Positions 1 through 64,000 of a DNA stretch of 64,000 nucleotides are shown piece after piece. This DNA comes from Bacteroidales bacterium (lineage in GTDB: Bacteria; Bacteroidota; Bacteroidia; Bacteroidales; FEN-979). How positions within the stretch are numbered: the stretch's first letter is position 1; each line of letters begins with the position of its first letter. The notes below the pieces were generated by a model. That model did not search any database. It saw nothing but the letters and a program-made list of their open reading frames with translations, and had not been told where the DNA came from. Both the position numbers and the translations under genes were made by a program. The stretch spans positions 3,157,670 to 3,221,669 of the forward strand of contig OY759717.1 of the NCBI GenBank assembly GCA_963662525.1, in the 5' to 3' direction.

Positions 1-1
1 T

Positions 2-1357
2 AATGCCTCCGACACTTCTTTTGACCCGGGAAAATATATAGAATTCATTTATACCCTGAAAGGGGATGAGTATATGATCGGGTATTCTGTCAATTTCGCC
101 GGAATGGCAGAGGTGATGGATCCATCTACCAAATACCTCATCCTGAACTGGAATGATAATCTTAAAAGACAGGAAAAGTCAGTTAAGATGGAGCGTATGA
201 ATTCTACCCTTTATTATAAATATTTTGAAGATAAAGTGGATTATCTGTCAGAAACAAAGGATGAAGAGAAATACCTGAAAAATGAGCGAATCCAATGGCT
301 TTCCTTTAAACAGCAATTTTTTACCAGCAGCCTGATTGCAGAGAATTTTTTCAGCGAACCCAGGTTGCGGACCCTGACATTGCCCGGAGGTAATCATTAC
401 CTGAAATCCATGTCGGCAGAAGTTGGAATTCCATTTATTCCCAAGGAGAATAAGCAGGTTTCTATGAGGTTGTATTTTGGCCCGAATAAATTCTATACCC
501 TGAAAAAATACAACCTTGACCTGGAAAAGCAGATCCCGCTTGGCTGGGGATTTTTCCTGATGGCCTGGATCAATATTTATGCAGTCATCCCTGTATTTAC
601 CTTCTTCGGCAACTTTGGCTGGAATTATGGGATCATTATCCTGATCCTGACAATTCTGCTGAAAATCGTGTTGTTTCCGATTGCTTTTAAGACCTATAAG
701 TCCTCTGCCAAGATGCGCGTGCTGAAACCCGATATTGATGAACTGACCAAAAAGTTTACCAAAAAGGAAGATGCCCTGAAAAAGCAGCAGGCTACCATGG
801 AACTCTATAAAAAAGCCGGGGTTAACCCCATGGCTGGTTGCATACCGCTATTGCTTCAAATGCCTATTTTGATTGCCTTGTTCAGGTTCTTCCCTTCATC
901 CATCGAACTGCGGCAGCAAAGTTTTCTCTGGGCCACCGACCTTTCTTCCTATGATTCTATCTGGACATTCCCTGGTGGTTTTACCATTCCATGGTATGGA
1001 GATCATGTCAGTTTGTTCGCCTTGCTGATGACCATCTCAAGCGTTTTCTATACCCGCATTAACGACCAGATGATGGGTTCTTCCCAGCAACAGATGCCGG
1101 GTATGAAAACCATGATGTATATGATGCCGGTCATGTTCCTGTTCTGGTTCAATGATTATTCCTCTGGTTTGAGCTATTATTACCTGCTTGCCAACCTGCT
1201 GACTTTTGCCCAGATCTATATTATCCGATCGACGATTGACGAGAAAAAACTGCATGCCCAGATCGAAGCCAACAAGAAAAAAACGGTGAAGAAATCAGGC
1301 TTTCAGAAACGCCTGGAAGATATGGCCAAGAAACGCGGATACCCCGTCAAGAAATAA
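2..1357 (+). CDS. yidC: Membrane protein insertase YidC (5'-truncated by window edge)
   Basis: The frame is open from base 2. The C-terminal 60 kDa-insertase core has multiple TM helices (AGCIPLLLQMPILIALF, YYYLLANLLTFAQ) and a basic tail. Confidence 0.85.
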   Translation, partial: NASDTSFDPGKYIEFIYTLKGDEYMIGYSVNFAGMAEVMDPSTKYLILNWNDNLKRQEKSVKMERMNSTLYYKYFEDKVDYLSETKDEEKYLKNERIQWLSFKQQFFTSSLIAENFFSEPRLRTLTLPGGNHYLKSMSAEVGIPFIPKENKQVSMRLYFGPNKFYTLKKYNLDLEKQIPLGWGFFLMAWINIYAVIPVFTFFGNFGWNYGIIILILTILLKIVLFPIAFKTYKSSAKMRVLKPDIDELTKKFTKKEDALKKQQATMELYKKAGVNPMAGCIPLLLQMPILIALFRFFPSSIELRQQSFLWATDLSSYDSIWTFPGGFTIPWYGDHVSLFALLMTISSVFYTRINDQMMGSSQQQMPGMKTMMYMMPVMFLFWFNDYSSGLSYYYLLANLLTFAQIYIIRSTIDEKKLHAQIEANKKKTVKKSGFQKRLEDMAKKRGYPVKK

Positions 1358-2102
1358 TTTGCTTCATGTATTTCAGGAATAACGCAAGTCCCTGCTGTTT
1401 CTTTGCATCAAGTTGGTAGGAAATATTTTTTTCCAGGTATGCCAGGCAATCCTCACAGGCAGGAAGTTTGTCCCTGAAAAACTCGAGGCTCTCTGCTTTG
1501 TGTCCAACTCCCCAGGCAAGCGATTCACGGAATGGGGAAATTACTTTTTCAGGTAACTTTTCGCGAGAAATCCATACCGCGAAAACAAAGGGTAATCCTG
1601 TATATTTCATCCATTCCTCTGCAAGATCATACACAAAGGGATAGTGATGCCGTAATTCAAATGTTTTATCACCAATAGCAACCAATGCCTCCATCGGATT
1701 CCCTGAGATCGCTTGTCCCTGTTGGAGATTGGTCCAGGAAGGATGAATATCCCAGTATTTTTCGGCCAGGACCTTCACAAGTTGAACCGAAGTGCGGGAA
1801 TCAAAATCAAGATGGATCTGTTTAATTTGTTTTAAGGGAACCTGGGATAAAAGCAGAACCGTTTTAACCTGGCCTGTTGCACCGATACAGTAATCAGATA
1901 TGAAATGGAGCTTTTTGAAATCAGTCAGTGCTCCCACGGGTACAAGGGAAATATCAACCATTCCTTTGCTGAGTTTTTCCGCACAAACAGATGGAATGTC
2001 AAGATCCAGCCTGAAGTCCTTCAGAAACCCGGATTTCATCAATCCATATACAAAAGGAAAAGTATTGAGATAAGAAACGGCGGATATTTTCAGTTCATCC
2101 AT
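1347..2102 (-). CDS. mqnA: Chorismate dehydratase MqnA (futalosine menaquinone pathway, VitK2_biosynth family)
   Basis: The N-terminus LKISAVSYLNTFPFVYGL..DISLVPVGAL and a length of about 250 aa are typical of MqnA. Confidence 0.7.
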   Translation of the reverse strand: MDELKISAVSYLNTFPFVYGLMKSGFLKDFRLDLDIPSVCAEKLSKGMVDISLVPVGALTDFKKLHFISDYCIGATGQVKTVLLLSQVPLKQIKQIHLDFDSRTSVQLVKVLAEKYWDIHPSWTNLQQGQAISGNPMEALVAIGDKTFELRHHYPFVYDLAEEWMKYTGLPFVFAVWISREKLPEKVISPFRESLAWGVGHKAESLEFFRDKLPACEDCLAYLEKNISYQLDAKKQQGLALFLKYMKQIIS

Positions 2103-2164
2103 GGCTGGTTTTTCCGTGCAAAATTAATGGAAAATGCATTCTTTCCGATAGAAGTAAATTTCTT

Positions 2165-2172
2165 TATCTTTG
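2165..2172 (+). promoter_or_regulatory. Bacteroidota -7 promoter box TATCTTTG (TAnnTTTG)
   Basis: Exact match to the consensus, 23 nt upstream of the TTG start at 2195. Confidence 0.4.
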
Positions 2173-2194
2173 CTACTTTCAACTTTGAGATTTA

Positions 2195-2686
2195 TTGAAC
2201 AGAGTTTTAACCATCGTGATTCTCTCTTTATTCCTGTTTAATTCAATGGGGTATTATATTGTTTTTGAATTGAATAAATACCTCGTAAAAAAAGAGATGC
2301 AATCCTTTCTGCAATCAAACAAGGATCCTTTAGTCGTATTGAAAATTTCCGATCCGGAATCTGATCCGGATTTTTCCAGGCCTGATGCACGGGAAATCAT
2401 TTACCAGGGCAAATTATATGATGTAGTCAAAGAAATTAGAACAGCAAAGACGACCTGTTTCTACTGTCAACATGATGCCCGGGAAGAAATGCTGATCGCT
2501 GGATTTAAACGCATGGTAAAAAGTAAATTCAATCAGCATTTACTTGACCATGTTATTAAAATCGCCCTTGCCGGGACTGTATTGCATCTTCACCAATTGT
2601 TTGTACAGAAAGTTCATTATCCTGATTTTCTTATGGCACTCAGCTCTTCTGATTTTCCTCCTTTCAGTCCGCCGCCGGAAAGTTAA
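2195..2686 (+). CDS. Hypothetical membrane-anchored protein
   Basis: 163-aa ORF with one N-terminal TM helix, preceded by a promoter box. I recognise no family. The start is TTG. Confidence 0.45.
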   Translation: MNRVLTIVILSLFLFNSMGYYIVFELNKYLVKKEMQSFLQSNKDPLVVLKISDPESDPDFSRPDAREIIYQGKLYDVVKEIRTAKTTCFYCQHDAREEMLIAGFKRMVKSKFNQHLLDHVIKIALAGTVLHLHQLFVQKVHYPDFLMALSSSDFPPFSPPPES

Positions 2687-2777
2687 TGAATTCATATCTG
2701 CTCCGGATGCCCGGGACTATCCCTTTTCTTTGAAAGAGAGGCAGAGCAGTATGCCCGTGAATGAAATTTACTTATTT

Positions 2778-2785
2778 TAAATTTG
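2778..2785 (+). promoter_or_regulatory. Bacteroidota -7 promoter box TAAATTTG
   Basis: Exact TAnnTTTG match 22 nt upstream of ATG 2807. It overlaps the TTG at 2783 used by the ORF track, which argues for the ATG start. Confidence 0.45.
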
Positions 2786-2806
2786 TTAATCCAAAAAAAT
2801 AGTATC

Positions 2807-5227
2807 ATGAAATATTGTTTATATACCACCTTTTTGATATTTTTCACTGCCTTTTCGGGTTATGGCCAGCAGGTCAAAGTTCTCGATAAATCAGACCTGC
2901 AGCCCATCGGGCAGGTGACAATTTCCAATGTGCAGAAAACCATCATGGCCGTTACAGATGCCAATGGAATGGCTGATCTTTCTGCCTTTTCCGATTCCGC
3001 TTTACTCCTTTTTTCTCATGTGGCTTTTCAGTCAGTGAACTTGAAAAAAGCAGCATTATCAGAAAAATCAATGAAGGTTTATTTAACTGAGAATATTATT
3101 AAGCTTGATGAGTTTGTTTTTTCTGCCAACCGCACTGAGGAAAAGAAGTCAGACCTTCCTTATAAAATTGAGGTTATCCAGGCTAAGGATATTCAGTTTG
3201 GCAATCCCCAAACTGCAGCTACCATGCTTGAACAAACCGGTAACGTTTTTGTTCAGCAAAGCCAGATGGGAGGTGGAAGTCCTGTATTGCGGGGCTATGA
3301 AGCCAATAAAGTACTCCTGGTTGTTGACGGAATACGTATGAATAATGCTATTTACCGTGCAGGCCACCTTCAGAGTGCCATAACAGTTGATCCTTTCGGA
3401 CTTTCATCAACAGAAATCCTCTACGGGCCGGGGTCGACCATCTATGGCAGTGATGCATTGGGAGGGGTGATCAACTTCAGAACAAAAGACCCTGAACTTT
3501 CGACGAATGGAAAGTTTCAGGTCCACGGAAACCTGCTGGGCAGGTTTGCATCTGCCAACCTGGAAAAAACAGGTGGGATAAATCTTAATCTTGGCTGGAA
3601 GAAACTGGGGGTATTATTGAACTTTTCTTATAGCGATTTTGATGATCTTCGGGAGGGAAAAGTCCGTAACCCGGCTTATGGAACTTTTGGTGAGCGCTTG
3701 TATTATGCAGAACGGATCGATGGTAAAGATTCCACCCTGGCCAATGATAAGCCATGGATACAGAAACAATCAGGCTATTCTCAATATAATTTCCTGGGAA
3801 AAATACTCTTTCAGCCGGGAGTGCACAGTAAATATATGCTGAATTTCCAATATTCCAATTCAAGTAATATTCCACGTTACGACAGGCTTACGGAAATGAA
3901 AAATGACAGTACCATGAAATTTGCTGAATGGTATTATGGTCCGCAAACCCGGTTGCTGGCCTCACTGAAGGCTGAATATAACCTTAATGCGGTGATCTTT
4001 GACCATGCATCCATTATCCTGGCCTACCAGAATTCACATGAAGATCGCATACAGCGCGATTTTGGAAGCAAAAAAAAGAAATATAATCTGGAAACCATCG
4101 GGGTGATTTCGGTCAATGCGGATTTCGATAAGAAACTGGGCAGTAAGGACAATCTCAGGTATGGTTTAGAATTTCAATATAATGATGTCAGTTCCAAAGC
4201 ACACAATGAAAATATTATAACCGGCGTAAATACCGATGACCGTGCTACGAGGTATCCTGATCAGAAGGCAAACATGATGTATATCTCTGCATACCTGTCG
4301 AATACCTGGAATATCAATAAGGTTCTTGCCTTTTCCCAGGGCGCCCGTTTTAACTATGTAACCCTCAATGCAGCCTATTCCGATACCATGGTGAAGATCA
4401 TGAAAATTCCTTTTGACCCCAATATCAGCCAGAGAAATGCCGCGGTTAATGGTTATCTTGGTCTGGTTGCTACTCCCGGTTATGACTGGAAGTTTGCGCT
4501 TGTCGGTTCTACCGGATTCAGGGCTCCGAATATTGATGACCTGACGAAGCTGAATGTCGTGAACGGGCAGACCATTGTTGTCCCGAATCCGGACCTTAAG
4601 CCGGAATATGCTTATAATCTTGAAATCTCCGTGGCAAAAACCATCCTTGGGAAAGTTAGGCTGGAAGGTAGCGCCTTCTATAACTGGCTTCAGAATGCGA
4701 TGGTGATAGAACCTTTTAAATACAATGGCATGGATTCTATAGAGATTGATGGAGAGAAATACCAGACCATGGCTCCAACCAATGCCGGAAGAGCATACAT
4801 ATGCGGAGTACAGGGTAGTTTGCTGGCCCAGGTTACCCGTTCATTCTCTATCGTCAGCAATCTGACTTATACCTATGGCTATAATGAAAGTGAAGGGGCC
4901 CCTCTCGATCATATTCCTCCGTTTTTTGGAATGACTTCTTTCCGTCTTGAACTTAAAAAATTCAAAGGTGATTTTTACGTGATGTATAATGGCTGGAAAC
5001 GGATCAGTCAGTATAGTCCTGGAGGAGAGGATAATGAAGTTTATGCCACTCCTTATGGCATGCCTTCCTGGTACACCCTGAACCTGAAATTAAGCTACCA
5101 GATCGAAAGACATATCAACATTGAACTGGGGATGGAAAACATACTGGATGAGAATTATCGCAAATTTGCATCAGGAATCAGCAGCCCCGGTCGCAACATT
5201 ATTGTTGCGCTCCGAGCTAATCTTTAA
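2807..5227 (+). CDS. TonB-dependent receptor with N-terminal carboxypeptidase-regulatory-like domain
   Basis: Signal peptide MKYCLYTTFLIFFTAFSGYGQQ, plug-domain motifs (VLRGYEANKVLLVVDGIRMNN, YGSDALGGVINF), a long beta-barrel and a terminal aromatic-rich strand. Confidence 0.85.
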   Translation: MKYCLYTTFLIFFTAFSGYGQQVKVLDKSDLQPIGQVTISNVQKTIMAVTDANGMADLSAFSDSALLLFSHVAFQSVNLKKAALSEKSMKVYLTENIIKLDEFVFSANRTEEKKSDLPYKIEVIQAKDIQFGNPQTAATMLEQTGNVFVQQSQMGGGSPVLRGYEANKVLLVVDGIRMNNAIYRAGHLQSAITVDPFGLSSTEILYGPGSTIYGSDALGGVINFRTKDPELSTNGKFQVHGNLLGRFASANLEKTGGINLNLGWKKLGVLLNFSYSDFDDLREGKVRNPAYGTFGERLYYAERIDGKDSTLANDKPWIQKQSGYSQYNFLGKILFQPGVHSKYMLNFQYSNSSNIPRYDRLTEMKNDSTMKFAEWYYGPQTRLLASLKAEYNLNAVIFDHASIILAYQNSHEDRIQRDFGSKKKKYNLETIGVISVNADFDKKLGSKDNLRYGLEFQYNDVSSKAHNENIITGVNTDDRATRYPDQKANMMYISAYLSNTWNINKVLAFSQGARFNYVTLNAAYSDTMVKIMKIPFDPNISQRNAAVNGYLGLVATPGYDWKFALVGSTGFRAPNIDDLTKLNVVNGQTIVVPNPDLKPEYAYNLEISVAKTILGKVRLEGSAFYNWLQNAMVIEPFKYNGMDSIEIDGEKYQTMAPTNAGRAYICGVQGSLLAQVTRSFSIVSNLTYTYGYNESEGAPLDHIPPFFGMTSFRLELKKFKGDFYVMYNGWKRISQYSPGGEDNEVYATPYGMPSWYTLNLKLSYQIERHINIELGMENILDENYRKFASGISSPGRNIIVALRANL

Positions 5228-5800
5228 TAAGTGCTTGTGGATGGATAGAACCTGTGGAATGACAAGCTGGGCTCCGTCATTGATGATTACAAAGTCGGCA
5301 AGCTCAGCTTTCACTGAATCATCCATCTGAAAATTCATTCGTTTTATTACGGAATTGCCATCAATCTGGTCGCGTTTTATAACCCTTTTGATGGCAATTT
5401 CTTTTGGACAGGAAACATGGATGATAAAATCATATTCCGCTGCCAATCCACTTTCAAACAGGATGGCTGCCTCCTGGATAAGATAAGGTTCTGATTTAAA
5501 TCCCGTTACCCACTTAAGGAAATCTTGTCTGACCAAGGGATGCAGAACGGAATTCAATAGCTGCAGAGATTCTTCATTCGTAAAAACAATAGAAGCCAGC
5601 GATCTGCGGTTAATCTTGCCATCATTCGATAAAATGCTGTATCCGAAAATCTTGGTAAGTTTCTGAATCACTTTCTCTGAATCCAGAAATTTTTTTGACT
5701 CATCGTCAGCAGGGTATATTTTAATGCCCAGGGTCGAGAAAATACCTGCAATGGTACTTTTCCCACTTCCTATATTCCCGGTAAGTCCAACTTTCAACAT
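5171..5800 (-). CDS. coaE: Dephospho-CoA kinase
   Basis: P-loop GLTGNIGSGKST and the CoaE layout. The last ~15 codons run antisense into the receptor 3' end. Confidence 0.85.
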   Translation of the reverse strand: MLKVGLTGNIGSGKSTIAGIFSTLGIKIYPADDESKKFLDSEKVIQKLTKIFGYSILSNDGKINRRSLASIVFTNEESLQLLNSVLHPLVRQDFLKWVTGFKSEPYLIQEAAILFESGLAAEYDFIIHVSCPKEIAIKRVIKRDQIDGNSVIKRMNFQMDDSVKAELADFVIINDGAQLVIPQVLSIHKHLLKISSERNNNVATGAADS

Positions 5801-5803
5801 GAA

Positions 5804-6286
5804 TCAGTAAATGGTAGAGTTTCTTGGACGACGCCGGGTGAACTCGAAGAAAAGAGTATCAGGGGTGACAAAAAAAACTTCACTTGGGAAATTTGTCTCC
5901 GCGGCAATCTCTTTTCCGATAGGGTGTGTCAGCAATATTCCAACAATATGTGAATCGCGATATTTCACTTTAATATTTTGCAGGCTGACATCATGGTAAC
6001 GTTTGGAAGGAAAAAGAAACTGCTCGGAGAAAAAGTCAAATCCCTGCAATTTAATTTTGATGGTAAGCGTACTATCGGAAGCACTCAAAATCTGGTAATT
6101 TGCAGGGACCTGAGTATAGTTTAACTGATAATCCAGGGTATAGTAATAATCTCTGGAAAGTCTTACCAAAGCCCAGATGAAACAGGATATTACCAGGCAG
6201 ATGATAAATATGTAAAGCTGATGTCGGAATTTATCGCTTTTTCTCTTCCTGGCATTACCGATGAATTCAATGAATTCGGGCTTCAC
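5804..6286 (-). CDS. Hypothetical single-pass membrane protein (possibly YbbR-like)
   Basis: 160-aa ORF with an N-terminal TM helix, tightly packed between yajC and coaE. The start is GTG. Confidence 0.5.
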   Translation of the reverse strand: MKPEFIEFIGNARKRKSDKFRHQLYIFIICLVISCFIWALVRLSRDYYYTLDYQLNYTQVPANYQILSASDSTLTIKIKLQGFDFFSEQFLFPSKRYHDVSLQNIKVKYRDSHIVGILLTHPIGKEIAAETNFPSEVFFVTPDTLFFEFTRRRPRNSTIY

Positions 6287-6306
6287 GGTAATGGTAATTG
6301 GTCAGT

Positions 6307-6636
6307 TTATTTGTTTTCGATGGTCTGGTTGCTGTCGAGAGCAATGGCCGATTTTTCAACGCGTAGTCTGACCTGGTTTTCAACTTCAATGGTCACAGTC
6401 GTTTCCTGGATTTCAACAATGCGTCCATGAATGCCACCAATGGTGATTACTTTCTGACCCTTCTCCAGCGACTCCCTGAATTTTTTTTGATCTTTCGACC
6501 GTTTCATCTGGGGACGGATAAAGAAGAAATAAAACACAACGATGATCAATAATAAAGGAAGGAAAGACCACCAGCCATTTTGCTGTCCACCCTGGCCCTG
6601 AGGAGCCATAAGCAGGATATTCAATAGATTTGTCAT
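6307..6636 (-). CDS. yajC: Preprotein translocase subunit YajC
   Basis: FFFIRPQMKRSKDQKKF..GQKVITIGGIHGRIVEI is the YajC signature. Confidence 0.85.
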   Translation of the reverse strand: MTNLLNILLMAPQGQGGQQNGWWSFLPLLLIIVVFYFFFIRPQMKRSKDQKKFRESLEKGQKVITIGGIHGRIVEIQETTVTIEVENQVRLRVEKSAIALDSNQTIENK

Positions 6637-6640
6637 AATA

Positions 6641-6717
6641 ATTTACGATTTACGATTAATAATTTAACTCACAAACTCACCAGCTCACCAACTCACCAGC
6701 TCACCAGCTCACCAACT
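6641..6717. repeat. Intercistronic tandem repeats: ATTTACG x2.4 (6641-6657), then an 8-nt unit RCTCACMA x6 (6667-6717)
   Basis: Read directly: atttacgatttacgatt ... actcacaa actcacca gctcacca actcacca gctcacca gctcacca act. Confidence 0.9.
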
Positions 6718-7195
6718 ATTTATTCCCTCCAGGTGCCGTAACCTGTGCCTTAATATTGAGTAAGGTAGTATTGGGCTGAGTATTGGCAACGACCAGGATA
6801 TTTTTTGATTGAAAGCCCCTTTTACCCTGGCTGTTAAAGGCAATGCGGATCACACCTTCTTCGCCTGGCCGGATCGGTGTTTTCGGATAGGAGGGAACCG
6901 TACATCCGCAGGAAGTACTTACTTCCGCGATGATCATATCAGACTTTCCGGTATTTTTAAATTTAAAATTAAAAGCAACAGTTTCTCCTTCCAGAATTTT
7001 TCCAAAATCATGCTCCGTTTCTTCAAATTGAAAAACCGGGAGCAGGGTCTGATCTGTTTTTCCGTCAGCTGTATTCGGGTTATTGACAACATCGGTAGAA
7101 ATATTTCCCTGTTCGCTGCCTGAACCGGAATGACAGGAATGTAATAGCATTCCGGCAAATATGGTGAGGAAAAGAAAAAATGATTTGACCCGCAT
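6716..7195 (-). CDS. DUF1573 domain-containing lipoprotein
   Basis: Signal/lipobox LLHSC plus the DUF1573 core FKFKNTG..STSCGCTVP. Confidence 0.8.
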   Translation of the reverse strand: MRVKSFFLFLTIFAGMLLHSCHSGSGSEQGNISTDVVNNPNTADGKTDQTLLPVFQFEETEHDFGKILEGETVAFNFKFKNTGKSDMIIAEVSTSCGCTVPSYPKTPIRPGEEGVIRIAFNSQGKRGFQSKNILVVANTQPNTTLLNIKAQVTAPGGNK

Positions 7196-7267
7196 TAATT
7201 GATTTCTTTTTTTACTGGGTACAAAAGTACGAAATTCCGATTAAATAAAATCCTAATTTTACAAGCT

Positions 7268-7795
7268 ATGAGGATATATCTTGTCGGATATATGGCTTCC
7301 GGTAAATCAAGACTGGGTCAGGACCTGGCGGCTGGTCTTGAATATGAGTTTCTGGATCTGGATGATATATTTGAAGAGAGATTCCATATCAGTATTCTGG
7401 ATTTTTTCGATAAATACGGTGAAACCCACTTCAGACAAATAGAACAGCGGTTATTGTTTGAAACGGTAAGTTTGAAAAATACAGTCATTGCCACAGGTGG
7501 CGGAACGCCTTGTTTTCTGGACAATATGTCCTTTATCAGGGATCACGGACTATCTGTTTATTTGTACTGGCCTGCGGAAGCCCTTGCAGAACGATTGATC
7601 CAGGTCAGAAAAAAGCGTCCCCTGATCAAAAACCTGGCCCCGGGTGAAATGGATGAATTTATTCAGAAACATTTAAAAGAGAGGGAGGTTTTCTATCGGC
7701 AGGCCGATATTCTCTTTGATATGAAGCAGAAAGATTTATTCAGCCTGATCAACCGGATAAGAATTCAGGAAAGTATCGACGACTCTTCTTTTTAG
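7268..7795 (+). CDS. aroK: Shikimate kinase
   Basis: MRIYLVGYMASGKSRLG P-loop, ATGGG motif, about 175 aa. The upstream extension in the ORF track is not supported. Confidence 0.8.
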   Translation: MRIYLVGYMASGKSRLGQDLAAGLEYEFLDLDDIFEERFHISILDFFDKYGETHFRQIEQRLLFETVSLKNTVIATGGGTPCFLDNMSFIRDHGLSVYLYWPAEALAERLIQVRKKRPLIKNLAPGEMDEFIQKHLKEREVFYRQADILFDMKQKDLFSLINRIRIQESIDDSSF

Positions 7796-9211
7796 CAGTA
7801 CAATATTTTCTACATGCTGGGTATGTGGAAACATGTCGACGGGCTGCGACAGTATCAATTCAAATTTTTCTGATAGGATAGACAGATCACGTGCCTGGGT
7901 TGCGGGATTACAACTGATATAAACAATTTTTTCCGGATATATTTCCAGCAAAGCCCTGATCACTTTTTCGTGCATCCCGGAGCGAGGTGGATCTGTAATT
8001 ATAGTTTCAGGATGGCCGTTCCTGCTAACAAAATCAGGAGTCAGCAATTTCTCTGTCTCACCGGCAAAAAAACGGGTGTTGGTAATTCCGTTCAGTATAG
8101 CATTGGCTTGTGCATCTTCGATGGCCGAAGGCACCGACTCCAGTCCGATAACCTTTCCGACAATTGGAGCAATGTAATTGGCAATGGTTCCTGTGCCGGT
8201 ATAGAGATCGTAAACCGTTTCTTTTCCTTGAAATCCGGCAAGTTCAGCCACTTTGCGGTAAAGATTCATCGCCTGGGTAGAATTTGTCTGGAAAAATGAT
8301 AAGGGACCTATGCGAAATAGCAGATCTTTCCCACCTTCTTTAAATGCCGGTATTCTTTCTGTGATAAATGCCTGTCCTTTGAAAAGTACCGGCTGTAAAT
8401 CACTGATTACATCATTTTTCTTGGGATTGATGACATAAAAGAGGGAAGTGATGGAAGGGAAGGCGGTAGCCAGTGCGGTCATTAAATCAGCAATAATTTT
8501 TTCATCATTCTCACGAAAAACCATGATCACCATCCATTCCCCCAATGTTGTGTTCCGAATGATCAGGTTACGCAGGAGTCCGGTCCAGTTGCGGACATCG
8601 TAGAAACTAAGCTGATGAAGTACCGCGTATTCCCTGATGAATAAGCGAATGGTATTGGTTGGTTCAGGCTGTAAAAAACATTGCTGAATATCGAGTACAC
8701 GATCGAACAGGGTAGGGATGTGAAAACCCAGTGCATTCCGGTCTTCCTGTGAATCTTCTCCATCTTTCAGGGCTTCTGTAAACCAGCGGCGGTTGGAAAA
8801 AGTGTATTCAAGTTTGTTCCGGTATTCCTGTTGAAAAGGGGATGGAAGAATGGGTAATACCACGGCATCCTTGAATTTTCCGATCCGTTTCAGGCTTTCA
8901 GCGACCTGCTTGTGTTTGAAATATAACTGTTCATCATATTTCAGGTTTTGCCAACGGCATCCTCCGCAGATTCCAAAATGAAGGCAAAATGGCTTGCTGC
9001 GTTGATCAGAATAGGTATGAAATCTGATGACTTTTCCTTCACGGTAGGATCGTTTTCTTTTAACGACCTGAATATCCACTACATCTCCCGGAATAACATA
9101 AGGAAGGAAGATCACCAGTTCACCGACACGGGCAACGGCTTTTCCATCCGAGGCAATGTCAATGATCTCCACTTTTTCATAGACTGGAAGAGGCATATTT
9201 TTTCTGCTCAT
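7736..9211 (-). CDS. rlmD: 23S rRNA (uracil-5-)-methyltransferase RlmD/RumA
   Basis: N-terminal TRAM domain, Fe-S cysteines (CLHFGICGGCRWQ), SAM-binding DLYTGTGTI and catalytic YISCNPAT. Confidence 0.85.
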   Translation of the reverse strand: MSRKNMPLPVYEKVEIIDIASDGKAVARVGELVIFLPYVIPGDVVDIQVVKRKRSYREGKVIRFHTYSDQRSKPFCLHFGICGGCRWQNLKYDEQLYFKHKQVAESLKRIGKFKDAVVLPILPSPFQQEYRNKLEYTFSNRRWFTEALKDGEDSQEDRNALGFHIPTLFDRVLDIQQCFLQPEPTNTIRLFIREYAVLHQLSFYDVRNWTGLLRNLIIRNTTLGEWMVIMVFRENDEKIIADLMTALATAFPSITSLFYVINPKKNDVISDLQPVLFKGQAFITERIPAFKEGGKDLLFRIGPLSFFQTNSTQAMNLYRKVAELAGFQGKETVYDLYTGTGTIANYIAPIVGKVIGLESVPSAIEDAQANAILNGITNTRFFAGETEKLLTPDFVSRNGHPETIITDPPRSGMHEKVIRALLEIYPEKIVYISCNPATQARDLSILSEKFELILSQPVDMFPHTQHVENIVLLKRRVVDTFLNSYPVDQAE

Positions 9212-10311
9212 GATTTTTCAGGGTATTCAAGGGTTCTTTTCCTGAAATGATGGGAATCGCCCCATTCACCATATCCAATTTCATCTCCGGCCATGGCAAT
9301 CCTGGCTTCCAGGCAATTCCTGCATTCGGAAGCTTCTTCATCAATACAGGGTTTGTTTTCGTATAACAGGTAGTTATTCCTGTATTTGACCGGTGTAAGG
9401 TTGGGCATAATGACATTGGCCCCTACCATCAGGGCTTTTTCCCTGCCCTGGGGGTCGATCGTTTGCATGGCCGTAGTGGCGGCAATGTTGATATCTTTCA
9501 TCATAATCCTCAGGATGGCCACCATTTTCAATGAAAGTCGGAATCTTTCCTGAAGGGGCATAAGCAGATCTTTGAATTTGTATAAGGGGGTATCCTCATG
9601 TTCGATATATGGCCCCATGCCAACCATGTCAACATCAAAATCCTTAAAAAAAAGCAAATCATCGGCCATGTCAGCAATTGTCTGGAAAGGCAATCCGATC
9701 ATCACACCGGTTCCAACCTGGAATCCCGTTTTTCTTAATGTATAAAGGGCTTCAACCCTTTTTCTGTAATCATGTTTCAGATTAACCGGATGCAGTTTTT
9801 TATATAATTCAGGATTGGATACTTCAATTCTGAGAAGATAACGGTGGGCACCGGCCTCGTACCAGCGGCGGTAGGTTTCTTCGGATTGTTCACCAAGAGA
9901 AAGTGTGACATGTAAATTTCCATTCGTGAATCGGTGAATTTCTTTTAATTGGCGTTCTATATCAGCGATAAACTTTTTTGTCGTCCGTTCCCCAGATTGA
10001 ATTACAATGGAAGCATAATTGTTTTCAAAAGCAAATTTTGCTGCTTCATATACTTCTTCATCCGTAAGCTCATAACGGATATACCGCTTATTTCCTGCCC
10101 GTATTCCGCAGTAGTAGCAATTTTTTTTGCAATAATTGGAATATTCAATGAGCCCCCTGAAGTATACCTTTCTGCCAACGAATTTTGCCTTTGTTTCCTG
10201 GGCGGATTTAAATATATGGAGTGTATCTTCAGCATTTGCTTCAAGTAAAGCAAGGATATCGCGATGAGAAAAAAAATCTTTTTGTAAAATATTTTCAACA
10301 GACGTACTCAT
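9208..10311 (-). CDS. hydE: [FeFe] hydrogenase H-cluster radical SAM maturase HydE
   Basis: Collinear with Thermotoga HydE as I recall it: RGLIEYSNYCKKNCYYCGIR (CX3CX2C), IVIQSGE, VTLSLGE, RYLLR, DMVGMGPYI, ATTAM, GANVIMPN. Its stop overlaps the rlmD start (ATGA). Confidence 0.8.
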   Translation of the reverse strand: MSTSVENILQKDFFSHRDILALLEANAEDTLHIFKSAQETKAKFVGRKVYFRGLIEYSNYCKKNCYYCGIRAGNKRYIRYELTDEEVYEAAKFAFENNYASIVIQSGERTTKKFIADIERQLKEIHRFTNGNLHVTLSLGEQSEETYRRWYEAGAHRYLLRIEVSNPELYKKLHPVNLKHDYRKRVEALYTLRKTGFQVGTGVMIGLPFQTIADMADDLLFFKDFDVDMVGMGPYIEHEDTPLYKFKDLLMPLQERFRLSLKMVAILRIMMKDINIAATTAMQTIDPQGREKALMVGANVIMPNLTPVKYRNNYLLYENKPCIDEEASECRNCLEARIAMAGDEIGYGEWGDSHHFRKRTLEYPEKS

Positions 10312-10384
10312 TTCAAAATAAAAGTTAATATATTAGCTAAAATAAACGTAACGACATTATAACACGGCAAAATTAGAAAAATAC

Positions 10385-11143
10385 ATGGAAGAATTCATTA
10401 AAACTGTTTTGATCGATGATGATAAATCCAGTATCCTAGCTTTAAAAACATTATTGGAGGGGCACTTCCCGAAAGTCAGAATACTGGGCAGTGGTAATAC
10501 TGTCGCAGAAGGTGTTACCCTGATTGATGCGGTACGCCCTGAACTTGTTTTTTTAGACATCAATATGCCAGATGGCGAAGGGTTTGATGTAATCGAAAAG
10601 GTTGTTTTTCATAATTTTCAGGTAATCTTTATCACTGCCTTCGACAAATATGCCGTCAGGGCATTTGAATTTTCTGCCCTGCATTACCTCGTTAAACCAG
10701 TTACCCTGGATGGCATTAAATCCGCTATCGAAAGGTATAAGGAAACGAAAGATGAAAACATTGATAATAAACTGAGTATACTTAAAGATACCCTAAAAAA
10801 TAAAAACGAGAAGATCATTATACCTTCCACTGACGGACTAAATATTGTTAAACTTGGTGACATCCTGAGACTTGAAGCAGATGATGTTTATACCATGTTT
10901 TATATGACTGATGGTAAGCGTTTCGTCGCATCCAAACCCCTGAATAATTATGAAAAAATTTTGGAGGACTTACCGTTTTCAAGGATTCACAGCAAGCACC
11001 TGATCAACCTCATGTATATCAAGCGTTATATCAAAGGTAAAGGGGGATCGGTAATCATGGAAGACAATACTGAAGTTGAGGTTTCTGTGCGTAAGAAAGC
11101 TGACTTTATTGAAAAGTTGAAAAATTTTGCCCGTTTTGTTTAA
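10385..11143 (+). CDS. LytTR-family response regulator (REC + LytTR DNA-binding domain)
   Basis: REC domain (VLIDDD..VFLDINMPDG) followed by a LytTR-type C-terminus. No cognate kinase is adjacent. Confidence 0.85.
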   Translation: MEEFIKTVLIDDDKSSILALKTLLEGHFPKVRILGSGNTVAEGVTLIDAVRPELVFLDINMPDGEGFDVIEKVVFHNFQVIFITAFDKYAVRAFEFSALHYLVKPVTLDGIKSAIERYKETKDENIDNKLSILKDTLKNKNEKIIIPSTDGLNIVKLGDILRLEADDVYTMFYMTDGKRFVASKPLNNYEKILEDLPFSRIHSKHLINLMYIKRYIKGKGGSVIMEDNTEVEVSVRKKADFIEKLKNFARFV

Positions 11144-12231
11144 ACATTAAACCGGATATGGAGGATATCTCCGTCTTCCACAATATAATTCTTTCCTTCT
11201 ATTGCTAATTTACCGGCTTCCCGGCAGGCATGTTCGCTTTTTAAACGGATAAAATCATCATATTTCATCACTTCCGCCCGGATGAATCCTCTTTCCAGAT
11301 CGCTGTGAATGACCCCTGCAGCCTGGGGTGCCGTCATGCCTTTCCGGATCGTCCATGCCCTGACCTCCTTAGGACCTGCAGTAAAGAAATTCTCCAGATC
11401 AAGCAGACGGAAAGCAGAACGCACGAGACGGTTTACCCCTGGTTCTTCCAATCCTGCATCGGAAAGAAAAGCCACGCGGTCGTCGGCAGATTCCAGTTCA
11501 GCTATATCAGATTCCAGTTTTCCTGCAATAACCAGCATTTCGGCGTCTTCAGCTTGAAGGATATCGGCCAAACGATTGCTGTATCCGTTTCCGCTTATGG
11601 CCGAGGGTTCATCCACATTACACACGTACATGACTGGCTTATCAGTGAGCAGGAAAAGATCTTCCACATGACGGCGGTCATCTGTTGTTACTGGAGCTGT
11701 TCGGGCCGACTGAAAAGATTCAAAATGATTTTTAAAGATGTGTAATACTTCAATGCACCTTTTGGCCTCTTTATCACCGGCTTTAAGTTGTTTTTCAGCC
11801 CTGATCAGTTTCTTCTCCACCGATTCCAGGTCTTTGATCTGCAATTCCAGATCCACGATTTCTTTATCTCTGACCGGATCAACAGAACCTTCTAAATGAG
11901 GCAACAAGGGGTCATCAAAGCAACGGATCACATGGATCAGGGCATCAACATTCCGGATATCCGAGAGGAATTTGTTTCCTTCCGTATGGCTTCCTCCCTT
12001 CGATAGTCCCGGAATATCTACCATTTCAATGGTGGTGGGTACAATCCTGGCTGATTTGATCAGCGCATCAATTTCATATAAGCGTGGATCGGGTACATTC
12101 ATAATCCCCAGATTCGATTTTGAACTGGTATAGGCAGCCTGATGAACTTCCGCCCGGTTATTGGATATACAATTGAACAGGGTTGTCTTTCCTGAACCTG
12201 AAAGACCGATAATTCCGCATTTTAATGGCAT
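11140..12231 (-). CDS. ychF: Redox-regulated ATPase YchF
   Basis: GIIGLSGSGKTTLFN G1 motif, TGS-like C-terminus with DGDILHIRFNV. Confidence 0.9.
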   Translation of the reverse strand: MPLKCGIIGLSGSGKTTLFNCISNNRAEVHQAAYTSSKSNLGIMNVPDPRLYEIDALIKSARIVPTTIEMVDIPGLSKGGSHTEGNKFLSDIRNVDALIHVIRCFDDPLLPHLEGSVDPVRDKEIVDLELQIKDLESVEKKLIRAEKQLKAGDKEAKRCIEVLHIFKNHFESFQSARTAPVTTDDRRHVEDLFLLTDKPVMYVCNVDEPSAISGNGYSNRLADILQAEDAEMLVIAGKLESDIAELESADDRVAFLSDAGLEEPGVNRLVRSAFRLLDLENFFTAGPKEVRAWTIRKGMTAPQAAGVIHSDLERGFIRAEVMKYDDFIRLKSEHACREAGKLAIEGKNYIVEDGDILHIRFNV

Positions 12232-12297
12232 ATTGATTTTTTTAACAAAAGTTAACCAGGATGCGAAATTACATCATCCGGCTTTAATTTATTTATG

Positions 12298-12305
12298 TAA
12301 ATTTG
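12298..12305 (+). promoter_or_regulatory. Bacteroidota -7 promoter box TAAATTTG
   Basis: Exact TAnnTTTG match 19 nt upstream of ATG 12324. It overlaps the TTG start at 12303 used by the ORF track. Confidence 0.4.
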
Positions 12306-12323
12306 ATAAAACAAAAATTATTT

Positions 12324-13334
12324 ATGAAAACAAAAAATTTAAAAGGATTTTTCCTGATGGTTGTACTGGTCACCATGGTGATATCTGCCATTCAGGCCCA
12401 GCAGCTTGCCGCAGTGAAAAGTGGTAAACTATGGGGTTACATCGATCATTCCGGCAAATGGGTCGTGCAGCCTCAGTATTCTTCTGCTGATGTTTTCGCT
12501 GAGGGTTATGCAGCCGTGGAATCAAACAGTCTGTGGGGTTATATCGATAAAAAAGGGGATTGGTTCGTCAGTCCTCAATATAAACGGGCAGAACCATACA
12601 GTGAAGGCCTGTGCAGGGTAATTACTTCCGATGATAAAGCGGGAAAATGGATATATCTTGATAAATCAGGGAAACAGGCTTTTGCGGCTCATTTTGATAA
12701 TTGTATGGACTTCAGTAACGGTCGCGCTGCTGCCCGCCAGGGTCCGATGTGGGGTTACATCGATCAGTCGGGTAAATTCGTCATTGAAAATAAATTTGAA
12801 CATGCAGAAACATTCAGTGACGGCATTGCAAGGGTAAAGCTCGATAAAATCTATGGATTTATTGATGTGAATGGCAACTGGGTGCTTAAAACTGATTTTG
12901 AAAATATCCGTGACATGAAGGATGGCATTGCCCCTTGTAAAGGAAATAAAGGATGGGGATATTGTGATCGCAAAGGAAACATTGTTGTACCTGCCATCAA
13001 TGAACATGCAGAAGCATTCTCTGAAGGGATGGGCAGAACCAGAAACCATGGTTTCTGGAGTTATTTTGATCAAGAAGGGAAACAGCTGATAGCATTTATG
13101 TACGATAACAGTAAGGATTTTTCTGAAGGTCTTGCTGCTGTTAAATCGGGTAAACGCTGGGGCTATATTGATAAAAGCGGCCATACGGTCATTGCAGAGC
13201 AGTTCGATGATGCCTTGTCATTCAGCCATGGCCTGGCTGCCGTAAAATCCGGATCATTATGGGGATATATTGATAAGACCGGAAAGACGGTAATTCCTTT
13301 TCAGTTTACTGATGCCCTGGGATTTTCAGAATAG
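12324..13334 (+). CDS. WG-repeat (KWG-type) secreted protein
   Basis: Signal peptide followed by about 9 copies of a ~37-aa unit with a G(K)WGYID..G..V..P.Y core. Confidence 0.75.
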   Translation: MKTKNLKGFFLMVVLVTMVISAIQAQQLAAVKSGKLWGYIDHSGKWVVQPQYSSADVFAEGYAAVESNSLWGYIDKKGDWFVSPQYKRAEPYSEGLCRVITSDDKAGKWIYLDKSGKQAFAAHFDNCMDFSNGRAAARQGPMWGYIDQSGKFVIENKFEHAETFSDGIARVKLDKIYGFIDVNGNWVLKTDFENIRDMKDGIAPCKGNKGWGYCDRKGNIVVPAINEHAEAFSEGMGRTRNHGFWSYFDQEGKQLIAFMYDNSKDFSEGLAAVKSGKRWGYIDKSGHTVIAEQFDDALSFSHGLAAVKSGSLWGYIDKTGKTVIPFQFTDALGFSE

Positions 13335-13371
13335 ACAGGGTTTTACCTTTGGCAATTAAAATTTTATTTTC

Positions 13372-13379
13372 TACCTTTG
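13372..13379 (+). promoter_or_regulatory. Bacteroidota -7 promoter box TACCTTTG (a second copy lies at 13344-13351)
   Basis: Two exact TAnnTTTG matches upstream of rpsA, implying a leader of roughly 110-140 nt. Confidence 0.45.
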
Positions 13380-13498
13380 CACCCCATTTTCAAGGGGAGT
13401 GAAGATGGTAAGTACGTTCTTTATCAGGTTCTCCCGTAAAATAAACCCAATGTTAAACCCGGATGTGCTTTTTTGGCGCCTCCACAAAAAAAAAATGA

Positions 13499-15532
13499 AT
13501 GACTCCTGAAGAAATTAATGTTAACAATGAATTGGAGCAGAGTGCCGAATTGAATGTTGAAAACACCCCTGCTGATCCTGAGGAAACCATTGCTGAACAA
13601 GCTGTAGCTGCTGATGTAACAGCTGATGCAACAGCTGATGTTGTTGCTGAAGTTGCTGCTGAAGAGCCGGTTGCTGAAGAGCCCATAGAAGAAAAAACAG
13701 TTGAAAAATCAAAAAGAGAAAAACCCAGCAGAGAAAGCCTGAAGGATTTTGATTGGGATTCTATCGGAAAAAAACATGAATTGTATTCCCAGGATGAAAG
13801 ACGCAAACTGGAAGATGCCTACGACCAGACCTTGCGTGCCATCCAGGACCATGAGGTGATTGAAGGAACTGTTGTTACCATGACCAACCGTGAAGTTGTT
13901 GTAAATATCGGATTCAAATCCGATGGTGTTATCATGCTGAACGAATTCCGCTACAATCCTGACCTGAAAATCGGTGATAAAGTTGAAGTTTACGTGGAAA
14001 ATCAGGAGGATACCACCGGACAATTACTTCTTTCCCATAAAAAAGCCCGGATCCTTAAATCATGGGAACGTATCAATGATGCATTTGAAAAACAGGAGAT
14101 CATCAAAGGTTATGTAAAATCCCGCACAAAAGGTGGTCTGATCGTTGATATCTTTGGCATCGAGGCTTTCCTCCCGGGTTCACAGATAGATGTTAAACCC
14201 ATCCGTGATTATGATGTATTTGTCGATAAAGTCATGGAATTCAAAGTGGTAAAGATAAATCACGAATATAAGAATGTGGTTGTTTCCCATAAAGCCCTGA
14301 TTGAAGACGAACTTGAAGCCCAAAAGGCAGAAATTATCAAGAAACTTGAAAAGGGCCAAATCCTTGAAGGTACCGTTAAAAACATTACCAGCTATGGCGT
14401 GTTTGTTGACCTTGGCGGTGTTGACGGATTGATCCATATTACTGATCTTAGCTGGGGACGTATTAATCACCCGGAAGAAATCGTTAAACTGGATCAGAAA
14501 ATCAAAGTGGTTATCCTCGATTTCGATGATAACAAGAAACGTATTGCTCTTGGTCTGAAACAACTTACCCCTCATCCATGGGATTCATTGGATCAGAATC
14601 TTAAGATTGGTGATAAAGTAAAAGGGAAAGTGGTAGTTATTGCCGATTACGGTGCATTCGTTGAGATCGCAACCGGAGTTGAAGGACTTATCCACGTTTC
14701 AGAAATGTCGTGGTCACAGCATCTCCGCACTGCACATGATTTCCTGAAGGTAGGACAGGAAGTGGAAGCCGTTATCCTTACCCTCGACCGTGAAGAACGT
14801 AAAATGTCGATGGGTATCAAACAACTCATTCCTGATCCATGGGCAAACATTAAAGAAAAATATCCTTTAAAATCCAAACATAACGCCATCGTACGCAACT
14901 TTACCAACTTTGGTATTTTCGTGGAATTGGAAGAAGGGGTTGATGGATTGATCCATATTTCCGATCTCAGCTGGTCGAAGAAAATCAAGCATCCTGCTGA
15001 ATTTACGAAGATTGGGGAAAGTATTGAAGTTATGGTACTGGATGTGGATGTGGATAACCGTCGTCTCAGCCTGGGACATAAACAACTCGAAGAAAATCCA
15101 TGGGATGTATTCGAAAGTTTGTTCTCTGTTGGTTCAGTGCATAAAGGAACCATCGTAAGCCTGAGTGATAAAGGCGCAATTGTTGCACTGCCATATGGTG
15201 TGGAAGGATTTGCTCCTCTGCGTCACATGACCAAGGAAGACGGAACCCAATGCAAGGAAGAGGAAGCATTGGATGTCAAGGTGATCGAATTTTCAAAGGA
15301 GAATAAAAAGATAATTCTTTCTCACAGTAAGATTTATCAGGATGTGCAGAATACAGAAAAGAACAAGGATTCCAAGCTCAGTCTGAAAAAAGAGAATGAT
15401 ACAAAGAAAGCCGTTAAGAAAATTAAGGATAACCTTGAAAAAACGACCTTAGGCGACATTGAGTCACTGGCCAATCTGAAAGCAGATATGGTGAAAGCTG
15501 AAGAAGAAGCAAAAAGTCCCAAGGAGGAATAG
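13499..15532 (+). CDS. rpsA: 30S ribosomal protein S1 with an acidic Ala/Glu-rich N-terminal extension
   Basis: Six S1 domains (G.V..I..YGAFVD/GLIH.S type repeats). It is preceded by about 90 aa of low-complexity acidic sequence. Confidence 0.9.
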   Translation: MTPEEINVNNELEQSAELNVENTPADPEETIAEQAVAADVTADATADVVAEVAAEEPVAEEPIEEKTVEKSKREKPSRESLKDFDWDSIGKKHELYSQDERRKLEDAYDQTLRAIQDHEVIEGTVVTMTNREVVVNIGFKSDGVIMLNEFRYNPDLKIGDKVEVYVENQEDTTGQLLLSHKKARILKSWERINDAFEKQEIIKGYVKSRTKGGLIVDIFGIEAFLPGSQIDVKPIRDYDVFVDKVMEFKVVKINHEYKNVVVSHKALIEDELEAQKAEIIKKLEKGQILEGTVKNITSYGVFVDLGGVDGLIHITDLSWGRINHPEEIVKLDQKIKVVILDFDDNKKRIALGLKQLTPHPWDSLDQNLKIGDKVKGKVVVIADYGAFVEIATGVEGLIHVSEMSWSQHLRTAHDFLKVGQEVEAVILTLDREERKMSMGIKQLIPDPWANIKEKYPLKSKHNAIVRNFTNFGIFVELEEGVDGLIHISDLSWSKKIKHPAEFTKIGESIEVMVLDVDVDNRRLSLGHKQLEENPWDVFESLFSVGSVHKGTIVSLSDKGAIVALPYGVEGFAPLRHMTKEDGTQCKEEEALDVKVIEFSKENKKIILSHSKIYQDVQNTEKNKDSKLSLKKENDTKKAVKKIKDNLEKTTLGDIESLANLKADMVKAEEEAKSPKEE

Positions 15533-15537
15533 TCCCT

Positions 15538-16350
15538 ATGACATTTTCTCTGACGGTGCTGGGTAGCAGTGCTGCAATCCCGGCCTATAACCGGAATCTG
15601 AGCGCTCATTTACTGAATGTAAATGAGCGCTTCTTTTTATTTGATTGCGGGGAAGGTACCCAGTTCCAGTTAAGGAAATATCATTATTCTTACCGCAAAA
15701 TAAGCCATATACTGATCAGCCATCTTCATGGTGATCATTTCTTTGGCCTTATCGGATTACTGAATTCCATGCATCTGCTGGGCCGAAAAGAAGAGCTTCA
15801 CCTGTATGCGGATGCCAGACTTCAGGAAATTCTCGACAATCAGATGGAGGCCTCAATGACCTGTTTGAATTTTCAGCTTATATTTCATTCACTGGTCATG
15901 GGTAAATATCAACTGTTGCTGGATGATGTGAAATTTTCCATTCACAGCTTCCCATTACGTCACAGTATTCCATGTTGCGGATTTGTGGTAAGAGAGAAGA
16001 AGCCACCAAGGAGGACCAAGACAGTTCGATCGTATGCCTATTGTAGCGATACAGTTTTTGATGAATCCATCGTGCAATATATCCAGCATGTTAGCCTGCT
16101 CTATCATGAAGCAACTTTCATGCAGAATATGGCGAATGCTGCAGCAGAGAAATTTCATTCCACAGCTATGGAAGCGGCTCTTATAGCTAAAAAGGCAGTT
16201 GCCGGAAAATTACTGCTTGGCCATTTCTCAGCCCGGTATGAGGATCTGACAGCTCTTCTTCAAGAAGCACGCAGTGTTTTTCCTGCAAGCTTTTTACCTG
16301 TGGAAGGAACCAAAATTGAGATAGGGATAATTGATAACGAAATAAATTGA
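15538..16350 (+). CDS. rnz: Ribonuclease Z, short form
   Basis: MBL fold with LFDCGEGTQ and SHLHGDH. At 270 aa it lacks the segment that forms the flexible arm in the ~305-aa enzymes. Confidence 0.8.
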   Translation: MTFSLTVLGSSAAIPAYNRNLSAHLLNVNERFFLFDCGEGTQFQLRKYHYSYRKISHILISHLHGDHFFGLIGLLNSMHLLGRKEELHLYADARLQEILDNQMEASMTCLNFQLIFHSLVMGKYQLLLDDVKFSIHSFPLRHSIPCCGFVVREKKPPRRTKTVRSYAYCSDTVFDESIVQYIQHVSLLYHEATFMQNMANAAAEKFHSTAMEAALIAKKAVAGKLLLGHFSARYEDLTALLQEARSVFPASFLPVEGTKIEIGIIDNEIN

Positions 16351-16363
16351 TAAACTTATTATT

Positions 16364-18532
16364 ATGAAGAAAATATTTTTATTCATGTTGCTTACGGGTA
16401 TTTTTATGGAAAGTTCATTGGCTCAGAATCCTTTTTTTACTGATTGGAATACCCCATTTCAGGTACCCCCCTTCGGAGAGATAACCAATGAGCATTATAT
16501 GCCGGCATTTGCTGAGGCAATGAAACAACAGAAAGCAGAGATCGATGCTATTGTTGGACAAACTGCACTACCCACTTTTGAAAATACAGTTCTGCCTCTC
16601 GACCAGAGCGGATCCCTGCTGGAAAAGGTCAGCAGTGTTTTCTATGCTTTGAATTCTGCCAATACGAATGTTGAGATGCAGCGTATTGCCCGTGAAATTT
16701 CTCCACTCATGTCGCAACATATGGACGATATTAACCTGAATTCCGAATTGTTCAGGAAGATAAAGGCAGTATATGAACAGAAAGAAAAAATGAATCTGAA
16801 TCCTGAACAGAAAAGACTTGTTGAGGAAACTTATAAGGGCTTTGTCAGGGGAGGTGCAAACCTGAATCCGGAACAACAGGCAAAACTACGGGAATTGAAC
16901 AAGGAAATCGGTTTGCTGCAGCTTACCTTCGGACAGAATCTCCTTGCAGAGAACAACAGCTATAAACTCGTTATCGATAATCAAGCGGATCTGGCCGGAT
17001 TACCCGATGGCGTTATTGCAACAGCAGCTGAAGTGGCTGACAACGACTCTGCCACAAAAGGTAAATGGGTATTTACACTGCATAACCCGAGCGTTATACC
17101 TTTTCTCCAATTTTCCGAGAAAAGAGTCCTGAGAGAAAAGATCTTCACAGCCTACATCAACCGCTGTAACCATGGCGATGATAAAGACAATAAAACACTG
17201 ATCTCAAAGTTGGTTTCACTCAGGAAGGATAAGGCTAATCTTATGGGTTATCCTGATTATGCCAGTTTTGCATTGGAAGAGCGAATGGCAAAAAAGCCTG
17301 AAAATGTTTATCGCCTTCTCGACCAGATATGGACACCGGCACTTCAGATGGCTAAGAAAGAAGCTGCTGATATGCAGGACATGATGGATAAAGAAGGAGG
17401 TAAATTCAATCTCGAAGGCTGGGACTGGCGTTTTTACAGTGAGAAAATGATGAAGCATCGCTTTCAGCTTGATGAAGAATCTTTACGTCCCTATTTTAAA
17501 CTTGAAAATGTCAGGGATGGGATCTTTTACGTTTCGAATAAATTATATGGTATTACTTTCACCGAGGTCAAGGATGCCCCAAAATATCATGGCGATGTGA
17601 CCTTATACGAATGTAAGGATGCCGATGGTTCTCATTTAGGCGTACTATATCTCGATTTTTTCCCCAGAGAAAGTAAACGAGGAGGAGCATGGTGTGGTAG
17701 TTTTCGTTCCCAATCATACAAGGATGGCAAAAGGGTTCCGCCGGTCGTTACCATTGTCTGTAATTTTTCCATGCCCGGTGATGGCAAGCCCGCTTTGCTG
17801 ACTCCGGATGAAGCTGAAACTTTCTTCCATGAATTCGGTCATGCGTTGAATGGCTTGTTCAGTAATGTTAAATACACCGGACTTGACCGCGTCCCCCGTG
17901 ATTTTGTCGAACTTCCATCCCAGATTATGGAACATTGGGCTTTTCAACCGGAAGTGTTAAAGATTTATGCAAAGCATTACCAGACAGGCCTCGTTATACC
18001 TCAGTCCCTGGTGGATAAAATCGTGAAGAGCGGTAAATTCGGTCAGGGATTTAAAACGACAGAATACCTCGCTGCATCATACCTTGATATGGACTACCAT
18101 ACCGAAAAAAAACAGGAAAAGGAGGTTTCTGCCGCTGCTACTTTAACCGGAGTCGTGACCGCAATCGATATGCAATCTGCTTCACAACCGGGATTAAATA
18201 TGGATGTTCCTGCATTTGAAGCAGCTTCCATGCAAAGGATAGGACTCATTCATCAGATACCTCCACGTTACCGTTCCACTTATTTTCAACATACGATGAC
18301 AGGTGGTTATACCGCCGGGTATTACAGCTATATCTGGGCCGAAGTGCTTGATGCCGATGCATTTCAGGCCTTTAAAGAAAAGAAGAATATTTTTGATAAA
18401 GCAACAGCCGGCAAATTCCGCACTTGTATTCTGGAAAAAGGAAATACCAAGGATGCCATGGAATTGTATATTGATTTTCGAGGACATGAACCAGGCATCG
18501 AAGCTTTGCTGGAAAACAGGGGATTAAAATGA
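16364..18532 (+). CDS. dcp: M3-family peptidyl-dipeptidase (Dcp-like)
   Basis: Signal peptide, HEFGHALNG zinc motif, downstream E in DFVELPSQ. Confidence 0.85.
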   Translation: MKKIFLFMLLTGIFMESSLAQNPFFTDWNTPFQVPPFGEITNEHYMPAFAEAMKQQKAEIDAIVGQTALPTFENTVLPLDQSGSLLEKVSSVFYALNSANTNVEMQRIAREISPLMSQHMDDINLNSELFRKIKAVYEQKEKMNLNPEQKRLVEETYKGFVRGGANLNPEQQAKLRELNKEIGLLQLTFGQNLLAENNSYKLVIDNQADLAGLPDGVIATAAEVADNDSATKGKWVFTLHNPSVIPFLQFSEKRVLREKIFTAYINRCNHGDDKDNKTLISKLVSLRKDKANLMGYPDYASFALEERMAKKPENVYRLLDQIWTPALQMAKKEAADMQDMMDKEGGKFNLEGWDWRFYSEKMMKHRFQLDEESLRPYFKLENVRDGIFYVSNKLYGITFTEVKDAPKYHGDVTLYECKDADGSHLGVLYLDFFPRESKRGGAWCGSFRSQSYKDGKRVPPVVTIVCNFSMPGDGKPALLTPDEAETFFHEFGHALNGLFSNVKYTGLDRVPRDFVELPSQIMEHWAFQPEVLKIYAKHYQTGLVIPQSLVDKIVKSGKFGQGFKTTEYLAASYLDMDYHTEKKQEKEVSAAATLTGVVTAIDMQSASQPGLNMDVPAFEAASMQRIGLIHQIPPRYRSTYFQHTMTGGYTAGYYSYIWAEVLDADAFQAFKEKKNIFDKATAGKFRTCILEKGNTKDAMELYIDFRGHEPGIEALLENRGLK

Positions 18533-18537
18533 AAAAG

Positions 18538-18610
18538 GTAACAGAGTGACAAAGTGACAAAGTAACAAAGTAGAAATCTCACCTTATCACTCTGTCGCTC
18601 TGTCACTCTG

Positions 18611-18622
<12 letters not shown>
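18538..18622. repeat. Inverted arrays of the 8-nt unit GTRACARA (18538-18573) and its complement (18587-18622); possible bidirectional terminator
   Basis: gtaacaga gtgacaaa gtgacaaa gtaacaaa gtag / tcactctg tcgctctg tcactctg ttactctg tcac. By my count 26 of 36 positions are complementary across a 13-nt loop. It lies between convergent genes. Confidence 0.8.
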
Positions 18623-21552
<2,930 letters not shown>

Positions 21553-21556
<4 letters not shown>

Positions 21557-22797
21557 TTCATTTTTTGCAGGAGATCAAAAAATATTTTATTTGATTGCTG
21601 GTCTTCAAATTCGCGTTGTTGCAATGCCCGGGATTTATCTTTAAACCCTTTGCCGATCGCAATTTCTAATTGAAACATCGCTGTCGTGGTATCATTATTC
21701 CGCATGCAAAGCATAGCCTGTAAATAATTCGGCTCAGGGTTTTGAGGATCCGACATTTCATAAATCCGGATCACTTTTTCTGCCATCTCGCGGTTGTCCT
21801 GATTCAGTGCAGCATTTGCATTGGAATAACAAAACAAGCTAAGGAAACCCAGCAGGCGTTGGTCTCTCCATACAACTTCCGGATCTTTTCCTTTTTTTAT
21901 TTCTGTTACATAGGTCGATATTCTTGCTTTCCACCAGGCGATATCTTTCGAAAATAAAGCTCCCATTAACATTTGCTGCTCCGCTTCTTCGCTTTTAAGA
22001 ATTTGTTCACGGTATTTCTGCTGCTTGATATAACCCGGATCATTCTTCAGCCCTGCTGCTTTTTTTTCAGGAAGGCTCAACTCGGGTTTACCTTCCTGGT
22101 TGAACCAAAGGATGGCATCATTGATATACGCTACAGGTGGCCATTCATGCAAACCTTCGAATGTGATCAGAAAATGTCTTACTGCTGACTGATCCAATGC
22201 CTGATTGAGTTGCAGCATCTCATTCAGGTTAAAATCACCCAGACCTGCAATTCCAAAAAACTCAAATTTGATCTCTGGCATGGGATTCAATCCGGGTAAT
22301 CCTGCACCACAGGCTATCACACCCCGGATACCCGGATGCAGCATAGCCATCATACCGGCAACCCTGGCCCCGCCTGAAAATCCCATCAGATATATCCGGT
22401 TGGTGTCGATGGGATAAGTTGTACGGATGTCAGTCATCAGTGCCTGAAAGATTTTTTCGGTCATATCCCTGGTCTGCCCGTTCTTTGAGTCATTGGAAGC
22501 AGCAAGAATAAATCCAAATTGTTCTGACAATTCTTTGTAACGATTGACAGGGATTAATCCGGAAGAATGCGGGTCAAATGCCAGGATCAGGGGATACCGT
22601 TTCCCTGGATTAAAACCTTTGGGAATGTATATTGCATAGGTAATGGAGGGGTCAGAAGTACAGGTAACAGAACCATGTACCTGTCCGGGAATCTGGATTT
22701 CTCTGTGTTTGTCACGCTGCTTTCCCGTATTTAACTGACAGGACAGGATAAGTATTGTGAAAAGACAGAATAGTAGGATCTTTCCTGTTGCTTTCAC
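21553..22797 (-). CDS. Alpha/beta-hydrolase (esterase-type) lipoprotein with a helical TPR-like C-terminal half
   Basis: Lipobox ILILSC and nucleophile elbow GFSGGARVAG. GTG start overlapping the upstream stop; its own stop overlaps the downstream start. Confidence 0.6.
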
Positions 22798-23600
22798 TTT
22801 TTATAGAAATTGGTGGAATCGAAAATTTTATCGGCCGACTTAGCAATAAACCCGTTATACAGGTTCCCCTCTGCATCAGGATATCGTTTTGCAAATTCAT
22901 AATAACAACCTGGAATCTCATAGTTGCCTTCGATGAATTCAACCCTTACCATACCTGCCTTGATGCTCGATTGTTCAAGTAATTCTTCCGGTGAACCCTG
23001 GATTTCACCGCCCGTGTCGTTGAGCATGAACCCATTGGCCTTTAAAAAAGTATTAACCTTCTGAACAGAATCGTATTTTTTCAGGTGGTTGACGCTTACA
23101 GTGAAATGATTCGCACAAAACCCGTTTACATAAAGCCATGCGGCGTATTCCGATTCCTGGCGGAGCTTTTCAAATACTTTATAAGAGGGGGTCCCGGACA
23201 GGTTCCCGGCGAAAATAAGCTCATCTGACCAGACAGAATCATTGGGAATGGAATTAACCCATCCTTTTACAATTTGCTGCAGATAATAACTGAATGACTC
23301 TACTAATAATTCGCTGATGAAAACCCTGGGGGCGTTTTTATCGGTTTTATGCTCAAAATGTTTGGCAAATAGTTTCTTTTGCTCAAAACGGTATTCGCCC
23401 ATCAGTTTATAATTGTTTTTCAAAAAAACCAGGGATAACTGATCGATGCCAATGGCTGGATGCTGAAAGGTGCGAAAAGCAATATGGTCGTTCACAACAG
23501 TTTCACCTTCAGAGATAAACAGATCATAAACTTTTTTTGATAAGGGATTTTGGGTGGTATAATTGATCCAGAGTCTGTTAAAAATATTTTGAAGTTGCAT
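22794..23600 (-). CDS. DUF1338 (HglS/YdcJ-like 2-oxoadipate dioxygenase/decarboxylase family) protein
   Basis: LWINYTTQNP...VNDHIAFRTF N-terminal signature. Start chosen at MQLQNIF; the ORF is open up to 23645. Confidence 0.7.
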   Translation of the reverse strand: MQLQNIFNRLWINYTTQNPLSKKVYDLFISEGETVVNDHIAFRTFQHPAIGIDQLSLVFLKNNYKLMGEYRFEQKKLFAKHFEHKTDKNAPRVFISELLVESFSYYLQQIVKGWVNSIPNDSVWSDELIFAGNLSGTPSYKVFEKLRQESEYAAWLYVNGFCANHFTVSVNHLKKYDSVQKVNTFLKANGFMLNDTGGEIQGSPEELLEQSSIKAGMVRVEFIEGNYEIPGCYYEFAKRYPDAEGNLYNGFIAKSADKIFDSTNFYKK

Positions 23601-23679
23601 TGTGTGGGTTTTGCTGTCAAAAATAAGGAAAAGATTATTCTGCATTTATATTAATTGTGCTTCAATTCAATGAAATGAA

Positions 23680-23687
23680 TATCTTTG
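23680..23687 (+). promoter_or_regulatory. Bacteroidota -7 promoter box TATCTTTG
   Basis: Exact TAnnTTTG match 41 nt upstream of the GTG at 23728. Confidence 0.4.
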
Positions 23688-23727
23688 ACATGAGTTTCTC
23701 AGGATTCAGCCTGAAAATTCTGATTTT

Positions 23728-26700
23728 GTGAAATCATTCTCTCCTTTTATATTTCCTTTAAAGCTGATGCTGATCGGAATAATCATTATGATTTCCACGG
23801 AAGATGCAGCGTCCCAGCATTACCTTACACGGACCTATACGGAAGCTGATGGTCTGCAGTCTTCCATGATATTTGATATAGTTCAGGATTCTTCGGGTTT
23901 AATCTGGATTGCCCGCAGATCCGGGATTTCTTCATACAACGGTCAGACATTCACCAACTATACTATCAGCGATGGCTTGAAGCCGGCGTCATACGTTCTG
24001 CTGAAAATTGATGAAAAGGGAGTTTTATGGGCAATGAATGATGCAGGGGATCTGGATATCTCAAAATATACCGGTAAAGAATGGAAGATCTTCTCTTATC
24101 GACAGGACTTTAAAATCCGTTATGGAATTAACTACCTGAGTTTCGATGTATGTTATTCAGATAATAAGCCGGTTTTTATTTTGGGATCTGAATTGGATGG
24201 GGTTTTCATCGGTAAAAATGGCGTCTGGAAACAGTTTAAAACGAATCAGGGACTCATGAATAATAGAATACACTCGGTAAGATGTTTAAATGGAGTGTTC
24301 TATATTGCCACTGACCAGGGACTGTCGCTTATCAGAGATCAGAAGATTGAAAATAATCCGCCAGTGTCAAAACAATTGCCCCGGGGGGCTATACTCGGGA
24401 TGACGAGTAAAAAGGACAAGTTATGGTTGCTCGGAAGCAATTGGTTGGGTTATATCTCAGAAGGACAGTTTTATCCTGTTTCTGACCGGTTTAATCTCCC
24501 GGTTAATAGTTCCTGGAATCGATGCTTTTTATACGCCGATGATGAGGACAATGTTTTTTTTGGCAACCCTTATTATGTATTTTGTTATTCAGGACAAACA
24601 AAAAAAGTTGAATCCATTGAAAGCTCAAATGGATTGATTTCTAAAGGAGGTACTGCTGCCTTGGTGGATAGGGAGAAGAATATCTGGATTACCGGTTACA
24701 GGGGAATCACCAAGATCAGTTCCAGGAGATTTGCAAATTATGCCAAGGCAGATGGATTGCTTAGCAATGAAGTGACCTCGGCGCTGGAAATGAGTCCGGG
24801 ACATTATGTTTTTGGTCATGATTGTGCCCTTTCATTTTTTGATGGGATCCGTTTTACCGGGCTTATTCTTGATCCCGGGAAGTTTACAGGAAATTATGAT
24901 ACCCGGATACTTGACCTGGATAAGGATATTTCGGGCAACCTCTGGTGCGCATCAAGTGGGCTGGGGTTGGCCAGACTTGACCAAAACAGAAAAGTAACCT
25001 GGTATAATGATAAAAATGGTCTGAAAGGGATTGCCAATACGGTTTTACAATTATCCAACGGAAAAATATTTGCAGGAACCTCTGCAGGTTTGTTTGAATT
25101 TTCCGGTAATGCGTTTCTTCCGGTAATACTGCCAAATCTTTCTCAGGTCGGTATCCGGAAAATATTTCCGGGTCCCGGAAATTCCATGTACCTGGCTACA
25201 CTGGGACATGGATTGGTATTTTATAAAGAGGGCAGGGTATCAGTTTTCAAGCCAGTTGATAATGTCCTGGCATTAAATACCTACTCCTTTCTTACAGATA
25301 GCAGGAACCGTATATGGGTTGGCACTTCCGGGGGCTTATTCACAATTTCCGATACGGTATTGACCAAGGTCAGCGACAAAGGATTATGCATCAGCAGACC
25401 GGTATATAATATCCTTGAAGATCATTCCGGTTTGCTATGGTTTGGAACAGATAATGGTATTTTTCGCTGGGATGGCTCAAACCTTGATCATTTTACAACA
25501 AGAGATGGCTTATCCGGTCAGGAAATAAACCGGGATGCCTGTTTCCTGGATCATAATAACCATATATGGTGCGGAACCAATAATGGATTGACCGTTTATC
25601 GTCAGGAATTTGATTATGATCCGGAGAAAGTTCCCCCACCCAAAGTCAGGCTTCTCTCTGTGGTTGCAGGGTTGGATACCCTCGAACCTTCCCGGGATAT
25701 CTTTCTTTCAAACGATCAGAATAACCTGACCTTTACTTTTAGTATAATCTCTTTCATTGACGAAAATCAGGTTTATTACAAATTTAAACTGGAGAATTTT
25801 GATACATCATGGTCTGATAATATCCATTATATCGATCATGAACTTCGTTTTAATAATCTTAGACCCGGGACGTACCGCCTTCAGTTTAAAGCCTGTAATG
25901 CACTCGGGATATGGAGCAATACCCTTCATTCCGGCACCATTAAAATCCTCCAGCCAATTTGGCTTCGATGGTGGTTTCTGCTGCTTTCTTTCGCTTTTTT
26001 GGCTGTCATTGCCGGATTTACCGGACGTTTCATCTTTATGGCAAGATATAATTCAAAACTGGAAAAGATGGTGGCAGTTCGTACGGCAGAACTTACTGAA
26101 AGCAATGCAGCCAAGGATAATTTCTTCTCCATTATTGCTCACGATCTGAAAAGCCCGTTTAATGTCATTCTGGGGATGCTTGATTTGCTGACAAGCGATT
26201 ATAATGATTATTCAGAAGATGAACGAAAGAACATTCTTCTTAAACTGAAAAGTGCTTCTGTAAGAACCATCAACCTGCTTGAAAACCTGCTGACCTGGGC
26301 TCGTTCACAGAAAGGTCTGTTGCCTGTTATTCCTGAGGAGATCAAAGTCGTAGACCTGATCGACGAAAATCTGACCCTGATGGAATCTGCTGCACACGGT
26401 AAAAAGATTAACATGGTAAAAACCGGTGATGAGAACCTTACGGTCAGGGCTGACAGAAATATGATGAACACCATCATTCGTAACCTGATTTCGAATGCCA
26501 TTAAATTTACTTATCCGGGAGGTAAGGTGGAGATTCACACGGCCAGGAAAGGGCCGGCAATTGTAGAAATATCAATTAAAGATGATGGATGCGGAATGTC
26601 GGCCAGGTCCCTGGGCAAGTTGTTTAAAATTGATACCAGGCTTGCAACCAAAGGAACAAGGGATGAAGTTGGGACAGGTCTCGGATTAATTCTATGCAAG

Positions 26701-26799
26701 GATTTCATTGAAAAAAATATGGGGACCATTCAGGTAATCAGTGAAGAAGGGAAGGGCAGTACCTTTACTTTTACACTTCCTTCGGAGAACAGTTTATAG
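23728..26799 (+). CDS. Sensor histidine kinase with two-component-regulator propeller and Y_Y_Y domains
   Basis: Repeated LW(I/F)GT..GL propeller motifs, one TM helix (WWFLLLSFAFLAVIAGF), HisKA (IIAHDLKSP) and HATPase (GTGLGLILC). No REC or AraC domain. Confidence 0.85.
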   Translation: MKSFSPFIFPLKLMLIGIIIMISTEDAASQHYLTRTYTEADGLQSSMIFDIVQDSSGLIWIARRSGISSYNGQTFTNYTISDGLKPASYVLLKIDEKGVLWAMNDAGDLDISKYTGKEWKIFSYRQDFKIRYGINYLSFDVCYSDNKPVFILGSELDGVFIGKNGVWKQFKTNQGLMNNRIHSVRCLNGVFYIATDQGLSLIRDQKIENNPPVSKQLPRGAILGMTSKKDKLWLLGSNWLGYISEGQFYPVSDRFNLPVNSSWNRCFLYADDEDNVFFGNPYYVFCYSGQTKKVESIESSNGLISKGGTAALVDREKNIWITGYRGITKISSRRFANYAKADGLLSNEVTSALEMSPGHYVFGHDCALSFFDGIRFTGLILDPGKFTGNYDTRILDLDKDISGNLWCASSGLGLARLDQNRKVTWYNDKNGLKGIANTVLQLSNGKIFAGTSAGLFEFSGNAFLPVILPNLSQVGIRKIFPGPGNSMYLATLGHGLVFYKEGRVSVFKPVDNVLALNTYSFLTDSRNRIWVGTSGGLFTISDTVLTKVSDKGLCISRPVYNILEDHSGLLWFGTDNGIFRWDGSNLDHFTTRDGLSGQEINRDACFLDHNNHIWCGTNNGLTVYRQEFDYDPEKVPPPKVRLLSVVAGLDTLEPSRDIFLSNDQNNLTFTFSIISFIDENQVYYKFKLENFDTSWSDNIHYIDHELRFNNLRPGTYRLQFKACNALGIWSNTLHSGTIKILQPIWLRWWFLLLSFAFLAVIAGFTGRFIFMARYNSKLEKMVAVRTAELTESNAAKDNFFSIIAHDLKSPFNVILGMLDLLTSDYNDYSEDERKNILLKLKSASVRTINLLENLLTWARSQKGLLPVIPEEIKVVDLIDENLTLMESAAHGKKINMVKTGDENLTVRADRNMMNTIIRNLISNAIKFTYPGGKVEIHTARKGPAIVEISIKDDGCGMSARSLGKLFKIDTRLATKGTRDEVGTGLGLILCKDFIEKNMGTIQVISEEGKGSTFTFTLPSENSL

Positions 26800-26802
26800 G
26801 AT

Positions 26803-27786
26803 TTAGAAAAGCCCTGTAATCATTTCCCCGAGACTGAGATTGGTAAAGTAGTCACTGATTATAAAAGGTTTCAGGACTTCTCTGATGGCATTTTCCTCGT
26901 GGCTGACTCCAGTCAGTGCATTTTCGATATCTTCAGTATCATACAGATTGAAATAATCACCGAAAATCCGGGCATGTAATATTATCCCGTTTTGCACATC
27001 TAGATCAAATTCAATGGTTCCGCTTTTCTCAGTTCGTAGGATTTTCTTGAAATTGTAATTGGGGGAATAACCGAAATTCCACTCCCAGGTACTGTACTTT
27101 TTTCTGACCAGTTCATTGATTTTCTCATGGTCTTCGCCAGATAGCTCGTAAAATCTGGCATCCGGATATTTTTCAACAATATGCTGCTGTATCGCTTCGG
27201 CAAATTGTAATACATCCATCCGGGTTTTCAGATGTTCACTGATATTAGTAACTCTGCTTCTTACTGATTTTACGGCTTTGTCGGTGAATTTTACCGGATC
27301 AACATTCAATGCTTTACTCAGGTCGGCCATTTGCGCTGAAAAAAGCAATGTGCCATGATGAAGTACTCTGTTTTTCCAAATGTGCTCTGCATTACCGGAA
27401 AATTTCTTACCATCTATTGTCAGGTCATTGCGGCCTTCAAACCGGGCATCAATACCCAGTTTTAGTAAAACCTCAAGAATGGGTTCCGTATATTTTCTAA
27501 AATCAATCAGACTTTCAGTTTTACCTGTCTGGATAAAAGTGAAATTCAGATTCCCCAGATCATGAAAGACGGCTCCTCCACCTGACAGACGACGGACAAC
27601 CCTGATGTTCTGTTGCTTGATATAATCCACATTAATTTCTGCCAGAGTGTTCTGATGCTTTCCGACAATAATCGAAGGGGAATTTCGCCAAAGCATGAAG
27701 GAGTTTTCACTGAAATTTTTCAGAATGTATTCTTCCGTGGCAAGATTGAAATAGGGGTCAGTATTGTTTCTTTTGATAATCAGCAT
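26803..27786 (-). CDS. lplA: Lipoate--protein ligase
   Basis: NPYFNLATEEYIL, RRLSGGGAVFHDLGN, GKKFSGNA motifs. Confidence 0.85.
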   Translation of the reverse strand: MLIIKRNNTDPYFNLATEEYILKNFSENSFMLWRNSPSIIVGKHQNTLAEINVDYIKQQNIRVVRRLSGGGAVFHDLGNLNFTFIQTGKTESLIDFRKYTEPILEVLLKLGIDARFEGRNDLTIDGKKFSGNAEHIWKNRVLHHGTLLFSAQMADLSKALNVDPVKFTDKAVKSVRSRVTNISEHLKTRMDVLQFAEAIQQHIVEKYPDARFYELSGEDHEKINELVRKKYSTWEWNFGYSPNYNFKKILRTEKSGTIEFDLDVQNGIILHARIFGDYFNLYDTEDIENALTGVSHEENAIREVLKPFIISDYFTNLSLGEMITGLF

Positions 27787-27842
27787 CCTTCACTTTTTTA
27801 TGCAAAAATAGAGCATTCCTGCAAAAAAAAATGGAATAAATG

Positions 27843-27850
27843 TATCTTTG
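27843..27850 (+). promoter_or_regulatory. Bacteroidota -7 promoter box TATCTTTG
   Basis: Exact match 10 nt upstream of ATG 27860. It overlaps the TTG start at 27848 used by the ORF track. Confidence 0.35.
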
Positions 27851-27859
27851 TTCCCCTCT

Positions 27860-28738
27860 ATGGAAAGACTAGTCTACTATATTTTTCGGTTCTTTGTCTG
27901 GTTATTCTCACTGTTTTCATTCAGGCAACTATATGTTTTTTCAGATATTCTTTGTTTCTTTTTCTATAGAATTGTGCAGTACCGGAAGAAAGTTGTCATT
28001 GATAATCTGAGAAATTCATTTCCTGACAAAACAGAAGCTGAGATCAGTATTATTGCCACAGGTTTTTATAAACATCTCTTCGATGTGATTACGGAAAGCC
28101 TGAAAGCTTTCAGCATGACTGAAAAATCGGTGATCGACAGGTATCAGTTTATTAAATCTGATGAGCTGGAAGCATTATTTCTTAAAAATCAGTCTGCCAT
28201 ATGTGTTGCAGGACATTTCAACAATTGGGAATGGGCTGGAATTGCTGCCGGGAGCCAGCTTCAGCATAAACCAGTCGGATTCTATAAACCACTGACCAAC
28301 AAGTTGACCGATGCCTATATCCAGAGAGTTAGGGCTCAGGGCAGGGCTGCCCTGGTTTCCATCACAAAAACGTCAGAAGCGTTTAAAGCCGATTATGGGG
28401 AACCTACTTTATTCTATATGGTTGCTGATCAAAGTCCGTCAAGTCCACGATTGGCTTACTGGATTAATTTTCTTAACCAGGACACAGCAGCGTTGCATGG
28501 ACCTGAAAAATATGCCAGATTATATAATTATCCGGTATTTTATACTGATGTTCAGAAAATTAAAAGAGGATATTATACTGTTTCCTTCATCCCGCTGGAA
28601 CTTGATCCATTGAAAACGAAAACAAGCGAAATTACAACCAGGTTCATGAACCTTCTGGAGGAAAAGATAAGGGAAAACCCTACTTCATATCTTTGGTCAC
28701 ACCGCCGCTGGAAACTCAAACGCCCAAACCCCCGCTAA
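27860..28738 (+). CDS. Lysophospholipid / lipid A biosynthesis acyltransferase (LpxL/HtrB family)
   Basis: N-terminal TM helix, HFNNWEW (HX4-type acyltransferase motif), about 290 aa. Confidence 0.75.
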   Translation: MERLVYYIFRFFVWLFSLFSFRQLYVFSDILCFFFYRIVQYRKKVVIDNLRNSFPDKTEAEISIIATGFYKHLFDVITESLKAFSMTEKSVIDRYQFIKSDELEALFLKNQSAICVAGHFNNWEWAGIAAGSQLQHKPVGFYKPLTNKLTDAYIQRVRAQGRAALVSITKTSEAFKADYGEPTLFYMVADQSPSSPRLAYWINFLNQDTAALHGPEKYARLYNYPVFYTDVQKIKRGYYTVSFIPLELDPLKTKTSEITTRFMNLLEEKIRENPTSYLWSHRRWKLKRPNPR

Positions 28739-28744
28739 CTTCCC

Positions 28745-28800
28745 AGCTCACCAGCTCACCACCTCACCACCTCACCAACTCACCAACTCACCAACTCACA
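28745..28800. repeat. 8-nt tandem repeat, 7 units, CTCACC family
   Basis: agctcacc agctcacc acctcacc acctcacc aactcacc aactcacc aactcaca. It lies between convergent 3' ends and overlaps the stop of the aconitase-like gene. Confidence 0.9.
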
Positions 28801-30595
28801 ATAGTCCCCCGTTCCTGTAAATGGCCATCTGGGCATCATAGAATTTTTCGATGCTGGTTTTCATGTTATTCCTGAGGTTTGTCAATTCCCCGGATTCAAA
28901 ATCAACCCTGACAACATCTCCATCCTGCAATTCAACTCGGGAGATCATTTCAGGTTTATAGGTCAGAATTGGCATGGCAGCATTGATGGCATTGCGCTCA
29001 TAAATGGCGCCATAAGATTCGGCCAGGATACAGCTGATCCCTAAGGAAAGGAAGCAATCCACGGCCTGCTGTCGTGAACTGCCGGCTCCGAAATTTTTCT
29101 GGGTAATTACAATATCTCCGGCTTTGGCTTTTTTGGCAAAGTCTTCAAATCCTTTCAGGTTGTCGAAGGTATATTGTCCCATTTCCTTAATATCCGTAAT
29201 GGTAAGATATCGATTGTGAAATATCATATCAGTGTCAATATCATCTTTTGGGATGATCCAAACGCTACCTTCCACAACGCTAGGTTTCTCCGATTTAACT
29301 TTTTCTTTGATGCTGGCTTTAAGTGCACCTGTTTTTCCGAATTCTGCCGGTGTTGCCGGAATATTTTCCGGTGTAGTAATCACTCCGGCAATGGCAGAAG
29401 CGGCAACAGTTGCAGGAGAAGCAAGGTAAACGAAACCTTTTCCTTGTTTACCCTCGAAGTTCCTGTTTCCGGTACTGATGGTCACCTCTCCGGGACCGTT
29501 CTGCCCAACCTGTCCCGCTGCACAACCGGCACAACCGGCATTGGAAACCATGGCTCCGGCATCCTTAAAAATTTTGATAAGACCCTCATTCATGGCCTGG
29601 TTCCAGATATCATCAGTGGCAGGAACTATTTTCAGGACAACACCCGGAGCAATTTTCTTTCCTTGCAATATGGTAGCTGCAATCCTGAGATCTTCAATGC
29701 GGCCATTGGTGCAACTTCCAATGAACCCTGAATCGATTTTCTGAGTTCTGACCTGCTCAATGGCAATATCATCATGCGGATGACCAGGTTTTGCAACCAT
29801 GGGAACAAATTTTCCGAGGTCGATATCGAAGGTTTTTTCATAGTTGGCATCAGTATCGGCAATCATCTCAGGATAGTCCTTGCCTGATAATGATTTTAGC
29901 TCAGCAAGGAGAGAAGGAGAGGTGGGGAAAAGCAAAATGATAACACCCATTTCAGTACCCATGGATGCAATGGTAATGCGTTCTGCAAGGCTGAGTTTTT
30001 CTACTGCAGGACCATAGAATTCCACGGCATAGCCCAGCAGTTTGTTGGCGCCAAAAATAGAAAGCAGGTTCAGCACGATATCCTTGGCAGAAACGTGGGC
30101 TGGCCTGTCGCCGGTAAGGTTGATCCTGACGGAAGCCGGAACCTTGAACCAGACATATCCCTTGGCCCAGGCTGCAGCAATATCCTGGTCGCCCATACCC
30201 TGTCCGAACGAGGAAATCGCCCCCATGATGTTGGCATGCGAATCGGTCGAAACAAAAGTACTTCCGGGCCAGACAAGTCCGTTATCTATGGCAAGATGGG
30301 TCCCGATTCCGGAATCTACATCATAAACCCGGATATTGTTTTCACGGGCAAACAGACGGCAGTAATGCTGGTTAGCGGCATATTTCTGGTCTGATCCGCC
30401 GGGATTGCAATCAAAAGTGAAAATTGTTTTTGCGGGATCATCCACGCTGAGTCCGTTATCGAGCAGGTTTTTAACTACATTGGCGCCTCCGAAGTCACGG
30501 GCAGCGCGGGTATCAATGATCACATCCACGATATCACCCGGCTTGATGCTGGTTTGATTGCTATGCGCTGCAATTATTTTTTCAATGATATTCAT
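28796..30595 (-). CDS. Aconitase-family hydro-lyase, fused large (LeuC/HacA-like) and small (LeuD/HacB-like) subunits
   Basis: TDSHA, GSCTNGR and GCAGCAAGQ cluster motifs in the N-terminal ~420 aa. A swivel-domain LeuD-like C-terminus follows (NFGAGSSRQQA). Confidence 0.8.
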   Translation of the reverse strand: MNIIEKIIAAHSNQTSIKPGDIVDVIIDTRAARDFGGANVVKNLLDNGLSVDDPAKTIFTFDCNPGGSDQKYAANQHYCRLFARENNIRVYDVDSGIGTHLAIDNGLVWPGSTFVSTDSHANIMGAISSFGQGMGDQDIAAAWAKGYVWFKVPASVRINLTGDRPAHVSAKDIVLNLLSIFGANKLLGYAVEFYGPAVEKLSLAERITIASMGTEMGVIILLFPTSPSLLAELKSLSGKDYPEMIADTDANYEKTFDIDLGKFVPMVAKPGHPHDDIAIEQVRTQKIDSGFIGSCTNGRIEDLRIAATILQGKKIAPGVVLKIVPATDDIWNQAMNEGLIKIFKDAGAMVSNAGCAGCAAGQVGQNGPGEVTISTGNRNFEGKQGKGFVYLASPATVAASAIAGVITTPENIPATPAEFGKTGALKASIKEKVKSEKPSVVEGSVWIIPKDDIDTDMIFHNRYLTITDIKEMGQYTFDNLKGFEDFAKKAKAGDIVITQKNFGAGSSRQQAVDCFLSLGISCILAESYGAIYERNAINAAMPILTYKPEMISRVELQDGDVVRVDFESGELTNLRNNMKTSIEKFYDAQMAIYRNGGLL

Positions 30596-30615
30596 TTGGT
30601 TATGTTTTAATTAGT

Positions 30616-30715
30616 GAATGCAGTCAATGCAAAAATATTTTAAATATATCATTTTTTTGCATTCTTTTCATTCCTTGCATTCCTGCATTCCTGCATTCTT
30701 GCATTCCTTGCATTT
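30616..30715. repeat. 8-nt tandem repeat GCATTCYT (about 7 units, 30659-30715) with a short inverted partner (30616-30635)
   Basis: gcattctt ttcattcctt gcattcct gcattcct gcattctt gcattcctt gcattt. Upstream lies gaatgcagtcaatgcaaaaa. Confidence 0.9.
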
Positions 30716-31259
30716 ATTTCAATCTTTCCCTGAATGGTTCAAAGGTCATAAAATCAGCATGGTGAACGATATATGCTTCCACCGTCCGTTTCACCATATC
30801 TCCTTCGCCGGCATGGGTCGCAATGATATGGCATACGGCAGCAGGGACGCCGCATTGCTCAGCGAGCGAAACACCGGAAAATGGATGACGGAGATATTTA
30901 CCGTACATTCCCTGTACCGACTTCCCGTCTTTCATTTCATATTCCAGCAATTTACCGACATCGGCAAGGATAGCACCGGCGATCAGGATATTCATGTTCA
31001 CAGGCAAATCGTCTTTGAAAAATTCGTTCATTTTATTGCCTGCGTCCCGGGCTACATGCACCACGCACCTTTTATGCGACATAAACGAAACTTTCAGGTC
31101 GGGTCCGGCTAGCAGTGTAAAAGGGATTTTATTTAAATCATCTGCTGTAAGGACACTCCTTTCCAGTGCCAGTTCCCAGGTTCTGGCAGTTTTTTCCCGG
31201 AGATCAGGATCCACGATCCACATCAACTCCGGCCACAGGGCTTTAATTTCTTCGGTCAT
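30714..31259 (-). CDS. HD-superfamily-like protein with a degenerate HD dyad
   Basis: The layout resembles small HD phosphohydrolases (SHKRCVVHVA...AILADVGK...ATHAGEGD...HHADF), but the canonical LHDIGK position reads LADVGK. Its start overlaps the IDH-like stop (ATGA). Confidence 0.55.
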   Translation of the reverse strand: MTEEIKALWPELMWIVDPDLREKTARTWELALERSVLTADDLNKIPFTLLAGPDLKVSFMSHKRCVVHVARDAGNKMNEFFKDDLPVNMNILIAGAILADVGKLLEYEMKDGKSVQGMYGKYLRHPFSGVSLAEQCGVPAAVCHIIATHAGEGDMVKRTVEAYIVHHADFMTFEPFRERLK

Positions 31260-32461
31260 AAAACAGAGTTTGTGAGTTTGCTGATAATTGCATCACCCAT
31301 TTGCTGGGTAGTGGCAGCTCCCTTGCTGAAAACCTCAGGAGTACCCGACAGTTTCATCATATCGTAAGTCTTGACCTTTCCTTCTTCAATCACATCGGCA
31401 ACTGCTTTACTTATTTTGGCTGCAATGTCGTTTTCTCCCAGGTGTTCAAGCATCAGGACAGCAGAAAGGACCATCGCTGTAGGATTCACAATCGAAGGAT
31501 TAAATTCTGCATATTTGGGTGCAGATCCATGGGTAGGCTCAAAAACGGCAATTTCCGGCCCGATGTTGGCGCTGCAGGCGAAACCCAGTCCGCCGATCAA
31601 TCCGGCAAAACCATCTGAAACGATATCACCGAACATATTGCCGGCAACGATGACATTATAGATTTCTGGGTTTTTGGTGAGCCACATCATCTGGGCATCA
31701 ATGTTGGTATCCTGTACTTTGATTCCGGGATATTCGTTCCTGGCCATTTCCTGGGCAACTTTAAGCATCATACCAGAAGTTTCACGGATAACATTGGGTT
31801 TTTCACAAACCGTTATAGCCCCGAAACCTTTAGTCTTGGCATATTCCAAAGCTGCTCTGACGATGCGGGAAGTATATTTTTTTGTAAAAATCCTTGTGGA
31901 TACGGCAAGTTCCGGGCGAGGACACCAGGCAAAATTGTCTCTGAATTTTTTATGGGTCATAAGGGCATCATAAACCTGATCGGGAGGATTGGTCCACTCG
32001 ACACCACCATATAAGCCTTCAGTATTCTGACGGAAGATCATGGTATCGATAATAGGCTCTTCGATCACACCTCCAAAACCGCGCCGGATAAAGTTCAGCG
32101 GATTGCCTTTAAATGTCTTGCAGGGACGCATGCAAATATCAAGGTCGTATTTTTGACGCATGGTAACAATAGGACTGTAATAGGTAAATCCTTTCCCTTT
32201 GAGTTCTGGAGTTAATTCTGCTTCGGTTTTATCCTTGGGTTTTGATGTGATGGCACCGAAAAGGCCAATTTTATGTTCTTCCAGCAGCTTTTGTGTTCGG
32301 ACTGGAAAAGGATCACCTTCCTTACACCAGAATTCCCAGCCAATATCGCCGTGAACATAATCTGCCTTGAAACCTGCTGCATCCAGAACTCGGATAGCTT
32401 CATTCAGTACTACTTTCCCGATGCCATCTCCCGGCATCGTTACAATGGTTCTCTTTGCCAT
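31256..32461 (-). CDS. Isocitrate / isopropylmalate / homoisocitrate dehydrogenase family protein
   Basis: MPGDGIGKVV N-terminus, FRQNTEGLYGG, NMFGDIVSD, GSAPKYA motifs of beta-decarboxylating dehydrogenases. Confidence 0.8.
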   Translation of the reverse strand: MAKRTIVTMPGDGIGKVVLNEAIRVLDAAGFKADYVHGDIGWEFWCKEGDPFPVRTQKLLEEHKIGLFGAITSKPKDKTEAELTPELKGKGFTYYSPIVTMRQKYDLDICMRPCKTFKGNPLNFIRRGFGGVIEEPIIDTMIFRQNTEGLYGGVEWTNPPDQVYDALMTHKKFRDNFAWCPRPELAVSTRIFTKKYTSRIVRAALEYAKTKGFGAITVCEKPNVIRETSGMMLKVAQEMARNEYPGIKVQDTNIDAQMMWLTKNPEIYNVIVAGNMFGDIVSDGFAGLIGGLGFACSANIGPEIAVFEPTHGSAPKYAEFNPSIVNPTAMVLSAVLMLEHLGENDIAAKISKAVADVIEEGKVKTYDMMKLSGTPEVFSKGAATTQQMGDAIISKLTNSVL

Positions 32462-32506
32462 AAATTTGGATTTTATTTGAAGTTATTTTATCCACAATCG
32501 GGGCGT

Positions 32507-32514
32507 CAAAGATA
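32507..32514 (-). promoter_or_regulatory. Bacteroidota -7 promoter box TATCTTTG (minus strand)
   Basis: The plus strand reads caaagata, 46 nt upstream of the IDH-like start. Confidence 0.4.
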
Positions 32515-32581
32515 CAATACCTGCAGATATCCCCAAAACATGAGATGCAAATTTTTAAACGAATTTTCTCCTTCTATTCCT

Positions 32582-32589
32582 TACTTTTG
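32582..32589 (+). promoter_or_regulatory. Bacteroidota -7 promoter box TACTTTTG
   Basis: Exact TAnnTTTG match. It lies inside the ATG-extended ORF of the track, which favours the in-frame TTG at 32629 as start. Confidence 0.45.
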
Positions 32590-32628
32590 CAAAAAAAAAT
32601 ATCGTTTACTTTGTTACTTTGTCGCCAA

Positions 32629-34044
32629 TTGAAAAAGCATTTAACCCATCCCATCTTCAATCTTGTTTCTGAAGTCAGCAATGAACTTGGTGTACAGGCT
32701 TTTGTAATTGGTGGTTTTGTCCGCGATTTATTTCTGGACCGCGACAATAAACAGGATATCGATATCGTCGTGTTAGGCAGCGGAATTGATTTTGCCCATG
32801 AGGTTGCCCGTAAAACAGGCGTGGATACGCCGGTTAAATTTTTTCAGAATTTCGGCACTGCCATGCTTTCATATCATGGTTATAAAATTGAATTTGTTGG
32901 TGCCCGCAAGGAATCTTACCGCAGGAACTCCCGGAAACCCATTGTGGAAAACGGCTCACTTGAGGATGATCAGAATCGTCGCGATTTCACCATCAATGCC
33001 TTGGCTATTGATCTGAGCCCGGCAGGTTTCGGCACCTTGCTTGATCCTTTCCGGGGGCTTGCCGATCTGGAGAAGAAAATCATCCGGACTCCGCTTGAAC
33101 CCGGGATCACCTTCTCAGATGATCCCCTGAGAATGATGCGGGCCATACGGTTTGCTTCACAATTGAACTTTTCCATTGAGTCTGGTTGTTATCAGGCGAT
33201 ACGCGATAATGCTGAAAGGATCACGATCGTTTCCCCGGAACGCATCGTGGATGAACTTAACCTGATCATTCTGTCATCAATTCCTTCCAGAGGTTTTATC
33301 ATGCTGGATGAAACAGGTCTTCTTCCATTGATTTTTCCTGAATTCATGGAACTGAAGGGATCGGAAGTGATCGATGGTAAAGGACATAAGGATAATTTTT
33401 ACCATACCCTGGCTGTACTTGATAATGTCGCCGCAAAAAGTGATAACCTCTGGCTCCGCTGGTCGGCAATTCTTCATGATATTGCGAAACCTCAGACCAA
33501 AAAATTTATCCCGGGTATTGGCTGGACTTTCCATACCCATGAATTCAAAGGATATAAAATGGTTCCGACCATTTTTAAAAAATTGAAACTTCCTTTGAAT
33601 GAGAAGATGAAATTTGTTGCCAAAATGGTATTGCTTCATCTTCGCCCTATTGTTCTTTCTGAAGATGTGGTCACCGACTCGGCAGTCAGAAGGCTGCTTT
33701 TTGAAGCAGGAGATGATATTGATGACCTGATGCTGTTATGTGAAGCAGATATCACCTCAAAGAATCAGAATAAAGTGAAAAGGTTTCTTGAGAATTTTGA
33801 AATAGTCCGCCAAAAGCTTAAGGAAATTGAAGCAAAGGACCGTCTCAGAAACTGGCAACCTCCGGTGACCGGGGAGGTTATCATGAAGGCGTTCAGAATA
33901 AATCCGTCAAAGGAAGTCGGACTTATTAAAGACGCTATTACCGAAGCCATTCTGGAAGGCGAAATTCCCAATGAGTACGAAGCAGCCTACCAGCGAATGC
34001 TTCTGGAAGGGAAAAAATTGGGATTAGAACCTGCCCTTTCATAA
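32629..34044 (+). CDS. cca: CCA tRNA nucleotidyltransferase / poly(A) polymerase family protein with HD domain
   Basis: GGFVRDLFL..DIDIVV nucleotidyltransferase head, RDFTINAL, HD domain ILHDIAKP. The start is uncertain (TTG 32629 versus ATG 32545). Confidence 0.75.
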   Translation: MKKHLTHPIFNLVSEVSNELGVQAFVIGGFVRDLFLDRDNKQDIDIVVLGSGIDFAHEVARKTGVDTPVKFFQNFGTAMLSYHGYKIEFVGARKESYRRNSRKPIVENGSLEDDQNRRDFTINALAIDLSPAGFGTLLDPFRGLADLEKKIIRTPLEPGITFSDDPLRMMRAIRFASQLNFSIESGCYQAIRDNAERITIVSPERIVDELNLIILSSIPSRGFIMLDETGLLPLIFPEFMELKGSEVIDGKGHKDNFYHTLAVLDNVAAKSDNLWLRWSAILHDIAKPQTKKFIPGIGWTFHTHEFKGYKMVPTIFKKLKLPLNEKMKFVAKMVLLHLRPIVLSEDVVTDSAVRRLLFEAGDDIDDLMLLCEADITSKNQNKVKRFLENFEIVRQKLKEIEAKDRLRNWQPPVTGEVIMKAFRINPSKEVGLIKDAITEAILEGEIPNEYEAAYQRMLLEGKKLGLEPALS

Positions 34045-34051
34045 TTTTTTT

Positions 34052-34059
34052 TACTTTTG
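34052..34059 (+). promoter_or_regulatory. Bacteroidota -7 promoter box TACTTTTG
   Basis: Exact match 25 nt upstream of ATG 34084. It overlaps the TTG start at 34057 used by the ORF track. Confidence 0.4.
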
Positions 34060-34083
34060 AATTCTTTAATAGCCCACACAAGC

Positions 34084-34857
34084 ATGTTAGTTTACCGTTT
34101 TAGAATGACATCGGAAGATCATGAAAGTTTCATCAGGGAAATAGAAATTTTGCCGGGTCAGACTTTTCTTGATTTTCATACTATCATCATGGAATCTGCA
34201 GAATTGATTCATTGCCAGCGTGCTTCTTTTTTTCTGACCGATAAAATTTACAAAAAGCATCAGGAGATCACCCTGAAAACAGAAAAGCGGCAAATCAGGC
34301 AATATGATGACGATCTTGACCAGATCGTTAACGTGTCAGTGACTTTACCTTTGATGAAAGCTTCAAAGCTTAAAAACTATATTGAAGATCCCCATCAGAA
34401 GATGATTTATGAATTCCATGGTAAAGAGTTCTTTTCATTTCACATTGAATTATTTAAAATCGTTCAGTCCGATGGTTCCTTTAGCTTTCCACGGTGCAAT
34501 AAACGGAATGGTGAACTACCCAGAAAAGCGGAAGTACCTGCCGTGTCGGTGGAAGAACCGGTGGTGGCGAAAGTTGTAATTCCTAAGATTATTATCCCAA
34601 AACCTGAATCACTGGCCAAATTGGATCATATCCAGGAAGATGAATCTGAAATTTTAGCGATAGAAAGCCAGTTAAGTGAATTGCAGGAGGAAGAAGAATC
34701 TCCCATTTTTGAAGCTCAGGAAGTATACGCGGAAAACGAGTCCGAAGGCCATTCCTATGAAGAGGAGGAACAGATGGAACATATCGAGGATTATGATGAT
34801 ATGGATAAGCTTGAAAGAAAATATTCAGGCTTCGATCATGATTCCGATGATTACTGA
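34084..34857 (+). CDS. Hypothetical protein with an acidic C-terminal tail (N-terminus faintly resembles the pRiA4b ORF-3 / MM3350-like fold)
   Basis: YRFRM...FIREIEILPGQTFLDFHTIIMES loosely echoes the Y.F.V...IWRRI.V....TL.DLH..I pattern. The C-terminal third is Glu/Asp-rich. Confidence 0.45.
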   Translation: MLVYRFRMTSEDHESFIREIEILPGQTFLDFHTIIMESAELIHCQRASFFLTDKIYKKHQEITLKTEKRQIRQYDDDLDQIVNVSVTLPLMKASKLKNYIEDPHQKMIYEFHGKEFFSFHIELFKIVQSDGSFSFPRCNKRNGELPRKAEVPAVSVEEPVVAKVVIPKIIIPKPESLAKLDHIQEDESEILAIESQLSELQEEEESPIFEAQEVYAENESEGHSYEEEEQMEHIEDYDDMDKLERKYSGFDHDSDDY

Positions 34858-35755
34858 TTTACCCTTATTGGTCGTTTTATCCGGCCCTACTGCTGTTGGT
34901 AAAACATCTGTGGCCATTCAACTGGCAAAGGCTCTTTCCGCAGAGATCATTTCTGCCGATTCCCGGCAATTTTTCAGGGAAATGACTATCGGAACAGCAT
35001 GTCCATCTTTGGAACAATTATCTTCCGTTCCCCACCATTTCATTCAGCAACTTTCCATTCACGATAACTACAACATCGGTTTGTATGAAAAAGAAGTTCT
35101 GGCGAAACTTGATGTGATTTTTCAGAAGTCTAGATATGCTTTAATAGTTGGAGGATCAGGTTTATACATCAGGGCCGTATGCCATGGAACAGATCTGATG
35201 CCCGACAATGACCCGACGATCAGAACGGAACTTAAATTGCTTTTTGGGAAAGAAGGCATTCAGGCATTACAAAAAAAATTAAAGGTGCTTGATCCTGAAT
35301 ATTATGAAAAAGTTGACCGGGATAATCCGGTCCGGCTTATCCGGGCACTGGAAGTATGTATATCTTCAGGCTCAGCATATTCTTCACTGCGAAAAAACAA
35401 ACCTGCTGCAAGAAAATTCAGGATCATCAAACTGGGATTAACATTACCCAGGGAGGAACTTTATCGCAGGATCAACTTCAGAACAGAAGAAATGATGGAG
35501 GCTGGCCTGCTTGATGAAGCCCGGGGACTTTATCCGCTTCGTCATTTAAATGCATTGAATACAGTAGGATATAAAGAATTATTCCAGTATTTTGATGGGG
35601 AAATATCCTTGCCTGCTGCGATTGAAATGATAAAACAGAATACCCGTCATTATGCCAAGAGACAGATGACCTGGATGAGAAAAGACCCTCAGATTAAATG
35701 GTTTTCGCCTGAACAGAAAGCGGACATATTTAAACTAATTAAGAATGAGGAATGA
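34847..35755 (+). CDS. miaA: tRNA dimethylallyltransferase
   Basis: LLVVLSGPTAVGKTS P-loop, SADSRQFFREM, GGSGLY, AKRQMTW. The start is ATG 34847 or 34838 and overlaps the upstream gene end. Confidence 0.85.
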   Translation: MITDLPLLVVLSGPTAVGKTSVAIQLAKALSAEIISADSRQFFREMTIGTACPSLEQLSSVPHHFIQQLSIHDNYNIGLYEKEVLAKLDVIFQKSRYALIVGGSGLYIRAVCHGTDLMPDNDPTIRTELKLLFGKEGIQALQKKLKVLDPEYYEKVDRDNPVRLIRALEVCISSGSAYSSLRKNKPAARKFRIIKLGLTLPREELYRRINFRTEEMMEAGLLDEARGLYPLRHLNALNTVGYKELFQYFDGEISLPAAIEMIKQNTRHYAKRQMTWMRKDPQIKWFSPEQKADIFKLIKNEE

Positions 35756-36602
35756 GGAATCTGGAATTGTTATGGAAAGAGATCAACCCGTCGATGGGGG
35801 ATTTGTGGATTATCCCAGCTTTAATTCCTTTTGATTCTGCTGCTTCAACCAAAATACTCTTGTAATAATAAGCAATAGAACCTACAAAGCCGACTTTAAG
35901 CTCCCGGTAATTTTTATAGTGCTTTATCTGGGCATTAAAGAAGGCAAGAAAGGAATTTCTTACCAACTGGTAAATAAACGGATGCTGCTGCCTGGGGGCA
36001 AGAAACTCACTGAATCCGGCCAGAAACCTGTTGGGAGAAGGGCGGTTATAAAGCGAGTTCAGGATATCCTCCAGGGTTAACTGATATTTTTCTACGAATG
36101 CTTTTTCCAGATCTGAAGGCAATTCTTTCTTTAGATAATTTCCCAAAAATATTTTTCCCAGGTAGGAGCCAGCCCCCTCATCTCCGTATAGATAGCCAAG
36201 CGAATCCACTTTTGAATGACAGCTGATTCCATCATAATAACAAGCGTTGCATCCGGTGCCCAGAATACCGGCAATTCCCTGCGTTTGCCCGAACAATGAT
36301 CTAGCGGCTCCGAGAATATCGTGACAGACTTGGATATCTGCTTTTCTGAAATAGATGGCCAGGGCATCACGAATAATGGAATTATTATTTTCTGTTGAAC
36401 AGCCTGCTCCATAAAAATGAATTTCCCGGATATGGTCAGGGACAAGGAATGGCAGCAATTCAGCAATCAATATGGATTCGATGCTTTCGGAAGTATGGAA
36501 ATATGGATTCAGACCAACAGTTTTAATCCTTTTTTTTTCATTGCCGTCTTCTGTCAACACCCAGGTGGTTTTAGTAGATCCGCTGTCTGCAATCAATTTC
36601 AT
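35739..36602 (-). CDS. BadF/BadG/BcrA/BcrD-type ATPase (N-acetylglucosamine kinase-like)
   Basis: MKLIADSGSTKTTW, GILGTGCNA, YGDEGAGSYLG are ASKHA-fold motifs. Confidence 0.7.
   Translation of the reverse strand: MKLIADSGSTKTTWVLTEDGNEKKRIKTVGLNPYFHTSESIESILIAELLPFLVPDHIREIHFYGAGCSTENNNSIIRDALAIYFRKADIQVCHDILGAARSLFGQTQGIAGILGTGCNACYYDGISCHSKVDSLGYLYGDEGAGSYLGKIFLGNYLKKELPSDLEKAFVEKYQLTLEDILNSLYNRPSPNRFLAGFSEFLAPRQQHPFIYQLVRNSFLAFFNAQIKHYKNYRELKVGFVGSIAYYYKSILVEAAESKGIKAGIIHKSPIDGLISFHNNSRFLIPHS
35743..35770. repeat. 7-nt tandem repeat GAATGAG-like x4
   Basis: gaatgag gaatgag gaatctg gaattgt. It supplies the last codons of miaA (plus strand) and of the convergent BadF-type gene (minus strand). 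Confidence 0.75.
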
Positions 36603-36639
36603 AATCCTATTATTATATTAACTCTTCATTCCTGACTCC

Positions 36640-37446
36640 TTATTTAATTAATGCCGTCTCTTTGTTTTTCAGTCCCTTTGCTTCTTTCAGGTAAGCTTTT
36701 ACAGTTCCGACAATGATCTTTGCTTCAATGTAGATAGGCACCTTGTTGGCATCATCAGTTACCCATACCAGCACATCTTCATCACCCCGGAAAATGGTAC
36801 CTTCCACCATTTTTGCAGCAAATTTCGTACAGCGGTATTTCTTTCCATCTATGTTTTCAATGACTTCTTTCCCCAATGGACGGATATAGATGTTGTAGTA
36901 ACCGTCATCGATAAGCACAGGGATCTGTTTTTTGAAATCTTTGGTAATATTAGGTAAATCAAGGGTACGGGTATAATAAACGGCTGAAAGCATGTCAAAA
37001 CTGCAGGGTTTTATTCTGAGTGTATCCGATCTCTGAGGATTGCCGTTGGTTTTGGTATTGGAATAAACAACCTGAAGAGGTCTGTCGAATTTCATCGTAT
37101 TCAGCAAGGTATATCCCCCTTCATAGATATAACGACGAAATTCAATGGAATGGAAAGTGTCAGGATCTACCCATGAATCATAATAGTCTCTGACTTTAAA
37201 TAAAAAATCATAGGATTTAAATGTTTTCCCGGTACTTTTCAGGTGCCAGGTAGGCTTCCCAAGAAATATCTCTTTGGTGGCAGAAAAGGTTACCAGGCCG
37301 GCATCAACCCAAACCGGTCCCCAGTTGTATGAAACAGTATAGGAGATCTCCTCCCCGTCACCAAAGGCATCATTGGCAGTAAAGCATTGTGCATTTAAAG
37401 TTAAGGCAGGGATTAAGGCTGTAAATATCAGAAAATATCGAATCAT
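36640..37446 (-). CDS. DUF3108 domain-containing protein
   Basis: Signal peptide MIRYFLIFTALIPALTLNAQ and GEEISYTVSYNWGPVWVDAG. Start chosen at ATG 37446. Confidence 0.65.
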   Translation of the reverse strand: MIRYFLIFTALIPALTLNAQCFTANDAFGDGEEISYTVSYNWGPVWVDAGLVTFSATKEIFLGKPTWHLKSTGKTFKSYDFLFKVRDYYDSWVDPDTFHSIEFRRYIYEGGYTLLNTMKFDRPLQVVYSNTKTNGNPQRSDTLRIKPCSFDMLSAVYYTRTLDLPNITKDFKKQIPVLIDDGYYNIYIRPLGKEVIENIDGKKYRCTKFAAKMVEGTIFRGDEDVLVWVTDDANKVPIYIEAKIIVGTVKAYLKEAKGLKNKETALIK

Positions 37447-37462
37447 GTATAGTGATTTCAGA

Positions 37463-38911
37463 TCATGCCGTGCAATCCGGCTTGTTTTTATTCCATAGAA
37501 AGTATACCGGTATGCCAAGGATAACGATAAGAAACCCTGGCCAGGTATAAATCGGTTTAAAAATTAACAGGATCATCATGATCAGGGAAGCAAGAACAAT
37601 ATAAACTGCAGGAATGAATGGATACCCAAAGGCTTTGTAAGGCCTTTCCAGTTCAGGTTTATTTTTTCTCAGAACAAATATCCCGGAAATGGTTAGTACA
37701 TAGAAGATCAGTACAGCAAAAACAACATAATCCAGCAATTGACCATACGTTCCGGAAAGGCATAATAAGCCGGCCCAGATGGCCTGAACAAAGAGCCCGT
37801 AAGCCGGAACTCCTTTGGAATTCAAATGCCCTGCTTTTTTGAAAAACAATCCGTCAACAGCCATGGAATAATAGACTCTGGCACCGGATAAAATCAGCCC
37901 ATTGTTGCACCCGAAAGTTGAAATAACGATGAATACAGCCATGATGATGACGGCATAATTTCCGAACAGACCTGAAATGGCAGCAGTTCCGAGTCTGTCG
38001 TTCAGCGCGTATTGCATGCCGCGTGCCGTGATATCTCCACCCGTGGGTTCTCCCCTGAGCGGAAGTACGGTAAGGTAAACTACGTTGGCCAGTATATAAA
38101 GTAAAGTAACAAGAATGGTCCCGAAAGCCAGGCTCAGTGGAATATTTTTTCTTGGATTGATCACCTCGCCTGCAGTGAAAGTGATATTGTTCCAGGCATC
38201 CGAGGAAAACAAGGTCCCTACCATGGCCATACCCAAAGCCGCAATCAGTGCGAAACCGGAGATCGGGATGTCTTGTCCGCCCGGACCTTCTTGCATGGGT
38301 TGCCAGAATATTTTTTCATTGATGTTGATGGCGCCGGAATTGGTAGCAAAGCCAAGCCCGACAACAATGAACCCGACGACCAGTAAAACTTTTCCGGTGG
38401 TAAAGGCATTCTGAACCCGCTTCCCTTCCTGGATTCCCCTGGAGTTGATCCAGGTAAGGATGGCAATGGAGGCAATGGCCACGATCTGCACTGGCCCGAA
38501 TTTGAAAAAGCCTGCTTTGAACCAGATCACATCCTCCGAAACCCAGGGCACCAATACCCCGAAAAATTTGGCAAAAGCCATGCCCACAGCGGCAATGGTG
38601 CCGGTCTGTATTACCAGGAACATGGTCCAGCCGAAAAGAAAGCCGATAAGCGGGTTATACGCTTCCTTAAGATATACATATTGTCCGCCGGCTTTCGGGA
38701 ACATGGCAGCCAGTTCTCCATAGCTTAGCGCCGCACAGATGGTCAGAAACCCTGCAAGCAGCCAGGCAATCATCAGCCAGCCCGGGGAGCCCAGCTGACG
38801 GGAAACATCAGCACTGACAATGAAAATCCCCGAACCGATCATCGATCCGGCCACAATCGCCGTGGAATCGAATAAATTCAAACTTTTTTTAAAGGTTTGT
38901 TCCCTGTTCAT
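37463..38911 (-). CDS. APC-family amino acid permease
   Basis: About 12 predicted TM helices, GSGIF and GELAAMFPKAGGQYVY motifs. Confidence 0.85.
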   Translation of the reverse strand: MNREQTFKKSLNLFDSTAIVAGSMIGSGIFIVSADVSRQLGSPGWLMIAWLLAGFLTICAALSYGELAAMFPKAGGQYVYLKEAYNPLIGFLFGWTMFLVIQTGTIAAVGMAFAKFFGVLVPWVSEDVIWFKAGFFKFGPVQIVAIASIAILTWINSRGIQEGKRVQNAFTTGKVLLVVGFIVVGLGFATNSGAININEKIFWQPMQEGPGGQDIPISGFALIAALGMAMVGTLFSSDAWNNITFTAGEVINPRKNIPLSLAFGTILVTLLYILANVVYLTVLPLRGEPTGGDITARGMQYALNDRLGTAAISGLFGNYAVIIMAVFIVISTFGCNNGLILSGARVYYSMAVDGLFFKKAGHLNSKGVPAYGLFVQAIWAGLLCLSGTYGQLLDYVVFAVLIFYVLTISGIFVLRKNKPELERPYKAFGYPFIPAVYIVLASLIMMILLIFKPIYTWPGFLIVILGIPVYFLWNKNKPDCTA

Positions 38912-38917
38912 GAAGCT

Positions 38918-38966
38918 CAGATTACAGATTACTGATCGCCCATCGCCTATCGCTATCGCCTATCGC
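38918..38966. repeat. Mixed 7-nt tandem repeats (CAGATTA x2, then YATCGCC x5)
   Basis: cagatta cagatta ctgatcgcc catcgcc tatcgc tatcgcc tatcgc, immediately upstream of the permease start. Confidence 0.8.
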
Positions 38967-39160
38967 TTTCCGACCCTGCAAGTTAAAAATATTTTTCAAA
39001 TCAGTTTGGTAAGGTAATTAGGTAAAGTAAACGGGTCATCACACTCTTGTTCACTTTGAAGGCAGAAACAGTTTGCATATCCAGAACCAATATCTGTATG
39101 GCAATTTACTCCCCACGGGAAATACCGAGGAGTTGCAGGAATTTAAGGGGCAAAGTGTTC

Positions 39161-39237
39161 TGGTAGCGGGATCGAGATTTGAACTCGAGACCTCCGGGTT
39201 ATGAATCCGACGCTCTAACCAACTGAGCTACCCCGCC
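39161..39237 (-). tRNA. tRNA with CAU anticodon (Met, or Ile2 if lysidinylated), CCA-encoded
   Basis: The reverse complement folds by eye into a cloverleaf: GGCGGGG TA GCTC AGTTGGTTA GAGC G TCGGA TTCATAA CCCGG AGGTC TCGAG TTCAAAT CTCGA TCCCGCT A CCA. Confidence 0.8.
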
Positions 39238-39251
39238 AGGTTTGAAGGGTG

Positions 39252-39259
39252 CAAAGATA
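39252..39259 (-). promoter_or_regulatory. Bacteroidota -7 promoter box TATCTTTG (minus strand)
   Basis: The plus strand reads caaagata, 15 nt upstream of the tRNA 5' end. Confidence 0.5.
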
Positions 39260-39409
39260 TAAAAATTCCTATTCAGGAAGAATGCTGAAATACTACTTTT
39301 TTTATTCGTATTTTTTTTTATTTCTATGTTCATTCACAGTTTTATAAATTTTATTGTATATTTATCGAAAGTTCCAAATACAGAATCAGGTAATTAAAAA
39401 AAATACCTC

Positions 39410-41239
39410 ATGAAAACATATACTTTAATATGGTTTTTGGTGTTGGGAATAGGTTTTCAGTTAATTCCCCATCGTATCATTCAGGCACAGGGATATGATT
39501 CCCTCTATCTGAATAATATCAATGCCTGTGTGAATGCCTCAGGGATTTTGTTTTTTAACTTTGAACGGGGTGAAGCAGGATTTGAGGTTCCTAAATTCAG
39601 CGGGAAGCATACAATCTTTAACTCCACGTTATGGATAGGAGGAGTGGATCAGTCCTCCAACCTGCATTTAGCTGCTGCAAGGTATGGACAAGGTCCGGTA
39701 ATAGGTCCTGCTTTTACAAAATTTGATTTCTGGACGGGCCCGGTGATGGATTCATCAGCTTATTCCACGGTTCAGGATTCGGTTTGGAATTATATCTGGA
39801 ATATTAAGAAAACAGAGATTGAATATCATAAAACACATTGGAATGATGCTGGGTACCAACCCATTCATGATATTCTGACCTGGCCAGGGAACGGGAATGT
39901 AAGCCTGGGACAATCCGCTCAGCTGGCACCTTATTTTGACAGGTCAAATGATGGGATCTATCAACCAATGGATGGGGATTACCCATTGATCAAGGGAGAT
40001 CAGTCCCTGTTCTTTATTTTTAATGATGACCGGAATTTTCATGCAGAGACCGAAGGAGCCAGGATGAGAGTGGAAATTCACGGGATGTTATACGCATTTG
40101 ACATTCCGGGAGATTCAGCTTTCAGAAATACAATTTTTTTGAATTATAAAATTTTCAATCGCTCGGAAAATAATTATACGAATTCCTATATTGGTATTTT
40201 CACTGATCTGGATATCGGATACGCGAATGATGATTATATAGGATGCGACGTTGAAAGAAGTATGTTCTATGGATACAATGGCACAGCAGTGGATGGTTCA
40301 GGACAACCGGGAGCTTATGGAGAAAATCCTCCTGTACAATCCGTCTCATTCATTGGCGGTCCGTTAAAGGATGCTGATGGCATTGACAATCCCAGATATG
40401 ACGGGTATGGTAATCAATTATGTAATGAGAGTGTGAACGGGATTAATTTCGGAGATAGCATCATCGATAATGAACGCCTTGGTATGTCAAAATTCGTTTA
40501 TTGCAACAATTCAAATGCAGGAGTTCCGAACTATATGACTGATCCGTTGTATGCTCCGGATTATTATAAATTTTTGCAGGGAATTTGGAAAGATGATACA
40601 CAAATGATTTATGGAGGTAACGGACATTTATCTGCCGGCGGATATGGACCTGCCTGCAGCTTTATGTTCCCCGGAGAGTCGGATACCCTGAACTGGGGGA
40701 CTGGCTGCGTTCTACCGAACGGGGATATCAACTGGACAGAGATCACTGCCGGAAATAATCCTTCTGATCGTCGTGGTGTAGGTTCAACCGGACCCTTCAC
40801 TTTTCAGGCCGGCACAGCGCAGGAACTCGACCTGGCCTTTATCTTCGCACGTGATTACGGAAAGCAAAGCAATGCAGTTTCAATGGATAAGCTCAGAACT
40901 TTTTCAGATGAGGTGAGTCAGTCTTTTATTTCCAATATCCTCCCGAATGGGGGTTCATTCAGTGGTCTCAACAGAAAAACGGGACATCAGCAACTACCCT
41001 TGAAATTGTTCCCGAACCCGGCTTCAGATTTGGTCCATCTGCAGTTCGACCGCATCATGAATGAGCCTGTGAACCTCCGGATCTACAACGAAACCGGCTT
41101 ACTGTTGCGCACAGAAACGCACAACCCCGGGGGACAGTCCATCACTTTGAATATAGCCGGGTTACCTTCCGGCTTGTACCTGATCCTCCTGGAAACCAAA
41201 GCCCAATCAGTAACGAAAAAAGTGTCGGTGATCAGATAA
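39410..41239 (+). CDS. Secreted protein with T9SS (Por) C-terminal sorting domain
   Basis: Signal peptide plus C-terminal LKLFPNPASDLVHLQF...GLYLILLETKAQSVTKKVSVIR. The body matches no family I recognise. Confidence 0.75.
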   Translation: MKTYTLIWFLVLGIGFQLIPHRIIQAQGYDSLYLNNINACVNASGILFFNFERGEAGFEVPKFSGKHTIFNSTLWIGGVDQSSNLHLAAARYGQGPVIGPAFTKFDFWTGPVMDSSAYSTVQDSVWNYIWNIKKTEIEYHKTHWNDAGYQPIHDILTWPGNGNVSLGQSAQLAPYFDRSNDGIYQPMDGDYPLIKGDQSLFFIFNDDRNFHAETEGARMRVEIHGMLYAFDIPGDSAFRNTIFLNYKIFNRSENNYTNSYIGIFTDLDIGYANDDYIGCDVERSMFYGYNGTAVDGSGQPGAYGENPPVQSVSFIGGPLKDADGIDNPRYDGYGNQLCNESVNGINFGDSIIDNERLGMSKFVYCNNSNAGVPNYMTDPLYAPDYYKFLQGIWKDDTQMIYGGNGHLSAGGYGPACSFMFPGESDTLNWGTGCVLPNGDINWTEITAGNNPSDRRGVGSTGPFTFQAGTAQELDLAFIFARDYGKQSNAVSMDKLRTFSDEVSQSFISNILPNGGSFSGLNRKTGHQQLPLKLFPNPASDLVHLQFDRIMNEPVNLRIYNETGLLLRTETHNPGGQSITLNIAGLPSGLYLILLETKAQSVTKKVSVIR

Positions 41240-41266
41240 AGTCAGGTCGACTGAAATCAGGATTTC

Positions 41267-42478
41267 TTAATCCAGTTCATCCTCATCATGGGATGATCTT
41301 GGATACCTGGGTTTGTATTCACGGATGATATCGCAGTAACGATGATAAACATCATCCGCAATGGTCTCCCAATGACGGTATATTGATTTTCGCGCTCCCA
41401 AGCCGGCAAGTCTGATTATTTCAGGATATTTCATCAACTCCGAGATCAGATTTGCCAATGCTTCAGAAGAATTATCAACAAGAAAACCATTTACTTTATC
41501 GGTGATTCCTTCAGAAGCTGAACTCCTTTTCACCAGGATCGAGGGTACATCAAAGGCTGCAGCTTCCTGCATTACCAAAGGGGAATTGTCATAGATGGAA
41601 GGAAAAACAAATAAATCGGCTAATGCATATATATATCGGAGTTCATCACGGTTGCTGATCAGACCGAGAAATTTAACCTGATCCTTCAGTCCTGATTGCC
41701 GGACCATCTTTTTCATTTCCCTGGATGCATATCCCTCACCCACGAAAACCATTTTGAAGGATTCATTCTTGCTTTTCAGAAGTGGTAAGGCTTCCAGTAT
41801 CATTCTTACATTTTTCTCCCACCTGTGCTGCCCTACAAATAAAAGCACAAAGTCATTGGCATCAAACCCGGTTATTCCCAAACCCTTTTTTCTGAGTTTT
41901 ATTTTCTTTGGCATAGAAGGGATCTCCATATCCGTCCCGTTGGGGATGATCTCAAATTTCCCTTTATATCCATATTCCCGAAGAGTTTCACCGGTGGCCT
42001 TGTTCGGCACCCAAACAACATTGGCGGTCAGATAGAAATCAAGCGTCAGGTTCATCAGGAAATCGACGAATAGATCGTTATTCAGTACTTTTTTAAAATC
42101 CTCTTTATATTTTGAATGAAATGTCGCCACCAGCGGAACATCGAGGCTCCTGGCTAATTTTTGCGCAAGTTGCCCGCTGATAAAAGGACTGTGTGCATGG
42201 AGAATGTCGAACCTGGTTTTTTTAAGCTTCTTTTTAAATTTAATATCAATCAGGGGTAATCCCACCCGGTACGGATTCATTCCCGGGATCAGAACTGATT
42301 TGAAACGGTGAACCTTGTAATCTTCCTCATCTTCGGTATCACCTACTCTGGGAGCAACCAGGGCAGTTTTTCCATATTTCTCATTGAGCCAGTGTGCATA
42401 ATTATGTGCTGTCATCCCAACCCCATCCATAATGGGAAAGTAAGCATCTGTAAACTGACAAGTGGCAATTTTCATCAT
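41267..42478 (-). CDS. Glycosyltransferase family 4 (GT-B, group 1)
   Basis: N-terminal FPIMDGVG and the C-terminal E..G......EA..(G.P) region (FPSIYDNSPLVMQEAAAFDVP). Confidence 0.8.
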   Translation of the reverse strand: MMKIATCQFTDAYFPIMDGVGMTAHNYAHWLNEKYGKTALVAPRVGDTEDEEDYKVHRFKSVLIPGMNPYRVGLPLIDIKFKKKLKKTRFDILHAHSPFISGQLAQKLARSLDVPLVATFHSKYKEDFKKVLNNDLFVDFLMNLTLDFYLTANVVWVPNKATGETLREYGYKGKFEIIPNGTDMEIPSMPKKIKLRKKGLGITGFDANDFVLLFVGQHRWEKNVRMILEALPLLKSKNESFKMVFVGEGYASREMKKMVRQSGLKDQVKFLGLISNRDELRYIYALADLFVFPSIYDNSPLVMQEAAAFDVPSILVKRSSASEGITDKVNGFLVDNSSEALANLISELMKYPEIIRLAGLGARKSIYRHWETIADDVYHRYCDIIREYKPRYPRSSHDEDELD

Positions 42479-42563
42479 ACCGTATTTTTATGCAAATATC
42501 GGTATCAGTATTTGAAAATTCCCGGAAGCAATGATTTGTTAATGAAGATTTAATACGGGAGAA

Positions 42564-43922
42564 TCAGCCTATCCAAATGGTCTTCATATTGACGAACTCT
42601 CGGATGCCATAAAGTCCAAGCTCCCGGCCATAACCAGATTTATTGATACCGCCAAAGGGAAGTCGGGGATCGGATTTCGTCATTCCATTGACAAACATGG
42701 CCCCGGTATTGATCTTCCGGGCAATGGCCTCGCCACGATCCAGGTCGCGGGTCCAGACACAGCCTCCTAACCCGAATTCCGTATCATTGGCCACGGCAAT
42801 GGCTTCCTCTTCACTGGCTACCCGGATCACTGCTACAACTGGCCCGAAGGTTTCCTGGCTGTATACGGCCATCCTTTTGGAAACATGATCCAGGATGGTG
42901 GGTTCAAAATAACAACCGGGGCGATCAGGACGCCGGCCACCTAAAATCAGCATTGCACCGGAAGCAATAGATTCCTTGACCTGCCTTTCAATATCATCAA
43001 CCAGATCGGGACGTGCCAGCGGACTTACCTGGGTTAACGGATCCATAGGATCGCCGGTATTCAAGGCTTCCATCTTGCTTTTTAAACGATTGACAAATTC
43101 ATCAGCCACTTGCTCCACGACAATGAATCTTTTAGCCGCTATACAGCTTTGGCCCTGGTTGATCATCCTGGCAGTAACGGCAGTATTGACAGCAGCTTCA
43201 AGATTTGCGTCTTCCAGCACGATGAAAGGATCTGACCCACCAAGTTCAAGCAAACTCTTTTTAATATGCTTACCAGCCAGAGAAGCCACCTGACTGCCGG
43301 CATATTCACTGCCGGTTAATGATACGGCTTTAACCAAAGGATGGGTGATTACCGGTTCAACCTGCGATGACGGGATCATCAGGGTACGGAACAGATTGGA
43401 TGGAAATCCTGCTTCAATAAAAATATTTTCGATTGCCAGGGCACAGCCGGGGACATTGGAAGCATGTTTCAGTACTGCCGCATTGCCGGCCATCAGCGTG
43501 GGTGCGGCAAAGCGGAAAACTTGCCAGAAAGGAAAATTCCATGGCATTACAGCAAGGATTACTCCAATTGGCTGAAATGTAACAAAACTCTTACTTGCAT
43601 CTGAAGGTATGATCTCTTCAGCCAGCATGCCGGCAGCCTTTTCTGCGTAGAAGTCGCATACCAGGGCACTTTTTTCAATCTCTGCCTGAGATTCTCTGAG
43701 GATCTTCCCCATTTCCATCGTCATCAGCTTCGCCCATTCATCCTTCCGGCTACGCAGTATTTGTGCCGCTTTCTGGAATAAATTTCCACGATATTCAAAG
43801 GAAGTCTCCTTCCATGAAAGCCAGGTCTGATGAACAGATTCAATGATCTGCCTGATTTCGTCACCAGAGTGCTCCGTATATTCACGGATCACCTGATTAT
43901 TCAACGGATTAATGCTTCTCAT
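42564..43922 (-). CDS. NAD(P)-dependent aldehyde dehydrogenase (succinate-semialdehyde dehydrogenase-like)
   Basis: PWNFPFWQ, ELGGSDP and catalytic GQSCIAAKR motifs. Confidence 0.8.
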   Translation of the reverse strand: MRSINPLNNQVIREYTEHSGDEIRQIIESVHQTWLSWKETSFEYRGNLFQKAAQILRSRKDEWAKLMTMEMGKILRESQAEIEKSALVCDFYAEKAAGMLAEEIIPSDASKSFVTFQPIGVILAVMPWNFPFWQVFRFAAPTLMAGNAAVLKHASNVPGCALAIENIFIEAGFPSNLFRTLMIPSSQVEPVITHPLVKAVSLTGSEYAGSQVASLAGKHIKKSLLELGGSDPFIVLEDANLEAAVNTAVTARMINQGQSCIAAKRFIVVEQVADEFVNRLKSKMEALNTGDPMDPLTQVSPLARPDLVDDIERQVKESIASGAMLILGGRRPDRPGCYFEPTILDHVSKRMAVYSQETFGPVVAVIRVASEEEAIAVANDTEFGLGGCVWTRDLDRGEAIARKINTGAMFVNGMTKSDPRLPFGGINKSGYGRELGLYGIREFVNMKTIWIG

Positions 43923-43953
43923 AAAACATAGGATTAAGTCTATATTCTCATTT

Positions 43954-43988
43954 TTAACTCCTAATTCCTAACTCTTAATTCCTAATTT
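43954..43988. repeat. 7-nt tandem repeat YTAAYTC x5
   Basis: ttaactc ctaattc ctaactc ttaattc ctaattt. It spans the uvrA stop and encodes the uvrA C-terminal residues LGIKS. Confidence 0.85.
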
Positions 43989-46793
43989 TTCTTTCAGGAA
44001 ATATCCCGTATATGATCCCTTATCTTTTGCCAGTTCTTCCGGAGTACCTTCATAAACAAGGTTTCCTCCTGTATCTCCGCCTTCCTTTCCCAGGTCGATG
44101 ACCCAGTCGGCACATTTGATGACTTCCGGATTATGCTCAATCACCAGGATTGTATGCCCATGAACAATCAGAGAATCAAAAGCTATCAGGAGTTTGTGTA
44201 TGTCGTGAAAATGAAGTCCGGTAGTTGGTTCGTCAAAAATAAACAGGGTCGGTTTTTCACTGTTTCCCTTGGAAAGGAAGAAAGCCAGCTTGATACGCTG
44301 CGCTTCACCGCCTGAAAGGGTGGAGGATGACTGTCCCAGCCTGAGATATCCTAATCCCACATCCTGCAATGGTTTTAATTTCGCCAGTATGCGTTTTTCA
44401 GGTGCACTGGGTTTGAATTCAGGATTGAAAAATTCCATGGCTTCATCCACGGTCATATTCAGGATATCCACGATGTTTTTCTCCCGGTATTTTACATCCA
44501 GCACTTCTTCCTTAAAGCGGTGTCCTTTGCAGCTTTCACAGGGAAGAAAGAGATCAGCCATGAATTGCATTTCAATTTTTACTACTCCTTCGCCTTCACA
44601 ATCTTCACAACGCCCGCCTTCAATATTGAAGGAAAAATACCCGGGCTTGTAACCCCTTACTTTGGCTAATTGTTGCTCGGAATAGAGATTTCTTATTTCA
44701 TCGAAAGCCTTGATATAAGTAGCAGGATTCGACCTGGAAGAACGTCCGATCGGGTTCTGGTCAACCATTTCCACGGCTCCGATACGGTTGATATCGCCAT
44801 CAAGCCGATCGAATTTACCTGTCTTTTCCCCATATCCACCGTACATCTTCTTCAGGGCAGGGTAGAGGATGCGTTTCACCAGGGAAGTCTTTCCCGATCC
44901 GCTTACACCGGTGATCACCGTAAAAACATGCAAAGGAATTTTTACTGTAATATTTTTCAGGTTGTTTTCCCTGGCCCCTTTGATTTCAATGAATTCCTTC
45001 CATTGGCGCCTGCTGGCGGGCAACTCAATTTTCAGGTGATGGTTCAGGTACTGACCGGTCAGGCTAACCTTATCCTGCATCAGGGCTTCAAAATTCCCCT
45101 GGAACATGATTTCACCTCCGTGGCTGCCTGCCAGCGGACCGATATCAATCACCTGGTCGGCTGCCTTGATGATCTCCTCTTCATGCTCTACCACGATAAC
45201 GGTGTTCCCTACATCACGAAGTCGCAGCAGAACCTTGATGAGCCGCTGGGTATCGCGGGGATGAAGTCCGATGCTGGGTTCATCCAGGATATACATGGAT
45301 CCGACCAGGCTGCTGCCAAGGGCGGTGGAAAGGTTGATGCGCTGTGATTCCCCTCCTGAAAGCGAGGATGATAAGCGGTTCAGGTTCAGATACCCGAGTC
45401 CAACATCATTCAACACTTCCAGGCGGTTATTGATCTCGATCAGCAGTCTGCGGCTTAAAATCTTTTCGTACTCATTCAGTTCAAGCCGGCTGAAAAATGA
45501 GGTCAGTTCAGTTACCGGCATCAGGACCAGTTCGCTGATGGACCTGCCATTGATCCTTACATAATTCGCATCCTTGCGTAAACGGGTTCCCTTGCATTCC
45601 GGGCAAACGGTCTTTCCCCTGTACCGAGACATCATTACCCGGTACTGGATCTTGTAATTCTGGGTTTCAATATATTCGAAAAACTTGTTCAGGCCTTTGA
45701 AATATTTGTTTCCTGTCCAAAGCAAGTCTTTCTGTAACTGGGTGAGTTCAAAGAATGGTTTGTGTATAGGGAAATCAAATTTATAGGCATTGAGCAGCAG
45801 TTCCTGCTTCCATTCTCCCATCTTTTCACCTTTCCAGCAGGCAACGGCTTCATCATAAACGGAAAGGCTTTTATTGGGGATCACCAGGTCTTCGTCGATG
45901 CCAATCACACTACCGAATCCTTCACAGGCTTTACAAGCTCCGTAAGGGTTGTTGAAGCTGAACAGGTTTTCTGATGGTTCTTCAAAAATGATACCGTCTG
46001 CTTCAAATTTATTGGAAAATGTCCTTCTGATTTTTGCTCCTGAAACCATCTCCACCATGCAACTGCCATGACTTTCAAAGAATGCTGTTTGAACAGAATC
46101 GGCAATCCTTCCGGGGAGATCTTCATCGGCATGCTGAACCGCAAAACGGTCAACAAGGATAAAAAACTGACTGAATGCCGGAAGCTTTTCATGTTCCAGA
46201 TCCTCAAGCTGAAGCAATTGCTCGTCCATCATCACCCGCGAAAACCCCTGCTGCAGCAATACCTGGCATTTCTGCTCCAGGTTACCGTTCATCAGTTTCA
46301 GATCAAGGGGAGCAAAAATGCTGACCCGGGAATCTTCAGCCAGTTCCATAATGGCATCCACGACATCGGTTACGCTGTCGCGCCTGACCTGGTCGCCGGA
46401 AACCGGTGAAATGGTTTTCCCGATACGGGCAAAAAGCAGCTTCAGGTACTCATATATTTCTGTGGATGTTCCCACCGTGGATCTTGGGTTCAGGGTGTTG
46501 ACCCGCTGTTCTATGGCAATGGCAGGGGCAATCCCTGAGATGCTGTCAACTTCCGGTTTGCTCATCCTTCCCAGGAATTGCCGGGCATAAGCGCTCAGGC
46601 TTTCCACATAGCGCCGTTGTCCTTCGGCATACAAGGTATCGAAAGCCAGGGATGATTTTCCTGAACCTGACAAACCGGTAATGACCACGAATTTGTTGCG
46701 TGGTATAGACAGGTTTATATTTTTAAGATTATTGACCCGGGCGCCTTTGATGATGATGAAATCCCTCGGATCCGGCGTATTTACATTCGTCAT
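43968..46793 (-). CDS. uvrA: Excinuclease ABC subunit A
   Basis: Two ABC ATPase modules ([23 protein letters not shown]) and zinc-finger cysteines. Confidence 0.95.
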
Positions 46794-46859
46794 ATGCTTT
46801 GTGAGACCTGCAAAAACAGCAAAATTATAAAGAAAACTTGCTTTTTTGTTTTTTTTATT

Positions 46860-46867
46860 TACATTTG
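46860..46867 (+). promoter_or_regulatory. Bacteroidota -7 promoter box TACATTTG
   Basis: Exact TAnnTTTG match about 130 nt upstream of the sigma-factor ATG, implying a long leader. Confidence 0.4.
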
Positions 46868-46996
46868 TGCAACCAAAGTGGGGTAAAAACGTACTAATCT
46901 ATTAACAGCGCAACATTTTTTATTCCTTGCGCATAACACATAGGAGGGACACTATAGGCTGATATCTACTCTTTTTGACTAAAAAAAGGAGACCCA

Positions 46997-47581
46997 ATGC
47001 AAGCCCAAGTCATGACAGACCAGGAGCTGATTGGCAGGTATCTAGCCGGTCATCAATCCGCCCTCGAGAAACTCATTCATCGTCACAAGAACCGTGTTTT
47101 CGCCTATATCCTTATGGTTGTTAAGGATAAAGATCTCGCAGAAGACCTGTTCCAGGACACTTTCATCAAGGTGATCAATACTTTCCGATCCGGCCAGTAT
47201 AAGGAAGAAGGGAAATTCATACAATGGGTCATGCGGATTGCCCATAACCTGATCATCGATTATTTCCGCAAGGCAAAAAGAATTCCCATCATCGACAATC
47301 ACGACGATTACGATATCTTCGATAAAGTCAGGATCCCGGTGGAATCGGTCGAGGAAATGCTGATCACGGAACAGATCCACAAGGATGTGAAAAAGCTCAT
47401 CGAATATCTTCCCGAAGAACAGAAGGAAGTTTTGGTGATGCGTCATTATGGTGACATGAGTTTTAAAGACATCGCCGAAGTGACCAATGTGAGCATCAAT
47501 ACTGCCTTGGGCCGAATGCGCTATGCCCTCATCAATCTTCGCAAACTGGTCAAGGAGAATAATGTGATCCTGTCGGTGTAG
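46997..47581 (+). CDS. RNA polymerase sigma-70 family (ECF-type) sigma factor
   Basis: Region 2 (DLFQDTFIKV, FIQWVMRIAHNLIIDYFR) and region 4 (MSFKDIAEVTNVSINTALGRMRYA). Confidence 0.85.
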   Translation: MQAQVMTDQELIGRYLAGHQSALEKLIHRHKNRVFAYILMVVKDKDLAEDLFQDTFIKVINTFRSGQYKEEGKFIQWVMRIAHNLIIDYFRKAKRIPIIDNHDDYDIFDKVRIPVESVEEMLITEQIHKDVKKLIEYLPEEQKEVLVMRHYGDMSFKDIAEVTNVSINTALGRMRYALINLRKLVKENNVILSV

Positions 47582-47680
47582 GTAGCAAATCAGCTAAACA
47601 GCGAAATTATTTTTCAACTGTTAAAATATTGGGAAATATATCCCGTTTCATAAGTATGAATAATATTTCAAACCAATATT

Positions 47681-47872
47681 ATGCCTATGAAGCGAGCTGC
47701 TACTATTTATTCTTTGATTTCAAAGGAAAATGTAAATTCTTCTGATAACAGGAGGAAAAGAAATGAAACCGGTCCCAGTGCATCGGTAATAAGGAACATC
47801 CTGAATTATTCAAAAGCACTCTCTGTGCTGCACACAAAAGATGCCGGAATTATTCACCTGGTGATGAACTAA
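47681..47872 (+). CDS. Small hypothetical protein downstream of the sigma factor
   Basis: 63-aa ATG ORF between the sigma factor and a strong terminator. I recognise no family, so coding status is uncertain. Confidence 0.35.
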   Translation: MPMKRAATIYSLISKENVNSSDNRRKRNETGPSASVIRNILNYSKALSVLHTKDAGIIHLVMN

Positions 47873-47903
47873 AAAAAGGCGGCCGAGAGGCTGCCTTTTT
47901 ATT
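47873..47903. terminator. Bidirectional intrinsic terminator hairpin
   Basis: aaaaaa-AAGGCGGCC-gaga-GGCTGCCTT-ttttatttt: a 9-bp stem (one G-U pair) flanked by A- and T-runs, between convergent genes. Confidence 0.65.
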
Positions 47904-48260
47904 TTACTTTCTTTCTTCCTTGATGCGGGCTTTCTTACCCTGTAATCCACGGAGGTAGAAAATACGGGCCCTTCTTACAACGCCATGTTTGTTGACTTCG
48001 ATCTTTTCAATAAAGGGAGAAGTAATGGGGAATATTCTTTCTACACCGATATTGCCGGAAATTTTCCTGACGGTGAAAGTTTCATTCATTCCTTTTCCGG
48101 AACGCTGTAAAACAACACCCTGGAAAGTCTGAATACGCTCTTTGTTCCCTTCCTTGATTTTATAATGGATGGTCACGGTATCTCCTGCTTTGAACTGAGG
48201 AAATTCATTCTTAACGATCAGGGTTTCCTCAACAAAGTTGATAATCTCTCCTTTATTCAT
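47904..48260 (-). CDS. rplS: 50S ribosomal protein L19
   Basis: FKAGDTV..H.KI.EG.KERIQ.F.G and RRA(R/K)IFYLR signatures. ATG 48260 is preferred over the TTG at 48269. Confidence 0.93.
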   Translation of the reverse strand: MNKGEIINFVEETLIVKNEFPQFKAGDTVTIHYKIKEGNKERIQTFQGVVLQRSGKGMNETFTVRKISGNIGVERIFPITSPFIEKIEVNKHGVVRRARIFYLRGLQGKKARIKEERK

Positions 48261-48299
48261 GGCTTTCAATAATTAAACGGGTTTGCACTAAAAAGGCTG

Positions 48300-48307
48300 C
48301 AAATTTA
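48300..48307 (-). promoter_or_regulatory. Bacteroidota -7 promoter box TAAATTTG (minus strand)
   Basis: The plus strand reads caaattta, about 40 nt upstream of the rplS ATG. Confidence 0.45.
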
Positions 48308-48366
48308 CAAATTATTTAAACAAAATAAAACTTTCCGGGAAAATTTATCTAATCGGCCCGGCAGGC

Positions 48367-49041
48367 TTATTTCAGAAGATCAGGCCGGCGTTCACGGGTG
48401 CGCTCGAGGGATTGCTCCAGTCTCCATTTCGCAATTTCCTTGTCATTCCCCGACAGGAGGACATCCGGAACCTTATAACCCCTGAAATCAGCCGGACGGG
48501 TGTAAGCTGGTGGCGATAATAAACCATCCTGGTATGAATCCGACAGCGCTGAGGTTTCATCGTTCAGCACACCGGGGATCAGACGCACGATCGTATCAGT
48601 AAGCACAACAGCAGCCATTTCGCCACCTGAAAGAACATAATTGCCAATGGAAATTTCCCTGGTGATAAAATGTTTCCGGATCCGTTCATCAATGCCTTTG
48701 TAATGCCCGCAGAGAAAGATCATATTCTGATTTAACGAAAGCTGGTTGGCCAAATGCTGATCCAGTAATTCCCCGTCAGGGCTCAGATAAATGATCTCAT
48801 TATAAACGGATTTTGATTGCAGGTCTTCGATACAATTGACCACCGGTTCAGGCATCATCACCATCCCGGCTCCTCCGCCATAGGGATAATCGTCCACATT
48901 TTTATGCTTTCCCTTCGACCAGTTACGGATATTCAACAGATTGATCTGAACCAGTCCCTTTTCGGCAGCCCTTTTTATAATGGAATGACGGAAAGGCCCA
49001 TCAAACATCTCCGGAAACAAGGTTAAAATATCAATCTGCAT
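48367..49041 (-). CDS. trmD: tRNA (guanine37-N1)-methyltransferase
   Basis: MQIDILTLFPEMF, YPYGGGAGMVM, GHYKGIDER, LSGGE. Confidence 0.95.
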   Translation of the reverse strand: MQIDILTLFPEMFDGPFRHSIIKRAAEKGLVQINLLNIRNWSKGKHKNVDDYPYGGGAGMVMMPEPVVNCIEDLQSKSVYNEIIYLSPDGELLDQHLANQLSLNQNMIFLCGHYKGIDERIRKHFITREISIGNYVLSGGEMAAVVLTDTIVRLIPGVLNDETSALSDSYQDGLLSPPAYTRPADFRGYKVPDVLLSGNDKEIAKWRLEQSLERTRERRPDLLK

Positions 49042-49061
49042 CTTTTAACGTTTAATTGATT

Positions 49062-49085
49062 AATGCAAGAATGCAGGAATGCATC
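49062..49085. repeat. 8-nt tandem repeat AATGCARG x3 (reverse orientation of the GCATTCYT family)
   Basis: aatgcaag aatgcagg aatgcatc, between the MBL-hydrolase stop and the trmD start. Confidence 0.85.
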
Positions 49086-49869
49086 AAATTAAAATTTCAA
49101 GTCCGTCATAGGCCAGCTGGATGAAATCCGGCAGTTTTAGGTTAACTTCTTCATGTAAACCGACAAAATGGCTCAGATGTGTCAGGTAAGCTGCTTCTGG
49201 TCTTAGTTCTGACAGAATCTGCACAGCCTCGCTCACGGAGAAATGGGATACATGCTTGGAATTTCTCAGGGCATTCAGAACAATCACCCTGGAACCCCTG
49301 ATCTTTTCCATTTCTTCCGGAGGGATATAACTGGCATCGGTAATATAGGTAAAGTCGCCTATCCTGAAGCCCATGACGGGCAGCTTTTCATGCATCACTA
49401 GGATGGGTATGAATTCAACTCCCTGTATACTGAAAGGAGCTTCCGTAATGGGATGGATGGTTAGCTGTGGTGCACCAAAATAGCGGCTTTCCGAGAAAAT
49501 GTAGGGAAATTCAATGCGTATGGCTTCCATTACCCTTTCTGTGCCGTAAATATCAATTTTTTTGTTCAGAACATAATTAAAGGCACGCACATCATCAAGT
49601 CCGGCAATATGATCGCGGTGCTCATGGGTGAATATGACCGCATCGAGGTTGGCCACATTTTCCCGCAGCATCTGTATCCTGAAATCCGGACCGCAGTCAA
49701 TGACGAATGTCTTTCCATTCACCTCGATCATAATGGAGGTGCGTAATCTTTTGTCGTGTTGGTCTGTGGAAGTACATACCGGGCAATCACAGGTGATCAC
49801 CGGTACGCCGATGGAGGTGCCTGTGCCGAGAAAAGTAATGCGAAGCTGGTTATGGATAAATTCTTTCAT
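49084..49869 (-). CDS. MBL-fold metallo-hydrolase (PhnP/GPMB-like)
   Basis: FLGTGTS, CxCxxC Zn ribbon (CDCPVC), HEHRDH motif. Confidence 0.75.
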   Translation of the reverse strand: MKEFIHNQLRITFLGTGTSIGVPVITCDCPVCTSTDQHDKRLRTSIMIEVNGKTFVIDCGPDFRIQMLRENVANLDAVIFTHEHRDHIAGLDDVRAFNYVLNKKIDIYGTERVMEAIRIEFPYIFSESRYFGAPQLTIHPITEAPFSIQGVEFIPILVMHEKLPVMGFRIGDFTYITDASYIPPEEMEKIRGSRVIVLNALRNSKHVSHFSVSEAVQILSELRPEAAYLTHLSHFVGLHEEVNLKLPDFIQLAYDGLEILI

Positions 49870-50798
49870 CAGAAAATCAGCTCGTCAACCTGTGCTTTAT
49901 CCGCCATGAGTTGCTTTTTTAATTCTTCTATTGTCCCGAGTACTTTCTCTTCCCGGATTCTCTTATGAAAAAGAATAGTCACTACCTGTCCTTCAATATT
50001 TCCGTAGTTTTCGAACAAATGCGTTTCAACCAGGGTGTCCAGTGGATTCGTTTCGTTTTTACGGATGAAACACATTCCTCTTGAAAAGCTGTCTTCTCCT
50101 ATCACGGTAACTGCATATACTCCGTTTGGAGGTACCAGTTTGCAATCTTCCTCGATTTTTACCGAGTAGCAGGGAAATCCTATTTCCTCAAGGATGGGAG
50201 GACTTTTTGATACCGGTCCTTTGATGATATACTGATGATCGAGATAAGCATTAGCTTTCTGGATATTCCCATCCTGTAAGGCTTTCCTGATCTTTGTGGA
50301 ACTGACCGATTCATTCTGGATATCCTGTTCGGGAATCTCTTCCACTTCAAATCCGTATTCATAGCCCAGCTTTCTGAGGGCATCATAATCCCCTTCGCGG
50401 TTGTGGCCAAAATGGTGGTTGAATCCGATGACTATTTTTTTCGCATGGAGCTTGCTAATCAGGATATTTCGGATAAAATCGACTGAAGTGATCTTGGAAA
50501 ATTCAAGGGTAAAGGTCACAATGATGAGGTTATCCAGGCCGGCTTTTTCGAGCAGCTCAATTTTTTCCCGCTGGGAATTGATCAGAAAAAGGCCTTTGCC
50601 TGCAGTTTCAGGATATAAAACTTTTCTGGGATGGGGATGAAACGTGATCAAGACAGTTTCTCCATCGATTTCATTGGCGATTTTTTTTAATCTTTGCAGG
50701 ATGACCTTATGGCCGATATGAACTCCGTCGAATGATCCAGTGGTGATCACTGCATTCCGGATTTCACCTGCCTGGTCGAAATCATGAAATATTTTCAC
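49869..50798 (-). CDS. ribF: Bifunctional riboflavin kinase / FMN adenylyltransferase
   Basis: GSFDGVHIGH, FHPHPR and a C-terminal riboflavin kinase barrel. GTG start; its stop overlaps the next start (ATGA). Confidence 0.9.
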   Translation of the reverse strand: MKIFHDFDQAGEIRNAVITTGSFDGVHIGHKVILQRLKKIANEIDGETVLITFHPHPRKVLYPETAGKGLFLINSQREKIELLEKAGLDNLIIVTFTLEFSKITSVDFIRNILISKLHAKKIVIGFNHHFGHNREGDYDALRKLGYEYGFEVEEIPEQDIQNESVSSTKIRKALQDGNIQKANAYLDHQYIIKGPVSKSPPILEEIGFPCYSVKIEEDCKLVPPNGVYAVTVIGEDSFSRGMCFIRKNETNPLDTLVETHLFENYGNIEGQVVTILFHKRIREEKVLGTIEELKKQLMADKAQVDELIF

Positions 50799-50810
50799 AG
50801 TATTAACTTT

Positions 50811-51452
50811 CTACTTAAATCGTTCGTCGTTTTTCTTGGCAAAAAATGCCACTTTCTCCAGGGAAGTTATCATATCATATTCTTCCAGGTAAACATAAGG
50901 AGGAACATTGAGTGGTTTTGGGGTATAATTCAGAATTCCTTTAATACCAGACAACACCATGGTTTCAGCGATTTCCGGGGCCTGTTCAGTGGGAACAGTG
51001 ATAATTCCGATGGAAATATTGTTTTGTCTGATGATATCAGCCATCTGGTTCATATGATAACAGGGTACTCCATCATAAACCCGGTTGATTTTTTCAGGGT
51101 TAATATCGAAAGCAGCAATGATGCTGAGTTTCGATCTTTTTCCTTTGAAATAGCTGATCATGGCCTTCCCCAGGTTCCCCAAGCCGACAACAGCTACCCT
51201 TTGTCCTTTTTCTGAATCAATGATCTTACCGATGAGTTCTATCAGTTCCTTGATATCATAACCCTTTCGCAGGTTTCCGGAGTACCCGATCAGCATCAGG
51301 TCCCTTCTCACTTGAACCGGAGTAATATGAAGCATCTGCGCAATTTCATGGGAAAATACATGGGTTTTTTCCTTGGAAAGGATCATTAGCAATGCACGAC
51401 GGTACTGGCTTAACCTTTCAACGGTCTTATGCGGTAAATTCTTTATGAACAT
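50811..51452 (-). CDS. rex: Redox-sensing transcriptional repressor Rex
   Basis: Collinear with B. subtilis Rex as I recall it: winged-helix N-terminus (VERLSQYRR, RRDL..IG..G..GKGY) and Rossmann motif VVGLGNLGKA, GILNYTP. Confidence 0.85.
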   Translation of the reverse strand: MFIKNLPHKTVERLSQYRRALLMILSKEKTHVFSHEIAQMLHITPVQVRRDLMLIGYSGNLRKGYDIKELIELIGKIIDSEKGQRVAVVGLGNLGKAMISYFKGKRSKLSIIAAFDINPEKINRVYDGVPCYHMNQMADIIRQNNISIGIITVPTEQAPEIAETMVLSGIKGILNYTPKPLNVPPYVYLEEYDMITSLEKVAFFAKKNDERFK

Positions 51453-52576
51453 GGTTTGTCGATTGGAAGTCTGAGTTTAAATGTGCTGCCCTGATCCGGA
51501 ATACTGGTCACTTCAATAATTCCTGAATAATTATCGATTAATTTCTTTACGATGGAAAGACCTAATCCGGTTCCGGTTATATTTTTAGTTTTTTCATTTT
51601 TTATTCTGACAAAATCATCGAAAATCTTTTCAAGATCAGCCGCACTCATTCCGATTCCGGAATCGACAACAGTAATTTCGATGCAACCTTCATTTTCCTG
51701 AGCAGTGCAATCCACGGTTCCACCATCCTTATTATATTTAATGGCATTGGAAATAAGATTGTTGAAGATAATTTCCAGTTCATCTGCATCAGCTTTGATC
51801 ATCAACTGTTCAGGTCCATGAAGAGTCATTTTCACTTCCCGTTGAATGGAGTAGGGACGCATGGTGTCCATGGCGGTTCTGATTACCTGGATCAATTCAA
51901 CGTCCGTGATATTTCTTTTATTTTTTCCGGATTCAACTTTTGTGAGGTCTAGGAGATCGAGGATAAGTGTACGCATCCCTTTAATCCTGTCAAGGGAACG
52001 GTCGATCATGACATCATAATCATCCAGGTTGTTTCCCTGCTGTCTTTCCCTGATCATTTTAAGGTAACCTTCGATAGCATTAAGAGGGGCTTTTAACTCA
52101 TGGCTGAGAACCGATAAAAAGGTAAAGCGGATCTGTTTCCCGGTATCCTGCAACTTGGTGGTCATCTTTTTCAGAAAGACCCGTTTGGTGATATTTTCGA
52201 TAGAGGATTTTAATTCCTGGGGAGTAAAGGGTTTCGGGATGAAATCATAGGCTCCATCACTGGTGGCTTTTACTGCCAGTTCCAGGGATGCATAGGAAGT
52301 AATCATGACAACTATAATGTTTTTTTGCTTCTTCTTAATATATTCTAGGACTTCTACTCCCTGGATTCCGGGGAGTTTATTGTCAAGAAGAAGAATATCC
52401 GGAATATCATTTTCAATGATTTCTATCCCGGCTTCACCGGTAGAAGCTTCAAGAACTTCAAAATCGAAGGCTTCATCCATGAAAGGATAATCGACTCTGA
52501 AGTTTCTTAAAATACGGCTTACTCCGCTTCGGATGCCGGGTTCATCATCAACGACGAGTATTTTCAGTGTTGGCAT
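51443..52576 (-). CDS. Receiver-histidine kinase (REC + HisKA + HATPase_c, no other sensor domain)
   Basis: REC (ILVVDDE..LLLDNKLPG..KPF), H-box SHELKAPL, N/G boxes (ISNAIKY, GTGLGLSIV). The last 10 nt overlap the rex start. Confidence 0.85.
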   Translation of the reverse strand: MPTLKILVVDDEPGIRSGVSRILRNFRVDYPFMDEAFDFEVLEASTGEAGIEIIENDIPDILLLDNKLPGIQGVEVLEYIKKKQKNIIVVMITSYASLELAVKATSDGAYDFIPKPFTPQELKSSIENITKRVFLKKMTTKLQDTGKQIRFTFLSVLSHELKAPLNAIEGYLKMIRERQQGNNLDDYDVMIDRSLDRIKGMRTLILDLLDLTKVESGKNKRNITDVELIQVIRTAMDTMRPYSIQREVKMTLHGPEQLMIKADADELEIIFNNLISNAIKYNKDGGTVDCTAQENEGCIEITVVDSGIGMSAADLEKIFDDFVRIKNEKTKNITGTGLGLSIVKKLIDNYSGIIEVTSIPDQGSTFKLRLPIDKPCS

Positions 52577-52597
52577 GGTCAGTATTTCACCCCAAAT

Positions 52598-52996
52598 TTA
52601 GTGGAAAATAAGCAATTTATCAATTTCCGCCTTCAATAGTTCAGAACGTATTCCTTTATCAAGGAAACAATCGGCTTTGATCCATTTCCGGTTGTTCTCA
52701 TCGTTGATATCGAAACTGATACCGGTTTCGGCAGCCACTCCCGTCGCAATAATGATGGGAACATCGGGATATTTCTTTTTCATTTTATAGCATAAGATGA
52801 AGCCGCTGTCCTCATTTTCCATCATCAGGTCAAGAATAGCAAGATCTGGTTTTGTTTTCTCAATCAGTGCTTCTGCCTCTTTCTGACCTTCAGCAGTAAT
52901 GGTTTTAAATCCGAACTTTTCCACTTTCAACTTCAATTGAAAAAGATAATCCTGATCGTCATCCACGATCAGAATAGTTATGTTCCCAGGCTTCAT
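52598..52996 (-). CDS. Stand-alone response-regulator receiver domain protein
   Basis: ILIVDDD..LAILDLMM..PIIIATG; 132 aa with no output domain. Confidence 0.8.
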   Translation of the reverse strand: MKPGNITILIVDDDQDYLFQLKLKVEKFGFKTITAEGQKEAEALIEKTKPDLAILDLMMENEDSGFILCYKMKKKYPDVPIIIATGVAAETGISFDINDENNRKWIKADCFLDKGIRSELLKAEIDKLLIFH

Positions 52997-53003
52997 ATTC
53001 GAT

Positions 53004-53071
53004 TAATAATTAATAATTAATAATTTCTTTTACCAACTCACCAACTCACTAACTCACCAACTCACCAACTC
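53004..53071. repeat. Intercistronic tandem repeats: TAATAAT x3 (53004-53024), then the 8-nt unit ACCAACTC x5 (53032-53071)
   Basis: taataat taataat taataat ... accaactc accaactc actaactc accaactc accaactc. This forms most of the 76-nt spacer between the HydS-kinase stop and the REC start. Confidence 0.9.
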
Positions 53072-53072
53072 T

Positions 53073-55055
53073 TTACTTCCCTCTCGGAATGGTAACCCTG
53101 AACGTTGTTCCTGTTGTTCCTGCAGTTGGATCATTATTGGAGTCAACATGGATCTTGCCTTTGTGCATTTTAACAATTCCATAGATCAAAGCCAATCCAA
53201 GTCCGGTTCCCTTTCCCATTTCTTTCGTTGTAAAAAACGGAGTAAAAATTCTATCCATATTTGCTTTAGATATTCCCGTTCCTGTATCTGTAACCAAAAA
53301 GATTATTTCGCTTTCATTACCCTCTACACTCACTTTCAGGTTTCCGCCTGCAGGCATAGCCTCGATGGCATTTTTTTCCAGGTTAGTCATAACCTGCATC
53401 ATCTGATCAATATCGAGGCATGCCATAGGATCCGCAATATTCGGCTCAAATGTAAAGCTGACATTTTCAGGTTTTATAATAGAATTGAGGCTGTGTGCGG
53501 CAAATTTGACCACATCCGTTTCCGACAGGTTGACCTGGTTTTTTCTGGCAAAGTTCAATAATCCGCTGACGATTTTCTTACAACGGTCAGCTTGCTCCAC
53601 GATGAGTTTGAGATCCTCTTTAACTGCATCGTCTTCCTTTGCCTCGTCCATCAGAATATTACTGTACATAGTGATAACGCCAAGCGGATTATTCAGTTCA
53701 TGGGCAATACCGGCAGAAAGTTGACCCATATGGGCTAGTTTTTCGGACTGTTTCAAGGCGGCTTTTGCTTTGGCCAGCTTCTCATTGGAAATATTCAGGC
53801 TGCTGATGGAATCATGAAGTTTCTCAATGGCGAAAGGAAGACACATTTCTGTTTCAGCAAGACCATTCACGATGGCACTGGCATGATCGACACATGTATC
53901 GTATCCGCAGGCACCACAATTCAGATGATCCTTTGCGGTAAACTTTCCCATGGCATGAAGTGCTTCCAGGACTTCCTCGTTGGTGGGTGGTGCCAGCCGT
54001 CGGTCTTCAGGTGTGAAATGCTGGGATAAGTCAATGTCACTGAATTCATTCATTTCCTTATCCCACAATTCCTTATTGATATTCCTGAGTTTATTATATG
54101 CATATTTTCCAATAGCAGCGCTCCGTGAGAACCTTTTCCCTCCGGGGGATGTTCCGGGTCCCATGATGCAACCTTCACAGCATAATAACATCAGGTTCTT
54201 ATCTTTGATCAACCCGTCTTCATATTCTTTAATAGCTTCTTTGTAATTGATCCGTCCTTCAGCAACAATGACATGTTCTTCAGGGATGGTTTCTGCTCCA
54301 TTGGCGGTATGATATAAACCCCTGCTGATTGGGAAGATCGCTCCTTTTCCTGAATATGGAGGATCAAAATCAGAGGGTTCAACCTCATTAGGATGAATGT
54401 TCATATCCTGGAACATCTCACGAAGTTCAACAAAGGTAAGTACTTCATCAACCTCAAGGGTTTCGGCTTTTTTTGCAAAACATGGGCCAACGAAAACTAT
54501 TTTAGTCTCTTTGCCATATTTTTTACGCAGTATTCTTGTCATGGCAACCATGGGAGATGCAATCGGGGCAAGATTTTCGACGAGTTCGGAGTGGTAATGC
54601 CGGATAAAATAAACAATGGCTGGACAATCAGATGAGATTATCCCAACCCCATCATTTGATTTGATTTTTTTTTCATATTCCCTGGCAACGACATCCGCAC
54701 CAAATGAGACTTCGGTGACAAAATCAAAGCCAAGTCGACGCAGCATCCCGACTAAAACCCGGTGATTTTCTATTTCCGTGAACTCAGCAGGAAAACTTGG
54801 GGCTATACAAACGGCAATTTTTTTATCCGACTGTAAAAGAATTTTAACCTCTTCCGTTGAACGTAATGGATATTTTGCGCCCTGGCTGCAGACTTTAACA
54901 CAATTTCCACAACCAATACAGCGGTCGTTGATAACCTCAGCCTGGCCATTGATAATTTTTATGGCTTTAACCGGACATTCCCTGAGACAGGTATAGCAAA
55001 CCCGGCACCTGTCCTTCAGTGTAAAAACCAATTGCCTGTGATAAGAATGACTCAT
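53073..55055 (-). CDS. HydS-like sensory [FeFe]-hydrogenase domain fused to a histidine kinase
   Basis: N-terminal 2x[4Fe-4S] ferredoxin motifs. H-domain motifs are altered from the catalytic form (SSDCPA, GPCFAKKAE, LCCEGCIMGPG). A Cx2Cx4Cx16C motif follows (CGACGYDTC...EMC), then a coiled coil, H-box AHELNNPL and HATPase GTGLGLALI. The start overlaps the hydA stop (TAATG). Confidence 0.8.
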   Translation of the reverse strand: MSHSYHRQLVFTLKDRCRVCYTCLRECPVKAIKIINGQAEVINDRCIGCGNCVKVCSQGAKYPLRSTEEVKILLQSDKKIAVCIAPSFPAEFTEIENHRVLVGMLRRLGFDFVTEVSFGADVVAREYEKKIKSNDGVGIISSDCPAIVYFIRHYHSELVENLAPIASPMVAMTRILRKKYGKETKIVFVGPCFAKKAETLEVDEVLTFVELREMFQDMNIHPNEVEPSDFDPPYSGKGAIFPISRGLYHTANGAETIPEEHVIVAEGRINYKEAIKEYEDGLIKDKNLMLLCCEGCIMGPGTSPGGKRFSRSAAIGKYAYNKLRNINKELWDKEMNEFSDIDLSQHFTPEDRRLAPPTNEEVLEALHAMGKFTAKDHLNCGACGYDTCVDHASAIVNGLAETEMCLPFAIEKLHDSISSLNISNEKLAKAKAALKQSEKLAHMGQLSAGIAHELNNPLGVITMYSNILMDEAKEDDAVKEDLKLIVEQADRCKKIVSGLLNFARKNQVNLSETDVVKFAAHSLNSIIKPENVSFTFEPNIADPMACLDIDQMMQVMTNLEKNAIEAMPAGGNLKVSVEGNESEIIFLVTDTGTGISKANMDRIFTPFFTTKEMGKGTGLGLALIYGIVKMHKGKIHVDSNNDPTAGTTGTTFRVTIPRGK

Positions 55056-56773
55056 TAACTTGTTTGTTTTATGCGCGAAATATGCAGAAGTTCATGGTTC
55101 CGTTCACTTCCCTGCTTTCCAAGGAATTTTTCATAGATATCAGCCAAAACAGGATTTTTATGAGCAACCTTAATCATTTCTTCTTCATCCATGTCATAAA
55201 GTGCTTTCATGCGACTTTTTAGACTTTTCTCATCGCTTCCGATACGCTGACCGCCACCATTTATACAACCAAAAGGACAAGCCATCACTTCGATCAGATG
55301 AATATCATCTCTTCCTGACTCAATTTCGGAAAGCAAGCTTTTAATATTTGCAAGGCCGCTGACAGCCACGACATTGATAAGCTGTTTCCCGATTTTTATT
55401 TTAGCTTCTTTTTTTGTTTTTAATCCCCGCAAATCCTGAATTTTCAAAGGGCTGAGTTCCTGGCCAGTCATCATGAAATGAAGAGTGCGGAGAATCCCTT
55501 CCGAGGCTCCGCCCGAGATGCCAAAGAGTTTTCCTGCAGAACTGCACATGCTGAAAGCAGTATCGGTGGGTTCCGGCTCTATATTATTGAAATCAATACC
55601 AAGTAAATGAAAAAGTTTGACCAGTTCGCGGGTAGTCAGAACAGCATCCACCGCATGTGTTTTGTCATCTTTCAACAAGCCAATGGAGGCTTCATGTTTT
55701 TTTGCTGTACAGGGCATAACGGAAACGACAAAAACATTTTCAGGAGCATGACCTGCCGAACGGGAAATATAGTTTTTAATCATATTGCCCATCATTTGTT
55801 GAGGCGATCTTGCAGTGGAAAGGTGAGGTAGAAGTTCAGGACGAAGATCTTCAATATATTTCACCCATGAAGGACAACAAGCTGTGAAAAGCGGAAGTTT
55901 TCCATTTTTGTTTAAACGTTCCATAAGTTCAGTAGCCATCTCATTGATGTTTATATCAGCGGAGAAAGCAGTATCAAAGACCTGACGGAAACCAATTTTT
56001 TTCAAGGCTGTCCTGAGCAGGTTGATAATATCTTTGTTAGCCCTGATGCCAAGGTCTTCAGCCATAGAAGCCGGAACTGTCGGGGAAAACTGGATGACAT
56101 TGTGTAAGGATGGATTGTTCAGCGCTTCTATCACTGTATGAATGCTTGATCTCTCGGTAAGTGCGGCAGTTGGACAAACCATAATGCATTGTCCGCATTT
56201 TACGCAGGTCAGCGAATTCAAACCTTTATTATAAGTAGTCCCGATTCTGCTGTTGCTTCCTCTTCCCATAACATCAATGGCGGAGACACCGATCAATTCA
56301 TCACAGACTCTCATACACCGGCCGCATAAAATACACTTTGCGGGATCCCTCTCAATGCTGGTACAGGCTTTATCGATTTTTACCGTTGGGGGTTTAGCAT
56401 GATATTTTCTTTCCCTGATATTGAGTTCAACAGCCAATGACTGGAGTTCACAATTTCCGCTTCTTTCACAATAAAGACAATCATCAGGATGATTGGCCAG
56501 CAATAATTCCACGATGGTTTTACGGGCTTTCATGACCCGTGGAGAATGAGTGCGGATTTTCATCCATTCTTCTACATTATGTGAACAGGCAGGTACAAGT
56601 CCGGGTAAACCATCTACTTCCACAATACACATCCGGCATGCACCGGTAGGAGTAAAGCTGCTCATATTGCATAATGTGGGGACTTTGATTCCGTTACGCT
56701 GTAAAACTGTCAGAATGGTCTCCCCGCGTTTGGCAGATAAAGTTTGATCGTTAATTTCAATATTGAAGAGCAT
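55055..56773 (-). CDS. hydA: [FeFe] hydrogenase catalytic subunit HydA (HydABC type)
   Basis: N-terminal 2Fe-2S and NuoG-like clusters, 2x[4Fe-4S], and H-cluster motifs FTACCPSW, VMPCTAKKHE, EVMACPFGCINGGGQ. Confidence 0.9.
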   Translation of the reverse strand: MLFNIEINDQTLSAKRGETILTVLQRNGIKVPTLCNMSSFTPTGACRMCIVEVDGLPGLVPACSHNVEEWMKIRTHSPRVMKARKTIVELLLANHPDDCLYCERSGNCELQSLAVELNIRERKYHAKPPTVKIDKACTSIERDPAKCILCGRCMRVCDELIGVSAIDVMGRGSNSRIGTTYNKGLNSLTCVKCGQCIMVCPTAALTERSSIHTVIEALNNPSLHNVIQFSPTVPASMAEDLGIRANKDIINLLRTALKKIGFRQVFDTAFSADININEMATELMERLNKNGKLPLFTACCPSWVKYIEDLRPELLPHLSTARSPQQMMGNMIKNYISRSAGHAPENVFVVSVMPCTAKKHEASIGLLKDDKTHAVDAVLTTRELVKLFHLLGIDFNNIEPEPTDTAFSMCSSAGKLFGISGGASEGILRTLHFMMTGQELSPLKIQDLRGLKTKKEAKIKIGKQLINVVAVSGLANIKSLLSEIESGRDDIHLIEVMACPFGCINGGGQRIGSDEKSLKSRMKALYDMDEEEMIKVAHKNPVLADIYEKFLGKQGSERNHELLHISRIKQTS

Positions 56774-56781
56774 GCTGGTGT

Positions 56782-58731
56782 TTATTTGATATATATAGCA
56801 TTGAATTTACACAGGTCGAAACAGATGCCGCAGCCTGTACACTTTGCCTCCACAATAAAATGAGGCATCTTAATGCTTCCGATGATGGCATTTTCCGGAC
56901 ACTTTTTCTGACAGACATTACATCCGTTACAGGCATCCGGTTCGATATAGAAGGTTCTCAGGTCATGGCAGACACCTGCTACACAACGGCGATCGAAAAT
57001 ATGCTCTTCAAATTCTTCCCGAAACCATTTTAATGAACTAAGGACCGGGTTAGGGGCGTTTTGTCCAAGTCCACATAAGGAAGTATCCCGGATAACTTCA
57101 GCTAGATTCTCTAGCTGTACGACTCCTTTGAAACGTTCCAGCGTTTCGTGGGTGAATTCTTCTTTTGGTCGGCGGGTAATGGCATCGAGAATATCCAGCA
57201 TACGCTTTGTCCCTTCTCGGCATGGGATGCACTTGCCACAACTTTCTTTCTGTAAAAATTCCATAAAATATTTTGACAGGCTAACCATGCAGACTGATTC
57301 ATCAAGAACAATTAAGCCTCCAGGGCCAATGGTTGCACCTATTTCCTGAAGTGATTCGTACCCCATCTCTGTTTCCATATCCTTAGCGGGAATACAAACA
57401 CCCGATGGACCGCCCAGCTGAACTGCTTTTAATGGCTTGCCATTCCGGATACCTCCGGCAATTTTAAAAACGATATCTGAGAGGGTGATCCCCATGGATA
57501 TTTCAATAAATCCGGAATGAACAGCCATCCCTGAGACTGATAAAATTTTCGTTCCTTTACTTTCTTTGTTTCCAATCGCTTTAAACCATGATGGTCCATT
57601 CTCCAGGATTAACGGGATATTGGCAAGTGTTTCAACATTGTTGACAATGGTTGGCTGACCCATGAATCCGGATTCTGCCGGGTAAGGCGGTTTTGATTTG
57701 GGTATGCCGCGCCTGCCTTCCAGGCTGGCAATCAGGGCTGTTTCTTCACCGCAAACAAAGGCACCTGCCCCTTGACGGAGTTGGATCGAAAGATTAAATC
57801 CACTTCCGAATATATTCTCTCCCAGAAATCCATAATCCTTTGCCTGAAGAATGGCTCTTTCTAGGATCCCTAGTGGGTGGGTGTGAATGGATCGAACATA
57901 AATAAAGGCTGTACTTGCACCTATTGCATATGCGGCAATTGCAATTCCTTCCAATACCCGGTGAGGATCAGATTCAATGATTGCCCGGTCCATAAAGGCT
58001 CCGGGATCACTTTCATCGGCATTGCAAATCAAATATTTCTTGTCACTGGCAGTACCGAGGGCTACCTTCCATTTCCTGCCGGTATTGTACCCTCCACCTG
58101 CTCTTCCCCGGAGCTCACTCTGCTCAACTATCTCGCAGACCTTGTCGGCAGTGTAATTCAAGACTGTTTTGTACAGGGAACGATAACCTCCCCAGGCCAG
58201 ATAATCATTAATATTATCGGGCGAAATAATACCCGCATACCTCAGAATATTCCTATGTTGCAAGGCAAAGTAGGGGAGCTGGTCTATATAAGGGAGGTTG
58301 GCCCAATCCTCATGATGTTTGCATCTGTATTGTCCGAGTACGGAATCTTCCGGAATAGCCCGGTGAAATATGGAATGAAGCAGGTCTTCCACTTTATCAG
58401 CGGTTGCATGATGAAATGAAACCCTTGACTTTCCTGGTAGTTGCACATCAAGTAATGGCTCAGCTGAACAGAATCCGGTACATCCGACCGATATCAGTTC
58501 GGCCTCAATTTTATTATCCGACAGAAAATTTTCAACGGCTTCCCGGGTCTGTAATGCGCCAGATATTACACCACATGTAGCGGTTCCGATATAAATGATC
58601 GGCCGCTCAATCTTCTCTCGACGTAATAACATCAAACGGTCTTCAGTGTGTTTATCTAAAATGCCTGAGTAATTCTTCAGAACTTTATCTGTCAGAAATC
58701 CTTTGATATCAGAGGTGCTATTTGAGGGCAT
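56782..58731 (-). CDS. hydB: NuoF-like NAD(P)H-binding flavoprotein subunit HydB
   Basis: Thioredoxin-like N-terminus, GRAGGGYNTGRKW FMN/NADH site, CGKCIPCREG cluster, C-terminal 2x[4Fe-4S] ferredoxin. Confidence 0.9.
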   Translation of the reverse strand: MPSNSTSDIKGFLTDKVLKNYSGILDKHTEDRLMLLRREKIERPIIYIGTATCGVISGALQTREAVENFLSDNKIEAELISVGCTGFCSAEPLLDVQLPGKSRVSFHHATADKVEDLLHSIFHRAIPEDSVLGQYRCKHHEDWANLPYIDQLPYFALQHRNILRYAGIISPDNINDYLAWGGYRSLYKTVLNYTADKVCEIVEQSELRGRAGGGYNTGRKWKVALGTASDKKYLICNADESDPGAFMDRAIIESDPHRVLEGIAIAAYAIGASTAFIYVRSIHTHPLGILERAILQAKDYGFLGENIFGSGFNLSIQLRQGAGAFVCGEETALIASLEGRRGIPKSKPPYPAESGFMGQPTIVNNVETLANIPLILENGPSWFKAIGNKESKGTKILSVSGMAVHSGFIEISMGITLSDIVFKIAGGIRNGKPLKAVQLGGPSGVCIPAKDMETEMGYESLQEIGATIGPGGLIVLDESVCMVSLSKYFMEFLQKESCGKCIPCREGTKRMLDILDAITRRPKEEFTHETLERFKGVVQLENLAEVIRDTSLCGLGQNAPNPVLSSLKWFREEFEEHIFDRRCVAGVCHDLRTFYIEPDACNGCNVCQKKCPENAIIGSIKMPHFIVEAKCTGCGICFDLCKFNAIYIK

Positions 58732-58732
58732 G

Positions 58733-59197
58733 TTATACCGTTTTTTCTTTGATTGACCGGATGATTTTTGTGAGTTTTTCGGTATTCACCCGTGTATAAT
58801 ATTGTTCATTTACCTTGATAACAGGCCCGTGATCACAGGCTCCCATACAACTCACCACCTCGATGCTAAACTTTTTGTCACGGCTTGTATTCCCAGCTTT
58901 TACCTTTAAATGTTTTTCAAGTTCCTTCAGTAATGCAGTTGAGCCATGCAAATGACAGGCTGTCCCTTGGCAAACCTGGACATGATATCGCCCGGGCCGT
59001 CCATGGCGGAATTGATCATAAAAAGCAGCTACGGAATAAATTTTATTCAAAGGAAGACCCAGGTAAGCAGATACCATTTCCAAGGTGTCATCCGTCAAAA
59101 ACCCTTGTTCCTTCTGTATGTCCTGTAATATCGGTAGCAAACCCTCATGTTTGTTCGGGGGATACTTTTCCAGGATCTGGCTAGTTGTTATCTCCAT
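58733..59197 (-). CDS. hydC: NuoE-like [2Fe-2S] subunit HydC
   Basis: VCQGTACHLHG ... VSCMGACDHGPV are thioredoxin-like 2Fe-2S ligands. Confidence 0.85.
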   Translation of the reverse strand: MEITTSQILEKYPPNKHEGLLPILQDIQKEQGFLTDDTLEMVSAYLGLPLNKIYSVAAFYDQFRHGRPGRYHVQVCQGTACHLHGSTALLKELEKHLKVKAGNTSRDKKFSIEVVSCMGACDHGPVIKVNEQYYTRVNTEKLTKIIRSIKEKTV

Positions 59198-59223
59198 AAT
59201 ATCTAAGGAATCAATTATTCTTA

Positions 59224-59231
59224 CAAATATA
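59224..59231 (-). promoter_or_regulatory. Bacteroidota -7 promoter box TATATTTG (minus strand) for hydCBA
   Basis: The plus strand reads caaatata, 27 nt upstream of the hydC ATG. Confidence 0.45.
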
Positions 59232-59278
59232 CTAAAAGAATTTTTATTTTGAATGTTTTACCTGTGAAAAAATTAGCA

Positions 59279-59306
59279 TTGTGAATAAATAAACAAATAT
59301 TTGTTT
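59279..59306. promoter_or_regulatory. Candidate operator: Rex-box-like TTGTGAATAAATAAACAA (59279-59296) overlapping the perfect 16-bp palindrome AAACAAATATTTGTTT (59291-59306)
   Basis: Read directly. The left half-site matches TTGTGAA exactly, and the right half matches TTCACAA at 5 of 7 positions. The palindrome is perfect. Confidence 0.35.
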
Positions 59307-59361
59307 GCATTTCTTTATGAAAAAATATTTCATTATCTATACAACTCTGCTTACTAATTAG

Positions 59362-59369
59362 TATTTTTG
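59362..59369 (+). promoter_or_regulatory. Bacteroidota -7 promoter box TATTTTTG for the PAS-linked hydS paralog
   Basis: Exact TAnnTTTG match 11 nt before ATG 59380. The second in-frame ATG at 59386 may therefore be the real start. Confidence 0.4.
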
Positions 59370-59379
59370 GCCCATAGCC

Positions 59380-61254
59380 ATGACTATGGAAAGCATACCC
59401 CTTCTCCGGATTACTCACGACCTCTGTATCAAATGCTATTCCTGTGTGCGCATATGTCCGGTAAAGGCCATCCGGGTAGATGTTAAAACAGAACTTCCTT
59501 CCATTATACCAGAACGATGTATCGGTTGCGGCAGTTGCTACAGAGCCTGTTCACCTTCAGCCATTTTCTATCGTAGCTCCATTGAAGATACCAAAGCATT
59601 ACTTGCTTCAGGAAAACCCATTGCAGCCATTTGTGATCCCACTATTTCCGGCGAATTTCGCGATATTACAGATTACCGCAAATTTGTTGAAATGATCAAA
59701 CAACTTGGTTTTGCTTATGTCAGTGAAGTTTCATTCGGCGTTGATCTTGTTGCAAGAAAGTACAAAGAGCTTTTCGATAATTTCAAAGGAAAATTCCATA
59801 TCAGTGCCAATTGTCCTGCATTAGTTTTCTTTATTGAAAAATTTTATCCTCACTTGATTCCCAACCTCGTTCCTGTCGTTTCCCCCATGGCCGCTACCGC
59901 AAAAGTGTTGCGACACAAGTATGGAGAGGATCTGGGAATTGTTTTTATCGGCCCTTGCATAGCGACAAAAAATGAAGCCCTGACCTATTCCGGTGATGCA
60001 AAAATAGATTCCGTCCTGACTTTTGTTGAACTTAGGGAATTATTTACTCAACTTAATATCCGGGAAAGCCAGGTTGAATTTGCCGAATTTGATCCTCCAC
60101 TTGGTTATAAAGGTTCCTTGTATCCGATTAGTAACGGGATTATTCAGTCGGTGGATATCAACGAAGATTTGCTCACAGGGAACGTTATTACTACGGAGGG
60201 AAAAAATAATATGGTCGATGCCGTGAAAGAATTTGATTCCCGTATCGACATGATCAAACGACATTTTAATATTTTTTATGATGAGGGCTGCCTGATGGGA
60301 CCAGGAACCTCTCCCGCAGGAGAGAAATTCCTGCGCATGACGCTTGTGACAGATTATGCCAATAAACGTCTTGGATCCTTTGATAAAAAAAACTGGAATG
60401 CCGATATTGCTTCTTTCGCTAGTCTCGATCTTTCACGGCAATTTATTCCTGACGACCAGAGGTTACAGGTACCCTCAGATGAAAAGATTGAGGAAGTTTT
60501 AAAGATGATCAACAGGGAAGGTCAACTTCACAATGAAATTGGTTGCGAAGCTTGTGGGTACACCAATTGCAGAGAACTGGCTGTTGCTATTGCCCAGGGA
60601 CTCGCAACTACCGAAATGTGTCATGTTTTCAGTGGCCGGAACCGGCAAGAGTATATTCAGACTTTGCGATCAACCAACGAAAAACTGGCCAAAACAAAAG
60701 CTGCCCTGAAAGAGTCGGAAGAAAAAGCGAAACAAGAGCAGGAAACTCAGAAAGAATCATCGGAAATCATCTCTTCGATGTTGCAGAAACTGGTTTCGGG
60801 AGTTGTCATCGTGGATGAACATCTGAGAATTATTCAGTCAAATAAAGCCTTTATCCGTATCCTAGGGGAGGAAGCTTCCCTGGTGGATGAAGTGATCCCC
60901 GGTTTGGTGGGAGCTAACCTGAAATCCTTACTTCCGGTTCCTTTTTATAAAATGTTCTCCTATGTGCTTTCTTCCGATGAAAATATTGAAAATAAAGATG
61001 TGAATTACCAGGAAAATAAATTAAGCGTTTCCATATTTCCTATCCGGAGTCAGAAATTTGTTGGTGCAATACTCAGGGATATGTATGTCCCTGAGGTCCG
61101 AAAGGAGCAAATTATCAACCGGCTTACTGAAGTGATTGATGAAAACTTCGATATGGTTCAGAAAATCGCTTACCTGCTTGGTGAAGGAGCTGCAAAAACT
61201 GAACAGATGCTCAATTCTATCATTGAATCTCACAGAAATCCTCAAAAAAAATAA
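59380..61254 (+). CDS. hydS: HydS-like sensory [FeFe]-hydrogenase paralog with C-terminal PAS domain
   Basis: Paralogous to 53073-55055: 2x[4Fe-4S] N-terminus, SANCPAL, GPCIATKNE, FYDEGCLMGPG, Cx2Cx4Cx16C (CEACGYTNC...EMC), coiled coil, and a PAS-like C-terminus (VVIVDEHLRIIQSNKAF...). Confidence 0.8.
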   Translation: MTMESIPLLRITHDLCIKCYSCVRICPVKAIRVDVKTELPSIIPERCIGCGSCYRACSPSAIFYRSSIEDTKALLASGKPIAAICDPTISGEFRDITDYRKFVEMIKQLGFAYVSEVSFGVDLVARKYKELFDNFKGKFHISANCPALVFFIEKFYPHLIPNLVPVVSPMAATAKVLRHKYGEDLGIVFIGPCIATKNEALTYSGDAKIDSVLTFVELRELFTQLNIRESQVEFAEFDPPLGYKGSLYPISNGIIQSVDINEDLLTGNVITTEGKNNMVDAVKEFDSRIDMIKRHFNIFYDEGCLMGPGTSPAGEKFLRMTLVTDYANKRLGSFDKKNWNADIASFASLDLSRQFIPDDQRLQVPSDEKIEEVLKMINREGQLHNEIGCEACGYTNCRELAVAIAQGLATTEMCHVFSGRNRQEYIQTLRSTNEKLAKTKAALKESEEKAKQEQETQKESSEIISSMLQKLVSGVVIVDEHLRIIQSNKAFIRILGEEASLVDEVIPGLVGANLKSLLPVPFYKMFSYVLSSDENIENKDVNYQENKLSVSIFPIRSQKFVGAILRDMYVPEVRKEQIINRLTEVIDENFDMVQKIAYLLGEGAAKTEQMLNSIIESHRNPQKK

Positions 61255-61272
61255 TTTACTGTTGAACCCCTG

Positions 61273-61310
61273 CCTGACGGCAGTCAGGATTTACGATTCT
61301 AGATTTTTTT
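61273..61310 (+). terminator. Weak hairpin followed by an ATTTACG-family repeat fragment and a T-run
   Basis: cctgac-ggca-gtcagg (6-bp stem), then gatttacgattctagattttttt. The T-run is not adjacent to the stem, so terminator function is doubtful. Confidence 0.25.
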
Positions 61311-61316
61311 GCTCCT

Positions 61317-62501
61317 ATGGATGAAAAGTTTTTTATCGAAGTGACCTGCCAACAGAAAAATCATGGTGAAGCAAGGATATGCGGCGATGTCTTTATTTCA
61401 CGTAGGATCAAGGAAGAAGGAAGGATCATTGTCGTTCTGTCAGATGGTATGGGGCATGGGATAAAAGCCAATATGCTGGGAACTCTTACGGCCACTCTGG
61501 CTGTTAATTTCACTCAGGAACATAAAAGTGTCCAGAAGATTACTGAGATAATCATGAATACTTTGCCGGTCGACAGTGTGAAACATATGAACTATTCCAC
61601 TTTTACTATTGTTGAGATAGATGTGGAAGGAGATGTACGTATTCTTGAATATGAGAATCCAAGAACACTTATTTTGAGCGGGGCCCGCCTGCATGAACCT
61701 CTTTGGAATTGCGTAGTTCTGGAAGGGGATAGACATGCCGGGAAGGAGGTTTTAACCTGTACATTCCGTCCCCAGAAGGAAGACCGCATCGTTTTTTGTT
61801 CTGATGGTGTTACTCAATCAGGTCTTGGAAGTGACAAATATCCTACCGGTTGGGGAATGATCAACCTGGAAAAATATGTTCTGGATACCATCCATGAAGA
61901 ACATGATATTTCTGCTGTAAAGCTGGCTACACAGGTTGTCAATAAAGCCAACCTGAATGATAATTTTCACCCCCTGGATGATATCAGCTGTGGGGTTATT
62001 TATTTCAGGGAACCTCGCAAATTGATGATATGTTCAGGTCCTCCCCAGAATCCGGAAAATGATATATTCTTTTGTGGTCTGTTGAAGCAATTCGAAGGAA
62101 AAAAAATAATTTCCGGGGCTACCACCGCAGATATGGTTGCGCGTGAATGGAATGAAACAATAAAGGATAGCAATGTGATACTTGACCCGGAATTGCCGCC
62201 TGTTTCGCATATGAATGGCATAGAGCTGATTACAGAAGGTATCCTTACCCTGAGCAAGGTCAGTGAATTATTGAAAAAATATAACCAGAATTACAAGCTG
62301 GGAAAAGGACCTGCTGATGAGATCGTTAAATTCATCTTGGAGTGTGATGAGATTCATTTTCTTGTCGGAACAAATATCAATACAGCGCATCAGGATCCAA
62401 CCTTGCCTGTCGAACTGGAACTCCGTCGCACCGTCGTCCACCGCATTACACGTACCCTGGAAGAAAAATTCCTGAAAGAAGTTACGATGAGGTTTTATTA
62501 A
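61317..62501 (+). CDS. PP2C/SpoIIE-family protein phosphatase with an uncharacterised C-terminal domain
   Basis: GDVF...VVLSDGMGHGIKANMLG...FCSDGVTQ are SpoIIE-type metal-binding motifs. I cannot assign the ~160-aa C-terminal extension to a family. Confidence 0.75.
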   Translation: MDEKFFIEVTCQQKNHGEARICGDVFISRRIKEEGRIIVVLSDGMGHGIKANMLGTLTATLAVNFTQEHKSVQKITEIIMNTLPVDSVKHMNYSTFTIVEIDVEGDVRILEYENPRTLILSGARLHEPLWNCVVLEGDRHAGKEVLTCTFRPQKEDRIVFCSDGVTQSGLGSDKYPTGWGMINLEKYVLDTIHEEHDISAVKLATQVVNKANLNDNFHPLDDISCGVIYFREPRKLMICSGPPQNPENDIFFCGLLKQFEGKKIISGATTADMVAREWNETIKDSNVILDPELPPVSHMNGIELITEGILTLSKVSELLKKYNQNYKLGKGPADEIVKFILECDEIHFLVGTNINTAHQDPTLPVELELRRTVVHRITRTLEEKFLKEVTMRFY

Positions 62502-62518
62502 TTAATAGTCAAGGATAT

Positions 62519-63583
62519 ATGCAAAAAAATAACATTCTTGTCGGCTTTTTTCTGCTGGGCATTATGGTATGCCATGGGCAGAACTATTTTAGAAGCGGTA
62601 TATTCCTGCATCATTCCACAGGAGCATGCATTTGGGGTCCAAATGGAAGCAGTACCAGTGTCCCCAATGAAATGGATGTCTATAATACGATCCATGGATA
62701 TACCGGTCCTCATGCAGTGACAATGAATGAGGAGTGGTGGGCACCCGGCGACAATGAATGGGCGACCCAGCATGCTTTCTTTGACGATCCCAGCCCGGTT
62801 TCAGGCATTGGATATTACCTGCCAGGGAATAAAATAATCGTTATTAAAACTTGTTTCCCGGCTTCAGCCATGAGTGGCGCAGGGCAGTCTTCCGATACGC
62901 TTAATCCTGGAATGAAAACTGTTTATAACTACAAGTGGCACTGGCGTCATATCGTCAGTGTAATGAACCAGCATCGTGAAAATTTCTTTGTCATCTGGAC
63001 AAATGCACCCCTGGAATCTGCTTCAACAAATGCTGCTGAAGCAGCGTTTTCTAAGTGGTTTTGCATTTGGGCCAAAGATACTCTTGCTACGGGCCTGGAT
63101 CCGGATTTTGGTGCTTTCCCTCCCAATGTTTACGTTTTTGATTTCTTCCGGAAGCTCACTGGCCCGGATGGGATAATGCGTTCAATATATGCAGCCGGAC
63201 CCGGCGATTCTCATCCGAATGCTGCGGCCACAGCACTGGTAGCTCCTCTGTTCGTTACTGAAATATTTAGTGCTTCAATTGCCTATGAAGCGACATCATC
63301 TATTCAACCTGGGGAAAATAACAAGGATAAAAAAATTTCCATATATCCTAATCCATGTCAGGATGAAACGTATATATGTTTTTCACTGCCTGATTTTCAA
63401 AAGGTGGATATATCCCTTTTCGACCAATCAGGGAAAATGCTTGCTAAGATTATCGATGGATATATCTCTAAAGGGACTCATATACATACAGTCGCTCTGG
63501 GAATGCTGAATCAAGGTGTTTACCGCCTTGTCTATACCCATGGTATGGTGGTTGAAACAGCTACTTTGGCCATTGTGAGGTAA
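62519..63583 (+). CDS. Secreted protein with T9SS C-terminal sorting domain
   Basis: Signal peptide plus C-terminal ISIYPNPCQDETYICFSL...GVYRLVYTHGMVVETATLAIVR. Confidence 0.7.
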   Translation: MQKNNILVGFFLLGIMVCHGQNYFRSGIFLHHSTGACIWGPNGSSTSVPNEMDVYNTIHGYTGPHAVTMNEEWWAPGDNEWATQHAFFDDPSPVSGIGYYLPGNKIIVIKTCFPASAMSGAGQSSDTLNPGMKTVYNYKWHWRHIVSVMNQHRENFFVIWTNAPLESASTNAAEAAFSKWFCIWAKDTLATGLDPDFGAFPPNVYVFDFFRKLTGPDGIMRSIYAAGPGDSHPNAAATALVAPLFVTEIFSASIAYEATSSIQPGENNKDKKISIYPNPCQDETYICFSLPDFQKVDISLFDQSGKMLAKIIDGYISKGTHIHTVALGMLNQGVYRLVYTHGMVVETATLAIVR

Positions 63584-63595
63584 TCCGGTAATCAT

Positions 63596-63632
63596 GAAAA
63601 AAGCCCGTAGGATTTTCACCCTACAGGCTTTG
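63596..63632. terminator. Probable bidirectional terminator hairpin
   Basis: aaaaaa-GCCCGTAGG-attttcac-CCTACAGGC-ttt: 8 of 9 positions pair, between convergent genes. Confidence 0.45.
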
Positions 63633-63659
63633 TCATTGAGTATTAACCAAAAAACAAAA

Positions 63660-64000
63660 CTAATTGCTGTACTCAGCAACAATATCCTGAACACCCTCTG
63701 GGGATACACGTCCATAAACTTTTTCGCCAACCAATACAACAGGTGCCAGGCCACAGGCACCAACACAACGAAGGCAGCTCAAGGAGAATTTTCCGTCAGA
63801 GGTAGTTTCGCCAACCTGGATCTTAAGCTGCCGCTTGAATTCTTCCAGTACCTTTTCAGCTCCCCGCACATAACAGGCCGTACCCAGGCAGATTGAAATG
63901 GGATGCTCTCCTTTTGGAGTCATGGTGAAAAATGAGTAAAAGGTAACCACCCCATAAACATGAGCAACAGAAACCTTTAATTCATTGGCGATAACTTCCT
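63660..64000 (-). CDS. Second NuoE/HydC-like [2Fe-2S] subunit (5'-truncated by window edge)
   Basis: The frame is open to base 64000 (..EVIANELKVSVAHVYGVVTFYSFF..). ICLGTACYVRG ... CLRCVGACGLAPV are 2Fe-2S ligands. Confidence 0.75.
   Translation of the reverse strand, partial: EVIANELKVSVAHVYGVVTFYSFFTMTPKGEHPISICLGTACYVRGAEKVLEEFKRQLKIQVGETTSDGKFSLSCLRCVGACGLAPVVLVGEKVYGRVSPEGVQDIVAEYSN

What the first reader, a model, noticed from the sequence alone, without database searches (positions are those of the whole stretch)
53073..55055. HydS-like H-domain fused directly to HisKA/HATPase and translationally coupled to hydA
The 660-aa protein has two N-terminal ferredoxin-type motifs and an H-domain with modified signature motifs. 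L1 reads SSDCPA where the neighbouring catalytic HydA reads TACCPSW, so the first Cys of the CC pair is lost. L2 reads GPCFAKKAE versus MPCTAKKHE. L3 reads LCCEGCIMGPG versus MACPFGCINGGGQ. I counted the extra Cx2Cx4Cx16C motif reported for Thermotoga HydS directly (CGAC-GYDT-C-16 residues-C). A coiled coil, H-box AHELNNPL and an ATPase domain follow, with no PAS or TM segment in between. Its ATG overlaps the hydA stop (TAATG). The sensor should therefore be made in fixed proportion to the enzyme whose product or substrate it presumably senses.
Basis: partly seen in the sequence, partly recalled or inferred. Interest (0 to 1): 0.7.

Follow-up and report, generated by a model that had tools for sequence, protein, structure and literature searches.

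The report
Hydrogenase-like sensor fused to histidine kinase
Next to a hydrogen-producing enzyme sits a gene for a hydrogenase look-alike joined directly to a signalling kinase, most likely a cellular hydrogen gauge; the type is widespread and already catalogued from genomes, but none has been tested in the lab.

Summary
ORF 53073..55055 (-) encodes a 660-aa protein with two ferredoxin motifs, an [FeFe]-hydrogenase H-domain, a Cx2Cx4Cx16C cluster motif, a helical linker, HisKA and HATPase_c. It has no PAS and no TM segment, and its ATG overlaps the hydA stop (TAATG).

Two corrections apply. The C299 position holds Asp143, the one substitution that keeps proton transfer in CpI. The family-invariant L3 cysteine is C293, giving Cx2C spacing, not C292.

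This is not a new kind. HydDB lists histidine-kinase-linked Group C [FeFe]-hydrogenases. A 2024 paper describes this gene layout in Bacteroidota, and a 2022 paper notes a kinase-fused Group C3 enzyme.

I found at least 120 close homologues. About 31 diverse 50%-identity clusters share the architecture. The 80 best genome loci, from 14 or more phyla, mostly carry a conserved cassette hydC-hydB-hydA-hydS(HK)-REC-REC/HK, with Rex or hydE/hydG alongside.

One feature appears unreported. The distance from the last cluster cysteine to the phospho-histidine is heptad-quantised (33/40/47/54 residues), which implies a rigid coiled coil.

The start/stop overlap is conserved only in the closest clade. 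"Fixed stoichiometry" is untested.

Most likely function: an H2- or redox-responsive kinase controlling the bifurcating hydrogenase. It is a new member of a known, uncharacterised kind and a good experimental target.

The parts
53073..55055 (-). hydS(HK): 660-aa sensory-type [FeFe]-hydrogenase domain fused to a histidine kinase
   Evidence: ORF; Pfam architecture; 100% identical protein in public collections
54876..55016 (-). N-terminal 2x[4Fe-4S] ferredoxin domain (residues 14-60; C17/20/23/27 and C46/49/52/56)
   Evidence: Pfam Fer4 families; motif positions
54153..54824 (-). H-domain (residues 78-301). L1 is SSDCPA at 54618-54635 (D143 = CpI C299, C144 = C300). L2 is GPCFAKKAE at 54462-54488 (G190 = M353, C192 = C355). 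L3 is LCCEGCIMGPG at 54153-54185 (C293 = C499 by profile alignment, C296 = C503).
   Evidence: Pfam PF02906 1e-44; CpI and TmHydA alignments; hhalign against 60 HydA sequences; invariance in 120 homologues
53841..53918 (-). C-terminal Cx2Cx4Cx16C [4Fe-4S] motif (C380, C383, C388, C405)
   Evidence: Regex; Pfam FeS PF04060; invariant in 32 diverse representatives
53703..53840 (-). Helical signalling linker (residues 406-451) from the last cluster cysteine to the phospho-histidine; 47 residues from C405 to H452
   Evidence: AF2 helices 406-419, 424-442 and 448-471; linker lengths 33/40/47/54 across the family
53538..53729 (-). HisKA / DHp domain (residues 443-506); H-box AHELNNPL at 53682-53705, phospho-acceptor H452
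   Evidence: Pfam; ZraS alignment; H452 invariant
53082..53414 (-). HATPase_c catalytic domain (residues 548-658) with N box N558/N562, G1 D590-G594, F box F604 and G2 G614-G620
   Evidence: Pfam; motif positions; invariance
55053..55057 (-). TAATG junction: the hydA stop and the hydS start share one base
   Evidence: Sequence
55055..56773 (-). hydA: catalytic subunit of the bifurcating-type [FeFe]-hydrogenase (canonical TACCPSW / MPCTAKKHE / MACPFGC)
   Evidence: Pfam and NCBIfam FeFe_hydrog_A6 at 666 bits, below the 765-bit cutoff
56782..58731 (-). hydB: NuoF-like flavoprotein subunit
   Evidence: Pfam Complex1_51K, NADH_4Fe-4S, Fer4
58733..59197 (-). hydC: NuoE-like [2Fe-2S] subunit
   Evidence: Pfam 2Fe-2S_thioredx
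52598..52996 (-). Stand-alone receiver (REC) protein, 132 aa, the likely phospho-acceptor of HydS(HK)
   Evidence: Pfam Response_reg; follows hydS(HK) in most related loci
51443..52576 (-). REC-HisKA-HATPase hybrid kinase, a conserved second relay component
   Evidence: Pfam; conserved downstream in most of 80 loci
50811..51452 (-). rex: NADH/NAD+-sensing repressor homologue; its start overlaps the end of the hybrid kinase gene by 10 nt
   Evidence: Pfam Put_DNA-bind_N + CoA_binding; Rex lies downstream (Bacteroidota) or upstream (other phyla) of the cassette
59279..59296 (.). Candidate Rex operator TTGTGAATAAATAAACAA in the hydC / hydS(PAS) divergent intergenic region
   Evidence: Best match in the window, 2 mismatches; similar boxes at cassette promoters in related loci
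59380..61254 (+). Second, divergent sensory paralogue HydS(PAS), 624 aa
   Evidence: Pfam Fe_hyd_lg_C, FeS, PAS_9; alignment A1
61317..62501 (+). SpoIIE/PP2C-type phosphatase partner of HydS(PAS)
   Evidence: Pfam SpoIIE

Best explanation
HydS(HK) is a soluble, cytoplasmic, dimeric sensor histidine kinase. Its input module is a sensory-type (Group C) [FeFe]-hydrogenase.

Shown from sequence:
- It keeps every cysteine needed for two N-terminal [4Fe-4S] clusters, the H-cluster (C144, C192, C293, C296) and a C-terminal [4Fe-4S] cluster.
- It lacks the fast proton path and the two methionines of catalytic enzymes.
- The last ligand of the C-terminal cluster (C405) sits at the start of a continuous coiled coil. 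That coil's length to the phospho-histidine is fixed in heptad steps.
- The kinase core is intact.
- The gene lies in a widely conserved cassette hydC-hydB-hydA-hydS(HK)-REC-REC/HK, with Rex or the maturase genes hydE/hydG alongside.

Inferred:
- HydEFG install the [2Fe] subcluster.
- Slow H2 binding or oxidation at the H-cluster changes the redox or conformational state of the H-domain and C-terminal cluster module.
- This rotates or pistons the coiled coil and switches the DHp between kinase and phosphatase states.
- Phosphate flows to the adjacent stand-alone REC and the REC-kinase hybrid.
- The relay, together with NADH-sensing Rex, tunes expression of the bifurcating hydrogenase operon to H2 partial pressure.

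The sign of the response and the final DNA-binding output are unknown.
For: - Architecture and motifs.
- H-domain homology to CpI, TmHydA and TkHydA by sequence and by fold.
- Profile alignment of ligands.
- All cluster cysteines, H452 and the N/G1/F/G2 boxes are invariant in 120 homologues. They are nearly so in 32 representatives at 29-49% identity, all of which are Fe_hyd_lg_C + FeS + HisKA + HATPase_c without PAS.
- Sensory signature: C299->D, M353->G, M497->L, S319->A, E279 deleted. This matches what is reported for TmHydS and TamHydS (PMC10055695, PMC8163306).
- Linker length is 47 residues in 120/120 close homologues and 77/80 genome loci. It is 33/40/47/54 in 25 of 28 diverse representatives. 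Ten of the 13 non-47 lengths differ by exact multiples of 7.
- Synteny: hydA lies directly upstream in 61/80 loci, and REC and the REC/HK hybrid lie downstream in most loci.
- Maturase genes follow the cassette in other phyla. HydE is present in this window.
- Rex boxes sit at cassette promoters.
Against: - No Group C or D [FeFe]-hydrogenase has been shown to signal H2.
- In TamHydS the C-terminal cluster is not reduced by H2, and the authors doubt a redox relay through it (PMC13104023).
- A few family members have lost an H-cluster ligand (P0136, P0152, P0169), so the module can evolve away from H2 chemistry.
- No DNA-binding response regulator is encoded in the cassette.
- The L3 spacing (Cx2C) differs from every characterised hydrogenase.
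- The AF2 model is only moderate (pLDDT 68.8) and is poor at the ferredoxin domain, the L3 loop and the DHp.
- Nothing here measures cofactor content or kinase activity.
Confidence: 0.6

Rival explanations
1. It is a redox or electron-flux sensor rather than a free-H2 sensor. Its ferredoxin-like N-terminus exchanges electrons with ferredoxin or with HydABC, and the Fe-S cluster redox state, not H2 binding, sets kinase activity.
For: - Tight, conserved linkage to hydA.
- Start/stop overlap in the close clade.
- Co-encoded Rex, another redox sensor.
- Some relatives have lost H-cluster ligands but keep the Fe-S motifs and the kinase.
- The TamHydS C-terminal cluster is not reduced by H2.
Against: The four H-cluster cysteines, K195 (= K358) and E198 (= E361) are invariant in 120 close homologues. 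That is hard to explain if the [2Fe] site were dispensable. The characterised relatives TmHydS and TamHydS bind a genuine H-cluster.
Confidence: 0.2
2. It is a fourth subunit of the bifurcating hydrogenase ('BfuT'). It is physically docked on HydABC, reports or controls the enzyme's state post-translationally, and is produced with it by translational coupling.
For: - The 2024 survey names it the T subunit of BfuABC (PMC11406978).
- The TAATG/ATGA overlap with hydA occurs in the closest clade.
- The position directly after hydA is conserved.
Against: - No complex data exist.
- Solved HydABC structures contain no such subunit.
- The overlap is absent in 54 of 61 junctions.
- In 9 loci a REC gene sits between hydA and hydS.
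- An intact kinase with adjacent receivers points to diffusible phospho-signalling.
Confidence: 0.1
3. It is a degenerate pseudo-hydrogenase (Nar1/NARF-like). It binds only [4Fe-4S] clusters and senses O2, NO or oxidative damage.
For: - The non-canonical Cx2C L3 spacing.
- Loss of M353 and M497.
- The authors of PMC11406978 could hardly find P1-P3 motifs in some Group C1 proteins.
Against: - The same methionine losses occur in TmHydS and TamHydS, which bind active H-clusters.
- Asp143 sits where a proton relay is needed.
- hydE and hydG genes are attached to the cassette in many phyla.
Confidence: 0.1

Closest known systems
Kinase-fused Group C [FeFe]-hydrogenases described from genomes: 'BfuT' sub-type V of Hydrogenedentota / Caldithrix abyssi (WP_006928132.1) and the Bacteroidota clusters of Perlabentimonas, Tenuifilum and Williamwhitmania (PMC11406978); Ca. 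Lernaella Group C3 with a kinase domain (PMC9324843)
   Same: Same domain fusion and same position directly downstream of the A3-type hydA. The Bacteroidota layout, with a second sensory gene upstream of hydC, is the layout of this window. A Calditrichota locus (L043) is 52% identical with the same synteny.
   Different: Those papers are gene-content surveys. They report no residue-level analysis, linker analysis or biochemistry. This window's protein belongs to a Bacteroidales sub-clade with Asp at the C299 position and an extra Cys292.
Thermotoga maritima HydS (Group C, M2f), the characterised sensory [FeFe]-hydrogenase
   Same: Two N-terminal [4Fe-4S] motifs, an H-domain with all ligands, C299 not Cys, M353->Gly, M497 not Met, a C-terminal Cx2Cx4Cx16C motif, and a gene beside a group A hydrogenase.
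   Different: TmHydS ends in a PAS domain and has no kinase; here the kinase is fused directly. TmHydS has Ala at position 299 and Ser at 497; here these are Asp and Leu. PAS-type representatives of about 565-600 aa keep the canonical CxxGC L3, whereas the kinase-fused clade has CxGC. The TmHydS sequence itself was not aligned here.
Thermoanaerobacter mathranii HydS (Group D, M2e)
   Same: Same Fe-S complement, no PAS, Leu at the M497 position, and a kinase-like ATPase gene as neighbour.
   Different: TamHydS has no fused output domain and has Ser rather than Gly at M353.
[NiFe] regulatory hydrogenase HoxBC with histidine kinase HoxJ (Ralstonia eutropha; HydDB [NiFe] group 2b)
   Same: Same logic: a slow hydrogenase coupled to a histidine kinase to control hydrogenase genes (PMC5037454 table; general knowledge).
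   Different: The catalytic module is unrelated ([NiFe]). Sensor and kinase are separate polypeptides joined through a PAS-like domain. There is no homology to the input domain here.
NtrB/AtoS/ZraS-type HisKA kinases
   Same: The DHp and CA domains align over about 215 residues with ZraS (E 2e-32) and with AtoS/ZraS NCBIfam models.
   Different: Those kinases use periplasmic or PAS inputs. All scores here fall far below the equivalog cut-offs, so this protein is not an orthologue.

Membership tests
Sensory (Group C) [FeFe]-hydrogenase / HydS-like | H-domain homologous to the [FeFe]-hydrogenase large subunit | tested here: met
   PF02906 E 1e-44; phmmer hits to TmHydA and CpI at 1e-24 to 1e-17; Foldseek probability 1.0 to HydA and CpI
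Sensory (Group C) [FeFe]-hydrogenase / HydS-like | Four cysteine ligands of the H-cluster (CpI C300, C355, C499, C503) | tested here: met
   C144, C192, C293 (or C292) and C296; invariant in 120 homologues; register from hhalign. The spacing of the last pair is Cx2C, not Cx3C.
Sensory (Group C) [FeFe]-hydrogenase / HydS-like | Loss of the canonical proton path and of M353/M497 | tested here: met
   C299->D143, S319->A163, E279 in a 4-residue deletion, M353->G190, M497->L291. Caveat: Asp at position 299 is proton-competent in CpI.
Sensory (Group C) [FeFe]-hydrogenase / HydS-like | Two N-terminal [4Fe-4S] motifs plus the C-terminal Cx2Cx4Cx16C motif | tested here: met
   the C-terminal motif is invariant in 32 diverse representatives
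Sensory (Group C) [FeFe]-hydrogenase / HydS-like | C-terminal PAS domain (M2f sub-class, TmHydS type) | tested here: not met
   No PAS hit at E <= 0.01 in this protein nor in any of 32 representatives; a kinase replaces it. It is therefore not an M2f/TmHydS-type member, only a member of the wider sensory clade.
Sensory (Group C) [FeFe]-hydrogenase / HydS-like | Genomic linkage to a group A hydrogenase | tested here: met
   hydA lies directly upstream here and in 61/80 related loci
Sensory (Group C) [FeFe]-hydrogenase / HydS-like | Binds a [2Fe] subcluster and reacts with H2 | not testable with these tools
   Needs maturation plus FTIR/EPR. Only indirect support: HydE in the window and hydE/hydG attached to the cassette elsewhere.
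HydDB subgroup (C1 histidine-kinase-linked vs C3 phosphatase-linked) | Placement by the HydDB k-NN classifier or by phylogeny | not tested
   HydDB is not available here. PMC11406978 reports kinase-fused orthologues (Caldithrix WP_006928132.1) as C3. HydDB defines C1 as histidine-kinase-linked.
Class I (HisKA) sensor histidine kinase | H-box with phospho-acceptor His in a DHp helix hairpin | tested here: met
   HisKA E 1.6e-14; AHELNNPL with H452 invariant; helices 448-471 and 477-505
Class I (HisKA) sensor histidine kinase | N, G1, F and G2 boxes of the ATP-binding domain | tested here: met
   N558/N562, DTGTG 590-594, FTPF 604-607, GKGTGLG 614-620; invariant
Class I (HisKA) sensor histidine kinase | Adjacent cognate receiver domain | tested here: met
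   REC at 52598..52996 and a REC-kinase hybrid at 51443..52576; conserved in most related loci. Cognacy itself is not tested.
Class I (HisKA) sensor histidine kinase | ATP-dependent autophosphorylation | not testable with these tools
   Biochemical assay required

The most novel reading that the evidence does not exclude
In the kinase-fused clade, the last cysteine ligand of the C-terminal [4Fe-4S] cluster caps a register-locked coiled coil running straight into the phospho-histidine. The clade also has a remodelled H-cluster pocket (Cx2C L3 and, in this Bacteroidales branch, a natural C299D plus an extra Cys at position 498). On this reading the protein would not be a free-H2 gauge. It would be a stoichiometric, docked reporter of the bifurcating HydABC enzyme, a metallocofactor-gated kinase that reads the enzyme's electron or H2 flux directly. 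Together with a partly degenerate PAS/phosphatase paralogue and Rex, it would form a three-input controller.
Probability: 0.15. Interest if true: 0.7.

Novelty: new member of a known kind. Interest (0 to 1): 0.42.

Why it matters
Whether Group C and D [FeFe]-hydrogenases really sense H2, and how they pass the signal on, is still open. The two enzymes studied so far (TmHydS and TamHydS) have no measurable output. The latest work says that finding their interaction partners is critical for clarifying the signalling mechanism (PMC13104023).

A protein with the kinase fused in cis and its receivers encoded next door offers a direct read-out: autophosphorylation and phosphotransfer with and without H2. 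The heptad-locked linker gives a specific, mutable hypothesis for how a metallocluster domain drives a kinase.

The conserved cassette across 14 or more phyla suggests this is a major way anaerobes set fermentative H2 production. That bears on gut, rumen, digester and sediment hydrogen budgets.

Tried and rejected
1. A search for a solved sensory-hydrogenase structure or a TmHydS chain in the PDB found none. Only group A enzymes and kinase cores matched.
2. NCBIfam has no curated family for the fusion. All hits fall far below their cut-offs.
3. The sigma-70 promoter and intrinsic-terminator scans of 50500-62600 gave no more hits than shuffles, so they are uninformative. Bacteroidota promoters are not covered by that tool.
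4. The Rex-box scan at 3 mismatches or fewer is at chance level for the whole window (6 found against 6.5 expected). Only the single 2-mismatch site in the hydC upstream region, plus comparative placement in other loci, makes it a lead. It is not a finding.
The closest named records are Bacteroidales MAGs.
It was addressed by family and profile alignments instead.
7. I considered that the fusion might be an assembly or frameshift artefact. I rejected this because the identical gene occurs on several independent contigs and in hundreds of genomes.
8. The literature search for any autophosphorylation assay of an [FeFe] sensory hydrogenase found nothing relevant.
Full report
**1. Observation**

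The ORF at 53073..55055 on the minus strand encodes 660 aa. The minus strand reads GTTAATGAGT at the junction. The TAA of hydA (55055..56773) and the ATG of this gene therefore share one base.

Pfam finds these domains:
- a 4Fe-4S dicluster domain, residues 14-60
- Fe_hyd_lg_C, residues 78-300 (E 1e-44)
- the small 'FeS' domain PF04060, residues 378-407
- HisKA, residues 443-506
- HATPase_c, residues 548-658

There is no PAS hit. The maximum 19-residue hydropathy is 1.15, so there is no membrane segment. That includes Cx2Cx4Cx16C (C380, C383, C388, C405) and the H-box AHELNNPL (H452). The neighbouring HydA carries the canonical TACCPSW, MPCTAKKHE and MACPFGCINGGGQ.

**2. Careful alignment**

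Against CpI and T. maritima HydA the L1 and L2 cysteines align unambiguously: C144 = C300 and C192 = C355. The residue at the C299 position is Asp143. Fittingly, the best-scoring CpI entry is the engineered C299D variant 6glz.

The rest of the canonical proton path is mostly not conserved:
- E279 falls in a four-residue deletion
- S319 is Ala163
- R286 is Lys130
- E282 is Glu126 here (retained) but variable in the family
- M353 is Gly190

For L3, pairwise methods put C292 on C499. An alignment of 129 representatives, and a profile-profile comparison of 77 sensors against 60 HydA sequences, put the family-invariant C293 on C499. This needs a one-residue deletion before G295-C296. The likely ligand set is therefore C144, C192, C293 and C296, with Cx2C spacing. 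L291 then occupies the M497 position and C292 the A498 position.

Representatives of about 565-600 aa, without the kinase, keep the canonical CxxGC.

In 120 homologues of 73-86% identity, all of the following are invariant:
- D143, C144, G190, C192, L290-C293, G295 and C296
- the four C-terminal cysteines
- H452, N562, D590/G592/G594 and G616/G618/G620

In the wider family the 299 position is Pro, Thr, Ala or Ser. Asp is thus a Bacteroidales-branch trait. It matters because C299D is the only substitution at that site that leaves CpI and HydA1 substantially active, at 30-80% (PMC6226526).

**3. How common it is**

The protein is 100% identical to a sequence already in public collections. It occurs on several independent contigs with the same neighbours.

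The 120 best clusters are all full-length and have the same architecture. Sources label them Bacteroidota or Bacteroidales, or 'iron only hydrogenase large subunit-like protein / signal transduction histidine kinase'.

A search of 50%-identity representatives returned about 31 further clusters matching residues ~9-658 in one stretch, at 29-49% identity. All 32 aligned members carry Fe_hyd_lg_C + FeS + HisKA + HATPase_c and none carries PAS.

In one-genome-per-species data the 80 best loci match nearly full length. They come from these groups:
- Bacteroidota, Hydrogenedentota, Planctomycetota, Calditrichota
- Myxococcota, Desulfobacterota, Acidobacteriota, Verrucomicrobiota
- Fibrobacterota, Melainabacteria, Thermoleophilia, Elusimicrobiota
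- Spirochaetota and Chloroflexota

**4. Context**

Around the gene lie:
- hydC, 58733..59197
- hydB, 56782..58731
- hydA
- hydS(HK)
- a stand-alone receiver, 52598..52996
- a REC-HisKA-HATPase hybrid, 51443..52576
- rex, 50811..51452

All of these are on the minus strand. Diverging from hydC are a second sensory paralogue with a PAS domain (59380..61254) and a SpoIIE/PP2C phosphatase (61317..62501).

Across the 80 loci, hydA is the immediate upstream gene in 61. In 9 more a REC gene sits between hydA and hydS. REC and the hybrid kinase follow in most loci. Rex lies downstream in Bacteroidota and upstream in other phyla.

Where Rex is not downstream, the next gene is often hydG-like or hydE-like. 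This window itself encodes HydE at 9208..10311 (TIGR03956, 357 bits against a cut-off of 255).

A Rex-type box with two mismatches lies at 59279-59296 in the hydC upstream region. Comparable boxes sit at the cassette promoter in many related loci, including a perfect one in L056. This is a lead, not a demonstration.

**5. Translational coupling**

The window has TAATG. The five closest relatives examined (75-86% identity) have an ATGA overlap.

Family-wide, only 7 of 61 hydA-hydS junctions overlap. A further 34 have spacers of 0-30 nt and 20 have longer spacers. Co-transcription and tight linkage are conserved. Start/stop overlap is a clade-level feature. Nothing here measures protein ratios, so 'fixed proportion' remains an inference.

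**6. Mechanistic clue**

The number of residues from the last cluster cysteine to the phospho-histidine is distributed as follows:
- 47 in 120/120 close homologues
- 47 in 77/80 genome loci, and 40 in the other three
- among diverse representatives, 33, 40, 47 or 54 in 25 of 28
- of the 13 non-47 lengths, 10 differ from 47 by exact multiples of seven

The AF2 model is moderate (pLDDT 68.8). It predicts helices from residue 406 through the DHp.

Heptad-quantised length is the signature of a continuous coiled-coil signalling helix. The C-terminal cluster domain and the DHp are therefore mechanically coupled in a fixed register. This fits a model in which a change at the H-domain and C-terminal cluster module is transmitted by helix rotation or piston motion.

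It does not say whether the trigger is redox or conformational. Work on TamHydS argues against H2-driven reduction of that cluster (PMC13104023).

**7. Comparison with what is known**

- HydDB defines Group C [FeFe]-hydrogenases as putative sensors. Subgroup C1 is 'histidine kinase-linked' and C3 is 'phosphatase-linked' (PMC5037454).
- A Group C3 enzyme with a fused kinase domain beside a Group A3 hydrogenase was noted in Ca. Lernaella (PMC9324843).
- The 2024 Hydrogenedentota survey describes 'BfuT' with a histidine-kinase domain downstream of bfuA (best HydDB hit Caldithrix WP_006928132.1). It states that Bacteroidota such as Perlabentimonas, Tenuifilum and Williamwhitmania carry a second bfuT upstream of bfuC. 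That is the layout seen in this window. The authors called its significance unclear (PMC11406978).
- The biochemical literature treats Group C as PAS-linked (TmHydS) and Group D as lacking an output (TamHydS).
- I found no paper assaying kinase activity of any such protein.
- No sensory [FeFe]-hydrogenase structure is in the PDB.

The protein fails the PAS criterion of the M2f/TmHydS sub-class. It meets every sequence criterion of the wider sensory clade and of class I histidine kinases.

**8. Verdict**

The finding is real and correctly read in outline. It is a new member of an already catalogued, very widespread, but biochemically untouched kind.

My analysis adds five things:
- the ligand register and the Cx2C variant
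- the natural Asp at position 299
- the heptad-locked linker
- the conserved multi-phylum cassette with REC, the REC-kinase hybrid, Rex and the maturases
- the observation that this organism's second (PAS/phosphatase) sensor has lost the invariant L3 cysteine

Interest is moderate. A specialist would not be surprised that it exists. It is, however, arguably the best available handle for testing H2 sensing by [FeFe] enzymes.

Noticed in passing
window 59380..61254 (+), L3 at 60274..60306: The divergent PAS-type paralogue reads FYDEGCLMGPG. The family-invariant L3 cysteine (the C499 equivalent) is Asp. L004 and L005 also have Asp, L026 has Asn, and the other Bacteroidales orthologues examined keep Cys (FFCHGC). 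This organism's phosphatase-linked sensor may therefore have a compromised or Asp-ligated H-cluster site, while the kinase-linked sensor is intact.
   Followed up: partly
window 59279..59296: The Rex-operator-like palindrome TTGTGAATAAATAAACAA lies 82 nt upstream of the hydC start. It is the only match with 2 or fewer mismatches in 64 kb. Similar boxes lie at the promoter of the cassette in many related loci (for example a perfect box in L056, and sites in L007, L014 and L028).
   Followed up: partly
window 53002..53071: The 76-nt spacer between hydS(HK) and the REC gene is almost entirely two short tandem arrays: (ATTAATA) x3.4 and (ACCAACTC) x5. Their function is unknown. They could be a slippage-prone or regulatory spacer.
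   Followed up: no
window 9208..10311 (-) and 10385..11143 (+): An H-cluster maturase HydE gene (TIGR03956, above its cut-off) lies about 43 kb from the hydrogenase cluster. It diverges from a LytTR-type DNA-binding response regulator. That regulator is a candidate, untested, for the missing transcriptional output.
   Followed up: no
window 63660..63950 (-) and L001:1-1396: A second NuoE-like gene, and beyond the window edge a second HydA-like gene (590 aa, 39% identical to HydA), show that another [FeFe]-hydrogenase operon lies directly beside this cluster.
   Followed up: no
related loci L009-L015, L043-L065, L073, L077: Outside the Rex-downstream Bacteroidales, the cassette hydCBA-hydS(HK)-REC-REC/HK is commonly followed by hydG-like (~475 aa) or hydE-like (~350 aa) radical-SAM maturase genes.
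   Followed up: partly
representatives P0136, P0152, P0169: A few family members have lost H-cluster ligands. P0136 has C300->Gly, P0152 has C503->Gly, and P0169 lacks C300, C355 and both L3 cysteines. All three keep the C-terminal Cx2Cx4Cx16C motif used to select them, and P0136 and P0152 also keep the kinase domains (P0169 was not checked). The module can evolve into a non-hydrogenase sensor.
   Followed up: no
window 51443..51452: The end of the REC-kinase hybrid gene and the rex start overlap by 10 nt, and hydC/hydB are separated by 1 nt. The whole hydC-to-rex stretch looks like one tightly packed transcription unit.
   Followed up: no
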